A stretch of DNA of 64,000 nucleotides from an uncultured Lachnospiraceae bacterium. Its GTDB lineage: Bacteria; Bacillota; Clostridia; Lachnospirales; Lachnospiraceae. The stretch covers positions 64,001-128,000 of the forward strand of contig CASYCI010000001.1 of assembly GCA_949481375.1 (NCBI GenBank), given 5' to 3'. How positions within the stretch are numbered: position 1 is the first letter of the stretch; each line of letters begins with the position of its first letter. A model generated the notes under the pieces. That model had not been told where the DNA came from. It did no database searches and worked only from the letters and a program-made list of their open reading frames with translations. Below, in pieces: positions 1 through 64,000 of the stretch. Made by a program: the position numbers and the translations under genes.

Positions 1-1214
1 TCCAAACCATCAGCTCACTGACAGACAACGCCATCGACCAAATCCAAAACAGAGTAAGCAAATCCAAATTACGGCTGCGTCTGTTCCAGATTATCGTTGA
101 ACTAATGTATATCGCTTCCTTCGCCTACTTAATTTTCCAGATTATAAAAATAGTAAAATTTTCCAGAAAAGAGCTGCTTGAGCCGATTATAAGCGTGTCC
201 GATCAGATGATCCTGCTTTCCGAGGGGAATTTCCATGCAGATTTTGAAATGGAAATCAACGAAAGTGAAGTCGGCAAAATGGTCGGCGCCATTGCCCAAA
301 TGAAAGAAAACATCATTGGCATGATACTTGAAATTTCCGACATCTTAGAACAGATGGGCGACAGCAACTACTGTTTTGAAATGCATCAGGCATACGTCGG
401 GGAATTTGGGCAGATTAGAGAATCTTTCTTAAAAATCAGCGCAAAAATGCGTGAAACCATGGTGACGATACGGGAAGTGTCCCAGCAAATTGACAGCGGC
501 TCAGAACAACTTGCCTGCGCCGCCGTTGATTTAGCAGAAGGAAGCACAGAACAGGCCGGCAAAGTATCCGACTTAGTCAACCTAATGGACGTTCTCTACC
601 AAAGCATGGAAAACAGCGCGCGCGAAGCGACCGCCACTGTAAATCTTGCATCAAGCGCAAGCCAAGTCCTTATTGCCGGAAACGCCAAAATGCAGGAATT
701 AAAAGATGCGATTGGAGAAATCAGCAAATGCTCAGAAGAAATTGGGGAAATCATTGGCGCAATCGAAGCCATTGCTTCTGAAACAAACCTGCTTTCCCTG
801 AATGCATCGATTGAAGCCGCGCGCGCCGGAGAAGCCGGAAGGGGATTTGCCATTGTTGCCGGACAAGTCAAAAATCTTGCCGACGAATCCGCAAAAGCAG
901 CCGGAGAGACAAACAAACTGATCGAACGGACGATTCTTGCCGTTGAAAGAGGCATTGCCATCGCAGATGAAGCAGCCGAAAATATGACGGAAGTTATGAA
1001 AGGCGCAAAACAGGCAACGGAAAAAATGGAGCAGACTTCACAAAACCTTACCAACGACGTCAGCAATATGCAGCGGATCAATGAAAACATCGTCCGCGTT
1101 GCAGAAATCGTAGACAACAACTCTGCAACCTCAGAAGAAACAGCCGCCGTCAGCGAAGAACAGAAAGCCCAAGTAGAATCGATGGTAAGCCTTGTAGACA
1201 AATTTAATATATAA
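1..1214 (+). CDS. methyl-accepting chemotaxis protein, 5'-truncated by window edge (TM helix, HAMP, MCP signalling domain)
   Basis: Frame 3 is open from the window start with no stop before the first ATG at 105. Translation shows a hydrophobic helix and HAMP-like linker, then the conserved MCP signalling core ([34 protein letters not shown]). Confidence 0.85.
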
Positions 1215-1260
1215 TGTTACTATTAGGAGACAGCAAATATAACATTTATAGGAGGTTATT

Positions 1261-2601
1261 ATGGATTACGCAAAAGAATATGAGCAGAAACTTGTAAGCG
1301 CAGAAGAAGCAGTAAAAGTCATTAAATCCGGCGACTGGGTCGATTACGGCTGGTGTAACGCAACCGTAGACGCTTTGGACAAAGCATTAGCTAAACGGAC
1401 GGACGAGCTGAAAGACATTAACCTAAGGGGCGGTATTCTCCTAAAGACGCCCGCCGTTTTTGAACGGGAAGATTCAGGAGAGCATTTTACATGGAACTCA
1501 TGGCATATGTCCGGCATTGAACGTAAATTAATTGCCCGCGGCTGCGCATATTATGCGCCAATCCGATATTCCGAACTGCCGCGTTACTACCGTGAATCAG
1601 ACACGCCTGACGACGTAGCGATGTTTCAGGTTTCTCCAATGGATGCGCATGGATATTTCAATTTCGGGCCAAACGCTTCCCATATGATGGCGGTATGCGA
1701 AACCTCTAAAAAAATCATTGTTGAGGTCAACCAAAATATGCCGCGCTGTCTTGGCGGTTTTGAAAACAGCGTCCATATTTCAGACGTTGACTTTATTGTC
1801 GAAGGGGAAAACCCGCCTATCGGAGAATTAGGTTCAGGCGGCGCGCCAACCGACGTCGATATTGCAGTTGCAAAATTAATCGTAGAAGAAATTCCAAACG
1901 GCGCATGTTTACAGCTTGGCATTGGCGGCATGCCAAATACAGTCGGCTCTATGATTGCAGAATCCGATTTAAAAGACCTCGGCGTTCACACGGAAATGTA
2001 CGTTGACGCTTTTGTCGACATTGCAAAAGCCGGAAAAATTAATGGGTCAAAGAAAAATATCGATCGTTTCCGCCAAGCCTTTGCATTTGGATGCGGAACG
2101 AAAAAAATGTACGACTATATAGACGACAACCCGGAACTCCTCAGCGCCCCAGTAAGCTATACAAATGACATACGCTCCATTTCCGCTTTGGATAACTTTA
2201 TTTCCATTAACAACGCAGTGGATTTGGATTTATTTGGCCAGATCAATGCCGAGTCGGCCGGAACGAAACATATCAGCGGAGCAGGCGGGCAGCTTGATTT
2301 TGTGCTGGGAGCTTATCTTTCCAATGGCGGGAAAAGCTTCATCTGCTGTTCTTCTTCCTTTAAAACCAAAGACGGGCAGTTAAAATCCCGTATTTTACCT
2401 ACGTTAAATCCCGGATCGATTGTAACGGACACACGCGCAAACGTCCATTACATTGTAACGGAATACGGAAAAGTCAATTTAAAAGGACTTTCCGCATGGC
2501 AGCGCGCAGAAGCCTTAATTTCGATTGCGCATCCTGATTTCCGCGATGAATTAATTACAGAAGCGGAGAAATTAAAGATTTGGCGCAGGAGCAATAAATA
2601 A
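1261..2601 (+). CDS. acetyl-CoA hydrolase/transferase family protein, butyryl-CoA:acetate CoA-transferase-like (4-hydroxybutyrate CoA-transferase family)
   Basis: 446 aa. RBS GGAGG 8 nt upstream of the ATG. N-terminus [27 protein letters not shown] and overall length are typical of But/Cat-type CoA-transferases of butyrate-producing Clostridia. Confidence 0.8.
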
Positions 2602-2786
2602 ACCCTGTTTTTCAATCCAAAAACGCAATCTTTTATCATAAACCTCTATTCCATTCAGAACCGCCGCTCTTTGAAACGCAGAATCTGAACTGGAACAGGG
2701 GTTTTTCTTTCTGTACTCCAAATTCCAAGACTTCCAAAGACTGCATACAGTAAAAAATGAAAAATAGTAAAATTTTTTATTTTGTT

Positions 2787-2816
2787 TGAAACTTTTCCGT
2801 TACGCCTTACGTCTAA
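2787..2816 (+). promoter_or_regulatory. ECF-type promoter TGAAAC-N17-CGTCTAA upstream of the ECF sigma gene (probably autoregulated)
   Basis: TGAAAC at 2787-2792, 17-nt spacer, CGTC at 2810-2813. This matches the sigV/sigW-class -35/-10 consensus and sits about 35 nt before the sigma start. Confidence 0.5.
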
Positions 2817-2849
2817 TTATTAGAAAACGAAAAACAGGAGGCGAAAAAC

Positions 2850-3377
2850 TTGAAACGATTATCAAGGCAAAAGACGAAAGAAAAAGCGGTGGAAACGCTT
2901 CTTCTTACAAACTACAATCAGTATTACCGTTTGGCATACAGTTATGTCCACAATGAAAATGACGCTTACGACATTGTCCAAAACGCCGCTTATAAAGCAA
3001 TTAAAAACAGCGGCTCATTAAAACAGGAAAATTTTGCGTCTACTTGGCTGTACCGTATCGTCATAAATGAAATTTTTACATATTGCAGACAGCAAAAAAC
3101 ACTTTCATTAGAAGATGCTAAAGAAACTTATGCGGAAGATTCCTACGAAGACCTTGACTTAAAGCGGGCGCTGGAACATTTACCCGAAAATGACCGCATG
3201 ATTGTAGAATTAAAATATTTTGAGGATATGAAACTAGAGGAAATCGCAGACATTCTAGAAGAAAACATCAATACCGTAAAAAGCCGTCTTTACCGAAGCC
3301 TAAAGAAATTAAAGGTGATGATTGAAGGAGAATGGATATATACAGAAAGCACAAATCAGGAGGTTCTCAATGCGTAA
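2850..3377 (+). CDS. ECF (sigma-70 family) RNA polymerase sigma factor, SigV-like
   Basis: 175 aa. Region 2 (YDIVQNAAYKAIKN) and region 4 (DRMIVELKYFEDMKLEEIADILEENINTVKSRLYRSLKKL) motifs. TTG start 8 nt after AGGAGG. The 3' end overlaps the downstream anti-sigma start by 8 nt. Confidence 0.85.
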   Translation: MKRLSRQKTKEKAVETLLLTNYNQYYRLAYSYVHNENDAYDIVQNAAYKAIKNSGSLKQENFASTWLYRIVINEIFTYCRQQKTLSLEDAKETYAEDSYEDLDLKRALEHLPENDRMIVELKYFEDMKLEEIADILEENINTVKSRLYRSLKKLKVMIEGEWIYTESTNQEVLNA

Positions 3378-4278
3378 TAGGAAAGAAGAATTGAATCAAA
3401 TGAAACAGGATTACCAAAAACCAAATATGTCACCGGAACAAATTAAAAATCTGAAAGCCACGATTGAAAAAGCAAAAAAAAGCAACCGCAAAGTATTTAA
3501 AACGATTGCGGCCGCCGCCGCGTCAGTTGTTCTACTGCTTACCGTCCTGCCAAACGCCTCCGGCGATCTTGCCTATGCGATGAGCCGGATTCCAATTCTT
3601 TCGAAATGGGTCGAGGTAGTGACCTTTCGGGATTACAAGTACGAAAGCGAGCGAAATAACGCCGACATTCAAGTGCCGGAAATTGTTCCCCAGATTCCGA
3701 CAGAAACAGCCAACGGGACGGAACAAACTGATGCCGCGCAGAAAAAAGTCCAGAAAACTGCGGAAGAAATCAATGCGGAGATCAAAACGATTACGGATCA
3801 GCTAATTAAAGAATTTAAGGAATTTGCCGAAGATCAAGAAGGGTACCAAGACGTTCATGTAGACTCCGAGGTCATTGCCACTACAGAACAGTATTTCACT
3901 TTAAAACTGAACTGCTACCAAGCTTCCGGAAGCGGCGCGGAATGGAATTATTTTTACACGATTGACTTAGAAACAGGGGAACGCTTAAAGTTAAGCGGCT
4001 TATTTACAGAAGACAGCGACTATATTACGGCAATCAGTGAAAATATCAAACAGCAGATGAAAGAGCAGATGGCTAAAGATGAAAATTTATTCTATTGGGT
4101 CGATAACAAAGATATGCCGGAATTAAATTTTGAAAAAATTACGGACGAAACACAGTTTTACCTCAATAATAACGGGGAAGTTGTTATCTGCTTTAACGAA
4201 GGCGATGTAGCTCCGATGTATATGGGATGCAGAGAATTTGTGATTCCTAATGATGTATTAAAAGCAATTCGGAAATAA
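3370..4278 (+). CDS. membrane anti-sigma factor, RsiV-like (DUF4163/DUF3298 extracellular domain)
   Basis: ATG at 3370 overlaps the sigma stop (ATGCGTAA). Single TM (TIAAAAASVVLLLTVLP). C-terminal domain with the YFTLKLNCYQASGSGAEWNYFYTIDLETGERL pattern typical of RsiV/PdaC-type DUF3298 domains. Confidence 0.7.
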   Translation: MRNRKEELNQMKQDYQKPNMSPEQIKNLKATIEKAKKSNRKVFKTIAAAAASVVLLLTVLPNASGDLAYAMSRIPILSKWVEVVTFRDYKYESERNNADIQVPEIVPQIPTETANGTEQTDAAQKKVQKTAEEINAEIKTITDQLIKEFKEFAEDQEGYQDVHVDSEVIATTEQYFTLKLNCYQASGSGAEWNYFYTIDLETGERLKLSGLFTEDSDYITAISENIKQQMKEQMAKDENLFYWVDNKDMPELNFEKITDETQFYLNNNGEVVICFNEGDVAPMYMGCREFVIPNDVLKAIRK

Positions 4279-4305
4279 CGCGCAAAAACCAAATCCATAG
4301 ATCTT

Positions 4306-4370
4306 AAAAACGCCGCTTATCGTCATAGAGCCCGCTCCATCGGGCGAACAGATATAAGCGGCGTTTCTTT
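4306..4370. terminator. nested bidirectional hairpin terminator between convergent genes
   Basis: AAAAACGCCGCTTAT...ATAAGCGGCGTTT outer stem with inner GCCCGC/GCGGGC hairpin, flanked by an A-run and T-run. Confidence 0.5.
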
Positions 4371-4384
4371 AAAAACAGCCAGAT

Positions 4385-5353
4385 TTAATTCCCAATCTCT
4401 TTTTCCCCTGAAATAATATCAATAATCCTTTGAATCTCCACGCCTTCCACGGGAGCTTCCCCATACTCAATATGTTTTCCATCTTTCCCAACGCCGCAAA
4501 GATTCCGCTCGTCCTTCCCGCGGCCGCGTTCAATCGTAAAATAATGAATTTCCCCGGACTTCGGGTTTAATGTCACATAAACACGATAACACAACTGCGC
4601 CGCTTCACGGACCGGCGGCAAGTCCACCCGCACCAACAATAATTCCTCACTGATATTCAAAGCCATCACAGAAAAACTGCTTTCCTCAAAAGGATACAAT
4701 TCCTGCTTCTGAAACGATTTCGAATATATCTCATTTACAACCGCTTCTTTCTCATCACTCAGACGCTGGATAAACTGCGCCCCTTCCCGAAAAGCCAAAG
4801 CCGGAAACTCATGCAGCTCCGCCCTCTGACGCATCATAATCTGAAATTGCTTCGGAGACATCTGGATTTGATTCACGCCTTTTTTCGATTCTTCTTCCGC
4901 TTTCTTAATCGCTTCTAACAGCGGTTTTTTAAATAAAAGGTTGTCCGTAAATGGATTTACGGCAATCCCCTCCACCTCCAGCCTTTCATCTAAAGCAAAC
5001 GAACAACATGCCCCAAACGGCATATTCATCAATAAGTCAAACTTCGGCTCCTTTGGAACCTGCTCTTTTGAAGAATAGACCGGAAAAAATTTCCCCCCAT
5101 TCTGATTCGTCAAAATCGCCGGCATAGGCGCCGTCCCTTTCGGCAGATTAATTTTTACCCCCGGATTTTCCTTCACCTTCTGTTTAATCTCATTAATCTC
5201 CGGCGTGTCCGGAAGCATAGCCGGAATCAAAAACACCGTCTTTTTCATCTGATGCACTAATGCCTGAAGATTCTCCTGAGCTGAATCTTCTTTATAATAC
5301 TGAATTAACTGCTCTGTTTTTTCTACTTCTTTACTGTTCATACCTTTCTCCAT
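4385..5353 (-). CDS. hypothetical protein (possibly SseB-family)
   Basis: 322-aa ORF with a clean start. No recognisable catalytic motifs; the weak resemblance to SseB N/C domains comes from memory only. Confidence 0.55.
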   Translation of the reverse strand: MEKGMNSKEVEKTEQLIQYYKEDSAQENLQALVHQMKKTVFLIPAMLPDTPEINEIKQKVKENPGVKINLPKGTAPMPAILTNQNGGKFFPVYSSKEQVPKEPKFDLLMNMPFGACCSFALDERLEVEGIAVNPFTDNLLFKKPLLEAIKKAEEESKKGVNQIQMSPKQFQIMMRQRAELHEFPALAFREGAQFIQRLSDEKEAVVNEIYSKSFQKQELYPFEESSFSVMALNISEELLLVRVDLPPVREAAQLCYRVYVTLNPKSGEIHYFTIERGRGKDERNLCGVGKDGKHIEYGEAPVEGVEIQRIIDIISGEKEIGN

Positions 5354-5581
5354 ATCTATCCGTTTTTCTTTTTTACAATATATTTATTATAGCATGTATC
5401 CTATCTTCCGTCACTCCTTATTTTTTTCATATTAAAAAATATTTTAAACATCTTTACAATTCAATTCCACACAACACAAGTTACAAATTCCAGCCGTTTA
5501 TTCAGCAAGCCGACCCAAAGATTTTCCAGTCATATTTTCCCTATTTCCTTCACAAACTAATGTCGAAAGGAGGAATTAAAC

Positions 5582-5878
5582 ATGAACTTAGAAGAAAATA
5601 CCGGCATTTCTTTTGCCGCAAACACATTAGATGAAATTCCCACACCTTCCGCAGATGCAAAAGAAATTATCGGCCTTGTGAAAAAAGGCGGAAAAATCAC
5701 CGGATACCAGTTATCAGATAACCGCATTGTGGATAAGCAGGAAGGCGTTGCCCTTGCCAAAGCAGGCGGCATTTCCGGCGTCGGCATTGCGCACCGGAAA
5801 GACACGGAATATTTAAAATCCATTCCCGACGGAACTGACGACAACAACCTGAGCCATCTGCCAACCGTAAAAGCATAA
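5582..5878 (+). CDS. small hypothetical protein (DUF3892-like)
   Basis: 98 aa. RBS GGAGG upstream. The C-terminal YLKSIPDGTDDNNLSHLP resembles the DUF3892 signature. Confidence 0.55.
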   Translation: MNLEENTGISFAANTLDEIPTPSADAKEIIGLVKKGGKITGYQLSDNRIVDKQEGVALAKAGGISGVGIAHRKDTEYLKSIPDGTDDNNLSHLPTVKA

Positions 5879-5940
5879 TATAATTTACATTCCCACTTTT
5901 TACCGTTTTTTTGTATACTTTATAAATAGAGCCTTAATTT

Positions 5941-6159
5941 ACAAAAACAGAACCAATGATTGTAATATAATTTTTTACAAATACATCGGTTCTGTTTTTT
6001 ATGATAATTTTCTACAAACTCATCAATTCTGTTTTTATGATAATTTCCTACAGATTCTTCGATTCTGTTTTTTATGATAATTTTCTACAAACTCATCAAT
6101 TCTGTTTTTCATGATAATTTCCTACAAATTCTTCGATTCTGTTTTTTATATTATTATCC
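5941..6159. repeat. tandem direct repeats, 36-37 bp x5 with alternating A/B variants, preceded by an inverted partial copy
   Basis: Units start at 5977, 6014, 6050, 6087 and 6123: TACAAA(Y)TCATCRRTTCTGTTTTT(T)ATGATAATTTYC. 5941-5960 is an inverted copy of the CGGTTCTGTTTTT core. The array lies in the convergent intergenic gap between the DUF3892 gene and the RND gene. Confidence 0.9.
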
Positions 6160-6186
6160 TTCAATCCCACGATATGCGAATGGAAC

Positions 6187-9100
6187 CTAGTTCCCACGCT
6201 CCATCTGTTCAATAAATTCCGCGGCGTCGTCCGGCGCATCGTCCATAGAATCGTCCCCAACGTCTACGACGATTACTTCTTTGCGGTAAAGAATATCGTA
6301 CATCACCGGAACGATAAACATCGTCATAAACGTTGCATAGAACAAGCCGCCCGCTACGACAAGCGCCATTCCCCTGCCAAGCTCACTTGCCGTATCTTGG
6401 CTGAACACCATTGCAAGCATGGCCAGAATAGTCGTAAACGCCGTCATTAAAATGGGACGCATACGCGTTTTCCCAGTCGCTGCCAGAGCATCTTTTCGCT
6501 CCATTCCTCCTATGCGAAGCTGGTTCGTATAATCCACAAACACAATCCCGTTATTTACAACCGTCCCCATCAGCACCAAAAATCCCATCAGCGTAATTAA
6601 AGACATCTGCTCGCCCGTAAACAGCATAGCAAGCAGCCCGCCCGTAAATGCCAGCGGAACCGTAAAAATAACGATAAATGGAGACAGAAGGCTTTGAAAC
6701 TGCGCCACCATGACAAGATAAATCAGAAGGAAGCCTAAAAGCAGAAGCTTTGACATCTGGTTCATCATATCATTTGTATTTGACGTTTCCCCGCCAAATT
6801 CTACGCTATAGCCTTCCGGCAATTCATACTCTGCCAGCAGTTCTTCCACTTCCCTTGACAAAATCGTAGTATTGTACCCCTCTTTTGTCTCCGCAGTCAC
6901 GCTCATCTGCCTTTGTCCGTTTGCGCGGTTTATCCCCGCTACGCTGTTACCATACTCCAGCGTCGCAAATTCACTCAGCTTGTGCGTTTCCGTCACAGTT
7001 TTGCCATCGTCGTCCGTCTTCTGCGTTTCAAATTCCATATCCATCAGGTTTTCTTTCGTCAGCAGATTCGTTTCATCGACTATTTTCACGTCCATGTCAG
7101 TGTCGTCTACTGTCAGCGTAACCGCCGTTTTATCCGTTGTCAGCCTGTCAGAAATATCTCCATAAATCTGCGCTCCCGTCAAACCAAGCCGCATAGATGC
7201 ATCTTTATCAATATTCAGATGAATTTCCTCGTCCGCTTCCTCCTGCCCATTGCTGATATTAGAAAAACCTTCCACACCCTCCAACATCTCCATAATTTCT
7301 TCACTTACCAACAGCAGTTGATCCAAATCCGAACCGCCTATGTCAAGCTGAAGGCCGCTGCCAAGCATTTGATCCATTTCACCCATCATAGAATTTGACA
7401 CTGCCACTTCGCACTCAAACTCTTTCGTATGTTCTAAAATCGCATCGCAAATGCCCTCCACCTGAGATTTGCTGTTATATTCCTCCGCGGGAAGAACAAA
7501 ATACGAAAAATTACTGAAATTATCCGAAGAACCGCCCGTCATGCCGCCCATTAATCCGGCAGAACTGCTGCCGTCCATGGCTCCTACATATCCAACTCCC
7601 TCAATCCCAAGAATCGCTTCCATCACATCGTCTGCTTTTTGATAAGCCGTTTCTTTCGTGTCTTCTTCCGGGATCGTCACCGTTACGGAAATCTGGTCGC
7701 TACCCATATCCGGGATTAACACGATCCCCATTTTCATAACCGCGGCAATGCAAATCGCCAAAAGCCCGACAGAAATTCCAAGCGGAACAATTTTAAATCT
7801 CAGGCAAAACTTAAGCGCCGCCGCATAGCCTTCCTGAATCTTATCAAAAATACGATGCTGTTTCGGTTTCGCCTTCCGAAGCATTGCCGCCCCCATCGTA
7901 GGCACTACTGTCAGCGCAACAGCTAAGGAAGCCGTCAGGGCAAACGTAATCGTCAAAGCAAACGGCAACAGCAAATCCCTCACCATGCCCGTCGTAAACA
8001 CCATCGGGAAAAATACGCAAATCGTCGTAAGCGTTGACGCTATAATCGCCCCAGCCACCTGTTTTGCCCCTTGAACGGCAGAACGGGGAGAACTTAAGCC
8101 CCGATACCGCAGACGGTAAATATTTTCTATTACAACAATGGAGTTATCCACCAGCATACCTACTGCCAAAGAAAGCCCTGACAGGGACATCATGTTGATG
8201 GAAATGCCTGCAAAATACATAATGACGATTGCCGTCAAAACGCTGAACGGGATACTAAACGCAACGACGATCGTTGGGCGTATATCCATCAAAAAGACTG
8301 CCAAAATGAAAATCGCAAGCAGCGCCCCAATCACCATGCTGGACACAATGCTTTGAATCAGCATAGAAATATATTCCCCCTGATTCACTAACGGCGTAAT
8401 GTTCAATTTTGGGTAGTCCTCTTTTAATTCCTCTATTGCGTTTAAACAGGCTTCTGAAACATCGCTTGTGCCCGCCGTACTGCCTTTAAAAATAGATAGA
8501 ATCACTCCGGCGTCCTGATTGACCTTCGCATATGTTTCTCCGGCATTGTCAATCGTCGTAATATCCGCAACGTCATTCAAATGAACGTCCCCAATGCCGT
8601 CTATCTCACAGAGCGTCATTTTTTCTAATTCTTCCGCCGAAGTATAATTTTCCCCTACTTTTAAAAGCCATTGTTTCTCATTTTCATCGTCGATATATCC
8701 TGCCGGCATAGAAAAATTTTGCGCATAGATCATGCCAGAAAGCGCTTCTAACGTCAACATTTGATTGATATTCGCATTTTTCCTCGCTTCCGCAACAGAA
8801 TCCTGATACGTCTTATTGGCATTTTCCAATTCTTCCTGCGCTTCTTCCATTGCCGTCTTTGCCGCGGCAATCTGCGCGCCGCCGGAACCAAACCCCGCCG
8901 CCGCAGATATTTTGCCTTGTTCCGCCTGCTTATACGCCTCGTCAATGGACGCCATCTGGGTTTCCACCTGCTTTAAGACTTCTTCCGCTACTTTAATCTC
9001 TACCTCCAGATTCGCCAGCTCCGTCTCTATTTGCGGAAGGCGGACGTTTACAATGTCATAAAGCTGTTTTAATGTTTTTTTGTCTAGTTCCTTTGCCTGA

Positions 9101-10197
9101 CGAACCATGCCCTTATCTATCTGTGAATTAGGCATTCCCGCAAGCGTTTCCACTGCCGTTTTGAAATAGTTCAATTTATCCGGATTGTCGATTGCATCTT
9201 TTATATCTGCCGGCATCGCAGACGCATCCAACGGGCTGGCTTCCCCTAGCTGCGCGGAAATCCCTGCAACAGCGGCGGAAAGCTGCGCAAACATATCGTT
9301 TATGCTGTTATATGTACTTTCTATTTTATTCTCTTTATATGCCTTTTTCTCACCTTCTAAAGCGCTTTTACTTGCTTTTAGGCTGGTAAGCTGGGATTCA
9401 TACGCCGCCCTCGAAGCAACCGCTTCATTTAATTTTAATGTCGCATCCGCAAGTTCCGTCGTTGTCGAATTTTGCTGATTTGACAAATCCTGCTCTTGTT
9501 TATTGATTTTTGACTTTGCGTCCGCCAATGAATTTTCCGCTTCGGAAAGCTCTGACTGCGCCTCTGAAAGCTTGTCATTTGTCTTTACCAATATTTGATC
9601 ATTTATTTTATCAATTTTTTCCTGATTCAGCCGAACTTCCACCGACTTTTCCACTATGCCGATTTCCGATATGCTCGCCACGCCCGCCTGCCGTTCAAAA
9701 TACGGAATCACCACTTCTTCCGTAAAGCCAGACAACTCATAAATGTCTTTCCCTTCATAACTGACGCTGGCGTACATCGTCGCCATCATATCCATGCTAA
9801 TCTCTAAAATATTCGGCGCGCCGCATGTCTCCGGCAGCGCCGATTCTATTTGGTTAATCGCCGAGGAAACTTTTACCATCGCAGAATCCATGCTCGTGTC
9901 TTCTTCAAACTCCAGCATAACCATACTGTAATTTTCAGAACTGGAACTTGTCACGTCTTCTACGCCGTTTATCGTCCCCAATGCTCCCTCCATTGGTTTT
10001 GTAACGCTTTCCTCCACTTTTTCCGGGCTTGCCCCCGGATAAGTCGTAATCACCATCATGTACGGCATACTCATGTCCGGCAGTAAATCCGTTTTCATTC
10101 CTGTAAGTGAAACCAATCCAATTACCAATACAATAATCACTGCGACTAATACCGTAAATGGCTTTTTCACGCTATACTTAATCATCTCATCCTCCAT
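6187..10197 (-). CDS. RND superfamily efflux transporter permease (AcrB/HAE-like) with a ~290-aa coiled-coil insertion in the first extracytoplasmic loop
   Basis: 1336 aa. 12-TM RND topology with conserved TM4/TM10 regions. Residues ~195-490 are low-complexity heptad-like sequence (KLSEAQSELSEAENSLADAKSKINKQEQDL...). No adjacent membrane-fusion protein gene. Confidence 0.85.
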   Translation of the reverse strand: MEDEMIKYSVKKPFTVLVAVIIVLVIGLVSLTGMKTDLLPDMSMPYMMVITTYPGASPEKVEESVTKPMEGALGTINGVEDVTSSSSENYSMVMLEFEEDTSMDSAMVKVSSAINQIESALPETCGAPNILEISMDMMATMYASVSYEGKDIYELSGFTEEVVIPYFERQAGVASISEIGIVEKSVEVRLNQEKIDKINDQILVKTNDKLSEAQSELSEAENSLADAKSKINKQEQDLSNQQNSTTTELADATLKLNEAVASRAAYESQLTSLKASKSALEGEKKAYKENKIESTYNSINDMFAQLSAAVAGISAQLGEASPLDASAMPADIKDAIDNPDKLNYFKTAVETLAGMPNSQIDKGMVRQAKELDKKTLKQLYDIVNVRLPQIETELANLEVEIKVAEEVLKQVETQMASIDEAYKQAEQGKISAAAGFGSGGAQIAAAKTAMEEAQEELENANKTYQDSVAEARKNANINQMLTLEALSGMIYAQNFSMPAGYIDDENEKQWLLKVGENYTSAEELEKMTLCEIDGIGDVHLNDVADITTIDNAGETYAKVNQDAGVILSIFKGSTAGTSDVSEACLNAIEELKEDYPKLNITPLVNQGEYISMLIQSIVSSMVIGALLAIFILAVFLMDIRPTIVVAFSIPFSVLTAIVIMYFAGISINMMSLSGLSLAVGMLVDNSIVVIENIYRLRYRGLSSPRSAVQGAKQVAGAIIASTLTTICVFFPMVFTTGMVRDLLLPFALTITFALTASLAVALTVVPTMGAAMLRKAKPKQHRIFDKIQEGYAAALKFCLRFKIVPLGISVGLLAICIAAVMKMGIVLIPDMGSDQISVTVTIPEEDTKETAYQKADDVMEAILGIEGVGYVGAMDGSSSAGLMGGMTGGSSDNFSNFSYFVLPAEEYNSKSQVEGICDAILEHTKEFECEVAVSNSMMGEMDQMLGSGLQLDIGGSDLDQLLLVSEEIMEMLEGVEGFSNISNGQEEADEEIHLNIDKDASMRLGLTGAQIYGDISDRLTTDKTAVTLTVDDTDMDVKIVDETNLLTKENLMDMEFETQKTDDDGKTVTETHKLSEFATLEYGNSVAGINRANGQRQMSVTAETKEGYNTTILSREVEELLAEYELPEGYSVEFGGETSNTNDMMNQMSKLLLLGFLLIYLVMVAQFQSLLSPFIVIFTVPLAFTGGLLAMLFTGEQMSLITLMGFLVLMGTVVNNGIVFVDYTNQLRIGGMERKDALAATGKTRMRPILMTAFTTILAMLAMVFSQDTASELGRGMALVVAGGLFYATFMTMFIVPVMYDILYRKEVIVVDVGDDSMDDAPDDAAEFIEQMERGN

Positions 10198-10324
10198 CGC
10201 AACGCTGTTTTCTTTCTCCTAAGAAACGCTTGTATTTTATCACAAATTCACTTCCACGAAAATGAAATTAAGGAATTTTAATAGTTTTTTCAGATTTACG
10301 GCCTCCAGACATTCAGCCGGTTTC

Positions 10325-11812
10325 TTATTTCTTTATTCCAATTATATACAGATAAAAACCTTCTTTTTCAAAAATAAGATACTCCTGATATAACCGAAAA
10401 CACGGATTCAGACGGAGCTGTTTTTTCACAAATCCGTTTTCATTTGAATATAAAACCATAATGCCGTTTTGCGCCAAGAGTTCCTGAGATTTCTCAAAAA
10501 ATCCCTCATAAAACGCATCCTGTTCTTCTTTACTCCTCTTTCCCCTAAGCGGCAGATTGGCAATAATTTCATCAAATGGATAGTTATGCCGGAATACCAG
10601 ATAATCTTTATGGATAAAATTCACGTCCATTCCCGCCGCCAGAGCATTCTCTTTGCCCTTTTCAACTGCCTCCCCAAAAATATCAATCGCATATGCCTCC
10701 CTGACAGGCATTATCTTATGCCGCTCCACCAACATCGTCCCAACGCCGCAGCAAGGGTCTAAAATCTGCGCATTTGGTTTCAAATATGGTCTAGCAAGTT
10801 CTAAAAGCAATGCGGCAAGCGACGGATGGATAGAAGCGGAAATTGTTTGTTTACGATAAGAAAAACGCTCCATCGGGATAGAAAGCATTTTTAGAAACGC
10901 GCGGATTTTCCCATTTTTATTGATATACAAGCGGATCTCAAATTCATAATCCTCCGGCATATTTACCATTCTGCGGTTTGTCTTTTCCTCTAAGACTGCC
11001 GCCGCCCGTCTCAGATAACGGCTCCTTTCTTCCAAAGTCAGGCGGCTTTTAAAATCCAGACGGAAGAAAAAAGCCTCTCCTTTCTCATGGCTTCGTTCCA
11101 GTAACTGAAGCAGTTTGGAATCCGCCAGCGCTTCCCCAAGAGCTTTTGGCCCGTCTTCTATGCCAATATCCCGTCCTAAAGCAACCAAAAACAACAATTC
11201 ACGGTATGTCCTAAGTTTGGTTATCTCCCGCAATGAATCCACAATCGCCTGTACGCCAAGCGGAGTGACCCCTTTTTTGTACGCCTGTATCTTATCCGCC
11301 GTCAATTTCGCATAATTGGAAGGAGTTGTCAAAAGAACGGCATATTTTTGATTCCAACCAGAAAATATATGCCGCCCGCTTTCTCCATCTTTTCGTAATA
11401 TCCGTTCCAGAGCATGGAGTTCTTCCCGAATATGCTTTTTTTCCTCCTCCTTTACTTCCTTACTGCGTAAATAATCATATCTCTTTAAAAGTTCTTCCAT
11501 ATATGGGTATGGATTCGTCTTATCCAAAGCCCAAAGCAACGCGCTTTTTACAAATAATTTTTCTTCTCTCTGATATGCGCGGTATAGTTCTTCTGCCGCT
11601 TCTTCCATTTCCAAATCGCCAAGCAGGGCGGCGGCATTTTTTCTTACTTTCGCATCTTCATGCAGAAGAAATGGCCCTAACGCTTCCCCATTTCCAAAAA
11701 ATTCTAACGCTTCCCAGTATAATTCTTCTTCCTTAATTGCCGCCCGTATTTCACTTAACGCTTTGCGTGTTTCTTCTTGACGCAGCGCCTTATGAAAAAG
11801 CTTTTCTATCAT
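10325..11812 (-). CDS. class I SAM-dependent RNA methyltransferase with THUMP domain (RlmKL/YpsC-like) and N-terminal HEAT-like repeats
   Basis: SAM motif ILDPCCGVGTMLVE. THUMP-like central region. The N-terminal EDAKVRKNAAALLGDL repeats are HEAT/PBS-lyase-like. Start assigned to ATG at 11812 (MIEKLF), which has GAGGAG 8 nt upstream; the ORF track extends to 11839. Confidence 0.75.
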   Translation of the reverse strand: MIEKLFHKALRQEETRKALSEIRAAIKEEELYWEALEFFGNGEALGPFLLHEDAKVRKNAAALLGDLEMEEAAEELYRAYQREEKLFVKSALLWALDKTNPYPYMEELLKRYDYLRSKEVKEEEKKHIREELHALERILRKDGESGRHIFSGWNQKYAVLLTTPSNYAKLTADKIQAYKKGVTPLGVQAIVDSLREITKLRTYRELLFLVALGRDIGIEDGPKALGEALADSKLLQLLERSHEKGEAFFFRLDFKSRLTLEERSRYLRRAAAVLEEKTNRRMVNMPEDYEFEIRLYINKNGKIRAFLKMLSIPMERFSYRKQTISASIHPSLAALLLELARPYLKPNAQILDPCCGVGTMLVERHKIMPVREAYAIDIFGEAVEKGKENALAAGMDVNFIHKDYLVFRHNYPFDEIIANLPLRGKRSKEEQDAFYEGFFEKSQELLAQNGIMVLYSNENGFVKKQLRLNPCFRLYQEYLIFEKEGFYLYIIGIKK

Positions 11813-11816
11813 ATTT

Positions 11817-12572
11817 TTACTCCTCTGTCGTTTCCTCAATCGCTCCGTTATGTTCTATATAATTTCTGACGTCCATTTTCAATGCTTCCCATGCGGATTC
11901 ATACTCCACATAATATTTTGGGCAGTTTTTCCCCGTAACGTCATAATGACGGATAATGTCATCTGTTTCCAAATCATATTTTCCCGCCAGCCATGCCAGT
12001 AAATGGATTAATGTATCGTATGTCGCATCAGCAAATTTTCCTGATTCGTCCGGAATACAGCACTCAATAGAGATGGTATCCGCATTTCTCTCATTTGAAG
12101 CATATGCAATTTCATCACAGGGAATGCACAGAATCACTTCCCCCTCTATTCCTATTACAAAATGACTGCTGACGGACGTTTCACCTGACAAACTCAATCC
12201 CTCAAAATAATCTCTGTTTTGCTGCGCTGTTGTGGAAGGGTTTGCCGTATAATGCACAACAACCCCGTTCACTTTTTCTAACGGAATCCCCGGCCTTGAA
12301 TAAGGATTAACCGTTAAATACTGTATGTCGTAATCCGGCGGCGTTTTTACAATTTTTTTTGGCAATTCTGATTTTACTGAAACAGGCTTTCCATTTCTGC
12401 CTTTTATGAATTTCACAGATTGCCAGCCTATGATTCCTATTATAATAATGATTATAAGTGACATTAGTATCTGAAAAGCCGCTTTCCTCTGCCGTTTCTT
12501 TCTTTTCAAAGCCCGCCGCTTCGCCAGATATGTTTCATACTCTATTTGCTTTTCTCTTTCCGTTCGTTCCAT
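11817..12572 (-). CDS. membrane-anchored N-acetylmuramoyl-L-alanine amidase (amidase_2 / PGRP domain)
   Basis: N-terminal Lys/Arg-rich segment followed by a TM (LMSLIIIIIIGIIGW). C-terminal amidase_2-like region (VVVHYTANP...HFVIG...RHYDVTGKNCP). Confidence 0.75.
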   Translation of the reverse strand: MERTEREKQIEYETYLAKRRALKRKKRQRKAAFQILMSLIIIIIIGIIGWQSVKFIKGRNGKPVSVKSELPKKIVKTPPDYDIQYLTVNPYSRPGIPLEKVNGVVVHYTANPSTTAQQNRDYFEGLSLSGETSVSSHFVIGIEGEVILCIPCDEIAYASNERNADTISIECCIPDESGKFADATYDTLIHLLAWLAGKYDLETDDIIRHYDVTGKNCPKYYVEYESAWEALKMDVRNYIEHNGAIEETTEE

Positions 12573-12591
12573 TCTTATTCTCTACTTGAAA

Positions 12592-12613
12592 GAGGCATAC
12601 AAACGTATGCCCC
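12592..12613 (-). terminator. possible hairpin terminator after the large glycoside hydrolase gene
   Basis: GAGGCATAC-AAAC-GTATGCCCC, with a weak T-run on the minus strand. Confidence 0.35.
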
Positions 12614-12643
12614 TTTCTAATGATAACTTTGTGATTTTGCCTT

Positions 12644-15600
12644 TTACTTTATTTTTGCTTTCTTATTCACGCCTGCTTTTATCAACTTTTGTTTTAATTT
12701 TTTAGCGGCGCTGCCCTTCAGTTTCGGAAGTTTCACTTTTGCTTTTGCAGTGACGCCTTTAAATGCTTTCTTCCCAATCGAAGTAAGTTTCTTTGACTTA
12801 ATCACAATATTCTTAATTTTTTTACAACCTGAGAAACTCTGCGCATCTATTGATTTCACATTTGCGCCGATTGTAAGCTTTGTGATGGATTTACATCCTG
12901 AAAAAGCGGCTTTTCCAATCTTCTCAACATTTGCGCCAATTGTGACAGTCGTTAATTTCGTGTACTTTTTAAAGCCGTTGGCTTTAATTTGAGTTACTTT
13001 ACATTCTATGCCCTTCACTTCTACTGTCGACAGAATGTTGGCTTTTTTCATATTCTTTTTTAAGCCTGCCGCTTCAACTGTACATTTCTCCGGATCGATT
13101 ACTGTATAACGAATGTCTTTTACATCTGTATAATCTGACTTGCTTAATTTCTTCGTTTGTGTAGATCCTGTACCAGAGGACGATGCCGGCGGTTGAATTT
13201 TTAATTTTATCCTTGCGTTATATAGATCAGTTCTTAGCTTCTTCAACTTGTTTACATCAGTTGAATTTTTACCTGCAACTGCAGCATCGTAAGCTTTTTT
13301 AAATGGAGTCCATGTTGCAGATGTATATTTCTTAGCTCCTGCGCTATATTTAGTTTTGGAAGCGTTTATTTCATTCTGCAAGGCATTCTTTGCAGATTGG
13401 ATTGCCGCCGCTTTATCGTTTTCTGCCTGCTGGGCATTTGTAATTAAGCCTGCCATTGCTTTCTTTAAAGCATTATCCAGCTTCTGCACTTCTGCCTTGT
13501 CATCTGACTCATTCCCTTTCAAGGCTGCATTGTAGGCATCTTGGAATGCTTTCCAACTTGCGTTTGTATACTCTCCCTGACCTGCTTCAATTTTTTCTCC
13601 TGCAGATTCGATTGTCTTTGCCAAAGCTTCTTCTGCTTCTATCAGGTCATCAGATTTCTCTGCTAAACCTTTCATCGCATCGTCCAAAGCTTTTGTCAAT
13701 GCTTTCAACGTTTCTTTATCCTCAGAATTTTTCCCTTCTTTTGCATCCTCGTATGCTTTGACTAATTTCTTCCAGCTTGTCGTCGTATAATTTCCCTGAC
13801 CCTCGCTAATCTTCTTTGATGCAGAGTCCATAGATTGTTTCAATTCTTGCTGCGCCTGCTCAAATTCAATCTGTTCTGGAGTTTTTTCTTTCAATCCTTC
13901 CAAAGCTTTTTCTAACATCTGCCTGCCTTTTACCAAAACTTTTGGATCTTGGGAATCTTTTATTACATCTACATCTTCATAAACCTTCTTAAATGACTCC
14001 CAGCTCGCATCTGTATAATTGCCTTGGCCCGCATTATATATGTTCTTTGCTTCATCAAAGACCTTTTCAAATTCCGTTCTTGCCTTATCCAATGAAACCG
14101 TTAAATTAGAGATCGCCAAAACAAGATCCTGCTGCAATTCTAATAATTGCTGTGGCGTAGCGTCTGCCGGTCGATCCTTTGCAGCGTTTAGAGCCGCTTC
14201 AAACACAGCCCAGCTTTCTTCTGAATAATCTCCTCGTCCGGCCTTCTCTACAGCGTCTGCATTTTCCAGCGTTGCTTCCAGAGCTTCTGTTATTTTATTT
14301 GACCAGCTACTGCCATTCTCTTCAAAATAACCTTGTTCTTCATCTGTATTATTTGTGCCTGCTTTATCCAATTCCAGTTCTGCAATCGATGCGAAAGTTC
14401 CTTCACCTTCAAGTACCTGAATCTGTAAATACTTACCAGCAGTTCCTGCCGGAAGCACACAAACTTCTCTTTCTCCCTGACCTGTCTTTTTCGCAGTAAT
14501 AACATCCGTAGTATATACATTCCCTGAAACAGTATGAGTTGTTTCGTCAAACTCATCCCCAACGACACATTTATATTTTTTAACTAAACCATTAACATTA
14601 CCAGTTCTCTGTTGTATCGTAACTCTGTTGTAATTTGAAATATTGTCTCCATCTGCAATTTTTACTGTTAAAAGAGCCGGATTCGTTTCCGATACGACAA
14701 ATGCAGGCGACGCCCACTGCGAATGCCATTGAGTGCCTGACTCTCCATCAATCGCTTTCTCCTTAGTGTCATTATCAGTCGCAGATTCTGTATTTGCATA
14801 AACCCCTGCCCATTCTGCCTTCTTCTGCTCCTCTGATGGAAGTTCAAAAATCTCTGGGAAAGAAACCGCCCACGGCAATTCAATTTCTTGCACTCCTACC
14901 ATAGTTCTCATCGTAATAGTCGCATTCCCAAAACCTACAAAATATGCGTGACATATCTTGCTGTCTTCCGGGTCCGGAACGACCTTTACAACGTTTTCAT
15001 CAGAAGAAGTCCATGTAACCAGATTAGATTCATCTAATTCATCGGAAAACTCTGCTGTCAATGTAATCGGATCTTTGGCTGACGTTACAGTCGAAGCGGA
15101 AGCGGAAATCTTTACGCCAACTTTCTTCACTTCCAGATTATCTAAAACAAAATCCACTAAACCATATGCTTTAATATTATCATTTTCATCTTTTGACAGA
15201 GATGCCGCCGCGCTTGCTAAACCAAACCATGACTGCCCACTGTCAGCGCCTACCATCCTAAATTCATAAGTCTTTGTTTCAGATGGCCCGCCTAACGGAT
15301 TCTCTGCTGTATTCTCCATATAATCTAAAGTCTGAATCACTTCGTCGCCTTCGCCAATGACAATATAATATTGACCTCTTTGACCTGACTGATAGTCAAA
15401 ACTGATATTATACGTCTGACCTGCTTCAAAATGGAGATTCTGCGGAATCGTCCGGTAAATGATTCCTGTATTGTTTCCATGATGTTTTAACGACCATTTT
15501 CCTTCCAAAACGTCATCTAAGGATTCTTTGCCGCCCCAGCCTGACTGTGTATATGGAGCATGAAGCTCAGACAAATGAGTTACATGGTCTGTAACTCCCT

Positions 15601-18600
15601 GCGCCGGTCCTAATACAAATGGATACATTCCCGATACAACAGATTCAAAATCCTGTTTAAAGCTCCCGTCCGCCTGAATATTATTGATTTTTTTATCTAC
15701 GATACGAATATCGTCAAAATATGTGATATCCTCGCCTGCCTCACGTTCTAAAGTCAATGTCGCTGTGGAAGAGTCCGCAGTAAAAGGAACCTGCATAATT
15801 TGCATCCTGCTTCCAGATACCGCTCTCCTGCTATGTGCGTCACACTGTACATAATTTTCCGCAAGAGATCTCAGTGTATAGTTAGAAACGTCCTCGCTTC
15901 CTCCCGTTACCTTAATCCATGCTTTTGCGTCACTCTTATTTTCCACATAAACCTGAGCTACATAATCCGTCCCCGGCTCTAAGTCTGAGATTGTTGTAGA
16001 TACGGATTGTGTTTCTGTCTCACTGCCCATCTGAAGATATTTATTTCCCGTAGATCCGATGCGCACGACCTTCACATCGTTTATGTCACCGCTCCAAATT
16101 TCTTTATCTAAAGGATTTCCCTGTTCTTCATATTTGAACTTATCCGCAGCATCTGCGCCCATCTCGTATTTGCATACCGGACACACGAATTTTGATCCCA
16201 TATAATAATTATACTTTGTTTTTGTAGTTTTATCTTCTTTCTTACATTCTGGGCACTCTGGGCCTTCCTCACCTAAATCAACGTTTACGCCGCTGTAATT
16301 ATTAAATCCGGAATCCACTACATGCGCATGCTCACTCCATGGCTCTTTGATTTCCTTCTTTTCTGAGGTTTCATCTTTTACAACAATATACGGCATCTTT
16401 GCATCCGCATCTAACGTAATGCTGCCATTTGTAACCGGAACTGTCTTCTTAGCTGTTCTTCCTACATCTGTCAAAGCGTAAACCGTAACACTCCCAAGGT
16501 TTTTCCAGCTATCCTGCAATTCCCATGTAGTTGCGCCGCCTTCATAGTTGAAGTGGTATAATTTTTCTTCATCCGTTTCCCAATCTGTCCATGGAAGCAG
16601 ATAAGTTGCATTATCCAGCACTTTTTTGCCGTTTAATTTGATTGTCCGCTCTACATAATCCAAACTCTGGTTGCCGCTTACGCTTGTAATCTGATCTTCA
16701 TTTCTCGTTACAACCACTTTCTCTGTTTTATCATCATTTACTAACGTAATTTCTTTTTCATGGTTTCCAACAGGGGAGCCGCCATCTTCATAATTTTCCC
16801 ATTTATACACTTTATAATGCTGTAAAAATTTAGTTGGAAGGTTTACTAAAAATGTCTTAATGATATAGTCGTTAAAACTGTCATTACTGCCGCCCCAGCC
16901 TTCAAATCCGCCAAGGTCAAATCCGCCGAGCAGAGGATTATCCGCTGTGCCGCCATAGCTTGGATAGTTCAATACAAAAGAATCTTTCTGATGGTTCCGG
17001 ATAAAACGGATCACATCACTGTTTAACCCTTTCTTCGCGGAACCGCCATAATGGCCTTCTGTTGCCCAGTGCTGCCATGTCGAGTCATATTCCCCTTCAT
17101 CGCCAAACTCTGTAGAAAATCTCCAGCCCAGACTGTTAAACTGCTGCGCAATTTTACGCGTCTCCCATGAAGCCCCGTACCATACGTCAAGATACATAAA
17201 ATCAAGATTTTCCGTCGTTGTCTTTTTCTTCTCTGCAACTGTGCGCGCAATCGTCTCTGCGTCCGCCACAGTCTCGTCTTCACCTTGGCCAGCAACGCCC
17301 GGCCATTTATTTGCATAGAGCGAAGTGTCATTTAACTGATCATAAAGCTGTAATAAACGTTTGTAACGAAGGCCGCTGCCCAAGTCATATGCGCGGTTAA
17401 TGTTATAAGACTGATCTAACCAGCCCCAGCCGCGGGAATTAACGCCATTTACCAAATCATTAGAAAATGTCTGCGCTTCCGGATAACATTCCTGCGCATT
17501 AATATGAATACCCATCTGGACATTATAATTATGCGCAATCGTATTCAACTGCTTCAATTCTTCCAAACCGCCAAGACGATCCGCAATATATCCATACTCG
17601 GAGTTCGCAGAATCATGGCCTTCACTTCCGTATCCTTTCATCATAACTGCCTGCGGAAGCCCGTCCGTTGCAAGATATACTTTTTTAATATTGTCAGCCG
17701 TCTTTAAATATGGATTTGTCGCCTGACTGTTAAAGTTCATGGAAATACGGTAATTCACAAGATCTTTTGTGTTTTCCGATCCATACGGGTTATTCATAAT
17801 ATCCCTGTATGCAATCGCGCCGTCCTGCCAGTCTACAACGCTATCCTCATTCTCATCAGCGGCAAAACATACCTTTGCGCAAGGCAGTTCACTAATAGGA
17901 ACGCCGCCCGCTACGCCCGCTACAGAATCATAATCCGAAAATGTCAGGGTTTTATTTTTTGTAGCGTCCGTATAATCTGTATAACTGAAAGTCGCGTCAT
18001 TATTATAATCATAATACCATGCCGCGCTTGTCAGAGACATACTGTCCACGCCGTTATTACGCACAAGACGGTTGTCACTTACCATCTCAGAATTACTCCA
18101 TACGCCTGCGCTAATCCCGTCAGCAGACAAAAAACCATATGCGTAACCGCCGGAATTGTTCGCAACAAACCCATCTTCAAAGGTAATCTCCCTGTCGCCG
18201 ATCGCATTTGTATCGCCGGAAATTACCGCGCCCATAAACTGGGTATCCACCTGTAAGTCTGTAATCGTCACAAGATTTAATTCCGGCACGTCGATCGTAT
18301 TAATTTTCACACAGCCGCTATTCTTTGTGATATTTGTCACTTCCCAGATTAAATCATTCTCGGAAACTGAAATCTTCACTGTCATGTCAAAATCAATCTG
18401 CGCTTCTGCGTCTTTTAGATTCATCACATAAACTGCATGATCCTCTTCTTTTTCAAAACTTTTTAAGGTTGGCTCTATGTCCTTTAAATTGACCTGCGGA
18501 ACCGATTTATCCTCTCCATAAGCAGGATTATAGGCCCCAATTCTCATTTCCGTTAATTTGGTTTCCTGTCCGGCAAATATTTTCTTTGCGCCGTCTTCAC

Positions 18601-19639
18601 CTAAAGTCAATTCATATTGGAACACCTGCGGAAATTCGTTGCTGACTGCAGCTTTTATTGTTCCATTGCTAATAAAATACTCGTAATTAACAGCATCCTT
18701 TTTGGTAAGCGCAATCTCTCCCAGATCTTTATCCGCATTTATTTCCACATTCTCTTGGGAATATGCCTGATAGCCTGATGCAGATACAGACACCACATAC
18801 GTTCCCTGTTCCACCGAAAGAGAAAACGAACCGTCCGCTGCCGTCCTCACGCTTTCCTCCCCAACGCGCACAACCGCATTTTCAACCGGAGTGTTCCCAT
18901 CTTTCACGGCGCCTGTCACGGAATATACTGGAATCGTTTCCTGATTATGTACCTGCCCTTCGCAGTCAGCCAAAAAACTCCAGCCGTCATCACTAAGGGG
19001 AGCGCCTTTGGTTTTCGCATCTGTAAAACGGAAGAACGTATGCTCAGTCCCATTTTTTCCAGCGCGGAACCCCGGTCTTCCTTCATTGCCGATAGCCTCC
19101 TTTAAACCTTCAAAAACATCTTTATTTGCTACCTGAACTTTCACGCCGTTTACTGTCACCGTCAATGCCTCGCGGGCTACCGATACAGAAATCTCTGCGC
19201 GACTGGTATCCGTAATTGCTGGAAGCCCTTCTAATGACGGATAACCTGTACTTCCACCTAAGTTATATTCATAATACCAGCTCCCATCCGGATTCGATCC
19301 TACGTACAGCCAATTCGAATCATTTAAGTAAGAATAGAAAAACCCCAGCCGCGCTTTATTAGGCGCATCACCCTGTTTTTCATAAGTAACGTTAAATGTC
19401 GACTCCCATTCAATCTTATCCTGATGCAATAATACGGCTGCCGGATTCGTCGATGCATCTGAATACGCATGCCCATTCCCATTGCCGCTTCCTGTTTCTA
19501 CACGATGCCAGATTTTCCTCGCAGCCGCTTGCGCCTGAATGGGTGGAAAGCCTGACAATGCAGTCGTAACCATCAGCAGAAAAGCCAATGTTCCCGCTAT
19601 AAAAGAACGTATTTTTCTTTTACTGCCCGTTTCTTTCAT
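12644..19639 (-). CDS. secreted multidomain glycoside hydrolase, GH101-like (endo-alpha-N-acetylgalactosaminidase architecture) with CarboxypepD_reg-like, F5/8 type C (CBM32-like), FIVAR repeats and a C-terminal BspA-type LRR / Lys-rich tail
   Basis: 2331 aa. Sec signal peptide (ALSGFPPIQAQAAA). (beta/alpha)8-like catalytic region around LDVWYG and STEFGDEGEY. Discoidin-like segment (WHSQWASP...KYLQIQVLEGEGTFASIAELELD). At least 5 FIVAR-like repeats (NYTDASWESFKKVYED). C-terminal LRR_5-like repeats, then a KKLKQKLIKAGVNKKAKIK tail and no LPXTG. RBS AGGAGG before the ATG. Confidence 0.75.
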   Translation of the reverse strand: MKETGSKRKIRSFIAGTLAFLLMVTTALSGFPPIQAQAAARKIWHRVETGSGNGNGHAYSDASTNPAAVLLHQDKIEWESTFNVTYEKQGDAPNKARLGFFYSYLNDSNWLYVGSNPDGSWYYEYNLGGSTGYPSLEGLPAITDTSRAEISVSVAREALTVTVNGVKVQVANKDVFEGLKEAIGNEGRPGFRAGKNGTEHTFFRFTDAKTKGAPLSDDGWSFLADCEGQVHNQETIPVYSVTGAVKDGNTPVENAVVRVGEESVRTAADGSFSLSVEQGTYVVSVSASGYQAYSQENVEINADKDLGEIALTKKDAVNYEYFISNGTIKAAVSNEFPQVFQYELTLGEDGAKKIFAGQETKLTEMRIGAYNPAYGEDKSVPQVNLKDIEPTLKSFEKEEDHAVYVMNLKDAEAQIDFDMTVKISVSENDLIWEVTNITKNSGCVKINTIDVPELNLVTITDLQVDTQFMGAVISGDTNAIGDREITFEDGFVANNSGGYAYGFLSADGISAGVWSNSEMVSDNRLVRNNGVDSMSLTSAAWYYDYNNDATFSYTDYTDATKNKTLTFSDYDSVAGVAGGVPISELPCAKVCFAADENEDSVVDWQDGAIAYRDIMNNPYGSENTKDLVNYRISMNFNSQATNPYLKTADNIKKVYLATDGLPQAVMMKGYGSEGHDSANSEYGYIADRLGGLEELKQLNTIAHNYNVQMGIHINAQECYPEAQTFSNDLVNGVNSRGWGWLDQSYNINRAYDLGSGLRYKRLLQLYDQLNDTSLYANKWPGVAGQGEDETVADAETIARTVAEKKKTTTENLDFMYLDVWYGASWETRKIAQQFNSLGWRFSTEFGDEGEYDSTWQHWATEGHYGGSAKKGLNSDVIRFIRNHQKDSFVLNYPSYGGTADNPLLGGFDLGGFEGWGGSNDSFNDYIIKTFLVNLPTKFLQHYKVYKWENYEDGGSPVGNHEKEITLVNDDKTEKVVVTRNEDQITSVSGNQSLDYVERTIKLNGKKVLDNATYLLPWTDWETDEEKLYHFNYEGGATTWELQDSWKNLGSVTVYALTDVGRTAKKTVPVTNGSITLDADAKMPYIVVKDETSEKKEIKEPWSEHAHVVDSGFNNYSGVNVDLGEEGPECPECKKEDKTTKTKYNYYMGSKFVCPVCKYEMGADAADKFKYEEQGNPLDKEIWSGDINDVKVVRIGSTGNKYLQMGSETETQSVSTTISDLEPGTDYVAQVYVENKSDAKAWIKVTGGSEDVSNYTLRSLAENYVQCDAHSRRAVSGSRMQIMQVPFTADSSTATLTLEREAGEDITYFDDIRIVDKKINNIQADGSFKQDFESVVSGMYPFVLGPAQGVTDHVTHLSELHAPYTQSGWGGKESLDDVLEGKWSLKHHGNNTGIIYRTIPQNLHFEAGQTYNISFDYQSGQRGQYYIVIGEGDEVIQTLDYMENTAENPLGGPSETKTYEFRMVGADSGQSWFGLASAAASLSKDENDNIKAYGLVDFVLDNLEVKKVGVKISASASTVTSAKDPITLTAEFSDELDESNLVTWTSSDENVVKVVPDPEDSKICHAYFVGFGNATITMRTMVGVQEIELPWAVSFPEIFELPSEEQKKAEWAGVYANTESATDNDTKEKAIDGESGTQWHSQWASPAFVVSETNPALLTVKIADGDNISNYNRVTIQQRTGNVNGLVKKYKCVVGDEFDETTHTVSGNVYTTDVITAKKTGQGEREVCVLPAGTAGKYLQIQVLEGEGTFASIAELELDKAGTNNTDEEQGYFEENGSSWSNKITEALEATLENADAVEKAGRGDYSEESWAVFEAALNAAKDRPADATPQQLLELQQDLVLAISNLTVSLDKARTEFEKVFDEAKNIYNAGQGNYTDASWESFKKVYEDVDVIKDSQDPKVLVKGRQMLEKALEGLKEKTPEQIEFEQAQQELKQSMDSASKKISEGQGNYTTTSWKKLVKAYEDAKEGKNSEDKETLKALTKALDDAMKGLAEKSDDLIEAEEALAKTIESAGEKIEAGQGEYTNASWKAFQDAYNAALKGNESDDKAEVQKLDNALKKAMAGLITNAQQAENDKAAAIQSAKNALQNEINASKTKYSAGAKKYTSATWTPFKKAYDAAVAGKNSTDVNKLKKLRTDLYNARIKLKIQPPASSSGTGSTQTKKLSKSDYTDVKDIRYTVIDPEKCTVEAAGLKKNMKKANILSTVEVKGIECKVTQIKANGFKKYTKLTTVTIGANVEKIGKAAFSGCKSITKLTIGANVKSIDAQSFSGCKKIKNIVIKSKKLTSIGKKAFKGVTAKAKVKLPKLKGSAAKKLKQKLIKAGVNKKAKIK

Positions 19640-19938
19640 TACAATTCCTCCTTTTTAAAACAAATGATTAGTTACATCAAACCGCAGGCGTTTACCCCGT
19701 AAGTCTGCGGTTCCTTTTATAAAATCCCCTGTCCTCTGCTAAAACCTCTGAGATTTCCGCTCATACAGGGAAGATTTCCATAGATAAAAAAACCTCTCCC
19801 TCGATTGTATCTTTGTTACATTCGGAAGAATGGCTCGGATCGGACATCTCATAAATAATATACAAAAAAAACAGCCGATTTTTGGTTTATTTTATTATAC
19901 TTCCATAACGTTCTTTTGTCAACGATTCTTCGAGTATT

Positions 19939-19986
19939 AAAAACAAACAAAAAAACGCCAAGCCTGAACAGCGTCAAACTTGGCGT
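19939..19986 (-). terminator. rho-independent terminator downstream of the cotJC-like/hemB/cgeB-family transcription unit
   Basis: ACGCCAAG...CTTGGCGT stem, followed on the minus strand by TTTTTTTGTTTGTTTTT. Confidence 0.6.
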
Positions 19987-20027
19987 CCCCTTATGGATTT
20001 TCACTCATATTGCTTTTGTTCTTCCAT

Positions 20028-20579
20028 CTATTTCACTTCGTCCAGCAATGTATGCAGTATCATGATGTGATATTCTTCGTCCAAAATAATCCGTGAAAGC
20101 AACGCGTTCACGCCCGAATCCTGTATCGCTTTCATATGCATCTGGTACTGGCGTATCGCTTGTTTTTCAGATTCTATGTCCGCCGACAGCATTTGCCTTG
20201 CATGTTGCGGAATTGTAATGTATTCCGGCGTCCACATTTTTCTCCTGCCATTCTGCTGCATCGCCGCAAAACTGATTTCTCCGCCCAATAAAACAATGAG
20301 CTCCCCCAGTTTTTGCAAATGCATCATTTCCGCCATTGCAATTCCAAGCAATGTCTTTGCAAGGGGACATTGGACGGCTGACAGACGGTTTTCGTTGTTA
20401 ATGTACTGTGTGATCGCAGACATTTCAGACACCGCGCCACAGTAGTCATTGCTAAGCAGATTGGCGTATGCAGGATTTTGACGCTCTGCCTGAATCTTTG
20501 GATAAGGCAAATCCACCATAACTGGCCGGATGCCTGTAAAACTGCATTGATTTTCCAAAGGCATTTTCTGTTCTTCCAT
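20028..20579 (-). CDS. manganese-catalase/ferritin-like family protein, spore coat CotJC-like
   Basis: 183 aa. YPKIQAERQNPAYANLLSNDYCGAVSEMSAITQY matches the CotJC/Mn-catalase N-terminus. No cotJA or cotJB adjacent. Confidence 0.7.
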   Translation of the reverse strand: MEEQKMPLENQCSFTGIRPVMVDLPYPKIQAERQNPAYANLLSNDYCGAVSEMSAITQYINNENRLSAVQCPLAKTLLGIAMAEMMHLQKLGELIVLLGGEISFAAMQQNGRRKMWTPEYITIPQHARQMLSADIESEKQAIRQYQMHMKAIQDSGVNALLSRIILDEEYHIMILHTLLDEVK

Positions 20580-20635
20580 AATAAGCGCTCCTAATATATT
20601 CTTTTAGAATAATATATTGAAGTCCGCCTTGTTTG

Positions 20636-21619
20636 CTACCCGATTCTTCCCCGTTTTATGCAGTCCGCCAATTCTTTCGCATAATATGTAATATAAATAT
20701 CCGATCCGGCGCGGTATGCCGCCGCTGCCATTTCACACATGATCCCTTCTTCCTCTATAAACCCATTGGCAGCCGCAGACTTAACCATGGCGTATTCTCC
20801 GCTTACGCTGTAGGATGCCACCGGAACATTCGCGCATTCTTTCACTTCCCAAATAATGTCTCCATATGCCATCGCAGGTTTTACCATCACAATATCCGCG
20901 CCTTCTTTTATGTCAAGCATGGCTTCTTTTAAAGCCTCTTTCCGGTTATGGAAATCCATTTGATACGTTTTCCTGTCTCCAAAAGCCGGAGCGCTGTCTG
21001 CTGCGTCCCGAAATGGGCCGTAAAAAGAAGATGCATATTTTGCTGAATATGCCATAATTGGCGTATTGCTAAAACCGTTTGCATCTAACGCCTGACGGAT
21101 TGCCAGAACCCTTCCATCCATCATATCGGAAGGCGCCACCATATCCGCGCCCGCCTGCGCTTGGGATACGGCTATTTTTCCCAGATAGGAAAGCGTCCCG
21201 TCATTGTCCACTTCTTTCCCGCATAAAATGCCGCAGTGTCCATGCGACGTGTATTCACACATACAGACGTCGCCGATGAAATACAGATTGGGAAATTCCT
21301 GCTTCGCTCTTGCAAACGCCTTTTGCGCAATCCCGTCTTCCGCATACGCCATACTGCCATATGCATCTTTTCGTTTCGGTATCCCAAAAAACATCACATT
21401 CGTTACGCCCGCCCGTTCCAGTTCACTGAGTTTTTCGCCCATGCGTTCTATGCTGTAGCGGAATTGTCCCGGCATGGAAGCGATTTCTTCTTTGATATTT
21501 TCGCCTTCCGTGACAAACATCGGATAAACCAGCGATGCTTTACTGATTCTCGTTTCCCGAACCATTTTGCGAAGCGTCTCCCCGCCCCGTAACCTTCTCG
21601 GCCTTATGATTTGTTCCAC
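20636..21619 (-). CDS. hemB: porphobilinogen synthase (delta-aminolevulinic acid dehydratase)
   Basis: 327 aa. RPRRLR N-terminus, CEYTSHGHCGIL metal/active-site region, Schiff-base lysine context IMVKPA. Confidence 0.93.
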   Translation of the reverse strand: MEQIIRPRRLRGGETLRKMVRETRISKASLVYPMFVTEGENIKEEIASMPGQFRYSIERMGEKLSELERAGVTNVMFFGIPKRKDAYGSMAYAEDGIAQKAFARAKQEFPNLYFIGDVCMCEYTSHGHCGILCGKEVDNDGTLSYLGKIAVSQAQAGADMVAPSDMMDGRVLAIRQALDANGFSNTPIMAYSAKYASSFYGPFRDAADSAPAFGDRKTYQMDFHNRKEALKEAMLDIKEGADIVMVKPAMAYGDIIWEVKECANVPVASYSVSGEYAMVKSAAANGFIEEEGIMCEMAAAAYRAGSDIYITYYAKELADCIKRGRIG

Positions 21620-22797
21620 TTTTTCCCGCCTCCATTTTCTTTTTTTACAAGTTCCATCATTTGTTCTATTCTCTGCTCAAATGTATGATATTTTTTCACT
21701 TTTTTATAGCCGTTTCCGGCTATCCGCCTGCGTTCTTCCTCATGCGCCAGATAGTAACCGGAAAGTTCCGACAATTCTTCTATGCTTTCAAAACAAACTA
21801 AATCTTCTTTATTTTTAAAGTAAGCAGGAATTTCCGCTTGGAAATTTGTCATTAAAAATCCGCCGCTGCCCAAAATATCCCAAATCCGAAGCGGAAGGCC
21901 GCTTTTGATATTTGGAATCGTAAAGTTCAGATTAATTTTCGACGCCGCAAACACTTTTGGCATTTCGCTCCAATAATCCAAAGACCCGCCATAACGGACT
22001 TTAAACAAACCGCTTGTGTCACTGTTGCTGTAAATTGTCACATGATATTTTTTGGAAAGTTCTAACAGCGCGCGCCGCCGCTGTTCCGCCGCCGTTTTAA
22101 ATCCAAGAACAGTAGTGGAAAAGATCAGCCCCAAATCCGAAAAAGAGCCTTCTGATTTTTCCAGCTTAAAATATTGCTGTAATCTTTCTAATATGCCTAC
22201 CGGAAGCATTTCTTCTATTATATTGCCGCCGCTTATGCACTGCTGCGCCCAGATTGCCGCATCAAAATATCCCTGTAAATACTCCGGCAGAGAAGGACGC
22301 AGCCTGTCATAGCTGTTCCGCTCATACAAGCTTCCCACAAATGCAATGTCATTTTCATATAACGCCTGATCATCAAAACGCCCTAAAAGATAGTCAAGCC
22401 GCTTCGTATTCACTGCTAAAGGCAAATGCCAGATATGGGAAACGCCCATTTCCCGAAATTCAAGGAAATTAGTCTTATCAAAAGTAAAAAAATAATTGCA
22501 GGGACAAAACACATTTTTGTGGTACATACTAATCAGTGGATTGTCACAAGTCCAAACCACATACGGGACATGGGTTTTTTCACAGACAGACGTCACGAGC
22601 GCAAAGTAATTCACGGTAAACACCATATCACAGGCTTCTTCTACTATCATATTCGCTAGTAAAGCTTCAAATTCACTGTCTTCATCATAGTTGTCCAAAT
22701 CCTGCTCGTATGTAAGAATGTCATAGCCAAGCGCCAAAAACGCTTCACAGATATCCGCATAGTTATATGCCCGCCATTTATATACTAAAATCCGCAC
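21604..22797 (-). CDS. CgeB-family glycosyltransferase (DUF3880 + GT1-like)
   Basis: 397 aa. MRILVYKW N-terminus. C-terminal GT1-like motifs (LRIWDILGSGGFLMTN...EELSEL). Confidence 0.65.
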   Translation of the reverse strand: MRILVYKWRAYNYADICEAFLALGYDILTYEQDLDNYDEDSEFEALLANMIVEEACDMVFTVNYFALVTSVCEKTHVPYVVWTCDNPLISMYHKNVFCPCNYFFTFDKTNFLEFREMGVSHIWHLPLAVNTKRLDYLLGRFDDQALYENDIAFVGSLYERNSYDRLRPSLPEYLQGYFDAAIWAQQCISGGNIIEEMLPVGILERLQQYFKLEKSEGSFSDLGLIFSTTVLGFKTAAEQRRRALLELSKKYHVTIYSNSDTSGLFKVRYGGSLDYWSEMPKVFAASKINLNFTIPNIKSGLPLRIWDILGSGGFLMTNFQAEIPAYFKNKEDLVCFESIEELSELSGYYLAHEEERRRIAGNGYKKVKKYHTFEQRIEQMMELVKKENGGGKKWNKS

Positions 22798-22916
22798 TAG
22801 TTTCCCCTCCCCAGAGCAATTTTCTTATATTATACCTGAAAATAAATGGAACACAAGAGCCGTCAGGCATTTTCTTACAGAAACTCTTTTTCCCAAACAT
22901 TCGGCCAAATTTCAGC

Positions 22917-22959
22917 AAAAGCGGCAAACTTGTCCTTTCCCGACGGTTTGCCGCTTTTG
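22917..22959 (-). terminator. hairpin terminator after uxaC
   Basis: AAAAGCGGCAAAC...GTTTGCCGCTTTT, a 13-bp perfect stem with flanking A/T runs, immediately 3' of the uxaC stop. Confidence 0.5.
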
Positions 22960-22962
22960 CCA

Positions 22963-24378
22963 TTATGCCGGATCGACAGAAAACCCAAAATACCGGACTG
23001 CATTGTTATAGGAAATTCCTTTAATGATCCGCGTAAGAGCCGCTTCGTCTGCCGGATATTCCCCATTTTCCACCCAGCCGCCAATGAGTGAGCACAAAAT
23101 TCTGCGGAAATATTCGTGCCTTGTATAAGAAAGGAAGCTTCTCGAATCCGTCAGCATTCCGATAAAATTCCCTAACAGCCCTAAGTTTGCAAGAGACGTC
23201 ATCTGCGCTTTCATGCCTTCTTTATGGTCATTAAACCACCATGCCGAACCCTGCTGGATTTTGCCGATGGCGGATGCGTCCTGAAAACAGCCTGCCAGAG
23301 TCCCAATCACTGCATTGTCATTCGGGTTAAGCGAATATAAAATGCTTTTGGGCAGTTTTCCAAGCTCACTCAGAGCATTTAAAAACTCCGCAAGCTCCTC
23401 TGCCGGCGTAAAATCTGAAATGCAGTCAAAACCGGAATCCGCCCCAAGCATCCGGAAAGCTTTGCCGTTATTATCACGCCTGCATCCATAGTGAAGCTGC
23501 ATCGCCCAATTTCTGTCATAATATTCCTTGCCCATTTCCAGCATAAACGCAGTTTGAAACATCAGCGTTTCTTCTTTTGTAAGCAATTCTCCCAAAAGCC
23601 TTTTTCGAAAGACCGCTTCTGTTTCTTCTATGCCTGACGGACGGCACATCACAAAATAAAGCCCATGATCTGAAATCCGGCATCCCATTTCAGCGAAAAA
23701 ATCCATTCGGCGCCGCAATGCCTCAATTAATGTATCAAACGACTGAATCCGCGCTCCGCTCACCTGAGCCAGATTTTCTAAATAATCAAGATAATCCGGT
23801 TTTTCTATCTGCATCGCGCGATCCGGACGAAATGTCGGAAGAACCTGAACAGAAAAACTTTCATCTGACGCGATTTCTTTATGCCATTTTAAACTGTCTG
23901 CCGGATCGTCAGTCGTGCAAATCAATGTCACATTCGACGTTTCAATTAAGCTTCGCGCCGACATTGTATCCTGACGCAGTTTTTCATTGCAGAGCTGCCA
24001 GACTTCATCTGCCGTTTCTCTGTTTAAAGCGCCCCTATATCCGAAATATCTCTGCAATTCCAAATGGCTCCAGTGATACAGGGGATTTCCAACCGCCTGT
24101 TCAAGCGTCTCTGCCCATTTTATAAACTTCTCATAGTCCGATGCATCGCCGGTAATATAGCGTTCCTCTACCCCGTTTGCTCGCATCTGCCGCCATTTAT
24201 AATGATCGCCGCCCAGCCAGACCTGTGTTATCGTCTCAAATTTCCTATTTTCCGCAATTTCCCTTGGGTTAATATGGCAATGATAATCCAAAACCGGCAA
24301 GCGTTTTGCAATGCCATGATACAGCTTTTTTGCGCATTCCGTTGTAAGCAGAAAATCCCTATCCATAAACTGTTTCAT
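22963..24378 (-). CDS. uxaC: glucuronate isomerase (uronate isomerase)
   Basis: 471 aa. LPVLDYHCHINPREIAENRKF and WLGGDHYKWRQMR are hallmark UxaC motifs. Confidence 0.93.
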   Translation of the reverse strand: MKQFMDRDFLLTTECAKKLYHGIAKRLPVLDYHCHINPREIAENRKFETITQVWLGGDHYKWRQMRANGVEERYITGDASDYEKFIKWAETLEQAVGNPLYHWSHLELQRYFGYRGALNRETADEVWQLCNEKLRQDTMSARSLIETSNVTLICTTDDPADSLKWHKEIASDESFSVQVLPTFRPDRAMQIEKPDYLDYLENLAQVSGARIQSFDTLIEALRRRMDFFAEMGCRISDHGLYFVMCRPSGIEETEAVFRKRLLGELLTKEETLMFQTAFMLEMGKEYYDRNWAMQLHYGCRRDNNGKAFRMLGADSGFDCISDFTPAEELAEFLNALSELGKLPKSILYSLNPNDNAVIGTLAGCFQDASAIGKIQQGSAWWFNDHKEGMKAQMTSLANLGLLGNFIGMLTDSRSFLSYTRHEYFRRILCSLIGGWVENGEYPADEAALTRIIKGISYNNAVRYFGFSVDPA

Positions 24379-24454
24379 TCCAAAGACCTCCTAGTGTTCT
24401 TACATGTACTATTTGTAAAAATGAGGTTCTTTGTACATGGAAAATCATGGAAAT

Positions 24455-24664
24455 TTAAGATGTTTTGCCATCTTCCTGCCAAAACAATTCATCTAACGTC
24501 TTGCCAAGCGCTTTGCAGATTGCAATACATAGATGAATCGTCGGGTTATAGTCTCCTTTTTCGATCGCGCTAATCGTCTGTCTCGTCACGCCCACTTTTT
24601 CCGCCAGTTCCTGCTGGGAAAGGTCAAGCCCTGCCCGTGCCGCTTTTAACCTTAAATTTTTCAT
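24455..24664 (-). CDS. XRE-family HTH transcriptional regulator (YozG-like)
   Basis: LSQQELAEKVGVTRQTISAIEKGDYNPTIHLCIAICKALGKTLDELF is a Cro/C1 HTH. ATG at 24664 overlaps the upstream gene's stop (ATGA). Confidence 0.85.
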   Translation of the reverse strand: MKNLRLKAARAGLDLSQQELAEKVGVTRQTISAIEKGDYNPTIHLCIAICKALGKTLDELFWQEDGKTS

Positions 24665-25203
24665 TCTTCCTCCATGGTTTCTTCTTTTTTGCAAAAACGC
24701 CGGAACAAAAGAAGCGCTAAAACCAGCAATATCGCTATCCCAGTAATTATTTGAACGATGCCAAAGTCTAAATCTCTGTTTTCTATTCCCATGCCGTCAT
24801 TAGACAATTCCAGTATGCCTTCAAACAGATTCCAAACAGCGATTGCCGCAAATGTCCAGATAAAGCCTGCCGGCTTGTCATTTAATGCAAAGTAGCTGTC
24901 ATTCCAAATGACATAAGCCACATAAACTAGGGCGCTAATGGTAAGGCCCGCAAAGAGAAGCGCCTTTCCCGACACAAACGGTTCCGTGAAACTGCCAAAT
25001 AATATGTACGAAACCACACAGACAAAAAGCGTTTCATAAGCATAATGGAACCCTTTGCCCTGTACAAGCCGCTGTCTTTCGTCGTAATCGCCCTTTAACG
25101 AATGTTTTTTTCTAAAAACGCCAAACATGGCCGCAAGCGCTGCGCAAGCCAAAATCACGCCGAACATTGCCCCTATCAAATAACCTGAATCATATTCCGT
25201 CAT
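24661..25203 (-). CDS. DUF2975-like membrane protein, partner of the XRE regulator
   Basis: 180 aa, 4 predicted TM helices. Translationally coupled to the downstream HTH gene. Confidence 0.65.
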   Translation of the reverse strand: MTEYDSGYLIGAMFGVILACAALAAMFGVFRKKHSLKGDYDERQRLVQGKGFHYAYETLFVCVVSYILFGSFTEPFVSGKALLFAGLTISALVYVAYVIWNDSYFALNDKPAGFIWTFAAIAVWNLFEGILELSNDGMGIENRDLDFGIVQIITGIAILLVLALLLFRRFCKKEETMEEE

Positions 25204-25311
25204 ATGAACCCCTCCTTTTTTCTATTTTGCATCTTATCATATTGCCATCCATTTTGTCAATTATATTTTATATATTGAATAGTTTTATATTTATTTTGTT
25301 AAATAAACATA

Positions 25312-25349
25312 AAAAAAGCGGCAAGAACGTCTGATACGTCCCTGCCGCG
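25312..25349 (-). terminator. rho-independent terminator after the polysaccharide deacetylase gene
   Basis: GCGGCAGG...CTTGCCGC stem, followed on the minus strand by TTTTTTT. Confidence 0.55.
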
Positions 25350-25357
25350 GCGTTTTG

Positions 25358-26164
25358 TCACTCCAAAAATTCCTCTAAAGACCCAAATGTATAGCCAAGA
25401 TCTTCCCATTTTGTCAAAAGCTCATCTAAAATCTCTCCATTTGTCCTAGAAGTCGCGTGTAAAAGCACGACCGCTCCCGAATGGATTCTGGGAAGCAGTT
25501 TGCTGTAAGCTTCTTGAGGCGTCGGCTGTTTTTCTTCATACCAGTCCACATAAGCAAGGCTCCAGAAAAAAGTGTGGTATCCAAGCTGCTTTGCCATCTC
25601 TAAATTATCGGAATTGAATTTTCCCTGTGGCGGACGGTACAGTTTTAACATCTTTTCTCCCGTGATTTCCTGATAAAGCGTCTCCACGTCCTCCATTTCT
25701 TTGCGGAACGATTCTAAATCTCCGATTTTCGACATATCGGGATGGTGGTAAGTATGGTTTCCGACCAAATGCCCCTCTTTTTGCATCCGTTTCACAATCT
25801 CAGGAGCAGTTTCCAAAAAATTTCCCACCACAAAAAACGTCCCTTTTGCATCATGTTTGTTCAATGCATCTAATATCTTTTCCGTGTTTCCATTTTCATA
25901 ACCGCAGTCAAACGTCAGATAGATTTTCTTTTCTGATGCGTCCCCCATATAATACGCATCGTATTTTTCCAATTCTTCGGAACTGACGTTTCCCGTCGGC
26001 GCCGTCCCTTCCGTCCCAAATCCCAGCCCCCAGTTTTCTGTCTCTCCCCGTATAAACGGAGAGCCGCTAAAAACATCTACGATTTTAGCAGCCCCTGCGC
26101 CTGCCCCATACATAAAGAGAAAAAGTACGACAAGTAACAATGTTTTCTTGTATTTCATATACAC
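25358..26164 (-). CDS. polysaccharide deacetylase family protein (PdaA/PdaB-like, signal-anchored)
   Basis: N-terminal signal/TM. NodB-homology motifs TFDCGYENGNT and HLVGNHTYHHPDM. Confidence 0.8.
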   Translation of the reverse strand: MYMKYKKTLLLVVLFLFMYGAGAGAAKIVDVFSGSPFIRGETENWGLGFGTEGTAPTGNVSSEELEKYDAYYMGDASEKKIYLTFDCGYENGNTEKILDALNKHDAKGTFFVVGNFLETAPEIVKRMQKEGHLVGNHTYHHPDMSKIGDLESFRKEMEDVETLYQEITGEKMLKLYRPPQGKFNSDNLEMAKQLGYHTFFWSLAYVDWYEEKQPTPQEAYSKLLPRIHSGAVVLLHATSRTNGEILDELLTKWEDLGYTFGSLEEFLE

Positions 26165-26219
26165 CCTGACAAAATTTCTTTTGTACTATTCTATGAGGCA
26201 ATTTTAAATTCATTCTATT

Positions 26220-27638
26220 TTATTCTTTTCCATTCCAGCAATAAGTGCATAGCTTACACTTATCAATGCCAACCGCATCCAGCATATCGTCAAGGCGGTT
26301 AAACCGAAGCGAAGTAAAATTCAGTTCTTTGCGGATTTCCTCCACCATTTGTTCATACTTCTCTGATTCTGGATCTGCATATTCCTGAAGAACCTCCTCC
26401 GTAACGGTTTTGCCTTCTAAACGGGCAATCATTCTTCTGGTAATTAAATCCATTTCCGAAGTTGAGCGAGAAAAATTCAAATATTTACAGCTATATAAAA
26501 GAGGAGGGCAGGCAGGGCGGATATGCACTTCTTTCGCTCCGCTTTCATACAAAAATTCTGTCGTTTCCCTTAACTGCGTCCCCCTGACAATGGAATCGTC
26601 AATCAAAAGCAGGCTTTTATCCCGAATCAGCTCCTCCACCGCCAAAAGTTTCATTCTGGCAATCAAATCACGCTGGCTTTGTATCGTCGGCATAAAAGAC
26701 CGCGGCCACGTCGGAGTGTACTTGATAAACGGGCGGGAAAACGGTATTCCAGATTCATTCGCATAGCCAATCGCATGGGCTGTCCCTGAATCTGGAACGC
26801 CTGCGACAATATCCGGCTTTACGCTGTCCCGTTTCGCCATCTTGCTTCCACACGCATACCGCATCTGCTCTACGCTTGTCCCTTCATAGGAGCTTGCGGA
26901 ATACCCATAATAAACCCATAAAAAGGCGCAGACTTTCATTTCTTCTCCGGCTTTTAACAAGGTCTTGCAGCTTTTATCCGTAATCACTGCAACCTCACCC
27001 GCGCCAAGCTCTTTGTAATCTTTATATCCAAGATTCCGGTACGCAAAATTTTCAAAAGAAATGCAGAACGCATCCTCTTTTTTTCCGATTACAACAGGGG
27101 TGCGGCCATATTTATCCCGCGCCGCATAAATCCCTTTTTCGTTCATCAATAAAATTGATACAGAACCGTCTACAGATTCTAACGCATACTGGATTCCTTC
27201 AATCAGGTTTTCCTTCTGGTTAATCAGCGATGCGATCATCTCCGTCGCATTGATGTCCCCGCCGCTCATTTCCAGAAAATGTGAATGTCCCTGTTCAAAC
27301 AACATCTTCGTAAGCTCTTTCATGTTATTAATTTTACTCACCGTGGTAATCGCATATGTGCCATGGTGGGAGCGGACCAATAGCGGCTGTGGCTCATAAT
27401 CCGAAATACAGCCAATTCCCATTCTGCCTGACATTTTCTGAACGTCTTTATCAAACTTCGTGCGGAACGGCGCATTTTCAATATTATGGATCGCCCGATC
27501 AAAGCCGTTCTCCCCATAAACCACCATGCCGCCGCGTTTCGTTCCCAAATGCGAATGGTAATCAATTCCGAAAAATAAATCAAATACACAATCCTGCGTG
27601 GATGCTGCTCCAAAAAATCCTCCCATAATCTGCCTCAT
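26220..27638 (-). CDS. amidophosphoribosyltransferase-like protein (PurF paralog lacking the N-terminal Cys nucleophile)
   Basis: 472 aa. Type I PRTase motif LLLIDDSIVRGTQL. Ntn-glutaminase-like N-domain, but the N-terminus reads MRQIMGGFFG rather than MCG(I/V)FG. Confidence 0.7.
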   Translation of the reverse strand: MRQIMGGFFGAASTQDCVFDLFFGIDYHSHLGTKRGGMVVYGENGFDRAIHNIENAPFRTKFDKDVQKMSGRMGIGCISDYEPQPLLVRSHHGTYAITTVSKINNMKELTKMLFEQGHSHFLEMSGGDINATEMIASLINQKENLIEGIQYALESVDGSVSILLMNEKGIYAARDKYGRTPVVIGKKEDAFCISFENFAYRNLGYKDYKELGAGEVAVITDKSCKTLLKAGEEMKVCAFLWVYYGYSASSYEGTSVEQMRYACGSKMAKRDSVKPDIVAGVPDSGTAHAIGYANESGIPFSRPFIKYTPTWPRSFMPTIQSQRDLIARMKLLAVEELIRDKSLLLIDDSIVRGTQLRETTEFLYESGAKEVHIRPACPPLLYSCKYLNFSRSTSEMDLITRRMIARLEGKTVTEEVLQEYADPESEKYEQMVEEIRKELNFTSLRFNRLDDMLDAVGIDKCKLCTYCWNGKE

Positions 27639-27713
27639 TTCTTTCTTTCACTCGATATTCAGGTAACTTCATGTCTATAATAATCGTTCTAAACGAAAAT
27701 GTAAAGCAGGACA

Positions 27714-27754
27714 TAAAAAAACATTCTGCGAGAAAATACGCAGAATGTTTTTTG
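27714..27754. terminator. bidirectional rho-independent terminator immediately 3' of the ferredoxin gene
   Basis: AACATTCTGCG...CGCAGAATGTT, an 11-bp stem with an A7 run on one side and a T7 run on the other. Confidence 0.65.
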
Positions 27755-27755
27755 T

Positions 27756-27944
27756 TTAATCCTCCGAATGGATTGCATTCACCGGACAGCCTTCTATACA
27801 GGTTTCAACGGAATCTTTGTTTTCTTCCGTCGTCTCCGCAAAACTGACAGCCTTACCGTCATCATCTATTTTGAAAACGTCTGGCTCCGTAGAAGCGCAT
27901 AACCCGCATCCAATGCAAGTGTTTTTGTCTACAACTGCATGCAT
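27756..27944 (-). CDS. 4Fe-4S ferredoxin (single-cluster, ~62 aa)
   Basis: MHAVVDKNTCIGCGLCASTEPDVF...CIEGCPVNAI. RBS AAAGGAGGAAC 7 nt before the ATG at 27944. The longer 114-aa ORF in the track is an upstream read-through artefact. Confidence 0.85.
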   Translation of the reverse strand: MHAVVDKNTCIGCGLCASTEPDVFKIDDDGKAVSFAETTEENKDSVETCIEGCPVNAIHSED

Positions 27945-28002
27945 AAGCGTTCCTCCTTTTTGCTTGTTTCTTACATTTTTCCCAAAAGAAGGAGATTTAT
28001 AC

Positions 28003-29265
28003 CTATGCTTTTCTAATTGCTTTGATAATTGCGCTAATTTTCGGTTTCGTCCCGTACAGCAACACGCCGACACGGTAAATTTTTGCAGAAACCACGCCAA
28101 CGCCGATTACGCTTATGATTAAAACGGCAATCGAAAGCGCAATCTCATAAAACGGAACGGTACTCATCGCAATCCGCGTAAACATCGCCATTGGCGACGT
28201 AAACGGCACATAAGAGCAAATCCGCATCAAAAGGCTGTCTACGCTGCCTCCCTGCATGGAAAACATAACAACTAAAAATCCTGCAACAAAGAGGAGCGTC
28301 AGCGGCATAACTGAAGTGTTAATGTCTTCCACCTTTGAAGCCGTCGACCCAATCGCGCCAAATAAGAATGCGTAAATAAAGAATCCCAGCACAAAGAAAA
28401 TCAGCATATAAATAAGCAAATCAGCCGGCATTCCAAACACCGACTCAATGATCATACTGTCACCCCAATACGATTTGTTCATGCTATAGAATATAATTGC
28501 CGAGCCAAACACGGCCAAAAGCTGGATAAATCCAGCCAGACAGGACGCTATGACTTTCCCGAACATCATGTTTACCGGCTTTGCGCTTGTAATCAAAAGC
28601 TCCATCGCCCTTGAGCTTTTTTCCGTCGCAACATTTGTCGCCACCATCTGCCCATAGAGAAGGATTACCATATACAACGCAAAAATCATAATATAAGTAT
28701 AGAAGAAATTTTTCATCTGATCCTTGCCAAGGCTCTCCGTTTCATGCGTAACCGGCGCCGTAAGGGCTGCGCCCGCTTCTTCATATGTCATGCCGGACGC
28801 TGTCAGCGTTTCTATGCCATGGACAGTGGAAAAGATTTCATCGGCAATCTCTGTATTCCTGTCATATAAAGAAAGGTTATTGACGTAATAAGTATATGAC
28901 AACGTCCCATTCATCACAAATGCGCACTCCGCTTCCCCCGAAACCACTTTTTCCTTTATCTGCTCTATGCCGTCTTCCGTTAAGCAAACCGCATAATCCG
29001 TAAACGCCTGATCCAGCGCCTGACGGATTGCCTCAGCATTTTCCGTTCCCGCGCCGCCCGTGGAAAATAATATCATTCCTTCAATCGAGCTTCCTGTTTC
29101 CGCCGTTTCCGTCTGCGTCTCTTTCCCTTCTATGCTTTCCTTTATCCTTGGGAAAAACATCACGGCCGCAATCGCCGCCGCCAGAAATAACGTAATCCCT
29201 ACAAATACTTTATTTTTAAAATAGCTGTTTAATTCGAATTTCAAAATCGTCCCAAACTGCTTCAT
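28003..29265 (-). CDS. ABC-2 family transporter permease
   Basis: 420 aa. N-terminal TM, large extracytoplasmic domain, then 5 C-terminal TMs. Sits downstream of the ABC ATPase. Confidence 0.8.
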   Translation of the reverse strand: MKQFGTILKFELNSYFKNKVFVGITLFLAAAIAAVMFFPRIKESIEGKETQTETAETGSSIEGMILFSTGGAGTENAEAIRQALDQAFTDYAVCLTEDGIEQIKEKVVSGEAECAFVMNGTLSYTYYVNNLSLYDRNTEIADEIFSTVHGIETLTASGMTYEEAGAALTAPVTHETESLGKDQMKNFFYTYIMIFALYMVILLYGQMVATNVATEKSSRAMELLITSAKPVNMMFGKVIASCLAGFIQLLAVFGSAIIFYSMNKSYWGDSMIIESVFGMPADLLIYMLIFFVLGFFIYAFLFGAIGSTASKVEDINTSVMPLTLLFVAGFLVVMFSMQGGSVDSLLMRICSYVPFTSPMAMFTRIAMSTVPFYEIALSIAVLIISVIGVGVVSAKIYRVGVLLYGTKPKISAIIKAIRKA

Positions 29266-29295
29266 CGTTTTTCTCCTTCCATAAATAATATGCCA

Positions 29296-30186
29296 TTAGA
29301 CATGATCTCCGGCATGCTCGACAAAAATGTCATTCAGCGACGGCTCAAACACTTTGATTTCATCAATATCATACGCTTCCGTCAGACGCTTCATCATTTC
29401 CTGTTTCTGCCCTTCCGACTTCAACTGAATGAGCAGGCTTCCATCTTCTTTTTTCGTACAGCAAGCCCCTAACTCTGTAAGAATCTCACCTGCCTGATCG
29501 GAACGCGCCACCAGCTTATCACGCACATAATTCCGCTTTATTTCATTAATGTCTCCTTGTATTGCTACGCTTCCATTGTTTAAGATCGCAATTCTGTCAC
29601 AAAATTCCTCAATATAGTTCATTTGATGACTTGAAAAAAGCACAATTTTTCCATTTGCAATTTCTTCTTTCACCACATCTTTTAACAGCATGGCATTGAC
29701 CGGATCTAATCCGGAAAACGGTTCATCTAAAATTACAATGTCTGGATTATGGGCAAGCGCCGTAATAAGCTGTATTTTCTGCTGGTTTCCTTTTGAAAGC
29801 GTATCAAGGCGTTTGTCCCGGTGTTCCATCATATCAAGCCGGTCAAGCCAATAATCGATCGCTTTCACCGCTTCACTGCTTTTCATTCCATGCAGTTCGG
29901 CAAAATAGCGCAACTGGTCGATGATTTTTTTCTTCGGGTACAGCCCGCGTTCTTCCGGCAGATAACCAATTTTAATTGCTTGATAATTTACCGGCGCGCC
30001 ATCAATCGTCACTTTCCCGCCATCTGCGGAAAACACATCCATTAAAATACGGATTGTCGTCGTTTTTCCCGCCCCGTTCCTTCCCAGCAGACCAAATGCC
30101 TTGCCGCTGACCGCGGAAAACGAAATGCCTTTGAGCACTTCTTTTTCCCCAAAACTTTTCTGAATGTCTTTTAATTCCAGTTTCAT
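29296..30186 (-). CDS. ABC transporter ATP-binding protein
   Basis: Walker A GRNGAGKTT, signature LSKGNQQK, Walker B ILDEP. Confidence 0.9.
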   Translation of the reverse strand: MKLELKDIQKSFGEKEVLKGISFSAVSGKAFGLLGRNGAGKTTTIRILMDVFSADGGKVTIDGAPVNYQAIKIGYLPEERGLYPKKKIIDQLRYFAELHGMKSSEAVKAIDYWLDRLDMMEHRDKRLDTLSKGNQQKIQLITALAHNPDIVILDEPFSGLDPVNAMLLKDVVKEEIANGKIVLFSSHQMNYIEEFCDRIAILNNGSVAIQGDINEIKRNYVRDKLVARSDQAGEILTELGACCTKKEDGSLLIQLKSEGQKQEMMKRLTEAYDIDEIKVFEPSLNDIFVEHAGDHV

Positions 30187-31157
30187 AGTTTTTCCACCGC
30201 CATCTCTTTTTTATTATTTTTTAACAGAAACAGCATGGCTGCTATTCCTGCCATTAGCACAATCGTCACTGCAAGGCCGCCCTCCAGCCCAAACGCCCCG
30301 CCATGAAATATCTCCATGCCTTCCGGCGTTGAAGCCGAAAAAACACTGCATCTTGAATCCATGCCGCTGACTTTAATTCCATACACATTTCCCTGCGTCA
30401 GATTCCAAACGGAATGCAGGGCGCCAATCAGCCAGATATTATTTGTCTGGATAAAACAAACGGATGCAAAAATGCCAAACAATATTAAATTTATAACCGC
30501 CAATGGCGAAATTCCGGGATTAAACAGATGCATGGCCGCAAATGCTGTGGCATTAATGACAGCCGCGGCCGCCATAGGATAGCGCCGCCCCAAAGACACC
30601 ATAAAATACCCGCGGCATAAAACTTCCTCAGCCATTCCCTGAACCATATAGCCGGCCGCTATGAACAGGAATGCCGGAAACGCAAACCGTTCGGGCGAAT
30701 ATGTAAGTTTTAATGAACCCGTTAAAACGCAAATTAACACTGCTGCGGAAAACATAAGAAAGCCAAGCAAAAGACCTTTCAGATATGCAGATGCAAAGCC
30801 CTTTTTGACAAAGCCTAAAGATGAAAGCCTCCTTTTTTGGATAAACTTACAGAACAGAAAAACAATGGCCGTCATAACAGCCGTTACAAACAAGGAGAGG
30901 ATAAGACTTACGTCTCCACTGATTGCATTTTCGGAAGCTTCTATAATAAAATCCGGATTGCCGGATTTTAAAGCCGACAAATAAGTTTTGTCCCTCATCA
31001 AAAGCATTGCCTGAATCGGGAGCATAAGCAGCATTTCTCCAATCATACAGACAAAAAACACCGCAATAAAAATGACAATTTCCAACGCCCAATGCAGCCC
31101 CTTCTGCGAGGCCTTCGCCTGCTGCACTGCCGCCGGGGCGTTCAATAATGGTTCCAT
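30183..31157 (-). CDS. CPBP-family intramembrane metalloprotease (CAAX protease / Abi family)
   Basis: EEVLCRGY and FAAMH...HSVWN motifs. Multi-TM. 4-bp overlap with the ABC ATPase gene. Confidence 0.85.
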   Translation of the reverse strand: MEPLLNAPAAVQQAKASQKGLHWALEIVIFIAVFFVCMIGEMLLMLPIQAMLLMRDKTYLSALKSGNPDFIIEASENAISGDVSLILSLFVTAVMTAIVFLFCKFIQKRRLSSLGFVKKGFASAYLKGLLLGFLMFSAAVLICVLTGSLKLTYSPERFAFPAFLFIAAGYMVQGMAEEVLCRGYFMVSLGRRYPMAAAAVINATAFAAMHLFNPGISPLAVINLILFGIFASVCFIQTNNIWLIGALHSVWNLTQGNVYGIKVSGMDSRCSVFSASTPEGMEIFHGGAFGLEGGLAVTIVLMAGIAAMLFLLKNNKKEMAVEKL

Positions 31158-31182
31158 TCTTTTTCCTCCTTAAATCTTATCA

Positions 31183-31211
31183 ATTATACCATAGCCCTAT
31201 ATCACACGCAA
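31183..31211 (-). promoter_or_regulatory. sigma-A type promoter of the CPBP-ABC-permease-ferredoxin operon
   Basis: Minus strand TTGCGT-N17-TGGTATAAT (extended -10), followed by GGAGG and the CPBP ATG. Confidence 0.5.
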
Positions 31212-31215
31212 GAAA

Positions 31216-31241
31216 GGGAATCTTAAGATTTCCTTAATCCC
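31216..31241. repeat. solo 26-bp motif resembling the conserved arm of the structured repeat elements
   Basis: Minus strand GGGATTAAGGAAATCTTAAGATTCCC versus element C arm GGGATTTAGGAGTTCTTAAGTATCCC. Lies immediately upstream of the -35 of the CPBP operon promoter. Confidence 0.45.
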
Positions 31242-31333
31242 GTATTTCTTTGGATTCCGTTTCTCCCGACAGGCATATATTTGCTTTCCTCCCGTTTCTC
31301 TGTCCCCAGTCAGAAAATTGCCGCCGCAGATTA

Positions 31334-31374
31334 GAAAAGAATGGATTGAACCTTACGCCCAATCCATTCTTTTC
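31334..31374 (-). terminator. rho-independent terminator at the end of the fab operon
   Basis: GAAAAGAATGGATTG...CAATCCATTCTTTTC, a 14-bp stem just 3' of the MarR gene stop. Confidence 0.6.
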
Positions 31375-31380
31375 AGACAA

Positions 31381-31887
31381 TTACCGTTTATAAATTTGAT
31401 GAAAATAATCATTTAATTTTGCCAGCGCATATATAAGCACTGTCGTTTCATGCTCGCTGATTCCGTCTTTTATTTTGGAAATCATATTCCTATGAAACCT
31501 TTCATGGTGAAAAAAAGCGTTTCTGCCTTTTTCAGTCAGGGACACAAACATCACCCGCTTATCCTTCGTCCCACGGTTTCGGAATACATATCCTTTTTCA
31601 GAAAGCCCGTCCATAGATTTCGTTAGCGTACCTGTCGTGACAGACATTAATTTCGCAATCATGGACATACTCTTTGGCTCAGTGATCCCGACTGCTTCTA
31701 TGACGTGCATATCATTCACGCTTATATCTTTAAATTCTGGCGTAATCAAAAATTTTTCTTCTATTTCTACAATATTTTTAAATAATTTTACCAGCAATTC
31801 ATTTAAAACCCCATCTGTATCCCGTCTGCAGTCTGTCCTCATTTCTTCCTCCATGTCCGTCACCAAACCAATACGCACGCTCCCCAC
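31381..31887 (-). CDS. MarR-family transcriptional regulator (FabT-like, last gene of fab cluster)
   Basis: Winged-helix MarR core. The track start is GTG at 31887; ATG at 31855 (MEEEMRTD) is equally plausible and avoids overlap with fabH. Confidence 0.8.
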   Translation of the reverse strand: MGSVRIGLVTDMEEEMRTDCRRDTDGVLNELLVKLFKNIVEIEEKFLITPEFKDISVNDMHVIEAVGITEPKSMSMIAKLMSVTTGTLTKSMDGLSEKGYVFRNRGTKDKRVMFVSLTEKGRNAFFHHERFHRNMISKIKDGISEHETTVLIYALAKLNDYFHQIYKR

Positions 31888-32825
31888 GACAGGCCCGCGC
31901 CAAACCCTGCAAGAACAATTTTATCTCCTTTTTTCAGCATCCCTTTCTGATTTACCGCATCTAAAAGAACTGGAACACTGCCTGCCGAAATGTTTCCGCA
32001 AGTTTCCAGATTAACCGGAAATTTCTCTATCGGAACTTTCAGACGCTTTGAAACGGACTCTATAATCCGCATATTTGCCTGATGCAGTACAAACAAGTCA
32101 ATGTCTTCTATCAAAAGACCTGCCTTGTTCACTGCCTCTAAAATCGCTTTCGGCACTGTACGGACTGCAAATTTATATACTTCCTGCCCATTCATGGATA
32201 CATAAGAAACTTCTGTGGCGCCTTTTACATATGGGTTATGGTTTTCTCTGTTTTTGCAGAAAAGCGCCTCTCCTTTTGCCCCGTCAGAACCAGAGACGCT
32301 GCTAAGGATTCCCGGCGTCTCTGAGCCCTGAATCACTGCCGCGCCCGCGCCGTCCCCAAACAAGACACAAGTGGATCGGTCATTCCAGTCCACCATTTTA
32401 GATAAAATTTCACCGCCTACGATAAGGATCTTTTGGCATTGCCCACAGCGGATATACGCATCCGCCGTCTGTAACGCAAATAGAAAACCGGAACACGCCG
32501 CGTTAATGTCAAAAGCGACTGCATTTTTCGCGCCAAGTTCCCGCTGGAGTTCGCAGGAGAGTGACGGCAAAATATTATCCGCTGAAAGCGTCGCCGCTAT
32601 TATCATATCCAATTCTTCTGATTGGACTCCGGCTTCCTGTAATGCCTGACTTGCCGCCTGCGCCGCTAACTGCGTAAGGGTTTCCTCTACTGCAAGATGC
32701 CTTGCGCCGATTCCTGTCCGGCTCTTAATCCATTCATCTGAAGTATCCATGATTTTGCTTAAATCATCATTGGTCACTTCCCGCTTTGGAAGCGCACTTC
32801 CTGTTCCACATATTCTGCTTCTCAT
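31860..32825 (-). CDS. fabH: 3-oxoacyl-ACP synthase III
   Basis: 321 aa. GTGSALP N-terminus, active-site Cys context AACSGF, His/Asn motifs HQANMRII...GNISAGSVP. Confidence 0.9.
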   Translation of the reverse strand: MRSRICGTGSALPKREVTNDDLSKIMDTSDEWIKSRTGIGARHLAVEETLTQLAAQAASQALQEAGVQSEELDMIIAATLSADNILPSLSCELQRELGAKNAVAFDINAACSGFLFALQTADAYIRCGQCQKILIVGGEILSKMVDWNDRSTCVLFGDGAGAAVIQGSETPGILSSVSGSDGAKGEALFCKNRENHNPYVKGATEVSYVSMNGQEVYKFAVRTVPKAILEAVNKAGLLIEDIDLFVLHQANMRIIESVSKRLKVPIEKFPVNLETCGNISAGSVPVLLDAVNQKGMLKKGDKIVLAGFGAGLSWGACVLVW

Positions 32826-32867
32826 CTGCTTTCCCTCTAACCTGCCGTTTTTCGTTTTTTCTATTGG

Positions 32868-34562
32868 TTAAAACGCGCGGAAACGCTGATAACGGGCTTC
32901 TGCCAGCTCTGTTCCGCTCATTTTGCCGCTCTGTTCTAAAAATTCCCTGATATGATATTTGATAAACATTGAAATATCATGCAGTGAATCCTGATCCGCT
33001 TTTCCAAATTCCGGAATAATTTTCTCAATGACTTTCAAGCGGTACAAATCCTGAGCCGTAATCTTCATAACTTCCGCCGCTTCCTTTGCGCGTTTTCCGT
33101 CTTTCCAAAGAATCGATGCAAACCCTTCTGGCGACAAAATGGAATAGGTTGCATTTTCCATCATCCAGACTTCATTGCCGACTGCCAGCGCAAGCGCGCC
33201 GCCGCTGCCGCCTTCTCCAATCATCAGACATAAAACCGGAACTTTTAAATCAGACATTTCATACAGGTTCCTTGCAATCGCTTCTCCCTGCCCGCATTCT
33301 TCCGCTTCCATGCCGCAGAATGCGCCGGACGTATTGACAAATGTAATCACCGGACGGTGGAATTTCTCCGCCTGTTTCATCAGCCTGAGCGCTTTGCGGT
33401 ACCCCTCCGGAGAAGGCATCCCATAGTTGCGGTTTACGCAGTCTTTTAAATCCCTGCCTTTATGTACGCCAATTACTGTTACCGGCTGCCCGTCAAGATT
33501 TGCAATGCCGCCTACCACCGCCGGATCATCTCTGTAACAGCGGTCTCCATGCAGCTCTATAAACCCGTCAAATATTTCTTCTATATAATCCACGGAAGCC
33601 AGACGGCTTGTATTCCTTGCCGCTTTTACTTTCTCCCATGCGCTAAAACTCTTACTCTTTGCGCTGCGTTCCTTCATCAGTTCACTTGGCTCAAACTTAA
33701 AATCCGTCGCCGGCATAAAGTTCGCATAGCCTTCTTTTACCGTGTGCATTTTCAGAAGCTTATACAGCGTTTTCTTTAAATCTTTTCTCTCTACAATCGC
33801 ATCCGCAAAACCATGTTCCAACTGAAATTCCGCCCTCTGGAACCCTTCTGGGAGCTTCTGCCCAATGGTCTGCTCTATGACGCGCGGTCCGGCAAACCCA
33901 ATCAGCGCCCCCGGTTCCGCCAGAATAATATCGCCTAACATAGCAAAACTTGCCGTTACGCCTCCAGTCGTCGGGTCCGTCAGCACCGGAATATACAAAA
34001 GCCCTGCGTCCGAATGTTTCTTCAGCGCCGCTGATGTTTTCGCCATCTGCATCAGGGAAATAATCCCCTCTTGCATCCTAGCTCCGCCCGAACAGCAGAA
34101 TAAAACCACGGGAAGCCTGAGCGCAGTCGCTTTTTCCACGGCTGACGCAATTTTTTCGCCTACCACATGCCCCATGCTGCCCATTAAAAACCTTGCATCG
34201 CAAATGCCAAGCGCAACCGGCTCTCCATAAATTTTCGCCTCGCCAACCGTCACTCCTTCACGAAGTCCCGTTTTTTCCTGAGCCGCTTCGATTTTTTCAT
34301 GGTAATCCGGAAAATCCAGCGGGTTTTTTGATTCCATTTCGTCAAACCATGGCGTAAAGCTTTTAGCGTCCGCTACCATTTTGATCCGGTTTGAGGTGCG
34401 CACCCTGAAATAAGCGCCGCATTCATAGCAGACATATTTATTCTCTACCACTTTGGATTTGTCCAGATCATTTTTACAGGACGGACAGACAATAAGATTT
34501 GGATTTTCCGTCTCTTTCTCTTTTACCGGAGCGTTCTTTCTTTTCTTAAAAATTGATGCCAT
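32868..34562 (-). CDS. accDA: acetyl-CoA carboxylase carboxyltransferase, fused beta (AccD) + alpha (AccA) subunits
   Basis: 564 aa. N-terminal Zn-ribbon CPSCKN...CYECG (AccD). C-terminal AccA region [31 protein letters not shown]. Confidence 0.85.
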
Positions 34563-34564
34563 AT

Positions 34565-35002
34565 TTATTCCCCATTTCCGATTGCAAATGTCAATTCCGC
34601 AGACGCCACAAGGGCGCCGTCCACTTTTGCCGTTCCTTTTCCTACTCCTATCGGCCCTTTTTCCTTTATAATTTCAAGTTCAAGCGTTAAAACGTCGCCC
34701 GGTTTTACTTTCTTTTTAAATTTTGCGTTCTGTATGCCTGCAAAATACGCCGTTTTTCCTTCTTGCCCCGGCTTACTTAAAATCGCGACGGCGCCCGCCT
34801 GCGCCATTGCTTCTATAATTAAAACCCCCGGCATAACAGGTTCGTTTGGAAAATGCCCTGCAAAATACGGCTCGTTAAAACTAACGCATTTTTTCCCAAC
34901 CGCCCGTTTGCCCGCTTCTAGCTCCTCTATCGTGTCTATCAAAAGAAACGGCTGCCTGTGCGGGATAATTTCCATAATCTGTTTCGTGTTTAATAATGCC
35001 AT
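34565..35002 (-). CDS. fabZ: 3-hydroxyacyl-ACP dehydratase
   Basis: 145 aa. [10 protein letters not shown]...[19 protein letters not shown] hot-dog fold motifs. Confidence 0.9.
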
Positions 35003-35004
35003 TT

Positions 35005-36240
35005 TTACTCCTTATACTTTGCCAGAAGAATGCTTGCATTGTGGCCGCCAAACCCAAGGGAATTACTGAGCGCATACGAATAATCGCCCGTTGCCGCTTC
35101 CTTACAGTAATCCAAATCCATTTCTTCATCTGGCTTGGAATAACCAACCGTGCGATGCAGATACCCTTCTTCTAACTCTTTCACACAAGTGACAAATTCA
35201 ATCGCCCCTGCCGCCCCTAACAGATGGCCCACCATCGACTTCGTGGAATTGATTCTTAATTTTTTTGCATGTTCCCCAAACGCAAGCTTTATCGCCCTTG
35301 TTTCAAACAAGTCATTGTGATGCGTTCCCGTCCCATGCGCATTAATATAAGGAATATCTTCCGGCTTTAACCCGGCGTCGGCAATCGCATTCGTCATCGC
35401 CCTTGCCGCCCCTGCCCCGCTTTCTTCCGGAGAAGTAATATGATATGCATCAGACGAACAGCCATAGCCAACGACTTCCGCATAAATTTTGGCTCCTCTC
35501 GCCTTTGCATGTTCCAATTCTTCCAAAATCACAACTGCCGCGCCCTCTCCCATCACAAAGCCGCTTCTGTCCTTATCAAACGGCAGAGAACATTTTTTCG
35601 GATCGTCCACGGCAGATAACGCCGTCAATGCCGTAAATCCCGCAATTCCTATCGGCGTAATACAGCTTTCCGTCCCGCCTGCCGCCATCACATCTGCTTC
35701 GCCATACGCAACTGCGCGGAACGCTTCCCCAATCGTATTCGTCCCCGTGGCGCATGCCGTTACGGAGTTAATGCTCTTTCCTTTTAAGCCAAACTGAATG
35801 GAAACGTTTCCTGCCGCCATATTTCCTATCATCATCGGCACAAACAGCGGATTCACCCGGTTTGGCCCTTTTTCCATCAATTTTTTATGCTCCCGCTCGA
35901 TTGCCTGCAGGCTTCCTATGCCGGAACCAATCGCAGTCCCTACCCGATAGGGGTCTTCCTTTTCCATCTCAATCCCAGAATCACAAAGCGCTTCTTTTGC
36001 CGCCGCAACTGCGTACTGCGAAAATAATTCCATGCGTTTTGCCGCTTTTGCATCCATAAAGTTTTTGCCTTCAAAACCTTTTACTTCCGCCGCTATGCGG
36101 CACTTATATTCCGACGCATCGAATTTTGTAATTGGCGCAAAGCCAATTTCCCCAGCCTGAACTGACTGCCAAAATTCCTCTATGTTTAGCCCAATCGGGG
36201 TAATCGCCCCCATGCCTGTTACCACAACTCTTCTGCCCAT
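35005..36240 (-). CDS. fabF: 3-oxoacyl-ACP synthase II
   Basis: [15 protein letters not shown]-terminus; start at ATG 36240 with GGAGGAAATC upstream. Active-site Cys TACATG, His motifs HGTGT and GHLLGAAG. Confidence 0.9.
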
Positions 36241-36250
36241 GATTTCCTCC

Positions 36251-36991
36251 TTATATCGCCATGCCGCCGTCCACTGCAAACACCTGCCCCGTAATATAAT
36301 CCGATTTCGGAGAAGCTAGAAATACCGCCATGTTTGCGACGTCTTCCGGCGTCCCCATTCGTCCAAGCGGGATTGCTTCCGTCATTTTTTCCCTAGCTTC
36401 CTGCGTCATAGCGTCTGTCATGTCCGTTGCAATCATGCCGGGCGCAATGGCATTGACCGTAATTCCCCGTGACGCAAGCTCTCTCGCCACGCTTTTTGTC
36501 AGACCTATCATGCCAGCTTTGCTCGATGCATAATTTGCCTGCCCCGCATTTCCCAAAATGCCGGAAACGGAAGAAATATTGATAATTTTCCCACTTCTCT
36601 GTTTTAAAAAATAACGGGATGCATGGCGTATCGTCTGAAATGCGCCTTTTAAATTCACCGAAATTACCTGATCAAATTCTTCTTCCGACATTTTCATCAA
36701 AAGACCGTCTTTTGTAATCCCAGCATTATTCACCAGAATATCTAAACGCCCATGCTTTTTGACGATTGCCTGAATCATTTCGCCACACGCCGCAAAATCC
36801 GCCACATTGCATGGATAAATCTCCGCCTTGCCGCCTGCCGAATAAATCTCATCTGCAACCGCCTGCGCCTTATCCGCCGAACCATTATAATTTATAATTA
36901 CCGCCGCGCCGCATTCCGCAAGGGATTTTGCAATCTGCGCGCCGATTCCGCGGCTTGCCCCTGTCACTAACGCGATTTTACCTGTCAACAT
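36251..36991 (-). CDS. fabG: 3-oxoacyl-ACP reductase
   Basis: MLTGKIALVTGASRGIG; SDR catalytic YxxxK (YASSKAG). Confidence 0.9.
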   Translation of the reverse strand: MLTGKIALVTGASRGIGAQIAKSLAECGAAVIINYNGSADKAQAVADEIYSAGGKAEIYPCNVADFAACGEMIQAIVKKHGRLDILVNNAGITKDGLLMKMSEEEFDQVISVNLKGAFQTIRHASRYFLKQRSGKIINISSVSGILGNAGQANYASSKAGMIGLTKSVARELASRGITVNAIAPGMIATDMTDAMTQEAREKMTEAIPLGRMGTPEDVANMAVFLASPKSDYITGQVFAVDGGMAI

Positions 36992-37892
36992 ACTTAATAA
37001 AATCCTCCAGCTTATCAATATTGTAAACCGTCATTTCCCGATTTATTTTCCGCATAAAGCCGGAAAGCGTCTTACCCGGCCCAATTTCCACAAACGTGTC
37101 CGCCCCGTCCGCAATTAAACGCTCTATTGTCTGCTGCCAGCGGACGCTGGACGCCACTTGTTTCGCCAAAAGCGGTTTTACCTCGGACGCTTCCGTCACA
37201 TAATCCGCTGTGACATTTGCTACATATGGAAGAAATGTATCCGCAATTTGCACTTCCTCAAGCGCCTGCGCAAGCTGCTCTCCAGCGCCGGAAAGCATCT
37301 GGGAATGGAACGGCCCGCTTACTTTTAAAGGCGCAATCCTTCTCGCGCCCGCTTCCTTTAAAGCCATGCCCGCCGCATCGACAGCCGCCTGCTCTCCGGT
37401 AATTACAATTTGCCCCGGGCAGTTATAATTTGCAATCGACACTATGCCTTCCGTCTTTTGGCAGATTTCTTCAATCGGAGCGGCTTCTAATCCCATCACA
37501 GCGCTCATCGCCCCGCCGGAAGGAACTGCGTTTTGCATAAAAATTCCTCTTTTTCGAATAATCGAAAATGCATCTTCCATTTCCATTACGCCGGAAGCTA
37601 TCAATGCCCCATACTCTCCCAGACTAAGCCCCGCCGTAACGTCTGGCGCAATTCCCTTTTCTTTTAAAGCGGCAAACAAAGCCGCTTCCGTTGCCAGCAT
37701 GGCAATCTGCGTGAACTCTGTGATATGGATTTTTTCATTTTCCTCAAAACAAAGTTTTGCAACGTCAAGACCGGAAGCTTTACTTGCCAACTCATACACT
37801 TCCCTGCACACCGGAAACGAATCATAAAATTCTTTCCCCATTCCCACATACTGGGAACCCTGACCGGGGAACATAAATACCAGCTTACCCAT
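36978..37892 (-). CDS. fabD: malonyl CoA-ACP transacylase
   Basis: MFPGQGSQYVGMG and GLSLGEYGAL active-site Ser motif. Confidence 0.9.
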   Translation of the reverse strand: MGKLVFMFPGQGSQYVGMGKEFYDSFPVCREVYELASKASGLDVAKLCFEENEKIHITEFTQIAMLATEAALFAALKEKGIAPDVTAGLSLGEYGALIASGVMEMEDAFSIIRKRGIFMQNAVPSGGAMSAVMGLEAAPIEEICQKTEGIVSIANYNCPGQIVITGEQAAVDAAGMALKEAGARRIAPLKVSGPFHSQMLSGAGEQLAQALEEVQIADTFLPYVANVTADYVTEASEVKPLLAKQVASSVRWQQTIERLIADGADTFVEIGPGKTLSGFMRKINREMTVYNIDKLEDFIKYVDR

Positions 37893-37910
37893 TTCTTTTC
37901 CTCTCTCCCA

Positions 37911-38840
37911 CTATCTGCCAAGCAGCTCTTTTGCTTGTTTTATAATTTCTTCTATCATTTCGCGGCAAGTCTGCTCTTTTCCTACCAAACCTGCAATCTG
38001 GCCTGCCATCAGGCTTCCATTGACCACATCGCCGTCCATTACGGCTTTCCGCAAAGAGCCTAACGTCAACTGCTCCAACTCATCAAGCCCCACGCCGTCC
38101 GCTTCCATTTTCAGGTATTCCCGCGTCATCTTATTCCTAAGAACGCGAATCGGATGTCCCGTGCTTCTTCCGGTCACTTCTGAATCAATGTCTTTTGCCT
38201 TAATTACTTTTTCTTTATAATTTTCATGCACAATAGATTCTTTTGCGACGATAAAACGCGTGCCCATCTGCGCCGCCTCGGCACCTAACATAAATGCAGC
38301 CGCAACGCCTCTCCCGTCTCCAATCCCTCCGGCTGCCACAACCGGAATATTTACTGCATCCACTATCTGGGGAACTAATGTCATTGTCGTCGCAGATCCA
38401 ATATGCCCGCCGGACTCTGTTCCTTCCGCCACAACCGCATCTGCGCCTGCTTTTTCCATCATACGCGCCATCGCTACGCTTGCTACAACAGGCATTACTG
38501 TTATCCCAGCGTTTTTCCATAATTCCATAAATTTAGCCGGATTCCCCGCTCCCGTCGTAACAACTTTTACGCCTTCCTCTGCGACAACCGAAGCCACCTC
38601 TGGGGCATTCGGGTTCATCAGCATGACATTTACGCCAAACGGCCGGTCTGTCCGCTCCCTTACCTTGCGGATCTGTTCCCTGACAACTTCCGCGGGCGCG
38701 CTGGCCGCCCCGATGATCCCAAGCCCTCCGGCTTCTGAAACAGCCGAAGCCAGATGATACTCAGCTACCCACGCCATGCCGCCTTGTATAATTGGATATT
38801 CTATTCCAAGCAATTCTGTTATCTTAGTTTTCAATCCCAT
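37911..38840 (-). CDS. fabK: enoyl-ACP reductase II (FMN-dependent, NPD family)
   Basis: ITELLGIEYPIIQGGMAWVA N-terminus. TIM-barrel nitronate monooxygenase-like fold in the fab operon context. Confidence 0.85.
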   Translation of the reverse strand: MGLKTKITELLGIEYPIIQGGMAWVAEYHLASAVSEAGGLGIIGAASAPAEVVREQIRKVRERTDRPFGVNVMLMNPNAPEVASVVAEEGVKVVTTGAGNPAKFMELWKNAGITVMPVVASVAMARMMEKAGADAVVAEGTESGGHIGSATTMTLVPQIVDAVNIPVVAAGGIGDGRGVAAAFMLGAEAAQMGTRFIVAKESIVHENYKEKVIKAKDIDSEVTGRSTGHPIRVLRNKMTREYLKMEADGVGLDELEQLTLGSLRKAVMDGDVVNGSLMAGQIAGLVGKEQTCREMIEEIIKQAKELLGR

Positions 38841-38841
38841 A

Positions 38842-39075
38842 TTAATCTTCCACGCCTTTAGCTTTCATATATTCCATAACATCATTTACTGTAGCGATTT
38901 TTTCTAAATCTTCTGACGGGATCTCAACGCCATATTCTTCTTCTAAACTCATGACTAATTCAAATAAATCTAAGGAATCTGCTCCTAAATCATCTTTGAA
39001 ATTACTTTCTGCGCTGATTTCTTCCTCATTGATGCTTAACTGCTCCGCAATGATTGTTTTTAATTTCTCTAACAT
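38842..39075 (-). CDS. acpP: acyl carrier protein
   Basis: 77 aa. [14 protein letters not shown] phosphopantetheine-attachment motif. Confidence 0.92.
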
Positions 39076-39104
39076 AACTGATTCTCCTTTTTAAGACATT
39101 TTTG

Positions 39105-39137
39105 ATTTGAAGTTCAAATGTTTTGATTGTCAAATTA
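39105..39137. promoter_or_regulatory. two adjacent FabT-box-like palindromes in the acpP/fab operon promoter
   Basis: ATTTGAAGTTCAAAT (39105-39119) and TTTTGATTGTCAAATT (39121-39136) fit the streptococcal FabT operator consensus AnTTTGAyTrTCAAAnT. They lie 30-60 bp upstream of the acpP start. Confidence 0.45.
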
Positions 39138-39235
39138 TTTGACAGGCAAAGTATAATACAGTAGGAAATAAATGTCAACTGCTAATTTGAATTAATATAA
39201 AAAATGTGGTAGGATTTTGGGGTGGCAAAATACGC

Positions 39236-39459
39236 AAAAAAGAGCCGTCTATGCTAGCGGGGCTGTGTTCTGGGATTAAGGGGTTCTAATGTGTTCCTTC
39301 TGCTTTTTGGTTTCGGACGCAACCACTGCAGACACGCCTTCCATGGCGTGGCTGCAGTTTGCCCTGCCGTCCATGGCAGGGCATTGCTGTATGTTGCAGG
39401 AACACATAAGAATCCCTAAATCCCATCACAATGCCCCGCTAGCATAGACGGCTTTTTTG
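39236..39459. repeat. structured intergenic element, copy A (candidate structured RNA or miniature element inserted in a hairpin loop)
   Basis: Perfect 20-bp terminal stem GCCGTCTATGCTAGCGGGGC / GCCCCGCTAGCATAGACGGC, flanked by A6 and T6. Inner arms GGGATTAAGGGGTTCTAA / TAAGAATCCCTAAATCCC. Internal hairpins CACGCC-TTCCAT-GGCGTG and CCCTGCC-GTCCAT-GGCAGGG. Homologous to copies B and C. Confidence 0.6.
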
Positions 39460-39837
39460 CGGCGCTTTGGCTGAATTTACTTTTTTATATTATATCGGTG
39501 GCGCTTAAGGGTGTATGGCTATACGGTTGGCTGTGAATGTTATCTGCTAATTCGCAGGCTAAAATGTACTTTGTTTTTTTATGTTATAACTATGTGTGTG
39601 TTGTGGGTTCTATATTGACTTGTTTTACTTTTGCTGTTTTGTTACCTTGTTTCGCTTTTGTTGGTTTCATTGATTGGTTTGTTTCGCTTTTGCTGTTTTT
39701 AAAGCTGGAATTTGGGCTGGAATTGATATGTTTTGGGAGGTTTGCGCATTCTGTAAGTATGTGTTTCTTTTTTGGCGGGTTATTTTGTTTCTGTTTGTAA
39801 ATGCTTTTTTATGATGGGATTCTTTTGAAAGGAGGTT

Positions 39838-40557
39838 TTGATGGATACTATTTTGTTGTTGGAAGATGAGGAGAGTTTGCGGAGGGGGATCTGTTTTAAA
39901 TTGGAAAAGGAAGGGTATCGGGTGTTTTCTTGTGGCTCGGTGGCGGAGGGTAAGCGGTTGTTTCGTTCGCATGAAATTGGGCTTGTGTTATGTGATATTA
40001 CTTTAACGGACGGAAGCGGGATTTCGTTTTGCAGGTATTTACGTGAGGATTTGCATGATGATGTGCGGTTTATTTTTTTGACTGCGATGGATTCGGAAGT
40101 TGATATTGTGATGGGTTATGATACGGGCGCAGATGATTATGTGACGAAACCGTTTAGCCTTGCTGTGTTGATGTCGAAGGTGCATTCGGTGTTTAAACGT
40201 TTGAATATGCATTCGGATTCTGGAGCGGGGAACGGGCAGACTGTTTTTGTTTCTGGGAAGCTGACTTATTATCCAAATGAAATGCGGCTTTTGGTGGATC
40301 ATGCGCCTGTGACGCTGACGAAAAATGAGTATCGGCTGTTACAGTTGTTTTTGAATTATCCTAGGCAGATTTTGTCGAAAACGCAGATTCTTGAACAGAT
40401 TTTTGATGCAGATGGGCATTTTGTTGATGATAATACAGTTGCGGTGAATATCCGGCGGCTGAGAGCGAAAATTTTGGATAGTGATGATAACCGGATGATT
40501 CGGAATGTCCGGGGAATGGGGTATGTATGGGATTGCGAAGTCATGCAAAAAATGTGA
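39838..40557 (+). CDS. OmpR-family response regulator
   Basis: Receiver domain (LLLEDEESLR...LVLCDITLTDGSG...DDYVTKPF) plus winged-helix C-terminus. Confidence 0.9.
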   Translation: MMDTILLLEDEESLRRGICFKLEKEGYRVFSCGSVAEGKRLFRSHEIGLVLCDITLTDGSGISFCRYLREDLHDDVRFIFLTAMDSEVDIVMGYDTGADDYVTKPFSLAVLMSKVHSVFKRLNMHSDSGAGNGQTVFVSGKLTYYPNEMRLLVDHAPVTLTKNEYRLLQLFLNYPRQILSKTQILEQIFDADGHFVDDNTVAVNIRRLRAKILDSDDNRMIRNVRGMGYVWDCEVMQKM

Positions 40558-41759
40558 GTTTTGTGTTTTTGTTTGGCATTATGCTTGTTTTGTTTACGGC
40601 GTTTTTGGATTTTTGGGTTTTGAGGGAGCTGAAACGCAGTTATCAGGAAACGGAACTGGTGATTATGGGCATTGCGGGTAGCAATGAAGCGGGTAGCGGG
40701 CTTTTACGCTGGCAGAAGGAGGCGCCGGATGCGGATTGGCTTTTGTCGGGAGAACGTCTGATGGGTTTTTATGGGTATGATTTGGAAACGGACACTGTTT
40801 GGGATAGGAAGTTTTCGGAGGCTAGGCGTGGCGTACTGATTGTGTCTGTTTGTTTGGATTTGGCGCTGTTTGCGGCTTTTGCCGCTATTTGGCGTCGGAG
40901 GGAAAAGGGGAATGCGGTTATTTTTATGGAGTTGGAATCTGTGTTCCGAAAGCTTCAAACGACGGATTCTCTCCGGCCGGAGTTTGAGTTTACGCATTTT
41001 GACGAGGTTTTGAAGGATCGCATTCTTTCTTTATGGGAACAGATTCAGACGGATCGGGAATGTTTGATCCGGGAGAAGGAGACAACGAAGGCGCTTGTGA
41101 CGGATATTTCCCATCAGTTGAAAACGCCTGTCGCCGCTTTGAAAACTAGTATGGAATTGCTTGCATCAGAAGATCTTACGCAAGAGGAGGAGGACGAATT
41201 TTATGAAAACTGCCTATATCAACTGAATGGGCTTGAAAATCTGACGAAGGCGCTTGTTAATGTTTCCCGTATGGAAAAAGGCATGATCGAGCTTCATATG
41301 GAGCCTTGTGATCTGAATGAAACTATTTTGGACGCCGTCAACAGGCTGTACGGGAAGGCGGCGGCAAAGGGCATTTTGATTGAAATGTCTGAGGATTCGC
41401 CGAAATATCCTGTTATTGTAAGACAGGATAGGAAGTGGACGACGGAAACGCTTGTTAATCTTATTGACAATGCGATTAAATATAGCGGCGCAGACACGAA
41501 GATCTGCATTCATGTGGAATGCCTGACGAATTTTGTCCGGATCGACGTTGAGGACGAAGGAATCGGGATTCCAAAATCGGAGTATCATAAAATTTTTAAA
41601 CGGTTTTACCGCGGGAAAGCGGTTTCTATGGTGGAAGGGTCCGGCATCGGGCTTTATCTTGCCAGAGAAATTATGGAAAGGCAAAGCGGCGCTGTTTTTG
41701 TCCGGTCGAAGCCTAGCGGGAAACGGGGCTGTATTTTTTCGATACAGTTACCGAAGTAG
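40527..41759 (+). CDS. sensor histidine kinase (2 TM, ~70-aa extracytoplasmic loop, HisKA + HATPase_c)
   Basis: H-box DISHQLKTPVAAL, N-box LIDNAIKYS, G-boxes DEGIGI and GSGIGL. Overlaps the response regulator gene end. Confidence 0.85.
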   Translation: MGLRSHAKNVSFVFLFGIMLVLFTAFLDFWVLRELKRSYQETELVIMGIAGSNEAGSGLLRWQKEAPDADWLLSGERLMGFYGYDLETDTVWDRKFSEARRGVLIVSVCLDLALFAAFAAIWRRREKGNAVIFMELESVFRKLQTTDSLRPEFEFTHFDEVLKDRILSLWEQIQTDRECLIREKETTKALVTDISHQLKTPVAALKTSMELLASEDLTQEEEDEFYENCLYQLNGLENLTKALVNVSRMEKGMIELHMEPCDLNETILDAVNRLYGKAAAKGILIEMSEDSPKYPVIVRQDRKWTTETLVNLIDNAIKYSGADTKICIHVECLTNFVRIDVEDEGIGIPKSEYHKIFKRFYRGKAVSMVEGSGIGLYLAREIMERQSGAVFVRSKPSGKRGCIFSIQLPK

Positions 41760-42098
41760 CTCCTCCCATTCGGTTTCTTTAAATCCGACGAGAACTGACG
41801 TCTCGGAAATGAGGAGCGGGCGTTTGACTAGCATTCCGTCTGTCGCTAAAAGCTCAAACTGCTCCTCCTCGCTCATTTCTTTTAGTTTGTCTTTTAATTT
41901 CAGTTCTTTATAGAGGTTTCCGCTTGTATTGAAAAAACGCTTGAGTGGAAGCTTGCTTTTTTTCTGCCATTCTTTTAATTCTTCCGCAGTTGGGTTTTCT
42001 TCTCTGATTGGACGCGTTTCATATGAAATCCCGTTTTCGTCCAGCCAGTTTTTTGCTTTTTTACATGTGCTGCATTTTGCATATTCGATAAATGTCAT
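41748..42098 (-). CDS. ArsC/Spx-family protein (YffB-like thioredoxin-fold)
   Basis: 116 aa. N-terminal CSTC motif in MTFIEYAKCSTCKKAKNWL, typical of the ArsC/Spx family. Confidence 0.7.
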   Translation of the reverse strand: MTFIEYAKCSTCKKAKNWLDENGISYETRPIREENPTAEELKEWQKKSKLPLKRFFNTSGNLYKELKLKDKLKEMSEEEQFELLATDGMLVKRPLLISETSVLVGFKETEWEELLR

Positions 42099-42197
42099 TG
42101 TTTTCCTCCATGTTTTCTGTTTTTTTCGTTTGGGGCTGTTTTTATTATGTCTTGTTTGGATAGAAAAATCAAGGAGAAGAAAACTTTTTTCTTTTCT

Positions 42198-42211
42198 TAC
42201 AAATCTGTAAG
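42198..42211. promoter_or_regulatory. BceR-type response-regulator operator (TNACA-N4-TGTNA) upstream of the ABC/FtsX operon
   Basis: TTACAAATCTGTAA about 80 nt upstream of the ABC ATPase start. A second half-site-like TGTAAG lies at 42227-42232. Confidence 0.4.
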
Positions 42212-42291
42212 ACTTTTTTTCTTTTTTGTAAGCGAACGGAAAGAAAACGGCGTTATACTAATTCCATCAAGCAAAACACAGGAGGTTTTTT

Positions 42292-42978
42292 ATGAATACA
42301 ATTTTACAGACGAAAGACTTATGCAAATACTATGGCAAAGGCGATAATGAGGTAAAAGCTGTCAACCACACGAATATTTCGGTTGAAAAAGGTGAGTTTG
42401 CCGCAATCGTTGGGAAATCCGGTTCTGGGAAGTCTACGCTGCTCCATCTTTTGGGCGGGCTGGATTATCCAACCTGCGGGGAAGTCATCATCGGGACGCA
42501 GTCTATTTTTTCTATGAAGGAAAATGAACTTTCTGCATTCCGCAGACGCAAAATTGGATTTGTATTCCAATCGTTTAACCTTGTGACTTCGATTAATGTC
42601 TGGGAAAATATTGTCTTGCCGATTGGGCTGGATCATAAAAAGGCGGACGTTGCTTTTATTGAGGATATTATATGCGCGCTGGGCTTAACGGAAAAACGCA
42701 ACAGTATGCCGAACACCCTTTCCGGAGGCCAGCAGCAACGTGTGGCGATTGCGCGCGCGCTTGCCGCAAAGCCGGACATTATCCTCGCAGATGAACCGAC
42801 CGGAAATCTTGACAGCAAAACCAGCATGGAAGTGATGAATCTTTTAAAAGTTTCTGTCAAAAAGTATGGGCAGACTTTAATTATGATTACCCATGATGAA
42901 GAACTGGCGCAGATGGCGGATCGGATTTTAATCATTGAAGACGGCGTTGTGGCAGAAAATGAAAGGGAGGCGTTTTAA
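42292..42978 (+). CDS. ABC transporter ATP-binding protein (BceA/MacB-type)
   Basis: Walker A GKSGSGKST, signature LSGGQQQR, Walker B ILADEPTGNLD. Confidence 0.9.
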   Translation: MNTILQTKDLCKYYGKGDNEVKAVNHTNISVEKGEFAAIVGKSGSGKSTLLHLLGGLDYPTCGEVIIGTQSIFSMKENELSAFRRRKIGFVFQSFNLVTSINVWENIVLPIGLDHKKADVAFIEDIICALGLTEKRNSMPNTLSGGQQQRVAIARALAAKPDIILADEPTGNLDSKTSMEVMNLLKVSVKKYGQTLIMITHDEELAQMADRILIIEDGVVAENEREAF

Positions 42979-45372
42979 ATGAAGACGACGACTAAACTTG
43001 CCCTTAGCAGCATGAAATCAGGAAAAACGAGAAGCCTTTTGACCGGAATCGCTATCTTTTTGACGACTACTCTTCTGACTGTGATTTCTTTTGGCTGTAA
43101 AGCGTTAATTCAACAGCAAATCGACAGCGCAGGGGAAACATATGGAGAGCATTTTGGCATATTCAGCCAGCTTTCTCCGGAACAGGCGGACGCCGTGATG
43201 CTTCATTCCCAGTTTTATGATACTGGCATCCAGCAATATGCGGCGGAGGGCGTCTGCAAGGGCTATCGGATCAATTATTACCGGACGGACGACGGTATGC
43301 GGAAATTATCGCATTTTACACTTGATTCGGGGGAATACCCGAAGGCGGAGAATGAGCTGATTGCCCAAAAAGAGTTTTTTATGGTACATGGTTTAAAAAA
43401 TCCAAAGCTAGGCGACTCTATTACGGTTCCTATCCGCATAAATGGGGAAGGGACGATTTTGGAACAGGAATTTTCCATCAGCGGTTTTCTTCCTTCTTCC
43501 GATTCAAATGACCTCGCAAAACAATACAGCGCATATGTTTCGAAAGCCTTTTTAGACCGCTATATCCCGAATCCCGATGACAGACTTACTTTTATGGGAT
43601 TTAAGGTTTTAAACGGCGAACGGTTAAATTCGTCAGAAATGGCTGAAAAAATAAAAAAGCTTGCAGAAGGCATCGGCATAGAGAAAAGTCAGGTAAGCGT
43701 AAATGAAGATTATCTGTTTTGGTCTTTAGAGCCAAACACGGAAGTGATTCTGCCAAGCGTATGTATTCTTTTGATTATTATGTTTATGTCAGCGCTTGTC
43801 ATCTACAATATCTTCCACGTGTCGATTATCCAAAAAATAAGGGAATATGGACGGTTAAAAGCGCTTGGCGCAAACCAAAAACAGTTAAAAAGCATTATCC
43901 GGACGGAAGGATTGATTCTATCCGCCGCCGCAGCGCCAGCGGGAATCTTACTTGGACTGCTTATTTTAAAAATTTGGTTAAACGCTTTCCTTAAAATAGA
44001 AACCACTGTTTTTTCATTGCCACTGACTGCTCTGGTGATTCTGCTGACTGTCTGCACAGTTTATTTATCTATGCGAAAGCCTATGCGCATGGCGGCGAAA
44101 ACTTCTCCGGTGGAAGCGATCCGATTTGAAACGGATAAAAAAGAAACGTTACGCAAAGGAAAAACCAATGTGACTGTGAAAAGCCTGACCCTGTCAAGCC
44201 TCACACTGCATAAAAAACAGACGATTACGACGATTTTAACCATGGGACTTTCCTGTATTCTGTTTGTCGTCATTGCCAATGTCGCAGGCAATATGAGCGC
44301 AGAGCGGCAGGCGCGGGAGGATATTGAATATGGCCGGTTCCGGATAGAACTGGATGCAAAATTAGACGATAAAGATTATCCGGAAAATAACTTAAATGAA
44401 ATACAAAAACAAGCGCCTTTTGACGAATCCTTTCTAAACCGCCTGCGTTCTATTCCGGGCGTGACGGAAGTGCGGACAAGAAAGCTGATAAAAGCCTATG
44501 AAAAAAATAAAAATACAGGAGTAAACATTTATTCTGCAATTTCCGTCGTAACGGAAGAAGAATTTGACTGGCTTGCGCGAAACGCCGAGCGGGGCGAAGT
44601 GGATTATCGGAACACTGCCGCTAAAGATGGCGTGATTTATATGTATGACCACTTTTTAGATGAGGAATATCAGATTGGAGACACTTATGAATGTGAGATT
44701 GCAGACGGTGATCAGACGGTTCCTTTTTCGGGTCCGATTCTTGGAAGCTGCGGCCATTCGAATGATTCCACGATTACAATGACGGAAGACACTTTCCGGA
44801 AACTGGGGATCAAAACAGATATGACTTCCATTCTGTTTGTGGACTGTGACGAAAAAGACGAAGCTTCTGTAAAAAAGGAGCTTGAAAACATTACCGGAAC
44901 CATGGAGCATATTTCTCTGAATACGTTGGAGAATAAGACGAAACTTCTGGATTTAGCGATTTCGTTTACGAAAAGCGGGTGCTATACGTTTTTGATCATA
45001 TTGGGCGTAATTGGATTTATGAATATGGCGAATACGATGATTACGAATATTCTGACGCGGAAGCGTGAATTTGGCATTATGCAGGCGATTGGCATGAGCA
45101 ACAGACAGTTAAACCAGATGTTACAGTTAGAAGGGCTTGTTTTTACGGTGGGAACTTTGTTTATTTCCATGCTTTTGGGCAATATTTTAGGATATTACGC
45201 GTTTTTGCTGTGCAGGGAAAACGGAGTAATCGGCTTGTTTGAATATCATCTGCCGCTTCCAGAACTTGGCTTTTTGACCGTTGGCATTCTGGCGCTTCAA
45301 GGAATCTTAGCTTCCACGTTAAGCAAAAATGTAAAAAAAGAATCGCTTGTCGAGAGGATTCGGTGTGAGTAA
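42979..45372 (+). CDS. FtsX-family ABC transporter permease (BceB-like, two FtsX domains, large extracellular domain)
   Basis: 797 aa. ATG directly follows the ATPase stop. 10 TM helices in 4+6 arrangement with two FtsX-like modules. Confidence 0.85.
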   Translation: MKTTTKLALSSMKSGKTRSLLTGIAIFLTTTLLTVISFGCKALIQQQIDSAGETYGEHFGIFSQLSPEQADAVMLHSQFYDTGIQQYAAEGVCKGYRINYYRTDDGMRKLSHFTLDSGEYPKAENELIAQKEFFMVHGLKNPKLGDSITVPIRINGEGTILEQEFSISGFLPSSDSNDLAKQYSAYVSKAFLDRYIPNPDDRLTFMGFKVLNGERLNSSEMAEKIKKLAEGIGIEKSQVSVNEDYLFWSLEPNTEVILPSVCILLIIMFMSALVIYNIFHVSIIQKIREYGRLKALGANQKQLKSIIRTEGLILSAAAAPAGILLGLLILKIWLNAFLKIETTVFSLPLTALVILLTVCTVYLSMRKPMRMAAKTSPVEAIRFETDKKETLRKGKTNVTVKSLTLSSLTLHKKQTITTILTMGLSCILFVVIANVAGNMSAERQAREDIEYGRFRIELDAKLDDKDYPENNLNEIQKQAPFDESFLNRLRSIPGVTEVRTRKLIKAYEKNKNTGVNIYSAISVVTEEEFDWLARNAERGEVDYRNTAAKDGVIYMYDHFLDEEYQIGDTYECEIADGDQTVPFSGPILGSCGHSNDSTITMTEDTFRKLGIKTDMTSILFVDCDEKDEASVKKELENITGTMEHISLNTLENKTKLLDLAISFTKSGCYTFLIILGVIGFMNMANTMITNILTRKREFGIMQAIGMSNRQLNQMLQLEGLVFTVGTLFISMLLGNILGYYAFLLCRENGVIGLFEYHLPLPELGFLTVGILALQGILASTLSKNVKKESLVERIRCE

Positions 45373-45391
45373 AAGAGAGAGCGCATAAATA

Positions 45392-45424
45392 AAACCGCCC
45401 GTTACTGCCAATAACGGGCGGTTT
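45392..45424. terminator. bidirectional hairpin terminator between convergent FtsX permease and MCP genes
   Basis: AAACCGCCCGTTA...TAACGGGCGGTTT, a 13-bp perfect stem. Confidence 0.6.
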
Positions 45425-45482
45425 CCAGCATAAACCGGAAAAAACCAGCCTACTGTTTCGTTTTTGTCACGCAATGCCTAAC

Positions 45483-47552
45483 TTACTTTCTTAATTGAAA
45501 ACGGTTTACCAGAGAATTTAAGCTTTCTGACTGCGCCGAAAGTTCTTCACTGGTTGCGGAAGATTCTTCTGCGGCCGCGGAATTGTTCTCTACGACAGAT
45601 GTAATCTGAGCAACTCCCTGTTCAATGTTTTTAATTGCGACCGCCTGTTTATCCGATGCCATCCGCACGTCGCTAATTACAAGCAGTATTTCATCTAATC
45701 CCTGCATCACATTGTCAAGATGATCTGCCGTATCTTTTGTTATCCTGCCGCCAACCGCTACTTCTGCAATCGACGCTTCTATTAATTTTCTCGTATCCAC
45801 TGCAGATTCTGCGCTCTGCTCCGCAAGTTTACGGATCTGATCCGCTACAACTGCAAATCCTTTTCCCGCTTCTCCGGCTCTTGCCGCTTCAATCGCGGCA
45901 TTTAAGGAAAGCAGGTTAGTCTGTGAGGCAATGTCTTCAATATTTTCTATAATATTGCCGATCTGCTTGGAAGTATCTTCAATTTTTCTCATCGCCCCCG
46001 TCAGTTCCTGCATCTTATCCTGACTTGCTTTTGCCACTAACGCCATGGCCTTTGCCTGTTCATGCGCTTCATCAGTAGCCCTTGCATTTTCTTCTACATG
46101 ATTTGTCACGTCAGTTACAGTGGCTAGCAATTCTTCCGCCGCTCCTGCCTGCTCCGTCGCCCCGACTGCAAGGCTCTGCGCGCTGTCCGCCATCTGGGAC
46201 GCTCCGGCGTCAACCTGAGATGACGCTTCATTGATTTCTCTCAGCGTATTGCTTAAATCTATGTTTAACGTCCTCATAGAAAGAATCAGCTCGCGGAATG
46301 CCCCCACATACGCTTCATCGCCAATGACAGTTTTAACGTCAAAGTTCCCCTGCGCCATTTCTCTTAACACGTACGCCGCATCTCCGATAATGTCACGCAA
46401 GCCTTCTACAATCGTCCGCGTCGAATCCGCCAAAATTAATGTTTCGTCGTCCGTATGTATGACCGGAATCGGAGCGTCCAAGTCTCCCTCTGCCAAAAGC
46501 TTCAGCCTTTCCGCGCATTCGCTGATCGGTTCGCCTATTGACGAGCCAACCCGTTTCGCAATTCTCGCGCCCACATAAACGGAAACAATAAGCACAATTA
46601 TAATAAGCGCCACGCTTAAAACGGATAAGCTCATAAAATCCATAAAAGGCGCATAAACCGCTAAACTCCAGCCATTTAACTCAATCGGGGCATACGCTAC
46701 AATTTTTGTGTCAATTCCTTCCCGATACTTTCCAAATCCTTTTTCTCCCGTAATCATCTTGGATTCTATTTTTGCAAGGCTTTTTCCTGCGGAATGGCTG
46801 CTGTCTTTTATGTAATTCGTCTCCGACGTCACCAACGTATGATCTGGATGCCCAATAAACCTTCCTTGCGCATCAATGACAAATGCGTTTCCATTCTTGC
46901 TGACGTTAATCTCTGACACAATATCCGATAACTTCGATGCATCAAATGTAACTGTCACCACCCCGACTGTAGCTGTGTTTTGCACACCGTTTTCCCAAAG
47001 GGGAACTGTAACCGCTAACAGCATTTGGCCTGTAACGGAATCACAAAACGGATCAGAGATTACCGATTTCGCTTCCATTCCATCTTTAAAATAGGCCTCC
47101 CCCGAAATATCCTTTCCGGATCCTAACCTGTCAACTCCTTTTTCATCTGTAATCATAATCGACTGCCAATTATAATGATTGCGGTAGCCTTCTAAAAGCG
47201 TCTGGCGCTGTTCTGCCGGAATTTCTTCATTGCTCAGGCGGGCAATCGTCCCAATAATTTCCACAAGATTAATTTCAGCGCGGAGCGTATGCTCCACAAC
47301 TTCCGCTGAAGTCTCCGCTTCTTCCACTAACGTTTTCTGCAGGGTACTCATAGTCGATATGTAATTCAATATACCGGACAACAAACCCATAACCGCCAGT
47401 GATATGGCGCTCAGACGGACGATATGCAGTTTGATTTCCCTTTGGATCGTCGTCTTTTCTGAAGACTGCTGTTTTTTCTTTTTTGTAAGTTTCTGGCGTT
47501 CCATTTGGTTTTTCTTCTTCATATTAGTACCTCGCTTTCTTCTCCTTACCAT
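45483..47552 (-). CDS. methyl-accepting chemotaxis protein with double-Cache (dCache_1) sensor, HAMP and MCP signalling domain
   Basis: 689 aa. TM, then a ~270-aa periplasmic Cache-like region, second TM, HAMP, and the conserved MA core ([34 protein letters not shown]). Confidence 0.85.
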
Positions 47553-47620
47553 CTCCTATTATACTATACTTGAAGCAAATTTCCAGAATTTTTTGAAAAT
47601 CATTTTTTAAACTTTAAAAC

Positions 47621-47940
47621 AGGCTCCCCCTGTTCAGCTATTCCGCCGAATTTGGATTAAACGAAGAATATCTTGATATAAACTTTCTTTATCTTCTAAA
47701 TCAGCCATCAGCCACTTTTGCCCATTCCCCTCTTTGGTTTGTTCATAAATCCTCCCGCTTTCTTGAACTTAACATTCCAGCCTTTTCCCAACTGCAGGAA
47801 CTAAATTCTATCAGACCCTTACATTTATATGTAGTTTTTATTTCTGAACAAAACTGCATAAAAACAGGATTATTGACATATTGCCCTATTTCCTCTAAAA
47901 CAGGACAGGCGTTCTTATCTTTCAAGTCAATCATACTCAA
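47621..47940 (-). pseudogene. small hypothetical gene, apparently split by a +1/-1 frameshift (possible pseudogene or sequencing error)
   Basis: The 65-aa ORF 47743-47940 ends SRKREDL*. An adjacent frame continues ESGRIYEQTKEGNGQKWLMADLEDKESLYQDILRLIQIRRNS* to 47621 with no start codon of its own. Confidence 0.3.
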
Positions 47941-48020
47941 TGCGTCCTTTTTTTCAACTTATCATTACTTACGCCGCTTGAATCCCCGCCGCGGCTTTTC
48001 TAACTCTTTCTGAATTGCCG

Positions 48021-49571
48021 TTATTTTTTACGCGGCGGCAAAGCCAGCCGCTTCTCAATTTCATCAATTACAATCTGAATTGCCTGAAGCCTTGCATAAT
48101 ATTTATTATTTGACTGAATAATAAACCATGGCGCATTTTCCGTTGAAGTTTTCTCAATCATTTCATCAATGGCTGTTTCATATACGTCCCATTTCTCACG
48201 GTTCCGCCAGTCCTCGTCTGTGATTTTCCACTGCTTTTCCGGCGTATTCTGCCGTTCAGTAAAACGGGCAAGCTGTGTTTCTTTATCTATATGCACCCAG
48301 AATTTAATGACTGCCGCACCCCAGTCCGTCAATTCTTTTTCAAATTCATTGATTTCATTATACGCCCGTTTCCAATCATTTTCCGAACAAAACCCTTCAA
48401 TCCGCTCTACCATCACCCTGCCGTACCATGTGCGGTCAAAAATTGCAATATGCCCGCTTTTAGGGAGCCTGTGGTAAAACCGCCAGAGGTAGTGACGTGA
48501 TTTTTCATGCGGTTCCGGAGATGCGATTGGATAAACTTCAAACCCCCTTGGGTCGAGCGCGCTTGCCAGCCGCTTAATATTCCCGCCTTTTCCAGCGGCG
48601 TCCCAGCCTTCGTAAGCAATGATCACAGGGATCTTTTTGCGGTAAATCTTATTATGAAGCTTCTTCAGCTTCTTTTGCAGTTCCTTTAACTGGACCTCAT
48701 ATTCTTCCCTCGACAAACTCTGGTTCAACGGAACTTCGGAAAGCTTTGGCATTTTAAGCAGCGGATAGTCTTTGTACAAGATTTCCGGAAGCGCCTTTCT
48801 GTTTACTTCCGCCTGATTAATTTGAATCGTTAAAATATGAAGCGCCTGAAGCAGAGCCTGCTTTTTGTCTGTGGCATCGACAATGTTCCACGGCGCATAT
48901 CCGGTATTCGTCGCTTCTAACAGCCTGTCGTAGAGCTTCTCGTACTTTTCCCGCTTCTTTACTTGAAGAAGATCTTTTTCAGACACCCGCCATTTTGTAT
49001 CCTTATCCCCCAGCAATTTCTCTATCCGCTGTTTTTGTTCCTCCGGCGGAATCTGTAAAAACAATTTTACAACAAGATAACCGTTGTCTTTTAACTGACG
49101 CTCAAAAATACGGATTTGCCTTAACCTCTGCTCTAAAGAAACGTCGTCTATCTTGCTGTCCGCCATTGCGTCCGCCGTCTCACTTAACCAGCCGGAATTT
49201 AGAAACAGAAACTGCCCTGCCGCCGGCATAACTTCCATGTACCGCCATAAAAACGGACGGCGCTGCGCTTCCTCAGTCGGCGCATTCATTTTTTTCACAT
49301 GGAAAAACCTCGGATCTAAATCTTCGATTAAATTGCCAATTAAGGTGCCTTTGCCGGAAGCTCCCCAGCCTTCCACTAACACAAAAACCGGAAGCGCCTG
49401 CTCTTTAATTAAAAGCTGCTGGCGGACAAGCTCCGCCCGTTTCTCCCTGACTAACGCCTTAATCTCCTCTTGCGGCATTTGATACCTGCGTGTCTCATAC
49501 TGTCTCAACATAATAAGTCCCCCTTTTTTCTTATTTTCGAATAGCTTCTCCCAAAATATGGCAATTTTCAT
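48021..49571 (-). CDS. polyphosphate kinase 2 family protein, two-domain (polyphosphate:AMP/nucleotide phosphotransferase type)
   Basis: Two PPK2 modules, each with a Walker-A-like motif: VLVEGWGASGKGT and IAYEGWDAAGKGG, plus lid motifs. True start may be the internal Met (MLRQYETRRYQ). Confidence 0.85.
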   Translation of the reverse strand: MKIAIFWEKLFENKKKGGLIMLRQYETRRYQMPQEEIKALVREKRAELVRQQLLIKEQALPVFVLVEGWGASGKGTLIGNLIEDLDPRFFHVKKMNAPTEEAQRRPFLWRYMEVMPAAGQFLFLNSGWLSETADAMADSKIDDVSLEQRLRQIRIFERQLKDNGYLVVKLFLQIPPEEQKQRIEKLLGDKDTKWRVSEKDLLQVKKREKYEKLYDRLLEATNTGYAPWNIVDATDKKQALLQALHILTIQINQAEVNRKALPEILYKDYPLLKMPKLSEVPLNQSLSREEYEVQLKELQKKLKKLHNKIYRKKIPVIIAYEGWDAAGKGGNIKRLASALDPRGFEVYPIASPEPHEKSRHYLWRFYHRLPKSGHIAIFDRTWYGRVMVERIEGFCSENDWKRAYNEINEFEKELTDWGAAVIKFWVHIDKETQLARFTERQNTPEKQWKITDEDWRNREKWDVYETAIDEMIEKTSTENAPWFIIQSNNKYYARLQAIQIVIDEIEKRLALPPRKK

Positions 49572-50301
49572 TTGCCAAACCGCTTTCTATAGGATTTGTG
49601 AATATCGCCGTCCCTTTTTTATCACGGATATCGTCTAATGTGGCCCCTTCTTCCAACTCCTGATACTTCTCTCCGGTATAAGTAAGCTCCCGATAGCTCT
49701 GTCCGATGGAAACCGGCTCTGTCCCCTGTTCTTTTAATACAGACACTGTCTGCGTATTTTCCGTTAAAATTAAATTCCTGTAGCCCTCTGTCTTCTGGCT
49801 GCTGATATACACCGGAGTTCCAACCTGTTCAAACGACTGGCGCACAGAATCTTTTGATAGGCTTCCCCGTTCCACATTTAGCCATAACAAAACATTTCCC
49901 TGTATCTGCGGGACGTCCTGCCCGAACACAAAAGCAAGTATTTCATTTTGCCCATCTTCATTTAAGTCAACATAATTATAATAATAACGCGTCTTTTCAA
50001 AATCTTCTTCCCTTATGCCGCAATATTTGGCGATCGCCTGCTCTAATTCCCGATGCGCTTCTTCTTCCGCAATCCGCCCTTCAAATCCTTCCGGTATCTC
50101 GACTGCATTGCCTAACTGAAGCTGGCTTGTATGTTCCGTATCTACTGCAATTTCCGTCTCCGTCCCATGAACCGCCTGCGTATTCTGCGGACGGTTTGTA
50201 TCTACACCGGCATTATCCGGCGTCTTTGTCCCACATCCGGCCGCTGCGGCTAATATCATTGCCGGCACAAAGAAAAGCGCGCGTTTTTTTTCCATCTCCA
50301 A
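49531..50301 (-). CDS. hypothetical lipoprotein
   Basis: Signal peptide with lipobox LAAAAGC. No recognisable domain. Confidence 0.6.
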   Translation of the reverse strand: MEMEKKRALFFVPAMILAAAAGCGTKTPDNAGVDTNRPQNTQAVHGTETEIAVDTEHTSQLQLGNAVEIPEGFEGRIAEEEAHRELEQAIAKYCGIREEDFEKTRYYYNYVDLNEDGQNEILAFVFGQDVPQIQGNVLLWLNVERGSLSKDSVRQSFEQVGTPVYISSQKTEGYRNLILTENTQTVSVLKEQGTEPVSIGQSYRELTYTGEKYQELEEGATLDDIRDKKGTAIFTNPIESGLANENCHILGEAIRK

Positions 50302-50487
50302 AATCCCCTTTCCCTCTGGTCTGTTTTTTTCTATCAGTATTTGAAAAGGAGAGTTCTTTTATTCAGTATAGCGCAGATTCCAAAATTTTAATAGCGATTG
50401 GTTTTTTTTTTGCAAGGATTTTTCTATTTCAATCGTATTACTTATGTAGAGGAAAAAAACAGCAACAAAATCAAAAGGAGGAGACAA

Positions 50488-50850
50488 ATGAAATCTTTTC
50501 GGAACCTAAAAAAAGCAGTTCTCGTTTTATTCGCGTCAGTTTTGCTCTCAGGCAGTTTTGCAGCGCCTGTTTGGGCGCATGGCCATTCGGGCGGAAATCA
50601 CCACAACAATTCCGGCTGCTATTCTAACACGTCTAACAACAGCCAGCAGGGGACTTACTGCGCTTACCATGAGAAAAACCATAAACAGGGCGCAATCTGT
50701 AAATACTATGGACCGACCAAAAAGAAAGGCGCATACTGCGAATACCACGATAAATACCACAAAAAGAAAACAAACTGCAAAAAATACTGTACAAAACATC
50801 ACACCACCCATGCAAATGGGAAAAAACATCATACTTCTAAACATCATTAA
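50488..50850 (+). CDS. secreted His/Cys/Lys-rich small protein (~90-aa mature)
   Basis: AGGAGG 8 nt before the ATG. Sec signal peptide ending PVWA/HG. Mature part has 6 Cys, ~15 His and many Lys, with internal repeat G-x-YC-x-YH-x-K-x-HK. Confidence 0.6.
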   Translation: MKSFRNLKKAVLVLFASVLLSGSFAAPVWAHGHSGGNHHNNSGCYSNTSNNSQQGTYCAYHEKNHKQGAICKYYGPTKKKGAYCEYHDKYHKKKTNCKKYCTKHHTTHANGKKHHTSKHH

Positions 50851-50986
50851 GTTTCAGACAGCTATTTTAGCGTAAAAGGCGGTGTATGGAATTAAATTTT
50901 TCCATCATTGCCTTTTTTGTTGTGATTTACTGTAAAAAGGTATACTATGGCAAGAGAGGGTTTCTTTTTTTACCGTTTGCGGGAAG

Positions 50987-51526
50987 GTGGGGATTACGAT
51001 GCGAAGCGAACAGGAGGTATGCCGCGCAGTGGAAACCTATGCGGACATGGTGCGGCGTATCTGCTTTTATTATCTGAAAAACCGTGAAGACACGGAAGAT
51101 GTGTTCCAAAAAGTATTTATGAAATATATGATGTGTGATGCGCCTTTTCGTGACAGTGAACATGAAAAAGCATGGCTTCTGCGTGTTACCATTAACGCCT
51201 GCAAAGACGACTTGAGAAACTTTTTCCGCCGGAATACCCTTCCTTTGGAAACGATAACGGAACTGGAAGCCGAGATTCCGGAAGATTTTAGGGACGTATT
51301 AGAAGCGGTGCTTTCTTTGCCGGAAAAATACAAAAATCCGATCTACCTGCATTATTATGAAGGATATTCTGCCGCTGAAATCGGAGCCATTCTTGGAAAA
51401 AAAGAAAATACGGTTTATTCCTTATTATCAAGAGGGCGGCGGCTGTTAAAAGACTATTTAAAAGACTGCCCTTCAGCGGCAAAATATTATCAAAAAAAGA
51501 CGGGAGGGGAAGGAATTGGCGAATGA
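50987..51526 (+). CDS. ECF sigma-70 family sigma factor
   Basis: Region 2 (EDVFQKVFMKYM) and region 4 (YEGYSAAEIGAILGKKENTVYSLLSRGRRLL). Overlaps the downstream anti-sigma start. Confidence 0.8.
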   Translation: MGITMRSEQEVCRAVETYADMVRRICFYYLKNREDTEDVFQKVFMKYMMCDAPFRDSEHEKAWLLRVTINACKDDLRNFFRRNTLPLETITELEAEIPEDFRDVLEAVLSLPEKYKNPIYLHYYEGYSAAEIGAILGKKENTVYSLLSRGRRLLKDYLKDCPSAAKYYQKKTGGEGIGE

Positions 51527-52262
51527 CATACGCGACGCATTTGACCACATAAAAGCAGACGAACATTTAATTGAATCAACGAAGCAATTTATTACACAAA
51601 ACAATCAGAAAAAACCGCGGATGCGTTTCCAAAAGACATTTGCCACCGCCTGCGCTGCGCTGCTTCTGGCCATCGGAATTACAGGATATTCATGGACAAA
51701 AACGCCCGTCTCATATATCAGCATTGACGTCAATCCCTCTATAGAACTTTCCTTAAACCGCTTTGGCCGCGTCGTTTCTGCAACGGCATTCAATGCGGAA
51801 GGCAGAAAAATATTAGAAACTCTTTCCTTAAAAGGAAAACGCGACACAACGGCTGTCCATGAAATTATTGAAAATGAAACGATGCAAACCTTTTTATCTG
51901 ATGAAGCGGAGCTTGTTTTAACGGTTGCTGAGGAAAAAACGCAACGGGGCTTAAACCGGAGAATGAAAGCCTGTTCGAACCACCTAAGCCATGAATGCCA
52001 GCATATCCGCGCTGATATAGAAATCGTAGAGGACGCGCACAGTTACGGACTTTCTTTCGGCAAGTATTACGCATACCTCCAATTAAGCCAATATGACAGC
52101 GGCGTCACGCCTGAAGACTGTAAACATATGGATATTTCCACAATCCATGAGCTTACCTGCGAGCATGAGCAGAACGAAACCACGGACGGCGAAAACGCTC
52201 CTTCCAAAGAAACCCGCTGCCACCACCACGATAAAAAGCACAATCAATCCCATAAACAGTAA
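51516..52262 (+). CDS. putative membrane anti-sigma factor with Cys/His-rich C-terminal tail
   Basis: Translationally coupled to the sigma factor. Single TM (TFATACAALLLAIGITGYSW). Extracytoplasmic domain ending ...CSNHLSHECQH...DCKHMD...LTCEHEQNETT...ETRCHHHDKKHNQSHKQ. Confidence 0.6.
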   Translation: MANDIRDAFDHIKADEHLIESTKQFITQNNQKKPRMRFQKTFATACAALLLAIGITGYSWTKTPVSYISIDVNPSIELSLNRFGRVVSATAFNAEGRKILETLSLKGKRDTTAVHEIIENETMQTFLSDEAELVLTVAEEKTQRGLNRRMKACSNHLSHECQHIRADIEIVEDAHSYGLSFGKYYAYLQLSQYDSGVTPEDCKHMDISTIHELTCEHEQNETTDGENAPSKETRCHHHDKKHNQSHKQ

Positions 52263-52360
52263 AATCCTCTGCCAAATGAAACTTTAAACGGCATCCGTCT
52301 TGACAGATGCAAAAACTATTCCTAAAATAAGGGGAAGCCTTTCAGAAAGGAAAAAATATC

Positions 52361-53704
52361 ATGTTATCAAAAATAGCCAAACGGCTGTCAGGAATGCAGC
52401 TTATCGCAGGCGGCTTTTGCATTATCATTTTTATAGGCGCCTTCCTTTTAATGCTTCCGTTCGCAACAAAATCCGGAGAACACACCTCCTTTTTAACAGC
52501 GTTATTCACATCTGCCAGCGCCACATGCGTAACCGGCCTGATTGTCGCAGACACCTTTACGCACTGGACGATATTTGGGCAGGTTGTGCTTTTATTCTTA
52601 ATCCAGATCGGCGGTCTTGGATTTATCACTCTTGGCATCTCCGTCTCTATGATTCTCCGAAAGAAAATCGGCCTTAGCGAACGGGGTCTGTTACGGGAAA
52701 GTTTTAATGTCATTGAACTAAGGGGCTTAGTGCGTCTGACGAAACGCATCCTTATAGGAACGCTCCTGTTTGAACTAACCGGAGCTGTCATACTTTCTTT
52801 GTGTTTTATTCCAAAAACCGGAGTCGCGGCCGGAATTTACTATGGTATTTTCCACTCCGTTTCCGCATTTTGCAACGCAGGGTTTGACTTAATGGGAAAA
52901 TATTCCCCCTTCTCGTCCCTGACTGGCTATCACAGCAATCCAGTCGTAATGATTACAATTATGCTCTTAATCATAATTGGCGGCATAGGTTTCTATGTCT
53001 GGAACGATTTATATGAACACAGGCTAAAGTTCCGCCATTACTCCCTGCATACTAAAATTGTCCTTACCGCTACTGCGGCGCTGCTTTTTTGCGGCGCAGC
53101 CGCTTTTTATTTTATGGAACGCAACAATCTGTTTGCCAACATGACACAGACGGAAAAACTGTTAAATTCCATGTTCTGCGCCGTAACGCCAAGGACTGCG
53201 GGATTTAACTCGATTGAAGTAAGCGACATGACGCAAGCCGGAAAACTGCTTACGATTGTCCTAATGTTTATCGGCGGAGGCTCCGGATCTACGGCAGGCG
53301 GGGTTAAAGTCACTTCCGTTGTCGCGCTTTTTATCTACATCAAAGCAAACCTGACGCGTTCCGTCGGCTATAATGTATTTGGCAGACGCATTGAAGACGA
53401 TGCGCTCCGAAAATCTTCCGCTATTTTTTGTACAAACTTAACGCTTGCCACACTATCCGCGATTGCTATCTGCGCGCTGCAAAACTTAAACGGCATAGAC
53501 GTTTTGCTGGAAGTGTTTTCTGCAATCGGGACAGTCGGCATGTCCGCCGGACTGACGACACAGCTTCAAACGCCCGCCCTGCTAATCCTTATCTTGCTGA
53601 TGTATTTAGGCCGTGTCGGAAGCTTATCTTTTGCCATGTCCTTTACAGACAAAAAGAAAATCGCGCATATTATGCAGCCCGCTGAAAAAATAAACGTCGG
53701 CTGA
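52361..53704 (+). CDS. ktrB: TrkH/KtrB-family potassium transporter membrane subunit
   Basis: 447 aa. Repeated M-P-M selectivity-filter-like segments (TCVTGL, IGGLG, GFNS, GGSGSTAGG). Confidence 0.88.
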   Translation: MLSKIAKRLSGMQLIAGGFCIIIFIGAFLLMLPFATKSGEHTSFLTALFTSASATCVTGLIVADTFTHWTIFGQVVLLFLIQIGGLGFITLGISVSMILRKKIGLSERGLLRESFNVIELRGLVRLTKRILIGTLLFELTGAVILSLCFIPKTGVAAGIYYGIFHSVSAFCNAGFDLMGKYSPFSSLTGYHSNPVVMITIMLLIIIGGIGFYVWNDLYEHRLKFRHYSLHTKIVLTATAALLFCGAAAFYFMERNNLFANMTQTEKLLNSMFCAVTPRTAGFNSIEVSDMTQAGKLLTIVLMFIGGGSGSTAGGVKVTSVVALFIYIKANLTRSVGYNVFGRRIEDDALRKSSAIFCTNLTLATLSAIAICALQNLNGIDVLLEVFSAIGTVGMSAGLTTQLQTPALLILILLMYLGRVGSLSFAMSFTDKKKIAHIMQPAEKINVG

Positions 53705-53732
53705 CCAAATTTTAGTTTCAGGAGGAACCATT

Positions 53733-54401
53733 ATGAAATCCATATTAATTATCGGGACAGGCCATTTCGGCTCTCATTTATGTATGAATTTATCAAAATT
53801 AAATAATGAGATTATGATTGTAGATAAATGCGAAGAACAGTTAGAAGACCTGCTTCCTTATGTCACAAGCGCAAAAATAGGCGACTGCGCAAATGCAAAA
53901 GTGCTTGAAAGCCTTGGCGTTTCGAATTTCGACATCTGCGTCGTATGTATCGGGGATTCTTTTCAAGACAGCCTTGAAATCACAAGCCAATTAAAAGACT
54001 TAGGAGCCAAACGGGTGGTCAGCAAAGCAAACCGGGACTTGTACGCCAAATTCCTGTTGCGTAACGGAGCGGACAAAGTGATCTTTCCGGATCGGGACAT
54101 CGCAGAAAAACTTGCCGTCCAGTTAAGCTCAGACAGTATTCTGGATTATTTTAACCTGACGGACGGATATTCCATATGTGAAATTTCTCCGCTAAAAGAA
54201 TGGATCGGCAAAACGATTCTTGAAGTAAATTTCCGCACAAAATACCACTTAAGCATTATCGGGGTAAAAGTCGACGACCAGACAAAAATCATGCCGAACG
54301 CAGATTATGTCTTCCAAAACGGGGAAAACCTGATTGTCATTGGCAGACAGGAAGATATTAATAAAATCATACGCAATAAAAATAAATCGGCTTGGAGGTA
54401 A
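53733..54401 (+). CDS. ktrA: TrkA/KtrA potassium uptake regulatory subunit (RCK N- and C-domains)
   Basis: IIGTGHFGSHL Rossmann motif; RCK_C in the C-terminal half. Confidence 0.88.
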   Translation: MKSILIIGTGHFGSHLCMNLSKLNNEIMIVDKCEEQLEDLLPYVTSAKIGDCANAKVLESLGVSNFDICVVCIGDSFQDSLEITSQLKDLGAKRVVSKANRDLYAKFLLRNGADKVIFPDRDIAEKLAVQLSSDSILDYFNLTDGYSICEISPLKEWIGKTILEVNFRTKYHLSIIGVKVDDQTKIMPNADYVFQNGENLIVIGRQEDINKIIRNKNKSAWR

Positions 54402-54406
54402 ATCTT

Positions 54407-55621
54407 ATGAATAAATCAGAAGTATTAGAACTTAAACGCCGTCTGAAAAAAGACGCCTGCACCTTTACACGCATGTGTGGCTGTTACGTTGACGGAGAAC
54501 GAAACCGAATTGTAAAGCTGGAAGAAACTTTTCTCAATTTAGACGAAGAAGAATTTTACAAATATTTGGAAATTGCAAGAAAAGCCCTCTCCGGCGTAAT
54601 TGGAAACCAGCTTTTAGAACTGGAATTTCCACTGGAAGAAGAAGCCGTCGGGGGACGGCAGCATTTTCTCTCCGCATTAAAAAGCAGCGCGCTGAAAAAT
54701 CCGGATCTCTTAGAGCGGTTCTACGATTTAATCATTGACAATTACGAATATACCGGAAATTACCTTATTTTGATTTTTCATGATGCATATGACGTCATCA
54801 TAAAGACAAAAGACAAAAACAGTCTGGACGAATCCGAAGAAGTCTATGAATATCTGCTCTGCGCCATTTGCCCGGTCAGCTTAAGCAAGCCTGCGCTTGG
54901 GTACCGCTCGGACGAAAACCGCATTGGCGCAAGAGTCCGCGACTGGGTTGTTGGCGCGCCGGAAAGCGGCTTTCTATTTCCGGCATTTACCGACAGAAGT
55001 TCAGATATCCATGCAGTAATGACCTATCATAAAAACCCGAAAGAACCGCATACAGAATTCATGGAAGGCGCTTTAGGCTGTGTTGCAAGACGCACTGCCG
55101 CCGAACAAAAACAAGCGTTTCAGTCGATTGTCCAGAAAGCCTTTGGCGGAGATGAGGAAAAATCCACGGAAGCCTTTAATGAAATCCAGCAGGAACTCTC
55201 AGACTTTGCCGCAGGGCAAGAGCCAGACGAAGACGCAACGCAAAAAGATCCGGCGCGCTTAAGCGCAGATGACATTGGAAAACTAATGGAAGAATCCGAT
55301 ATGCCAAAGACAGCCGCAGAAGTCATCGCTTCTTCTTACCGTGAAGAATTTCAAGACGAAACGCCCCTTTTAGAAAACCTAATGGACAGCAAAGCCGCCC
55401 TTGCCGGCTCCAAACTCCGCCAGCAGAAAGACTTAGTAAAAAAGGTTGCCGCCCTAGAAGAACAGCTTGGAAACACAAAAACATACGACGTAATCCTGCG
55501 TGTAAAACCGGAAAAAGAACAGCAAATCCAATCCCAAATCATTAATGGAAGAAAATGTATCGTTATTCCTATGGAAGAAAATGAACACGCAATCGTCAAT
55601 GGACGAAATACAACTGTCTAA
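54407..55621 (+). CDS. DUF4317-family protein
   Basis: MNKSEVLELKRRLKKDACTFTRMCGCYVDGE N-terminus, characteristic of Firmicutes DUF4317 proteins. Start at ATG 54407 after GGAGGT; the track start at 54392 is less likely. Confidence 0.55.
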   Translation: MNKSEVLELKRRLKKDACTFTRMCGCYVDGERNRIVKLEETFLNLDEEEFYKYLEIARKALSGVIGNQLLELEFPLEEEAVGGRQHFLSALKSSALKNPDLLERFYDLIIDNYEYTGNYLILIFHDAYDVIIKTKDKNSLDESEEVYEYLLCAICPVSLSKPALGYRSDENRIGARVRDWVVGAPESGFLFPAFTDRSSDIHAVMTYHKNPKEPHTEFMEGALGCVARRTAAEQKQAFQSIVQKAFGGDEEKSTEAFNEIQQELSDFAAGQEPDEDATQKDPARLSADDIGKLMEESDMPKTAAEVIASSYREEFQDETPLLENLMDSKAALAGSKLRQQKDLVKKVAALEEQLGNTKTYDVILRVKPEKEQQIQSQIINGRKCIVIPMEENEHAIVNGRNTTV

Positions 55622-55664
55622 AAAAACGACGTGCGCCAAACGAACTGCCGTTGGCTCACGTCGT
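55620..55664 (-). terminator. rho-independent terminator for glcK (weaker in + direction for DUF4317 gene)
   Basis: ACGACGTG...CACGTCGT stem, followed on the minus strand by TTTTTTT. Confidence 0.6.
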
Positions 55665-55672
55665 ATCTGTCT

Positions 55673-56611
55673 TTATTCTAAAATCATACGCACACAACCG
55701 TAAATTCCTGCATCATTTCCCAAAGTTGCAAGGTCAAAATGAGCGTCCAGACACGCATTAAACGACTTGGCGTCATAGTATTTTTTGACACGCTCCGTAA
55801 TAATGCTGCCTGCTTTCGACACGCCTCCGCCAATTACAAAAGTCTCAGGATTTACGACACGGGCAACATTTGCAAGCGCACCGCCTAATATCTTAGTCAT
55901 ATCTTCCACAATTTCATCGGCTAAGGCGTCGCCCCCTTTTGCCGCGTCAAAAATATCTTTTGCCGTCAACGGCTTAATCTCACGAAGCTGGCTTTTCTTC
56001 TCCGATTCCTCTAACTTACGCTCTGCCATATGGACAATCCCAGTTGCGGATGCATACTGCTCCAAACAGCCTTTCTGTCCACATCCACAAGATTCCGTCT
56101 CATTCTCATTGACAATAATATGCCCGATTTCCCCGCCGGCTCCTTTATTTCCACTGACAACTTTTCCATCAACGATTACGCCGCCGCCCACTCCGGTCCC
56201 AAGCGTAATCATTACAACATTCGTATATCCTTTGCCGCCGCCCTGCCACATTTCGCCAAGCGCAGCCACATTTGCGTCATTGCCGACTTTTACGGTAAAG
56301 CCCGTCCGTTCTTCCATATCCTTTGCAACATTAATCACATCCCAGCCCAAGTTGACGCATTTTAATACAACGCCTTCCCCAGTCACAGGCCCCGGAACCC
56401 CAATTCCAATTCCCTGAATGTCTCCTTTTAAAATATCCTTTTCCACCATTTTCGCCGTTATAAACGCCGCAACGTCCGGAAGGATATTTTCTCCATTATT
56501 TTCTTTTCTTGTGGGAATTTCCCATTTTTCCACAAGCCCCCCTGTCGTCTCGAACAGTCCAATCTTACAGGTCGTCCCGCCAATGTCTACGCCAAAACCA
56601 TATTTTTTCAT
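55673..56611 (-). CDS. glcK: ROK-family glucokinase
   Basis: MKKYGFGVDIGGTTCK ATP-binding N-terminus. ROK Zn-site motif IGHIIVNENETESCGCGQKGCLE. Start at 56611 with GGAGAAGG upstream. Confidence 0.85.
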   Translation of the reverse strand: MKKYGFGVDIGGTTCKIGLFETTGGLVEKWEIPTRKENNGENILPDVAAFITAKMVEKDILKGDIQGIGIGVPGPVTGEGVVLKCVNLGWDVINVAKDMEERTGFTVKVGNDANVAALGEMWQGGGKGYTNVVMITLGTGVGGGVIVDGKVVSGNKGAGGEIGHIIVNENETESCGCGQKGCLEQYASATGIVHMAERKLEESEKKSQLREIKPLTAKDIFDAAKGGDALADEIVEDMTKILGGALANVARVVNPETFVIGGGVSKAGSIITERVKKYYDAKSFNACLDAHFDLATLGNDAGIYGCVRMILE

Positions 56612-56702
56612 ATATGCCTTCTCCTTTTCTTTTATTCTGACTTTAAGTATAAAATTGTGGGGGGTTAATGTCAATCCATAATTAAATAAATGTGTCCGTC
56701 AT

Positions 56703-56913
56703 GGGGTGGCGCTTGGCGGGTGACTTATTCATGGATTAAGAACTTCTAAACAGTCCCGCAGCTATCTTGAATACGGACGGAACCGCTCCATACACGCCGT
56801 CCATGGCGTGAATGGAGCTTCCGCGAACGTCCTGTTCGCGGATTCCTGAATCGAAATGTGACTGTTAAGAAGTTCTAAATCCAATCATAACGCCACCCGC
56901 CAAGCGCCACCCC
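56703..56913. repeat. structured intergenic element, copy B
   Basis: Perfect 20-bp terminal stem GGGGTGGCGCTTGGCGGGTG / CACCCGCCAAGCGCCACCCC. Arms GGATTAAGAACTTCTAA / TTAAGAAGTTCTAAATCC. Core GGACGGAACCGCT. Hairpins CACGCC-GTCCAT-GGCGTG and CCGCGAAC-GTCCT-GTTCGCGG. Confidence 0.6.
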
Positions 56914-57039
56914 CTGACTACGTTACTGGCTGCCCGATAGGGTTTTGGCTTTGTTTCTTTTTGTTTTGGTATATCTACATAAATATAGATGTGTAGGTTT
57001 TTAGGATTTTTGTTTAACTTTTCACCTCTTTAAAAATCG

Positions 57040-57611
57040 CCACGTTTTCATACGTTTCACTCCCTAACTACTACCAGACAAACTGAGCGCCGTAGATTCT
57101 ATCAGCGCCTTATCATACGTTCCAGCCTCCAACTACCAGACCAACTTAGAGCTGGGTTTTCTATTGGCGCCTTTGATGGAATTTAGGTCTTTAATGCGCA
57201 CATATTTTCTTTCTTCAACTTCCACTCTCTCATATGTTCCACACCCAACTACCAGACCAACAAAACGCAGGGTTTCCTATTGGCGCCTTTAATGAATTTT
57301 AGGACTTGAAAGCGTAACTTTCTTCTTTCTTCAACTTCCACTCTCTCATATGTTCCACCCCCCCAACTACCAGACCAACAAAACGCAGGGTTTCCTATCG
57401 GCGCCTTTGATGAATTTTAGGACTTGAAAGCGTAACTTTCTTCTTTCTTCAACTTCCACTCTCTCATATGTTCCACCCCCAACTACCAAACGAACAGAGC
57501 GCCGGGTTTCCTATTGGCGCCTTTAATGAACTTTAGGACTTGAAAGCGTAACTTTCTTCTTTCTTCAACTTCCAACTCTCTCATACGTTCCACCCCCAAC
57601 TACCAGACGAA
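57040..57611. repeat. tandem array of ~117-bp units (4 full + degenerate ends) derived from the terminal part of element copy C plus ~70 bp of flank
   Basis: Unit starts (AACTACCAGAC...) at 57131, 57247, 57365, 57481 and 57598 (period 116-118). Divergence increases with distance from element C. Each unit carries a decayed copy of the C terminal stem (GGCGCC...GCGCC) and arm remnant. Confidence 0.8.
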
Positions 57612-57831
57612 CAGAGCGCCGGGTATTCTGTTGGCGCCTTGTGATGGGATTTAGGAGTTCTTAAGTATCCCTTCAACAAACAGAAATCCGCAGACACGAT
57701 GTCTGCGGAAGCTCTAATGCGCCATGGACGGCGCTTTTAGAGCGGTTTCGTCCGTCACCGGCATAAAACATGGGATACTTTAGAACTCCTTAATCCCTGA
57801 ACACTTCGCCGACAGAATACCCGGCGCTCTG
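57612..57831. repeat. structured intergenic element, copy C (inverted orientation relative to A/B)
   Basis: 25-bp terminal stem CAGAGCGCCGGGTATTCTGTTGGCG / CGCCGACAGAATACCCGGCGCTCTG. Arms 57646-57671 and 57772-57797. Hairpins CCGCAGACA-CGA-TGTCTGCGG and GCGCC-ATGGAC-GGCGC. Confidence 0.6.
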
Positions 57832-57845
57832 TTTGGCGTTCGGAT

Positions 57846-59873
57846 TTATTGTTCTCCTAGGGCATCCTGCCGTATCTTCTGGTACAAATCCATTTCCACA
57901 TCTACATAAGGCAAAAACTCAAGCGCCGGCAGTCCGGCATGGCAGGTTTCCATGAAACTGCGCCATATCTCCCCCGGATAGGAAGATCCAGATAAACCGG
58001 GAAGTTTTTCCGGCATATCGTAGCCGACCCAGACACTTGTCGTATAATAACGCGTATACCCTGCAAACCAACCGTCTTTATTGTCATTCGTCGTCCCTGT
58101 TTTTCCTGCGGACGGCATTCCCGTTACGCCAAGCCCTCTGCCGGTTCCTTCCGTTATTGCCGTAACAAGCATATTCGTCGCCATGCGGGCGGCAGTTGTT
58201 TTATAGATGTTTGTTTCTTCTTGTGAAGTGGAGAGAATTTCGTTGCCGTCGGCATCTGTAATTTTTATGATGCAGGTTGGAGCGCGGTATTTTCCGTCGT
58301 TTTCAAGCGTTGCGTAAGCCGCTGTAAGTTCGACTGGGGACACTCCGTTTGTCAATCCTCCTAAAGCTGACGTAAGCCGCTCGTCTTCGTCTGCAATCCG
58401 CGAAAATTTCATTGCTTTTAAATAAGAGAGTCCTTTTTTTGGCGTTATCTCCTCTAATAGTTTCCATGCAATCGTGTTTTTCGAACGGGCCAGCGCAGAA
58501 CGCAGCGTCATCTCTCCACTATAACTTCCGTCTGCATTCGACGGGCCTTCTTCAATCGGTTCGTCCACTACAATCGAATCCGGCGTATATTCCTGTTCCA
58601 ACGCCGGCGTATACACTAGTATCGGCTTAATTGCGCTTCCTGGCTGCCTATAGCTTTGATATGCCCGGTTTAACGTATATCCCGCAAAGTCTTGGCTTCT
58701 GCCCCCGACGATTGCCCTGACATATCCTGTCTCATTCTCTATGCAGACGCCTGCTCCTTGTAGTTTAAATACGCCTTCTTCATTTACGTCTGTAAAACCG
58801 GAGAGTTTTTCATCTATTGTCTTTTGAAGAAGTTCCTGTAATTTTAAATCCATTGACGTATAGATGCGGTAGCCCGCTGTAAACAGTTTTTTCTGGCATT
58901 CCGCATACAAATCACTATAACGCGTATCATACAGGCTTTTTTCTTCGTCATTTTTAAATTCTGTCTGAAAAACAAAGCCTTCCCGTTCCATTAACAGACG
59001 TATTGCGCAATAATATGTATACGTCTCCACATAGTTATTTTTTGTATGCTCTGGCCGGTTTAATGTGATTTCCTCCGATTTTGCCATCAGGTACGCGCCT
59101 TTTGAAATTTTCCCGTCTTCATACATATTTAAAAGAATGCGGTCTCTGCGCCCTAACGTGTTTTGCATATTCGTCAGCGGGTCATGAAGCGTCGGATTAT
59201 TGGGAATGGCGCATAAAAACGCAATTTGTGACAAATCCAAGTCATTCACGTCTGCATTAAAGTATCCTCTGCTCGCCGCCTGAATCCCATAATAACCATT
59301 GCCAAAATATATATTATTCAGATAAAATTCTAGGATTTTATTTTTACTGTACTTTTTTTCCAGCTCTGTTGCAATAAACATTTCCTCGACTTTTCTCTGC
59401 CATGTCCGATCCTGTGTCAAAAAAATCGTCCTTGCAAGCTGCTGTGTTATCGTGCTCCCGCCCTGTGTCACTTCTCCGTTTTCAATCGCGGCTCTTGCCG
59501 CGCGGAAAATCGCCCGGTAATCAATTCCATTATGCTGATAAAATTTTTTATCTTCTATGCTTACGATAGCGGCGCATGCATCAGACGGAATATCCTCATA
59601 TGGCAGATAGTAAACGTCTTTTTCCCCTTTTAACGTTGAAATCGTATTTCCGTCTTTGTCATACACAACGCTGGTCTGAGCCACGCAAAACGTGGCTTCT
59701 GTCGACCCGCGCACAAACCGCACAGCTTCCGCTTTCATCTTCTGAACCTGTACGGCATATCCTCCATAATAATAGTAGCCTAGGGCGGCGGCTACCAAAA
59801 GCATCAGAACAAACTGAAGTTTTGCAAAAAACCAAAACACACGGTATTTTTTCTTTTTCTTTTTACGGCTCAT
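57846..59873 (-). CDS. class A penicillin-binding protein (PBP1A-type transglycosylase/transpeptidase)
   Basis: 675 aa. N-terminal TM. GT51 motifs (EDKKFYQHNGID, GGSTITQQL). Transpeptidase motifs SAIK (PGSAIKP) and KTGTT. Confidence 0.88.
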   Translation of the reverse strand: MSRKKKKKKYRVFWFFAKLQFVLMLLVAAALGYYYYGGYAVQVQKMKAEAVRFVRGSTEATFCVAQTSVVYDKDGNTISTLKGEKDVYYLPYEDIPSDACAAIVSIEDKKFYQHNGIDYRAIFRAARAAIENGEVTQGGSTITQQLARTIFLTQDRTWQRKVEEMFIATELEKKYSKNKILEFYLNNIYFGNGYYGIQAASRGYFNADVNDLDLSQIAFLCAIPNNPTLHDPLTNMQNTLGRRDRILLNMYEDGKISKGAYLMAKSEEITLNRPEHTKNNYVETYTYYCAIRLLMEREGFVFQTEFKNDEEKSLYDTRYSDLYAECQKKLFTAGYRIYTSMDLKLQELLQKTIDEKLSGFTDVNEEGVFKLQGAGVCIENETGYVRAIVGGRSQDFAGYTLNRAYQSYRQPGSAIKPILVYTPALEQEYTPDSIVVDEPIEEGPSNADGSYSGEMTLRSALARSKNTIAWKLLEEITPKKGLSYLKAMKFSRIADEDERLTSALGGLTNGVSPVELTAAYATLENDGKYRAPTCIIKITDADGNEILSTSQEETNIYKTTAARMATNMLVTAITEGTGRGLGVTGMPSAGKTGTTNDNKDGWFAGYTRYYTTSVWVGYDMPEKLPGLSGSSYPGEIWRSFMETCHAGLPALEFLPYVDVEMDLYQKIRQDALGEQ

Positions 59874-59952
59874 ATGGCTTCCTTTTTATCACATTGTATT
59901 TTTGATTATTCTACCCTTTTTGCCAAAATAAAGCAACCTTACTTTCAAGGTT

Positions 59953-60501
59953 CTACTGCTCCATCTGTCTCCCCAAAAAGCCCGCTGCCGTAATCGCCAG
60001 CTTATGTTCCGTATCTCCCATCTGCCGTTTTTCGTTCTTATCAGAAATGACAACTGCGCCAATCGCGTCTCCCTGACAGATTATTGTCGCCACTGCCTGA
60101 GAACACTGCTCCCCCGTGTCGTCTAACGTAATTTTTACAAACGAATCATCATCTTTATTTGCAACAAAGTCCGCCCGGTTTTCAATAATGCCCTCCATCT
60201 GCTTGCTTAACGGTTTACCGTCAAATTCTTTTTTTCCATTGCCCGCTACAGCGACGACATGGTCCCTGTCCGTAATGCAGACCAGATTTCCGGTTGTCTG
60301 GGAAAGGCTCTCCGCATACTGCCCTGCAAACTGTCCTAGCTCCCCAATCGGTGAATATTTTTTTAAGATAATTTCCCCCTGCCTGTCCGTAAAAATTTCA
60401 AGTGGATCCCCTTCTCGAATCCTCAATGTCCTGCGGATTTCTTTTGGAACAACCACCCTTCCCAAATCGTCTATTCTACGCACAATTCCTGTTGCTTTCA
60501 T
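59953..60501 (-). CDS. spoVT: stage V sporulation protein T (AbrB-type N-domain + GAF)
   Basis: MKATGIVRRIDDLGRVVVPKEIRRTLRIREGDPLEIF is the canonical SpoVT/AbrB swapped-hairpin N-terminus; followed by a GAF-like domain. Confidence 0.9.
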   Translation of the reverse strand: MKATGIVRRIDDLGRVVVPKEIRRTLRIREGDPLEIFTDRQGEIILKKYSPIGELGQFAGQYAESLSQTTGNLVCITDRDHVVAVAGNGKKEFDGKPLSKQMEGIIENRADFVANKDDDSFVKITLDDTGEQCSQAVATIICQGDAIGAVVISDKNEKRQMGDTEHKLAITAAGFLGRQMEQ

Positions 60502-60618
60502 ATGAAAAATTCCTCCATTTACATTTTCTACTGTGTGGTAGTAGTATCTGTAAGTGAAGGAATTTTATACCTCGATTTTTTATGCCTGTTTGAATTTTAT
60601 TAGAAATCTCTCAAAGGC

Positions 60619-60981
60619 TCACTCCCAATTTATCTCATAAGCCTTTGTAAACACATTGCAGTCTGGATCGTTTTTCATCGCTTCTAACATCTGAATGTCT
60701 TCTGAATCCGCTTCTTCCTCTTTCAGATCCTCCCACGAAACCGATATTTGCCGTTCCACGAACTGATAACATTCTTTCATTTTAGACGGTGAAATGTCGT
60801 CAATCACATCAAAGATTGCCTGTCTGATTTCATTCAGATTCCGCTCGTTTTCAAGTTATTCCTTTAATTTTTTCATGCAGCAACAGCGAAATTCCTGAAT
60901 GCCTTTTATTAGCTGTTTCCTGTTCGCTTCATTTTGTTTTTTCAGGAGACATTCTGTCTGCTTGGAATAACTTATTTCCAT
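60619..60981 (-). pseudogene. small hypothetical ORF interrupted by an in-frame TAA (two ORFs of 41 and 62 aa, or a nonsense-disrupted ~120-aa gene)
   Basis: ATG at 60981 (MEISYSKQTECLLKKQNEANRKQLIKGIQEFRCCCMKKLKE), TAA at 60856-60858, then the same frame continues LENERNLNEIRQAIFDV-MIDDISPSK... to 60619. Confidence 0.3.
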
Positions 60982-61018
60982 GACTCATCTTCCTTTCGAG
61001 CTGTTTTTTAACTCTGCC

Positions 61019-61744
61019 TTAATCGCGCTTCTCATCACTGTCAAACGTCTCGCAATACCTCGCATAAAATGACGGTTCTTCCCCTTTCACAAAGAGATGC
61101 GAAATATCCCCAAACCTGCTAATCCGGAAAGAAGCCACGCCCTCCCTGCGTTCTTCCGTAAACACTGTCGTCACAGAAGAAGGCGCGGCGCAGAATCCAT
61201 GCCATAATACCATAGGAGAAGCTCCAATTAAATGCCCTAACAATACACATTCCAATGCGAAATGACAGAAAAACGCGATCGTGTCACGGTTTGCCCGTTC
61301 AACGCGATAGATATTGCCTTCCCGCGCATATCCATGTTTTGCAAGCAGCCCGTCAAACTCCTGCGTCACATTCTGGTAAATCTGGGCGACATTTCCTTCT
61401 TCCATCAATTCCGTTTTTGCCCAAAGGCTCTTGTCATAATACTCATTTACCCCCGTCCAGTCCTGAGGCAGAAAATCCCAGCAATTTATCGGAAATCCTT
61501 TGTCGGGACGAACTACCTTGGCCGGAAATTCTTCCAGCCACTGGCATTCCACGCCCGTCATCTGCTTTTTCAAAAGGGTCGGGGCAGCCGTATCTTTTGC
61601 CCTTCCAAGCGGCGAAACATAACATGCGTCGATTTTTACATCAGCAAGATACTCTGCCAAATATTCCGCTTCCCGAAATCCCTTTTCTGTCAGAGAATCC
61701 TTTTCATAATCCGGCTCTCCATGCCGTATAAACAGCAGTCTCAT
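61019..61744 (-). CDS. histidine phosphatase family protein (phosphoglycerate-mutase-like)
   Basis: RHGEPDY N-terminal catalytic motif (LLFIRHGE) with the family's conserved His later in the sequence. Confidence 0.8.
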   Translation of the reverse strand: MRLLFIRHGEPDYEKDSLTEKGFREAEYLAEYLADVKIDACYVSPLGRAKDTAAPTLLKKQMTGVECQWLEEFPAKVVRPDKGFPINCWDFLPQDWTGVNEYYDKSLWAKTELMEEGNVAQIYQNVTQEFDGLLAKHGYAREGNIYRVERANRDTIAFFCHFALECVLLGHLIGASPMVLWHGFCAAPSSVTTVFTEERREGVASFRISRFGDISHLFVKGEEPSFYARYCETFDSDEKRD

Positions 61745-61776
61745 CTGCTCCCTCCCGTTCTTTTCCGTCGTCTCTC

Positions 61777-62850
61777 CTATTTACAAAGCTCACACATCCG
61801 CTGCCATTTCTTTTCCATATCGGCGACCAGCGCAAACTGCGTCCGGCAACGGTCAAGATTATGATCTTCACGCGAGGTCTTAAAATAAACGTCACCTTCC
61901 AGATAATCCGCAAGGAACCGCATACCGCACTCTAACGTCATCATCTTCGCCCCCATCGGAAGCGCTTTAATTTCATTTTCCGTCAATCTGCCGCCGCATC
62001 CCTCCAGAAATCCTTTTACATAAATCTCAAACAATTTCAAAGACAGGGAAACTTTTGAAGTGTCCGGCTCATCTTCTGCCGCCGTATTGGCGCCAAACCG
62101 AATCGCATCGCCAAAATCATGCGCCGAAAGCCCCGGCATAACCGTATCCAGATCAATAACGCAAATCGCCTTATGGCTGTCCGCATCTATCATAATATTA
62201 TTTAACTTCGTATCGTTATGCGTCACGCGGAGCGGAAGCTCCCCTTTTGCAAGCATGTCATGAAGCATGGAAACCTCGCCGCTATGCTCGCGCACAAACG
62301 CGATTTCCTTTTCTACCTTTGCGGCGCGCCCTTTCACGTCCGCTTCTACCGCTTTCTCAAAATCGCGGTACCGCTTTGCCGTATCATGGAACTGCGGAAT
62401 CGTCTCATGCAGCGTGTCCGCTGGAAAGTTTGCAAGCATAGCCTGAAACTTGCCAAACGCAACGGCGCTCTGATAAAAATCCTCGTCGCTCTCAACTGCA
62501 TCAAAAGTCTGCGCGCCTTCAATAAATTCATACACACGCCACTTGCCGCCGTCTTCATCGGTAAAATAAGATTTCCCGTCCTTTGTTAAAACCACTGTGA
62601 GCGTCTCCCTTTTGGGATCGCCGCCCGTCCGTTCAATCTCTTTACGCAGGTAAGAAGTCACATTTAATATATTTTCCATTAGTTGATCCGTATCTTTAAA
62701 TATCGTCGTATTAATCCCCTGTAAAATATATTTTTTGCCTTCCGACATCTGCGCCAAATATGTATGGTTAATATGGCCGCTCCCATACGGCTCCACTGAT
62801 GCCACTTCCTGTTCCACTTGAAACTGCATTACGAGTTGTTTCTTATCCAT
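61777..62850 (-). CDS. nahK: N-acetylhexosamine 1-kinase (APH-fold phosphotransferase)
   Basis: 357 aa. Strong similarity to bifidobacterial NahK/LnpB in the catalytic loop (LRVTHNDTKLNNIM, VIDLDTVMPG) and C-terminus (TLECGMRFLADYLEGDVYF). Confidence 0.8.
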   Translation of the reverse strand: MDKKQLVMQFQVEQEVASVEPYGSGHINHTYLAQMSEGKKYILQGINTTIFKDTDQLMENILNVTSYLRKEIERTGGDPKRETLTVVLTKDGKSYFTDEDGGKWRVYEFIEGAQTFDAVESDEDFYQSAVAFGKFQAMLANFPADTLHETIPQFHDTAKRYRDFEKAVEADVKGRAAKVEKEIAFVREHSGEVSMLHDMLAKGELPLRVTHNDTKLNNIMIDADSHKAICVIDLDTVMPGLSAHDFGDAIRFGANTAAEDEPDTSKVSLSLKLFEIYVKGFLEGCGGRLTENEIKALPMGAKMMTLECGMRFLADYLEGDVYFKTSREDHNLDRCRTQFALVADMEKKWQRMCELCK

Positions 62851-62862
62851 TGCATTCTCCCC

Positions 62863-63786
62863 CTATTCTTCCCATAAATATTTCGGATAAACGCCATTCG
62901 CCTTAAAATCCGCTATCGCCTGCATAACTGTCTCTTTATCCTCTTTATAAGTCACGCCATACCAGCGGTCTTCCGATTTCAAAACCGTAACTTCCGCCTT
63001 ATCTTCCTCCATAAGCTTCTGAACGGCTGACGGCAGGAAATATTCACATTTCAGCGGGTTTTTCGCAAGGTTCTCCTCTAAGAACGCCGGAAACCCTTTC
63101 TTAAGTTCGTCCATCAAATTCGCTTCAAAGCCCCACATATTCATAGAAACAATGCTTCCTTCCGGAATCGTCACCCAAGAAGCGCCATCGTCCTCCGTAT
63201 ATGCCGTTTGCGCGCCTCTTTTTTCTATACGGGTGCGTTCATGGATTTCCACAAGATGCCCATCGTCATCAATTTTACAAACCCCTCTTGCCACATGCCC
63301 GTTTTCCGTCAGCGTATTTTCCATGATGTAGCCTACCATTACATAATGATATTTATCCCCGTCTTTTTCCCCGCTTAAATATTTATAAATCACTTCAAAC
63401 GCATGACGCCCATAAAAATCATCTGCATTAATCACGGCAAACGGCCCGTCAACCTTATCTTTACAACATAAAACCGCATGTCCTGTGCCAAACGGCTTCT
63501 GCCTTCCCTCCGGCAGTTCAAACCCTTCCGGAAGCGCTGTAAGCTCCTGATACGCATACTCCACCTGAATACGCTTTGCAATGCGATCGCCGACGCACTC
63601 TTTGAAAACAGCCTCATTTTCCTTTTTAATAATGAAAATCACTTTTTCAAACCCCGCCAACATCGCATCATAAACCGAAAAATCCAAGATAACATGTCCC
63701 GCATCGTCCATCGGGTCCATCTGCTTTAATCCTCCATAACGGCTGCCCATGCCAGCCGCCATCACAACCAATACCGGTTTGTTCAT
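62863..63786 (-). CDS. sugar-1-phosphate nucleotidyltransferase family protein
   Basis: N-terminal G-rich NTP-binding loop LVVMAAGMGSRYGGLKQ; 307 aa. Immediately upstream of nahK with a 12-bp gap. Confidence 0.7.
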   Translation of the reverse strand: MNKPVLVVMAAGMGSRYGGLKQMDPMDDAGHVILDFSVYDAMLAGFEKVIFIIKKENEAVFKECVGDRIAKRIQVEYAYQELTALPEGFELPEGRQKPFGTGHAVLCCKDKVDGPFAVINADDFYGRHAFEVIYKYLSGEKDGDKYHYVMVGYIMENTLTENGHVARGVCKIDDDGHLVEIHERTRIEKRGAQTAYTEDDGASWVTIPEGSIVSMNMWGFEANLMDELKKGFPAFLEENLAKNPLKCEYFLPSAVQKLMEEDKAEVTVLKSEDRWYGVTYKEDKETVMQAIADFKANGVYPKYLWEE

Positions 63787-63869
63787 TTAAAGTCCTCCAA
63801 TCTGTAAATAATGATACTCACATTATAACAGATTTATCCAAAGATTACAGTAAATATTTCAACTTTTCC

Positions 63870-64000
63870 CTAAAACCTATGCAAAAACGCCAAACATTCC
63901 TTACACACCCGAACCGCCCTGTCAATCTCATCTTCATTTATCACAAGCGGCGGATTAAAATAAATCACATTCCCAAGCGGCCTTAAAATCAGCCCCTTTT
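63870..64000 (-). CDS. class-III (PLP-dependent) aminotransferase, C-terminal fragment (5' part outside window)
   Basis: Translation of the minus strand gives ...KGLILRPLGNVIYFNPPLVINEDEIDRAVRVCKECLAFLHRF*, the typical C-terminus of BioA/ArgD-type aminotransferases. Confidence 0.55.
   Translation of the reverse strand, partial: KGLILRPLGNVIYFNPPLVINEDEIDRAVRVCKECLAFLHRF

Follow-up and report, generated by a model that had tools for sequence, protein, structure and literature searches.

The DNA analysed here, a 64,000-nt stretch of contig CASYCI010000001.1 that we refer to as the window, comes from a gut Lachnospiraceae MAG carrying the NCBI label "Eubacterium sp." It holds three copies of a palindromic intergenic repeat, designated A, B, and C, whose parts are listed in Table 1. 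The coordinates assigned to the copies by a first-pass annotation of the same DNA are correct, as is their orientation, A and B lying on the minus strand and C, opposite to them, on the plus strand. Copy A is located between divergent genes; B and C occupy the intergenic region between a PBP gene and the promoter of a ROK gene. Between B and C there is also a 116-bp tandem array that the first-pass annotation had missed (TRF period 116, 4.5 copies, 89% matches). Its units start at 57070 (a short one of 62 nt), 57132, 57248, 57366, 57482, and 57599, and the unit alignment shows in each of them the leader ACTACCAGAC and a variable 5' arm, together with ~25 nt from the start of the core and a C/T-rich stretch of ~60 nt.

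Table 1. Parts of the three repeat copies and of the region between the PBP and ROK genes (window positions)
Feature	Position	Strand	Evidence or remark
Copy A, outer stem 3' arm, followed by CTTTTTT and the tail GCGTATTTTGCCACCCC common to other copies	39243..39263	-	
Copy A, core (P1, P2, two AYGGAY-loop hairpins)	39265..39431	-	RF01731, 137.2 bits
Copy A, outer stem 5' arm, perfect 21 bp, A6 before the arm	39433..39453	-	stem pairing
Copy B, outer stem 3' arm (56703-56722) and conserved tail frame CATGACGGA	56691..56722	-	
Copy B, core	56725..56890	-	RF01731, 120.5 bits, full length
Copy B, outer stem 5' arm (perfect 20 bp, 56894-56913) and conserved leader frame AACGTAGTCAG	56894..56924	-	
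Non-repeated spacer separating the B and C 5' ends, no sigma-70-type promoter detected	56925..57069	.	
Tandem array of truncated 5' ends, last unit running into copy C	57070..57638	+	
Copy C, outer stem 5' arm, within the last array unit	57610..57636	+	22 bp perfect, 27 bp with one G.T
Copy C, core, hairpin 1 loop without GGA	57639..57804	+	RF01731, 135.2 bits, full length
Copy C, outer stem 3' arm, ending 13 nt from the PBP stop codon	57807..57833	+	
Lineage-specific block comprising C, the array, the spacer, and B, bounded by the PBP stop codon (57846-57848) and by the -35 box of ROK (56674)	56676..57845	.	absent in related species

Family membership and fold of the copies

All three repeats belong to TwoAYGGAY, Rfam family RF01731. 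The Rfam scan matched each of them over model positions 1 to 168 of 168, with the scores given in Table 1 against a gathering cut-off of 43 bits, and we regard the assignment as practically certain. The classification is already known: this is an existing family and no discovery. TwoAYGGAY was first described in 2010 by Weinberg et al. (PMC2864571) and re-analyzed in 2014 and 2026; it belongs to the same Rfam clan, CL00106, as CsrB/Rsm, and the published hypotheses see in it a decoy RNA that binds CsrA or a sequence that spreads in the manner of a mobile element (PMC4333381; bioRxiv 10.64898/2026.09.22.753630). The first-pass annotation was mistaken in stating that no known RNA family matches, and the novelty it proposed, which it had made dependent on the lack of a significant Rfam match, falls with the full-length RF01731 matches at 120 to 137 bits. 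With those matches, and with the family in print since 2010 (PMC2864571) and again in 2014 and 2026, there is next to no chance that the copies represent a structured ncRNA not previously described; after the Rfam scan, no point in favor of such a reading remains. The window copies show no essential difference from RF01731: the covariance model aligns to them end to end, they share the twin AYGGAY-loop hairpins atop a common basal stem, and the family as described (PMC2864571) occurs in Clostridiales and the human gut with no fixed gene association. The Rfam model ends at the base of the outer stem, so the perfect outer stem of 20 to 42 bp, the leader and tail, and the pairing of copies lie outside it.

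Each copy is a single long hairpin of about 280 to 320 nt. At its base the leader and tail pair weakly, and above them stands a perfect outer stem, 20 to 27 bp long and copy-specific in sequence. The 25-bp stem P1 follows, in which there are an invariant G.U, a bulge, and a U.U mismatch; at the tip, helix P2 closes an apex made of two hairpins whose loops are AYGGAY (GGA). Folded whole, the units give one long hairpin each, at energies between -136 and -144 kcal/mol (z-scores, -14.6 to -17.1). When 41 copies were aligned to the Rfam structure, 92.6% of the cells of the core were paired, compared with 74.6% after shuffling and about 40% when the partners were slid, and 37 of the 54 pairs had changed on both sides. 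Eighteen of the 25 pairs of P1 are among those changed on both sides (92.3% of cells paired), while the 5 pairs of P2 are paired in 99.5% of cells. The same alignment contains one never-paired position, one invariant G.U, and a bulge, which agrees with the ~26-bp inverted arms with a retained mismatch and bulge described earlier, except that the A.A mismatch given there is U.U on the RNA strand. The second hairpin with its double compensatory change was likewise found as described. The account of a conserved core segment followed by a hairpin on compensating stems stood in part: the GGACG-N-AACC segment, taken to be single stranded, partly belongs to helix P2. The pseudoknot suggested there, between loop GGACG and CGUCC, was rejected, since no covariation supports it: the loop occurs as GGAC, GGAU, or GGAA opposite an almost invariant CGUCC.

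The loops of the two hairpins are AUGGAC and AUGGAA in copy A and A-GGAC and AUGGAC in copy B. In copy C, hairpin 2 has AUGGAC, whereas hairpin 1 has lost the GGA and reads CACGAU, so the hairpin 1 loop is not invariant as had been claimed; this loss counts against RNA function. Of the 41 copies, 38 have GGA in the hairpin 1 loop and 40 have it in the hairpin 2 loop. The apex is 94 to 100% identical between paralogues with widely differing stems, the internal loops there only 43 to 80%, in keeping with the modular architecture noted before. Strong covariation in the core and in the outer stem also bears out the earlier proposal of selection on the secondary structure of a single-stranded nucleic acid.

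Outer stems, empty sites, and mobility

The copy-specific perfect terminal stems reported by the first-pass annotation are present (21, 20, and 22 bp in A, B, and C), as are the A6 and T6 runs flanking that of copy A; in copy C, 57610-57631 pairs perfectly with 57812-57833. The stems begin 1 to 7 nt from the ends of the Rfam core. In 31 of 39 related Lachnospiraceae copies the core is directly adjoined by a perfect stem of 15 bp or more (median, 26 bp); random positions with the same spacing yield 3.4 bp on average (95th percentile, 5 bp). Among type-1 outer stems, 99.5% of cells are paired and 10 of 24 pairs show changes on both sides.

The first-pass annotation had explained these stems by insertion of the ~170-bp core into the loops of unrelated, pre-existing host palindromes or terminators, much as IS1397 and ISKpn1 insert in BIMEs. 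The perfect, copy-specific stems of the window genome and the A6 and T6 runs of copy A would suit such nested insertion, as would the loose relation between core subtype and outer-stem type, which show no strict linkage. However, the variable stems are themselves surrounded by the frames AACGTAGYCAG and CTGRCGGA and by tails that are conserved across copies; the arms fall into recurring families, and no arm motif without a core was found in 387 kb, save one internally deleted copy, so that free target copies are lacking; and similarity between paralogues takes in the stems and 50 to 80 nt past the core on both sides before it ends. The orthologous empty sites also speak against nested insertion. 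In relatives whose ROK is 90%, 84%, and 80% identical, the PBP-ROK spacer is a palindrome-free 63 to 82 bp, as against 1,234 bp in the window; their PBP stop codon almost abuts the ROK promoter, and the entire 1.17-kb block of C, array, and B is missing. The RR-ACP spacer measures 765 bp in the window and 224 bp in a relative, and reciprocally, a pair carried by related sequence L019 has as its counterpart in the window a 125-bp spacer with an ordinary bidirectional terminator. No matching palindrome exists at the empty sites of both window loci or of the L019 locus, and insertion into host palindromes is therefore rejected as highly improbable.

Whole units, outer stems included, are present or absent at orthologous sites of related species, and the element is a dispersed, mobile-element-like repeat, of which there are 3 copies in the 64-kb window and at least 16 in one MAG. 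Copies B and C form a head-to-head pair. Divergent orientation is common to all 12 of the independent close pairs, for which the chance probability is about 6e-8, and their gaps are mostly 198 to 446 bp; 8 of the 10 full-length pairs that were typed combine one type-1 with one type-2 stem. The pairs of L003 and L024, both from one MAG, are similar over ~640 nt, spacer included, showing that one head-to-head pair was duplicated as a unit inside a single genome. Deleted copies exist as well. Mobile-like insertion of an element that brings its own stems is very probably the explanation; B, C, and the array of five truncated 5' ends would represent one 1.17-kb insertion and copy A a singleton insertion, with the mobilizing machinery acting in trans. 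Absence in the relatives could in principle stem from deletion instead of insertion.

No clear target-site duplication was seen at the compared junctions, whose flanks are too diverged for base-exact ends. The earlier statement that no transposase, reverse transcriptase, or tRNA lies nearby was upheld, and a recurring neighboring transposase, RT, or recombinase was rejected, as no protein family recurs within ~4 kb of the copies other than common ABC-transporter and two-component families. Carriage by phage was rejected after 0 matches to the element in a viral contig collection. Same-species assemblies (L001, L040 to L042) showed no polymorphism, just an assembly gap in the array. Paralogues that are nearly identical are lacking, so that recent transposition is not in evidence.

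Compensated changes keep every stem paired at the resident loci, which indicates that the copies are not simply decaying. Orthologues between MAGs carry a few uncompensated changes, but stems are still perfect in old paralogues, and on this ground simple decay of stems that are born perfect was rejected. Perfect stems and a near-identical apex beside unpaired sequence that is 20 to 50% diverged point to selection or conversion at each locus. A more specific scheme, which we consider a long shot, is that the head-to-head pair, usually type 1 plus type 2, is the transposing unit of a structure-dependent element with the CsrA-type decoy as cargo or recognition module, and that the outer stem, free in sequence, is kept Watson-Crick at each locus by arm-to-arm copying (hairpin-templated repair or replication) instead of by RNA-level selection. 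To our knowledge, such maintenance and mobility by arm copying are undescribed for IS, MITE, or REPIN systems.

Decoy RNA, DNA repeat, or gene-end element

If transcribed on the Rfam strand, the apex would offer two CsrA-type binding hairpins, which on the basis of the literature would make the unit a decoy for one CsrA dimer, and the long stem would give stability or processing. CsrA binding of TwoAYGGAY was predicted by Gardner and Eldai, and the prevalence of GGA in both hairpin loops and the near-identity of the apex between paralogues speak for it; we tentatively entertain a CsrA-decoy function for the window copies. A CsrA-like ORF was not found in the ~390 kb of sequence examined. A sigma-70-type promoter at a fixed distance upstream of the copies was not found either (13 weak matches, compared with 8.6 expected, and zero in the B-C spacer); the neighboring ROK and fab promoters match at 11 of 12 positions. 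A shared bidirectional promoter in the pair spacers was rejected, as none was found. The outer stems show no G.U excess on the Rfam strand (25 G.U versus 30 A.C), and the G.U count of the core is uninformative because the AYGGAY positions that close the loops confound it. With the exception of one invariant G.U, pairing in the helices looks purely Watson-Crick, which is not what an RNA-only constraint predicts.

That pattern, with a G.U excess on neither strand, and the lack of a detected dedicated promoter would fit a mobile palindromic repeat that, like MITEs or REPINs, acts at the DNA level alone. The conserved fold would then be a single-stranded DNA hairpin recognized by a trans-acting transposase or recombinase (e.g., a Y1/HUH enzyme such as RAYT), any transcript would be a by-product, and proteins would contact the GGA loops on the DNA. 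The presence or absence of units at orthologous sites, the whole duplication of one pair, the truncated and deleted copies, and the flanking tandem repeats also favor it, and members of the family in Pseudomonas stand at a fixed position beside REP arrays (bioRxiv 10.64898/2026.09.22.753630). On the other hand, neither a transposase or recombinase gene recurring near the copies nor a target-site duplication was seen, the GGA loops impart a strand polarity, as does the invariant G.U, which would read A.C on the opposite strand, and the retention of perfect stems and apex next to diverged unpaired neighbors is not neutral decay, so that we judge a DNA-only repeat to be rather unlikely. Most units adjoin the 3' end of a gene, 21 of 23 being in tandem or convergent intergenic regions; this would agree both with the DNA-level repeat and with a REP-like gene-end element, whose very stable hairpin would serve as a terminator, insulator, or mRNA 3'-end protector, bidirectionally in the case of a head-to-head pair. 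Many units lie a few nucleotides from a stop codon, copy C at 13 nt from that of PBP and those of L003, L007, L019, L024, and L029 similarly, no more than 2 of the 23 are found between divergent genes, and the L019 pair stands at the place of an ordinary bidirectional terminator in the window. A-runs and T-runs occur at the stem base of copy A and in type-1 tails; however, T-runs are confined to these and absent from B and C, and copy A lies between divergent genes, where a terminator is needless. The ~170-nt loop is far from that of a canonical intrinsic terminator, and a scan for intrinsic terminators made no call at the bases of the outer stems, which enclose ~170 nt. A gene-end role, which also leaves the conserved twin GGA hairpins and the pairing of two stem types unexplained, is unlikely in our estimation. 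Taken as a whole, the copies are probably best explained as a mobile-like TwoAYGGAY repeat that has its own stems and is a putative CsrA decoy.

Relation to known systems and significance

Similar to the window copies, TwoAYGGAY elements of Pseudomonadota, for which Li et al. gave a mobile-element-like interpretation in September 2026 (bioRxiv 10.64898/2026.09.22.753630), occur in many copies per genome and have flanking tandem repeats. Divergent pairs are in excess there as well, ~250 bp apart, but make up 68% compared with 12 of 12 here. The three extra hairpins and the 3' pseudoknot of Pseudomonas are absent here, and there is an elongated basal stem instead, as Li et al. state for Bacillota. 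The long repeats lie 5' of copy C, whereas they are 3' in Pseudomonadota, and 5' pentamer repeats of the Pseudomonas type (GMTBT) were rejected, as they are not enriched here. What the present analysis adds to the Pseudomonadota study is evidence from empty sites, the recognition of two stem types, and the duplication of a pair as a unit.

Like CsrB/RsmZ, TwoAYGGAY presents GGA in hairpin loops, within surrounding sequence resembling the CsrA SELEX consensus; unlike them, a unit has only two sites, placed within a very long hairpin, is multicopy and mobile-like with no dedicated promoter detected, and its CsrA binding is a prediction. We know of no established CsrA-sponge sRNA in Firmicutes. 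The copies resemble REP/BIME/REPIN sequences and MITEs (Correia, RUP, ERIC) in being short, non-coding, palindromic, and intergenic, often at gene 3' ends, and in having a variable copy number, insertions polymorphic between relatives, arrays, and truncated copies. They differ from these in a far more elaborate, covarying internal structure of at least 54 pairs with a conserved apex, and in that neither a target-site duplication nor a linked RAYT/IS transposase was found.

Attention to TwoAYGGAY, for which the functions put forward since 2010 are hypotheses, was renewed by the September 2026 preprint, which regards it as a possible mobile element and regulator (bioRxiv 10.64898/2026.09.22.753630). 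To this the window and its relatives contribute evidence from Gram-positive bacteria of one lineage: empty sites that are clean, close pairs that are head-to-head without exception and of which one was duplicated whole, outer stems that are variable in sequence yet perfectly paired, and an apex that stays near-identical while the rest diverges. These points leave the classification unchanged and sharpen the experimental questions of the transcribed strand, of CsrA binding, and of the agent that mobilizes the element.

Identity and structure of the three copies

When the entire window was scanned against Rfam 15 at the gathering threshold (43 bits for RF01731), only one family matched, RF01731 (TwoAYGGAY), with exactly three matches that all span the full model. 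Copies A, B, and C are typical high-scoring members of this known family, which refutes the proposal of the first-pass annotation that the element was novel and matched no family, although its structural reading was right and its coordinates and sequence for the three copies were confirmed. The motif was first published in 2010 from human gut, gamma-proteobacteria, and Clostridiales and was judged a probable RNA that is not cis-regulatory (PMC2864571). Rfam places RF01731 in clan CL00106, the CsrB clan, as confirmed by a scan of E. coli csrB.

TwoAYGGAY cores (the part covered by the RF01731 model) and outer stems (the perfect helix just outside the core) in the window
Feature	Coordinates	Strand	Details
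Copy A core	39265-39431	-	RF01731, 137.2 bits
Copy A outer stem	39433-39453 with 39243-39263	-	perfect, 21 bp
Copy B core	56725-56890	-	RF01731, 120.5 bits
Copy B outer stem	56894-56913 with 56703-56722	-	perfect, 20 bp
Copy C core	57639-57804	+	RF01731, 135.2 bits
Copy C outer stem	57610-57631 with 57812-57833	+	perfect, 22 bp; 27 bp allowing one G.T

Covariation was scored on the Rfam structure in 41 full-length copies (3 from the window, 38 from related loci). In this alignment, 92.6% of cells pair, compared with 74.6% after shuffling and about 40% with partners slid, and 37 of 54 core pairs are changed on both sides; the compensatory changes first noticed among the three copies are therefore real. 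All copies share an invariant G.U, a U.U position that never pairs (the A.A mismatch noted earlier), and the bulge. The previously described 26-bp inverted arms correspond to model helix P1 and the two hairpins to the AYGGAY-loop hairpins, which in A and B had been read from the other strand, whereas the supposed single-stranded core is partly helix P2, and the suggested pseudoknot is unsupported, with CGUCC nearly invariant and the loop variable. Together with their outer stems, units A, B, and C each fold into one long hairpin (-137.9, -136.5, and -143.5 kcal/mol; z-scores of -15.5, -14.6, and -17.1).

Outer stems and extent of the unit

The perfect outer stems were recovered by an inverted-repeat search and a script; they lie 1 to 7 nt from the core in A, B, and C, and random positions at equal spacing gave a mean stem of 3.4 bp. 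One subfamily-pattern scan of species-representative genomes yielded 29 related loci, all in Lachnospiraceae, Roseburia, or Eubacterium genomes (mostly MAGs), holding 40 additional Rfam matches. Of 39 testable copies, 31 have a stem that abuts the core and pairs perfectly over 15 bp or more (median, 26 bp; maximum, 42 bp). The stem frames are conserved (5' ...AACGTAG(T/C)CAG, 3' CTG(A/G)CGG(A), plus a tail), both being clear in copy B. In several genomes the outer arms are of two recurring G-rich types; type 1 stems covary strongly, with pairing in 99.5% of cells and changes on both sides in 10 of 24 pairs. The stems of the window's species fit neither type well and are truly copy-specific, as first annotated. 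Because L025 matches the C locus exactly, L004, L011, L015, and L016 represent more copies from this species.

Similarity between paralogues reaches 50 to 80 nt past the Rfam match on both sides, giving a unit of about 280 to 320 nt. Arm motifs away from a core were almost never found in 387 kb searched; one "solo" palindrome there (L028:1290-1400) is an internally deleted copy in which the core start is fused to the distal 3' arm. The outer stems are part of the TwoAYGGAY element. A decayed copy lacking the P1 5' strand and hairpin 1 lies at L002:4590-4760.

Empty sites, pairs, and neighborhood

The first-pass annotation had explained the outer stems by insertion of the core into host palindromes. 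The gene order of the B/C locus, PBP-ROK-DUF4317, is retained in three relatives (ROK protein identity of 90%, 84%, and 80%) in which the PBP-ROK spacer measures 63 to 82 bp; their ROK promoter (TTGACA-17-TATACT) begins 0 to 12 nt past the PBP stop codon, and no palindrome lies between the two genes. In the window, 1,170 bp separate the PBP stop codon from the ROK -35 box. At the copy A locus, the RR-ACP spacer is 765 bp in the window versus 224 bp in one relative, and similarity starts only at the fab promoter. The L019 genome is empty at the PBP-ROK site yet carries a pair elsewhere; in the window, the orthologues of the two genes flanking that pair are separated by 125 bp containing an ordinary terminator hairpin. 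Empty sites without a matching palindrome rule out nested insertion, and these comparisons indicate that units are gained or lost as wholes; less probably, the relatives' empty sites reflect precise loss rather than insertion in the window lineage.

B and C are oriented head-to-head, with their 5' ends facing, as are 12 of 12 independent close pairs (chance, ~6e-8). The gap between Rfam matches within pairs is mostly 198 to 446 bp, and 8 of 10 typed full-length pairs combine a type 1 with a type 2 stem. The L003 and L024 pairs of one MAG are similar across ~640 nt, spacer included, and the pair has therefore been duplicated as a unit. Five truncated 5' ends are arrayed in the B-C interval. Every unit includes a leader, a 5' arm that varies, the initial ~25 nt of the core, and a C/T-rich stretch of ~60 nt; a perfect match to the C 3' arm is seen only for the arm of the last unit. 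Short tandem repeats adjoin copies at several other loci too. In this 116-bp array, public assemblies from the window's species are interrupted or filled with N (L001:~8600-8700; start of L025), so array length is unreliable in short-read MAGs.

Several other features were observed. Window 4311-4372, orthologous to the L019 pair site, is a nested bidirectional terminator-like hairpin (AACGCCGCTTAT...ATAAGCGGCGTT) with convergent genes on each side, and 5967-6149 is a tandem repeat (period 37 or 73 bp, ~5 copies, 84 to 92% matches). The region 5' of copy A (39460-39840), A/C-rich on A's strand, is also lineage specific; it contains a degenerate 32-bp tandem repeat (39619-39699) and an 87-aa ORF (39537-39800, plus strand) without a Pfam match. 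In the interval 39076-39178 on the minus strand, repeated TTTGACAATCAAAA-like motifs lie downstream of the fab-operon promoter (TTGACA-17-TATACT); relatives L044, L045, and L047 conserve these motifs, which resemble an operator that a regulator of fatty acid synthesis would bind. A ~110-bp palindromic element, distinct from TwoAYGGAY, with inverted AAATAAAAGTATATTTCAT / ATGAAATATATTTTTATTT ends around G+C-rich hairpins, lies at L045:200-345, on the upstream side of the ACP promoter.

RNA gene or mobile-like hairpin

Between old paralogues, the apex (P2 plus both hairpins, 71 nt) is 94 to 100% identical and the internal loop 43 to 80%; copy B and L004m share 70 of 71 apex positions and 34 of 52 in P1. 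Outer stems remain perfect at about 20% divergence. The conserved apex and perfect stems point to functional constraint at each locus, and the GGA loops and the one invariant G.U favor the Rfam strand. No consistent promoter was found at the copies (13 weak matches versus 8.6 expected) and none matched in the B-C spacer, whereas promoters of neighboring genes match 11 of 12 positions; in the stems, G.U is not overrepresented on either strand. Both results weigh against a simple sRNA gene. No linked protein family was found near the copies and no phage carriage of the element; the window holds no tRNA, in agreement with the first-pass annotation.

An OmpR-type response regulator and histidine kinase adjoin a copy in four loci (window 39838-41759; L005, L010, L011). 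These proteins are only 27 to 36% identical and hence paralogues; since such pairs are common, the adjacency is probably chance.

In Pseudomonas, TwoAYGGAY shows structural extensions, flanking repeats, extreme copy-number variation, and an excess of divergent pairs, an expansion described as "mobile-element-like" with function unresolved; an elongated basal stem is the only statement on Bacillota copies (bioRxiv 10.64898/2026.09.22.753630, 24 September 2026). Unlike in Pseudomonas, the pentamer motif is not enriched at the Lachnospiraceae copies.

The Lachnospiraceae units mostly adjoin gene 3' ends (16 tandem, 5 convergent, and 2 divergent intergenic regions). The element studied here is most likely a dispersed, mobile-like long hairpin in which pairing at resident loci is actively preserved, and its apex, a twin GGA-hairpin module, would be a candidate CsrA decoy.

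Follow-up and report, generated by a model that had tools for sequence, protein, structure and literature searches.

A tandem array at the 5′ junction of a TwoAYGGAY RNA gene in a Lachnospiraceae genome: a probable young, locus-specific minisatellite

Why should a structured RNA gene be preceded by a string of partial copies of its own 5′ end, and do these copies contribute to the function or the spread of the RNA? The question is raised by a 64,000-nucleotide (64 kb) stretch of DNA from an uncultured Lachnospiraceae bacterium (the window), in which a tandem array with a period of 116–118 bp lies between two divergently oriented RNA elements, B and C. We consider it probable, at about 0.7, that the array is a minisatellite (VNTR) of recent origin, confined to this locus and seeded by tandem duplication across the 5′ junction of element C.

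The array and its relation to element C

Elements B and C had been noted in a sequence-only reading of the window. The array it described is real, although the family of the elements was not recognized: B and C, and a third element, A, are TwoAYGGAY RNAs (RF01731), exceeding the gathering threshold of 43 bits for the Rfam covariance model and matching it over model positions 1–168. In 2010, the family was described as a probable noncoding RNA that occurs in gut Clostridiales and in gamma-proteobacteria (Weinberg et al., 2010; PMC2864571); it has been suggested that its loops are CsrA/Rsm sites (10.64898/2026.09.22.753630). The three elements, and the features of the locus that contains B and C, are:

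Element A, 39238–39458, minus strand: TwoAYGGAY RNA, hairpin (Rfam match 39265–39431, 137.2 bits)
Element B, 56698–56918, minus strand: TwoAYGGAY RNA with extended basal stem, divergent partner of C (Rfam match 56725–56890, 120.5 bits; inverted repeats I4 and I5)
Element C, 57608–57835, plus strand: TwoAYGGAY RNA with extended basal stem, a 228-nt hairpin (Rfam match 57639–57804, 135.2 bits)
Non-repeated spacer from B to the array, 56919–57048, no strand assigned: no significant unit-profile match and no promoter passing the scan
Whole block of B hairpin, spacer, array and C hairpin, 56698–57835, no strand assigned: ~1.14 kb, where relatives have a spacer of 73–257 bp and no TwoAYGGAY
glcK promoter, 56646–56674, minus strand: TTGACA-17-TATACT, 11/12 matches in the promoter scan, with the same motif in the related loci L004–L013

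Each TwoAYGGAY match lies at the tip of a hairpin of 221–228 nt. The arms of C are 62 nt long and 85% complementary (inverted repeat I2), and C with its flanks (57582–57845) has a minimum free energy of −144.5 kcal/mol (z −14.6). When the elements are aligned, their cores are ~75% identical between copies; the outer stems have no sequence in common, yet each is self-complementary. The two-loop architecture is present in all three. The loops of A are AUGGAC and AUGGAA, and the second loop of both B and C is AUGGAC; B has CA-GGAC as its first loop, and C has CACG-AU, which lacks GGA. Thus, only the second loops of B and C retain AUGGAC, and the first hairpin of C (57687–57709) has the loop CACGAU instead of AYGGAY, though C scores 135 bits.

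B and C form a divergent doublet with their 5′ ends facing, and the array occupies most of the gap between them, on the 5′ side of C. Without the 533-bp array, the Rfam matches to B and C would be ~216 bp apart. The array had been placed, together with B, between the start of glcK and the 3′ end of PBP1A, which is correct, but the two genes are not divergent as was supposed: glcK (55673–56611) and PBP1A (57846–59873) are both on the minus strand and thus co-directional.

Tandem Repeats Finder (TRF) reports a single array at 57113–57640 (period 116, 4.5 copies, 89% matches, score 775), and no other tandem repeat in the window comes close to it in strength. An nhmmer profile built from the four full units U1–U4, each of which matches it with an E value of 1e-36 to 1e-38, refines this array to one partial unit, four full units and a parental copy, with unit starts set by a CATAYGTT anchor at 57049, 57114, 57231, 57347, 57465 and 57582:

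U0, 57049–57113, plus strand: truncated, decayed 65-bp unit with only the leader and outer 5′ stem strand (profile positions 1–60, E 6.8e-7)
U1, 57114–57230, plus strand: full unit and the oldest full copy, by unit profile; 83% identical to U2–U4
U2, 57231–57346, plus strand: full interior unit, by unit profile and pairwise identities; absent in strain L212
U3, 57347–57464, plus strand: full interior unit with a variable poly-C tract, by unit profile; 97% identical to U2
U4, 57465–57581, plus strand: full unit, by unit profile, adjoining the parental copy and keeping a C-like arm (GAACAGAGCGCCGGG)
U5, 57582–57659, plus strand: parental copy (profile positions 1–78, E 4.5e-18)

The units repeat head-to-tail every 116–118 bp on the plus strand, which is the orientation of C. 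The profile also matches the 3′ arm of C in antisense; shuffled sequence gives no matches to the unit motifs, and the region left of U0 (56900–57048) gives no significant match in nhmmer. The sequence upstream of U0 does resemble the linker described below, weakly and not significantly, and a further decayed unit at 56982–57048 (TTTTTAGGA, then 42 nt, then CATACG), suggestive by eye, was rejected as non-significant against the profile. These results bear out the tandem array of the sequence-only reading, whose coordinates and period were correct; its unit starts (57131, 57247, 57365, 57481 and 57598) describe the same array in another register, and the strings it quoted are correct reverse complements of the window sequence.

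What are the units made of? Each begins with a leader of ~27–30 nt, CATAYGTTCCACCCCCAACTACCAGAC(SAAC), that is the immediate 5′ flank of C itself. The leader is followed by ~48 nt that match the 5′ strand of the basal stem of C, including ~20 nt from the 5′ end of the family-conserved core (TTTRATGRAWTTTAGGA in the units, TTGTGATGGGATTTAGGA in C), and by a linker of 41–42 nt (CTTGAAAGCGTAACTTTCTTCTTTCTTCAACTTCCACTCTCT) that has no counterpart in C. The parental copy, U5, consists of C's own leader (57582–57607) and the 5′ strand of its basal stem up to TTTAGGA. The ~70-bp spacer that had been described is therefore indeed repeated from unit to unit, but it is not wholly foreign flank, since ~27–30 nt of it are the 5′ flank of C, nor is it separate from the stem, since it runs on into the outer 5′ strand.

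As had been proposed, the units contain a decayed copy of the terminal stem of C, and this sequence is specific to C. The outer stem of A differs from that of C, and in the alignment neither A nor B has the outer-stem sequence found in the units. Since the units carry both C-specific outer stem and family-conserved core, they were copied from the 5′ junction of C. The reverse scenario, in which the stem of C was built from an older repeat, was rejected because the units contain family-conserved core sequence. We also rejected the idea that the units are copies of the TwoAYGGAY RNA: they hold only the outer 5′ stem strand and ~20 nt of the 5′ end of the model and are unstructured, and the array has no Rfam match even at E ≤ 10. 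The arm in U4 is still 85% complementary to the 3′ arm of C over 27 nt, with three mismatches and one wobble.

The units were also thought to diverge progressively with distance from C. This is roughly true, but divergence is not a simple effect of distance. The youngest pair, U2 and U3 (97% identical), is interior; U2 and U4 are 94% identical, U3 and U4 93%, and U1 is 83% identical to each of U2–U4, while U0, at 70–80% identity to the other units, is closest to U5. Moreover, the character states are mosaic and the gradient is thus only approximate: CATACG occurs in U0, U1 and U5, GACCAAC in U1–U3, and the C-like arm in U4 and partly in U0. An approximate gradient of this kind looks like concerted evolution.

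Within the window, TRF also finds a repeat at 5967–6149 (period 37, or 73; five copies; 84–92% match). It lies in a convergent spacer, between a 98-amino-acid ORF (5582–5878, plus strand) and the 3′ end of a 1336-amino-acid transporter-like ORF (6187–10197, minus strand).

Strain variation and lineage specificity

We compared the window with eight further assemblies of the same species, in which the flanks are identical or nearly so. Across the nine, the array has three, four or five full units, and one assembly has a gap within it; since the comparison assemblies are all short-read metagenome assemblies, in which near-identical 117-bp units can collapse, the absolute counts are provisional:

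L206 and L211: U0-U1-U2-U4-U5, spacer 1116 bp
L212, a distinct haplotype with its own SNPs: U0-U1-U3*-U4-U5, spacer 1122 bp
Window, L002 and L204: U0-U1-U2-U3-U4-U5, spacer 1233–1237 bp (L002, L204)
L001: U0-U1-U2-U3-U3-U4-U5, with two U3 units, spacer 1350 bp
L003 (GCA_948856265.1, 6028–7352): scaffold gap of 100 N inside the array

The edge units are constant, identical or nearly so, across assemblies (U1 is identical in 8/9 and has one SNP in L212), and it is the interior units that vary, with the U3-type unit present zero, one or two times in other strains. Constant edges with a changing interior are the signature of unequal crossing-over or slippage. In its head-to-tail units of more than 10 bp (period 116–118, four full and partial copies, 89% match), and in the variation between three, four and five full units among the strains of the nine short-read assemblies, the array has the properties of a VNTR.

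Could the array, or its copy-number variation, be an artefact of assembly? Near-identical 117-bp units are hard for short reads, the L003 assembly has its 100-N gap inside the array, and the two U3 units of L001 are identical to each other. However, nine assemblies from different samples have the same edge units and the same flanks, the missing interior unit differs among the three-unit forms (U3 in L206 and L211, U2 in L212), and L212 carries private SNPs as well as U3-specific variants in common with the window. We therefore regard an artefact as very improbable. The earlier view that the array is genuine is upheld by the eight independent same-species short-read assemblies that reproduce it, among them the distinct haplotype L212, and the variation in unit number between strains was found in these assemblies also. 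The gap in L003, a public metagenome-assembled genome, illustrates that short-read assemblers do fail on this repeat.

The poly-C tract of the U3-type unit (57356–57364 in the window) is C6, C7, C8 or C9, depending on the assembly (L001, L002, L204, L212); most assemblies have C5 at the corresponding sites of U4 and U5. The U3 tract looks like a hypervariable simple-sequence tract and has no evident promoter or ORF context.

L212 differs from the window by 1.3% over 8.8 kb (window 48728–59513). B, the spacer and C together have one mismatch in 701 nt, and U0 and U1 have two in 182 nt, approximately the background rate. In this comparison, with its small numbers, the hairpins, unlike the array, appear to be constrained. 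The single mismatch in 701 nt could reflect either constraint or recent homogenization of the hairpin elements.

How old is the locus? In 10 related Lachnospiraceae/Roseburia species, those in which the fetched locus contains PBP1A as well as glcK (glcK protein identity 70–90%), the orthologous PBP1A-glcK spacer is only 73–257 bp. The spacers of the six species that were read contain only the stop codon and then the glcK promoter, GATTGACA-N17-TATACT. For the 11 closest species, an Rfam search of the fetched loci gave no TwoAYGGAY, and nhmmer likewise found none in these related-species loci. In the window, the block sits between the PBP1A stop codon and the −35 box of glcK, so that the promoter is retained downstream of it. 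Since the block is absent from the orthologous spacers, B, the array and C (56698–57835) are a lineage-specific insertion. No target-site duplication is visible at the block ends when they are compared with relatives (L004, L006–L008, L010–L014). The array is thus not an old conserved structure, as had been argued, being absent from the PBP1A-glcK spacer of the 10 related species, and this absence, together with the polymorphism between strains, supports the proposal of a recent, dynamic and local duplication of the element boundary. A further suggestion, that repeated one-ended events built the array, fares less well. As all units share one junction, unequal crossing-over or slippage of a single junction fits better than independent insertions.

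We suggest that a segment of 116–118 bp spanning the 5′ junction of C would first have been duplicated in tandem; the near-perfect 228-nt hairpin probably stalled replication and so favored the slippage or template switch at the outset. Once duplicated, the units would undergo unequal crossing-over, gene conversion and replication slippage, which would expand the array and reshuffle its interior units, while the edge units would become fixed and decay. The orphan 5′ arms, for which nothing indicates a function, have lost complementarity to the single 3′ arm of C. We infer both this recombination mechanism and the neutrality of the array; that no functional signal was detected does not prove the latter.

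Propagation and function as alternatives

Could the array be a footprint of TwoAYGGAY propagation, left by abortive or one-ended copying or by template switches at the 5′ base of the hairpin? Besides the lineage-specific insertion of the block, it would be consistent with this idea that all five close doublets in our gut sample (described below) are divergent like B and C, and that divergent doublets (68%) and a mobile-element-like expansion have been proposed for Pseudomonas (10.64898/2026.09.22.753630). In addition, two metagenomic loci, L185 and L194, are 100% identical over 3206 bp starting at exactly the 5′ base of the hairpin and are unrelated upstream. However, one identical junction and linker in all units points to a single event that was amplified, and boundary copies occur in 0/122 other elements. 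The family is not linked here to a transposase or recombinase, and the neighbors of the L185 element are housekeeping genes. The ~75% identity of A, B and C gives no sign of a recent transposition burst, and the ends of the block lack a visible target-site duplication. We consider this explanation quite unlikely.

The hairpin-base breakpoint between L185 (1–174) and L194 (3860–4033) may reflect a rearrangement at the strain level or, alternatively, a break in the assembly at the base of the hairpin. The common 3.2-kb segment consists of the element and housekeeping genes, and as it encodes the latter, it was rejected as a mobile element. Upstream of the L185 element are A/C-rich tandem repeats (an 18-mer in 3.7 copies and a 13-mer in three) that end the contig.

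In a broader version of this idea, TwoAYGGAY hairpins would in general have a hot spot at their 5′ base, where repeats arise and rearrangements occur as a reflection of how the elements spread. The array at the boundary of C, the G-poor repeats upstream of A, L172 and L185, the breakpoint between L185 and L194 and the 5′ arrays of Pseudomonas would all fit such a hot spot. If it exists, which we think doubtful, the array would be a rare preserved intermediate, with copying starting at the 5′ stem strand.

Does the array itself have a function? None of the units forms an RNA or DNA structure better than shuffled sequences on either strand (z −0.5 to +1.8), and a scan for promoters and terminators finds neither in the array. 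GGA is not enriched, occurring four times on the plus strand and 13 times on the minus strand, as compared to 2.5 and 14.6 expected from composition. We therefore rejected the possibility that the array extends C as a CsrA sponge, since it has neither GGA enrichment on either strand nor hairpins.

MIRU-type repeats carry short ORFs between co-directional genes, and the minus strand of the units might similarly code for a small peptide (GGGGGTGGA, 4 nt, ATG, then MREWKLKKEESYAFKS). Three units have an SD-like motif, an ATG and a 16-codon ORF, all on the strand that encodes PBP1A and glcK, and 117 bp is a multiple of three. However, U1 and U2 differ by five non-synonymous changes and one synonymous change, the U4/U5 copy is frameshifted to an unrelated 33-amino-acid product, the copies in U0 and U1 are only four to nine amino acids long, and glcK has a conserved promoter of its own downstream of the block. 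With a 5:1 ratio of non-synonymous to synonymous changes, a frameshift and truncated copies, the small ORF MREWKLKKEESYAFKS was rejected, and we give the peptide almost no credence.

It is also possible, though we think it unlikely, that the array is a functional 5′ leader, G-poor and single-stranded, that would be transcribed with C and carry repeated binding sites for protein or RNA. Such a leader would be the Bacillota counterpart of the short-repeat arrays found 5′ of TwoAYGGAY in Pseudomonadota. In Pseudomonas, oriented 5′ repeat arrays and large 3′ repeats flank these elements (Minerva preprint, 10.64898/2026.09.22.753630). Here, too, the array is on the 5′ side of C and in its orientation. 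Its plus strand is only 14% G and slightly less structured than shuffles, 176–199 of 200 of which fold at least as well in two registers. Moreover, four of the nine elements of the closest subfamily (A, C, L172 and L185) have G-poor tandem repeats within ~300 nt upstream, and CATACATTC, within the L172 repeat, is similar to the CATAYGTTC anchor of the units. Against this, these upstream repeats have no sequence homology to one another. Tandem repeats on the 5′ side do not clearly exceed the background when all 122 elements are considered, with ~6 observed as compared to ~3 expected before allowing for intergenic enrichment, and the Pseudomonas 5-mer is not enriched (1.05 and 1.39, null 1.44). 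The unit, furthermore, includes a useless, decaying orphan stem strand, strains with three, four and five units coexist, U0 and U1 change at the background rate, and a promoter was not found in the array. The recurrence of G-poor 5′ repeats in the closest subfamily hints at something recurrent at this position. The four-in-nine pattern is anecdotal, but on its account a functional or mechanistic interpretation retains a low probability.

Other TwoAYGGAY elements and other repeat families

Given that the array derives from a TwoAYGGAY gene, do other members of the family have similar arrays? By scanning gut metagenomes with the TwoAYGGAY core pattern, we obtained 120 loci with 122 elements, none of which comes from the species of the window. 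An extra direct copy of the element's own 5′ arm occurs in 0/122 of these gut elements and thus only at element C of the window, a result that cautions against generalizing the boundary array. Homologs of the unit, leader, linker or block are absent from the ~1.8 Mb of fetched related-species and metagenome loci and from plasmid and phage collections, and the core-pattern scan finds no TwoAYGGAY elements in viral contigs. Upstream of the gut elements, the Pseudomonas-type GMTBT motif is not enriched, and there is no bias in composition across all elements; such a bias is present only in the closest subfamily.

In Pseudomonadota, a September 2026 preprint describes short-repeat arrays 5′ of TwoAYGGAY copies and REP arrays 3′ of them, with hugely varying copy number, as well as divergent doublets (68%) with a median spacing of 249 bp; copies in Bacillota "generally" have only an elongated basal stem (10.64898/2026.09.22.753630). 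The locus in the window resembles those of Pseudomonas in its divergent doublet, which would be spaced by ~216 bp without the array, against that median of 249 bp, and in its flanking repeats, and it resembles the Bacillota copies of the preprint in the elongated basal stems of B and C. It differs in that the Pseudomonas arrays consist of 5- to 6-nt motifs on the 5′ side and REPs of 100–200 nt on the 3′ side, whereas here a 116-bp unit on the 5′ side is partly made of the RNA gene itself and is unique to the locus. Thus, the array is in kind a bacterial intergenic VNTR, and it adds a different type of flanking repeat that is unique to this locus. Taken alone, it is a VNTR of strain-typing grade with no evident function. 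Its value for TwoAYGGAY biology is that a divergent doublet in a Bacillota genome arrived as a lineage-specific insertion in a very short spacer, between the PBP1A stop codon and the glcK promoter, and that the sequence beside the 5′ base of the C hairpin is unstable, which fits the mobile-element-like picture proposed for Pseudomonadota (10.64898/2026.09.22.753630).

Among known repeats, how does the array compare? The MIRU-VNTR loci of Mycobacterium tuberculosis are bacterial intergenic VNTRs, or minisatellites, whose copy number differs between strains. Like them, the array consists of head-to-tail units of ~50–120 bp in a co-directional spacer, with turnover of interior units and more diverged edge units. 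Unlike them, its unit is a chimera of flank and one strand of a noncoding RNA stem, it is a single locus rather than a dispersed family, and its short ORF is not conserved. Pneumococcal BOX elements consist of boxA, a variable number of boxB and boxC, so that the variable module is inside the element, and they occur at many loci. The likeness to BOX, or to a modular MITE, lies in the combination of a structured, dispersed noncoding element with a module of variable tandem copy number; here, however, the array is outside the hairpin, at one locus and without the partner strand, and no such module accompanies the 122 other elements. CsrA sponges of the CsrB/RsmZ type have in common with TwoAYGGAY the A(N)GGA-like motifs in the hairpin loops, but the array lacks both GGA enrichment and hairpins, and the first loop of C, CACGAU, has lost GGA.

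REP, REPIN and BIME sequences are short palindromes in inverted pairs that are dispersed genome-wide and linked to the RAYT transposase. We rejected a REP/REPIN/BIME array, since the units are not palindromic and have no other occurrence in the window or in the ~1.8 Mb of fetched loci. A CRISPR array was also rejected, as the array repeats whole 116-bp units and contains no unique spacers.

A/C-rich, G-poor tandem repeats lie 120–280 nt upstream of closely related TwoAYGGAY elements, at 39619–39699 in the window (5′ of A; period 32, 2.8 copies) and at 224–386 of L172 (period 17, 34 or 68). Copy-number variation of the 32-bp repeat was rejected, since the length of the spacer that contains it is equal in three strains.

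All five close TwoAYGGAY pairs (<500 bp) in the gut-metagenome sample are divergent (minus, plus), with gaps between cores of 119–384 bp (L135 910–1392, L148 13468–13949, L152 2013–2496, L192 5033–5439 and L150 6230–6898). Although the sample is small, these five pairs extend the divergent-doublet bias of Pseudomonas to gut Clostridia. The basal stem of gut Clostridia elements also usually extends far beyond the Rfam model. When 113 elements (L084–L203) were folded with 60-nt flanks, a median of 48 base pairs linked the two 65-nt terminal segments, many rods reached the edge of the 286-nt folding window, and in 88 of the 113 the sense strand was the more stable of the two strands. By a cruder estimate, obtained by walking along the stem, the hairpins have a median span of 216 nt and reach at most 308 nt.
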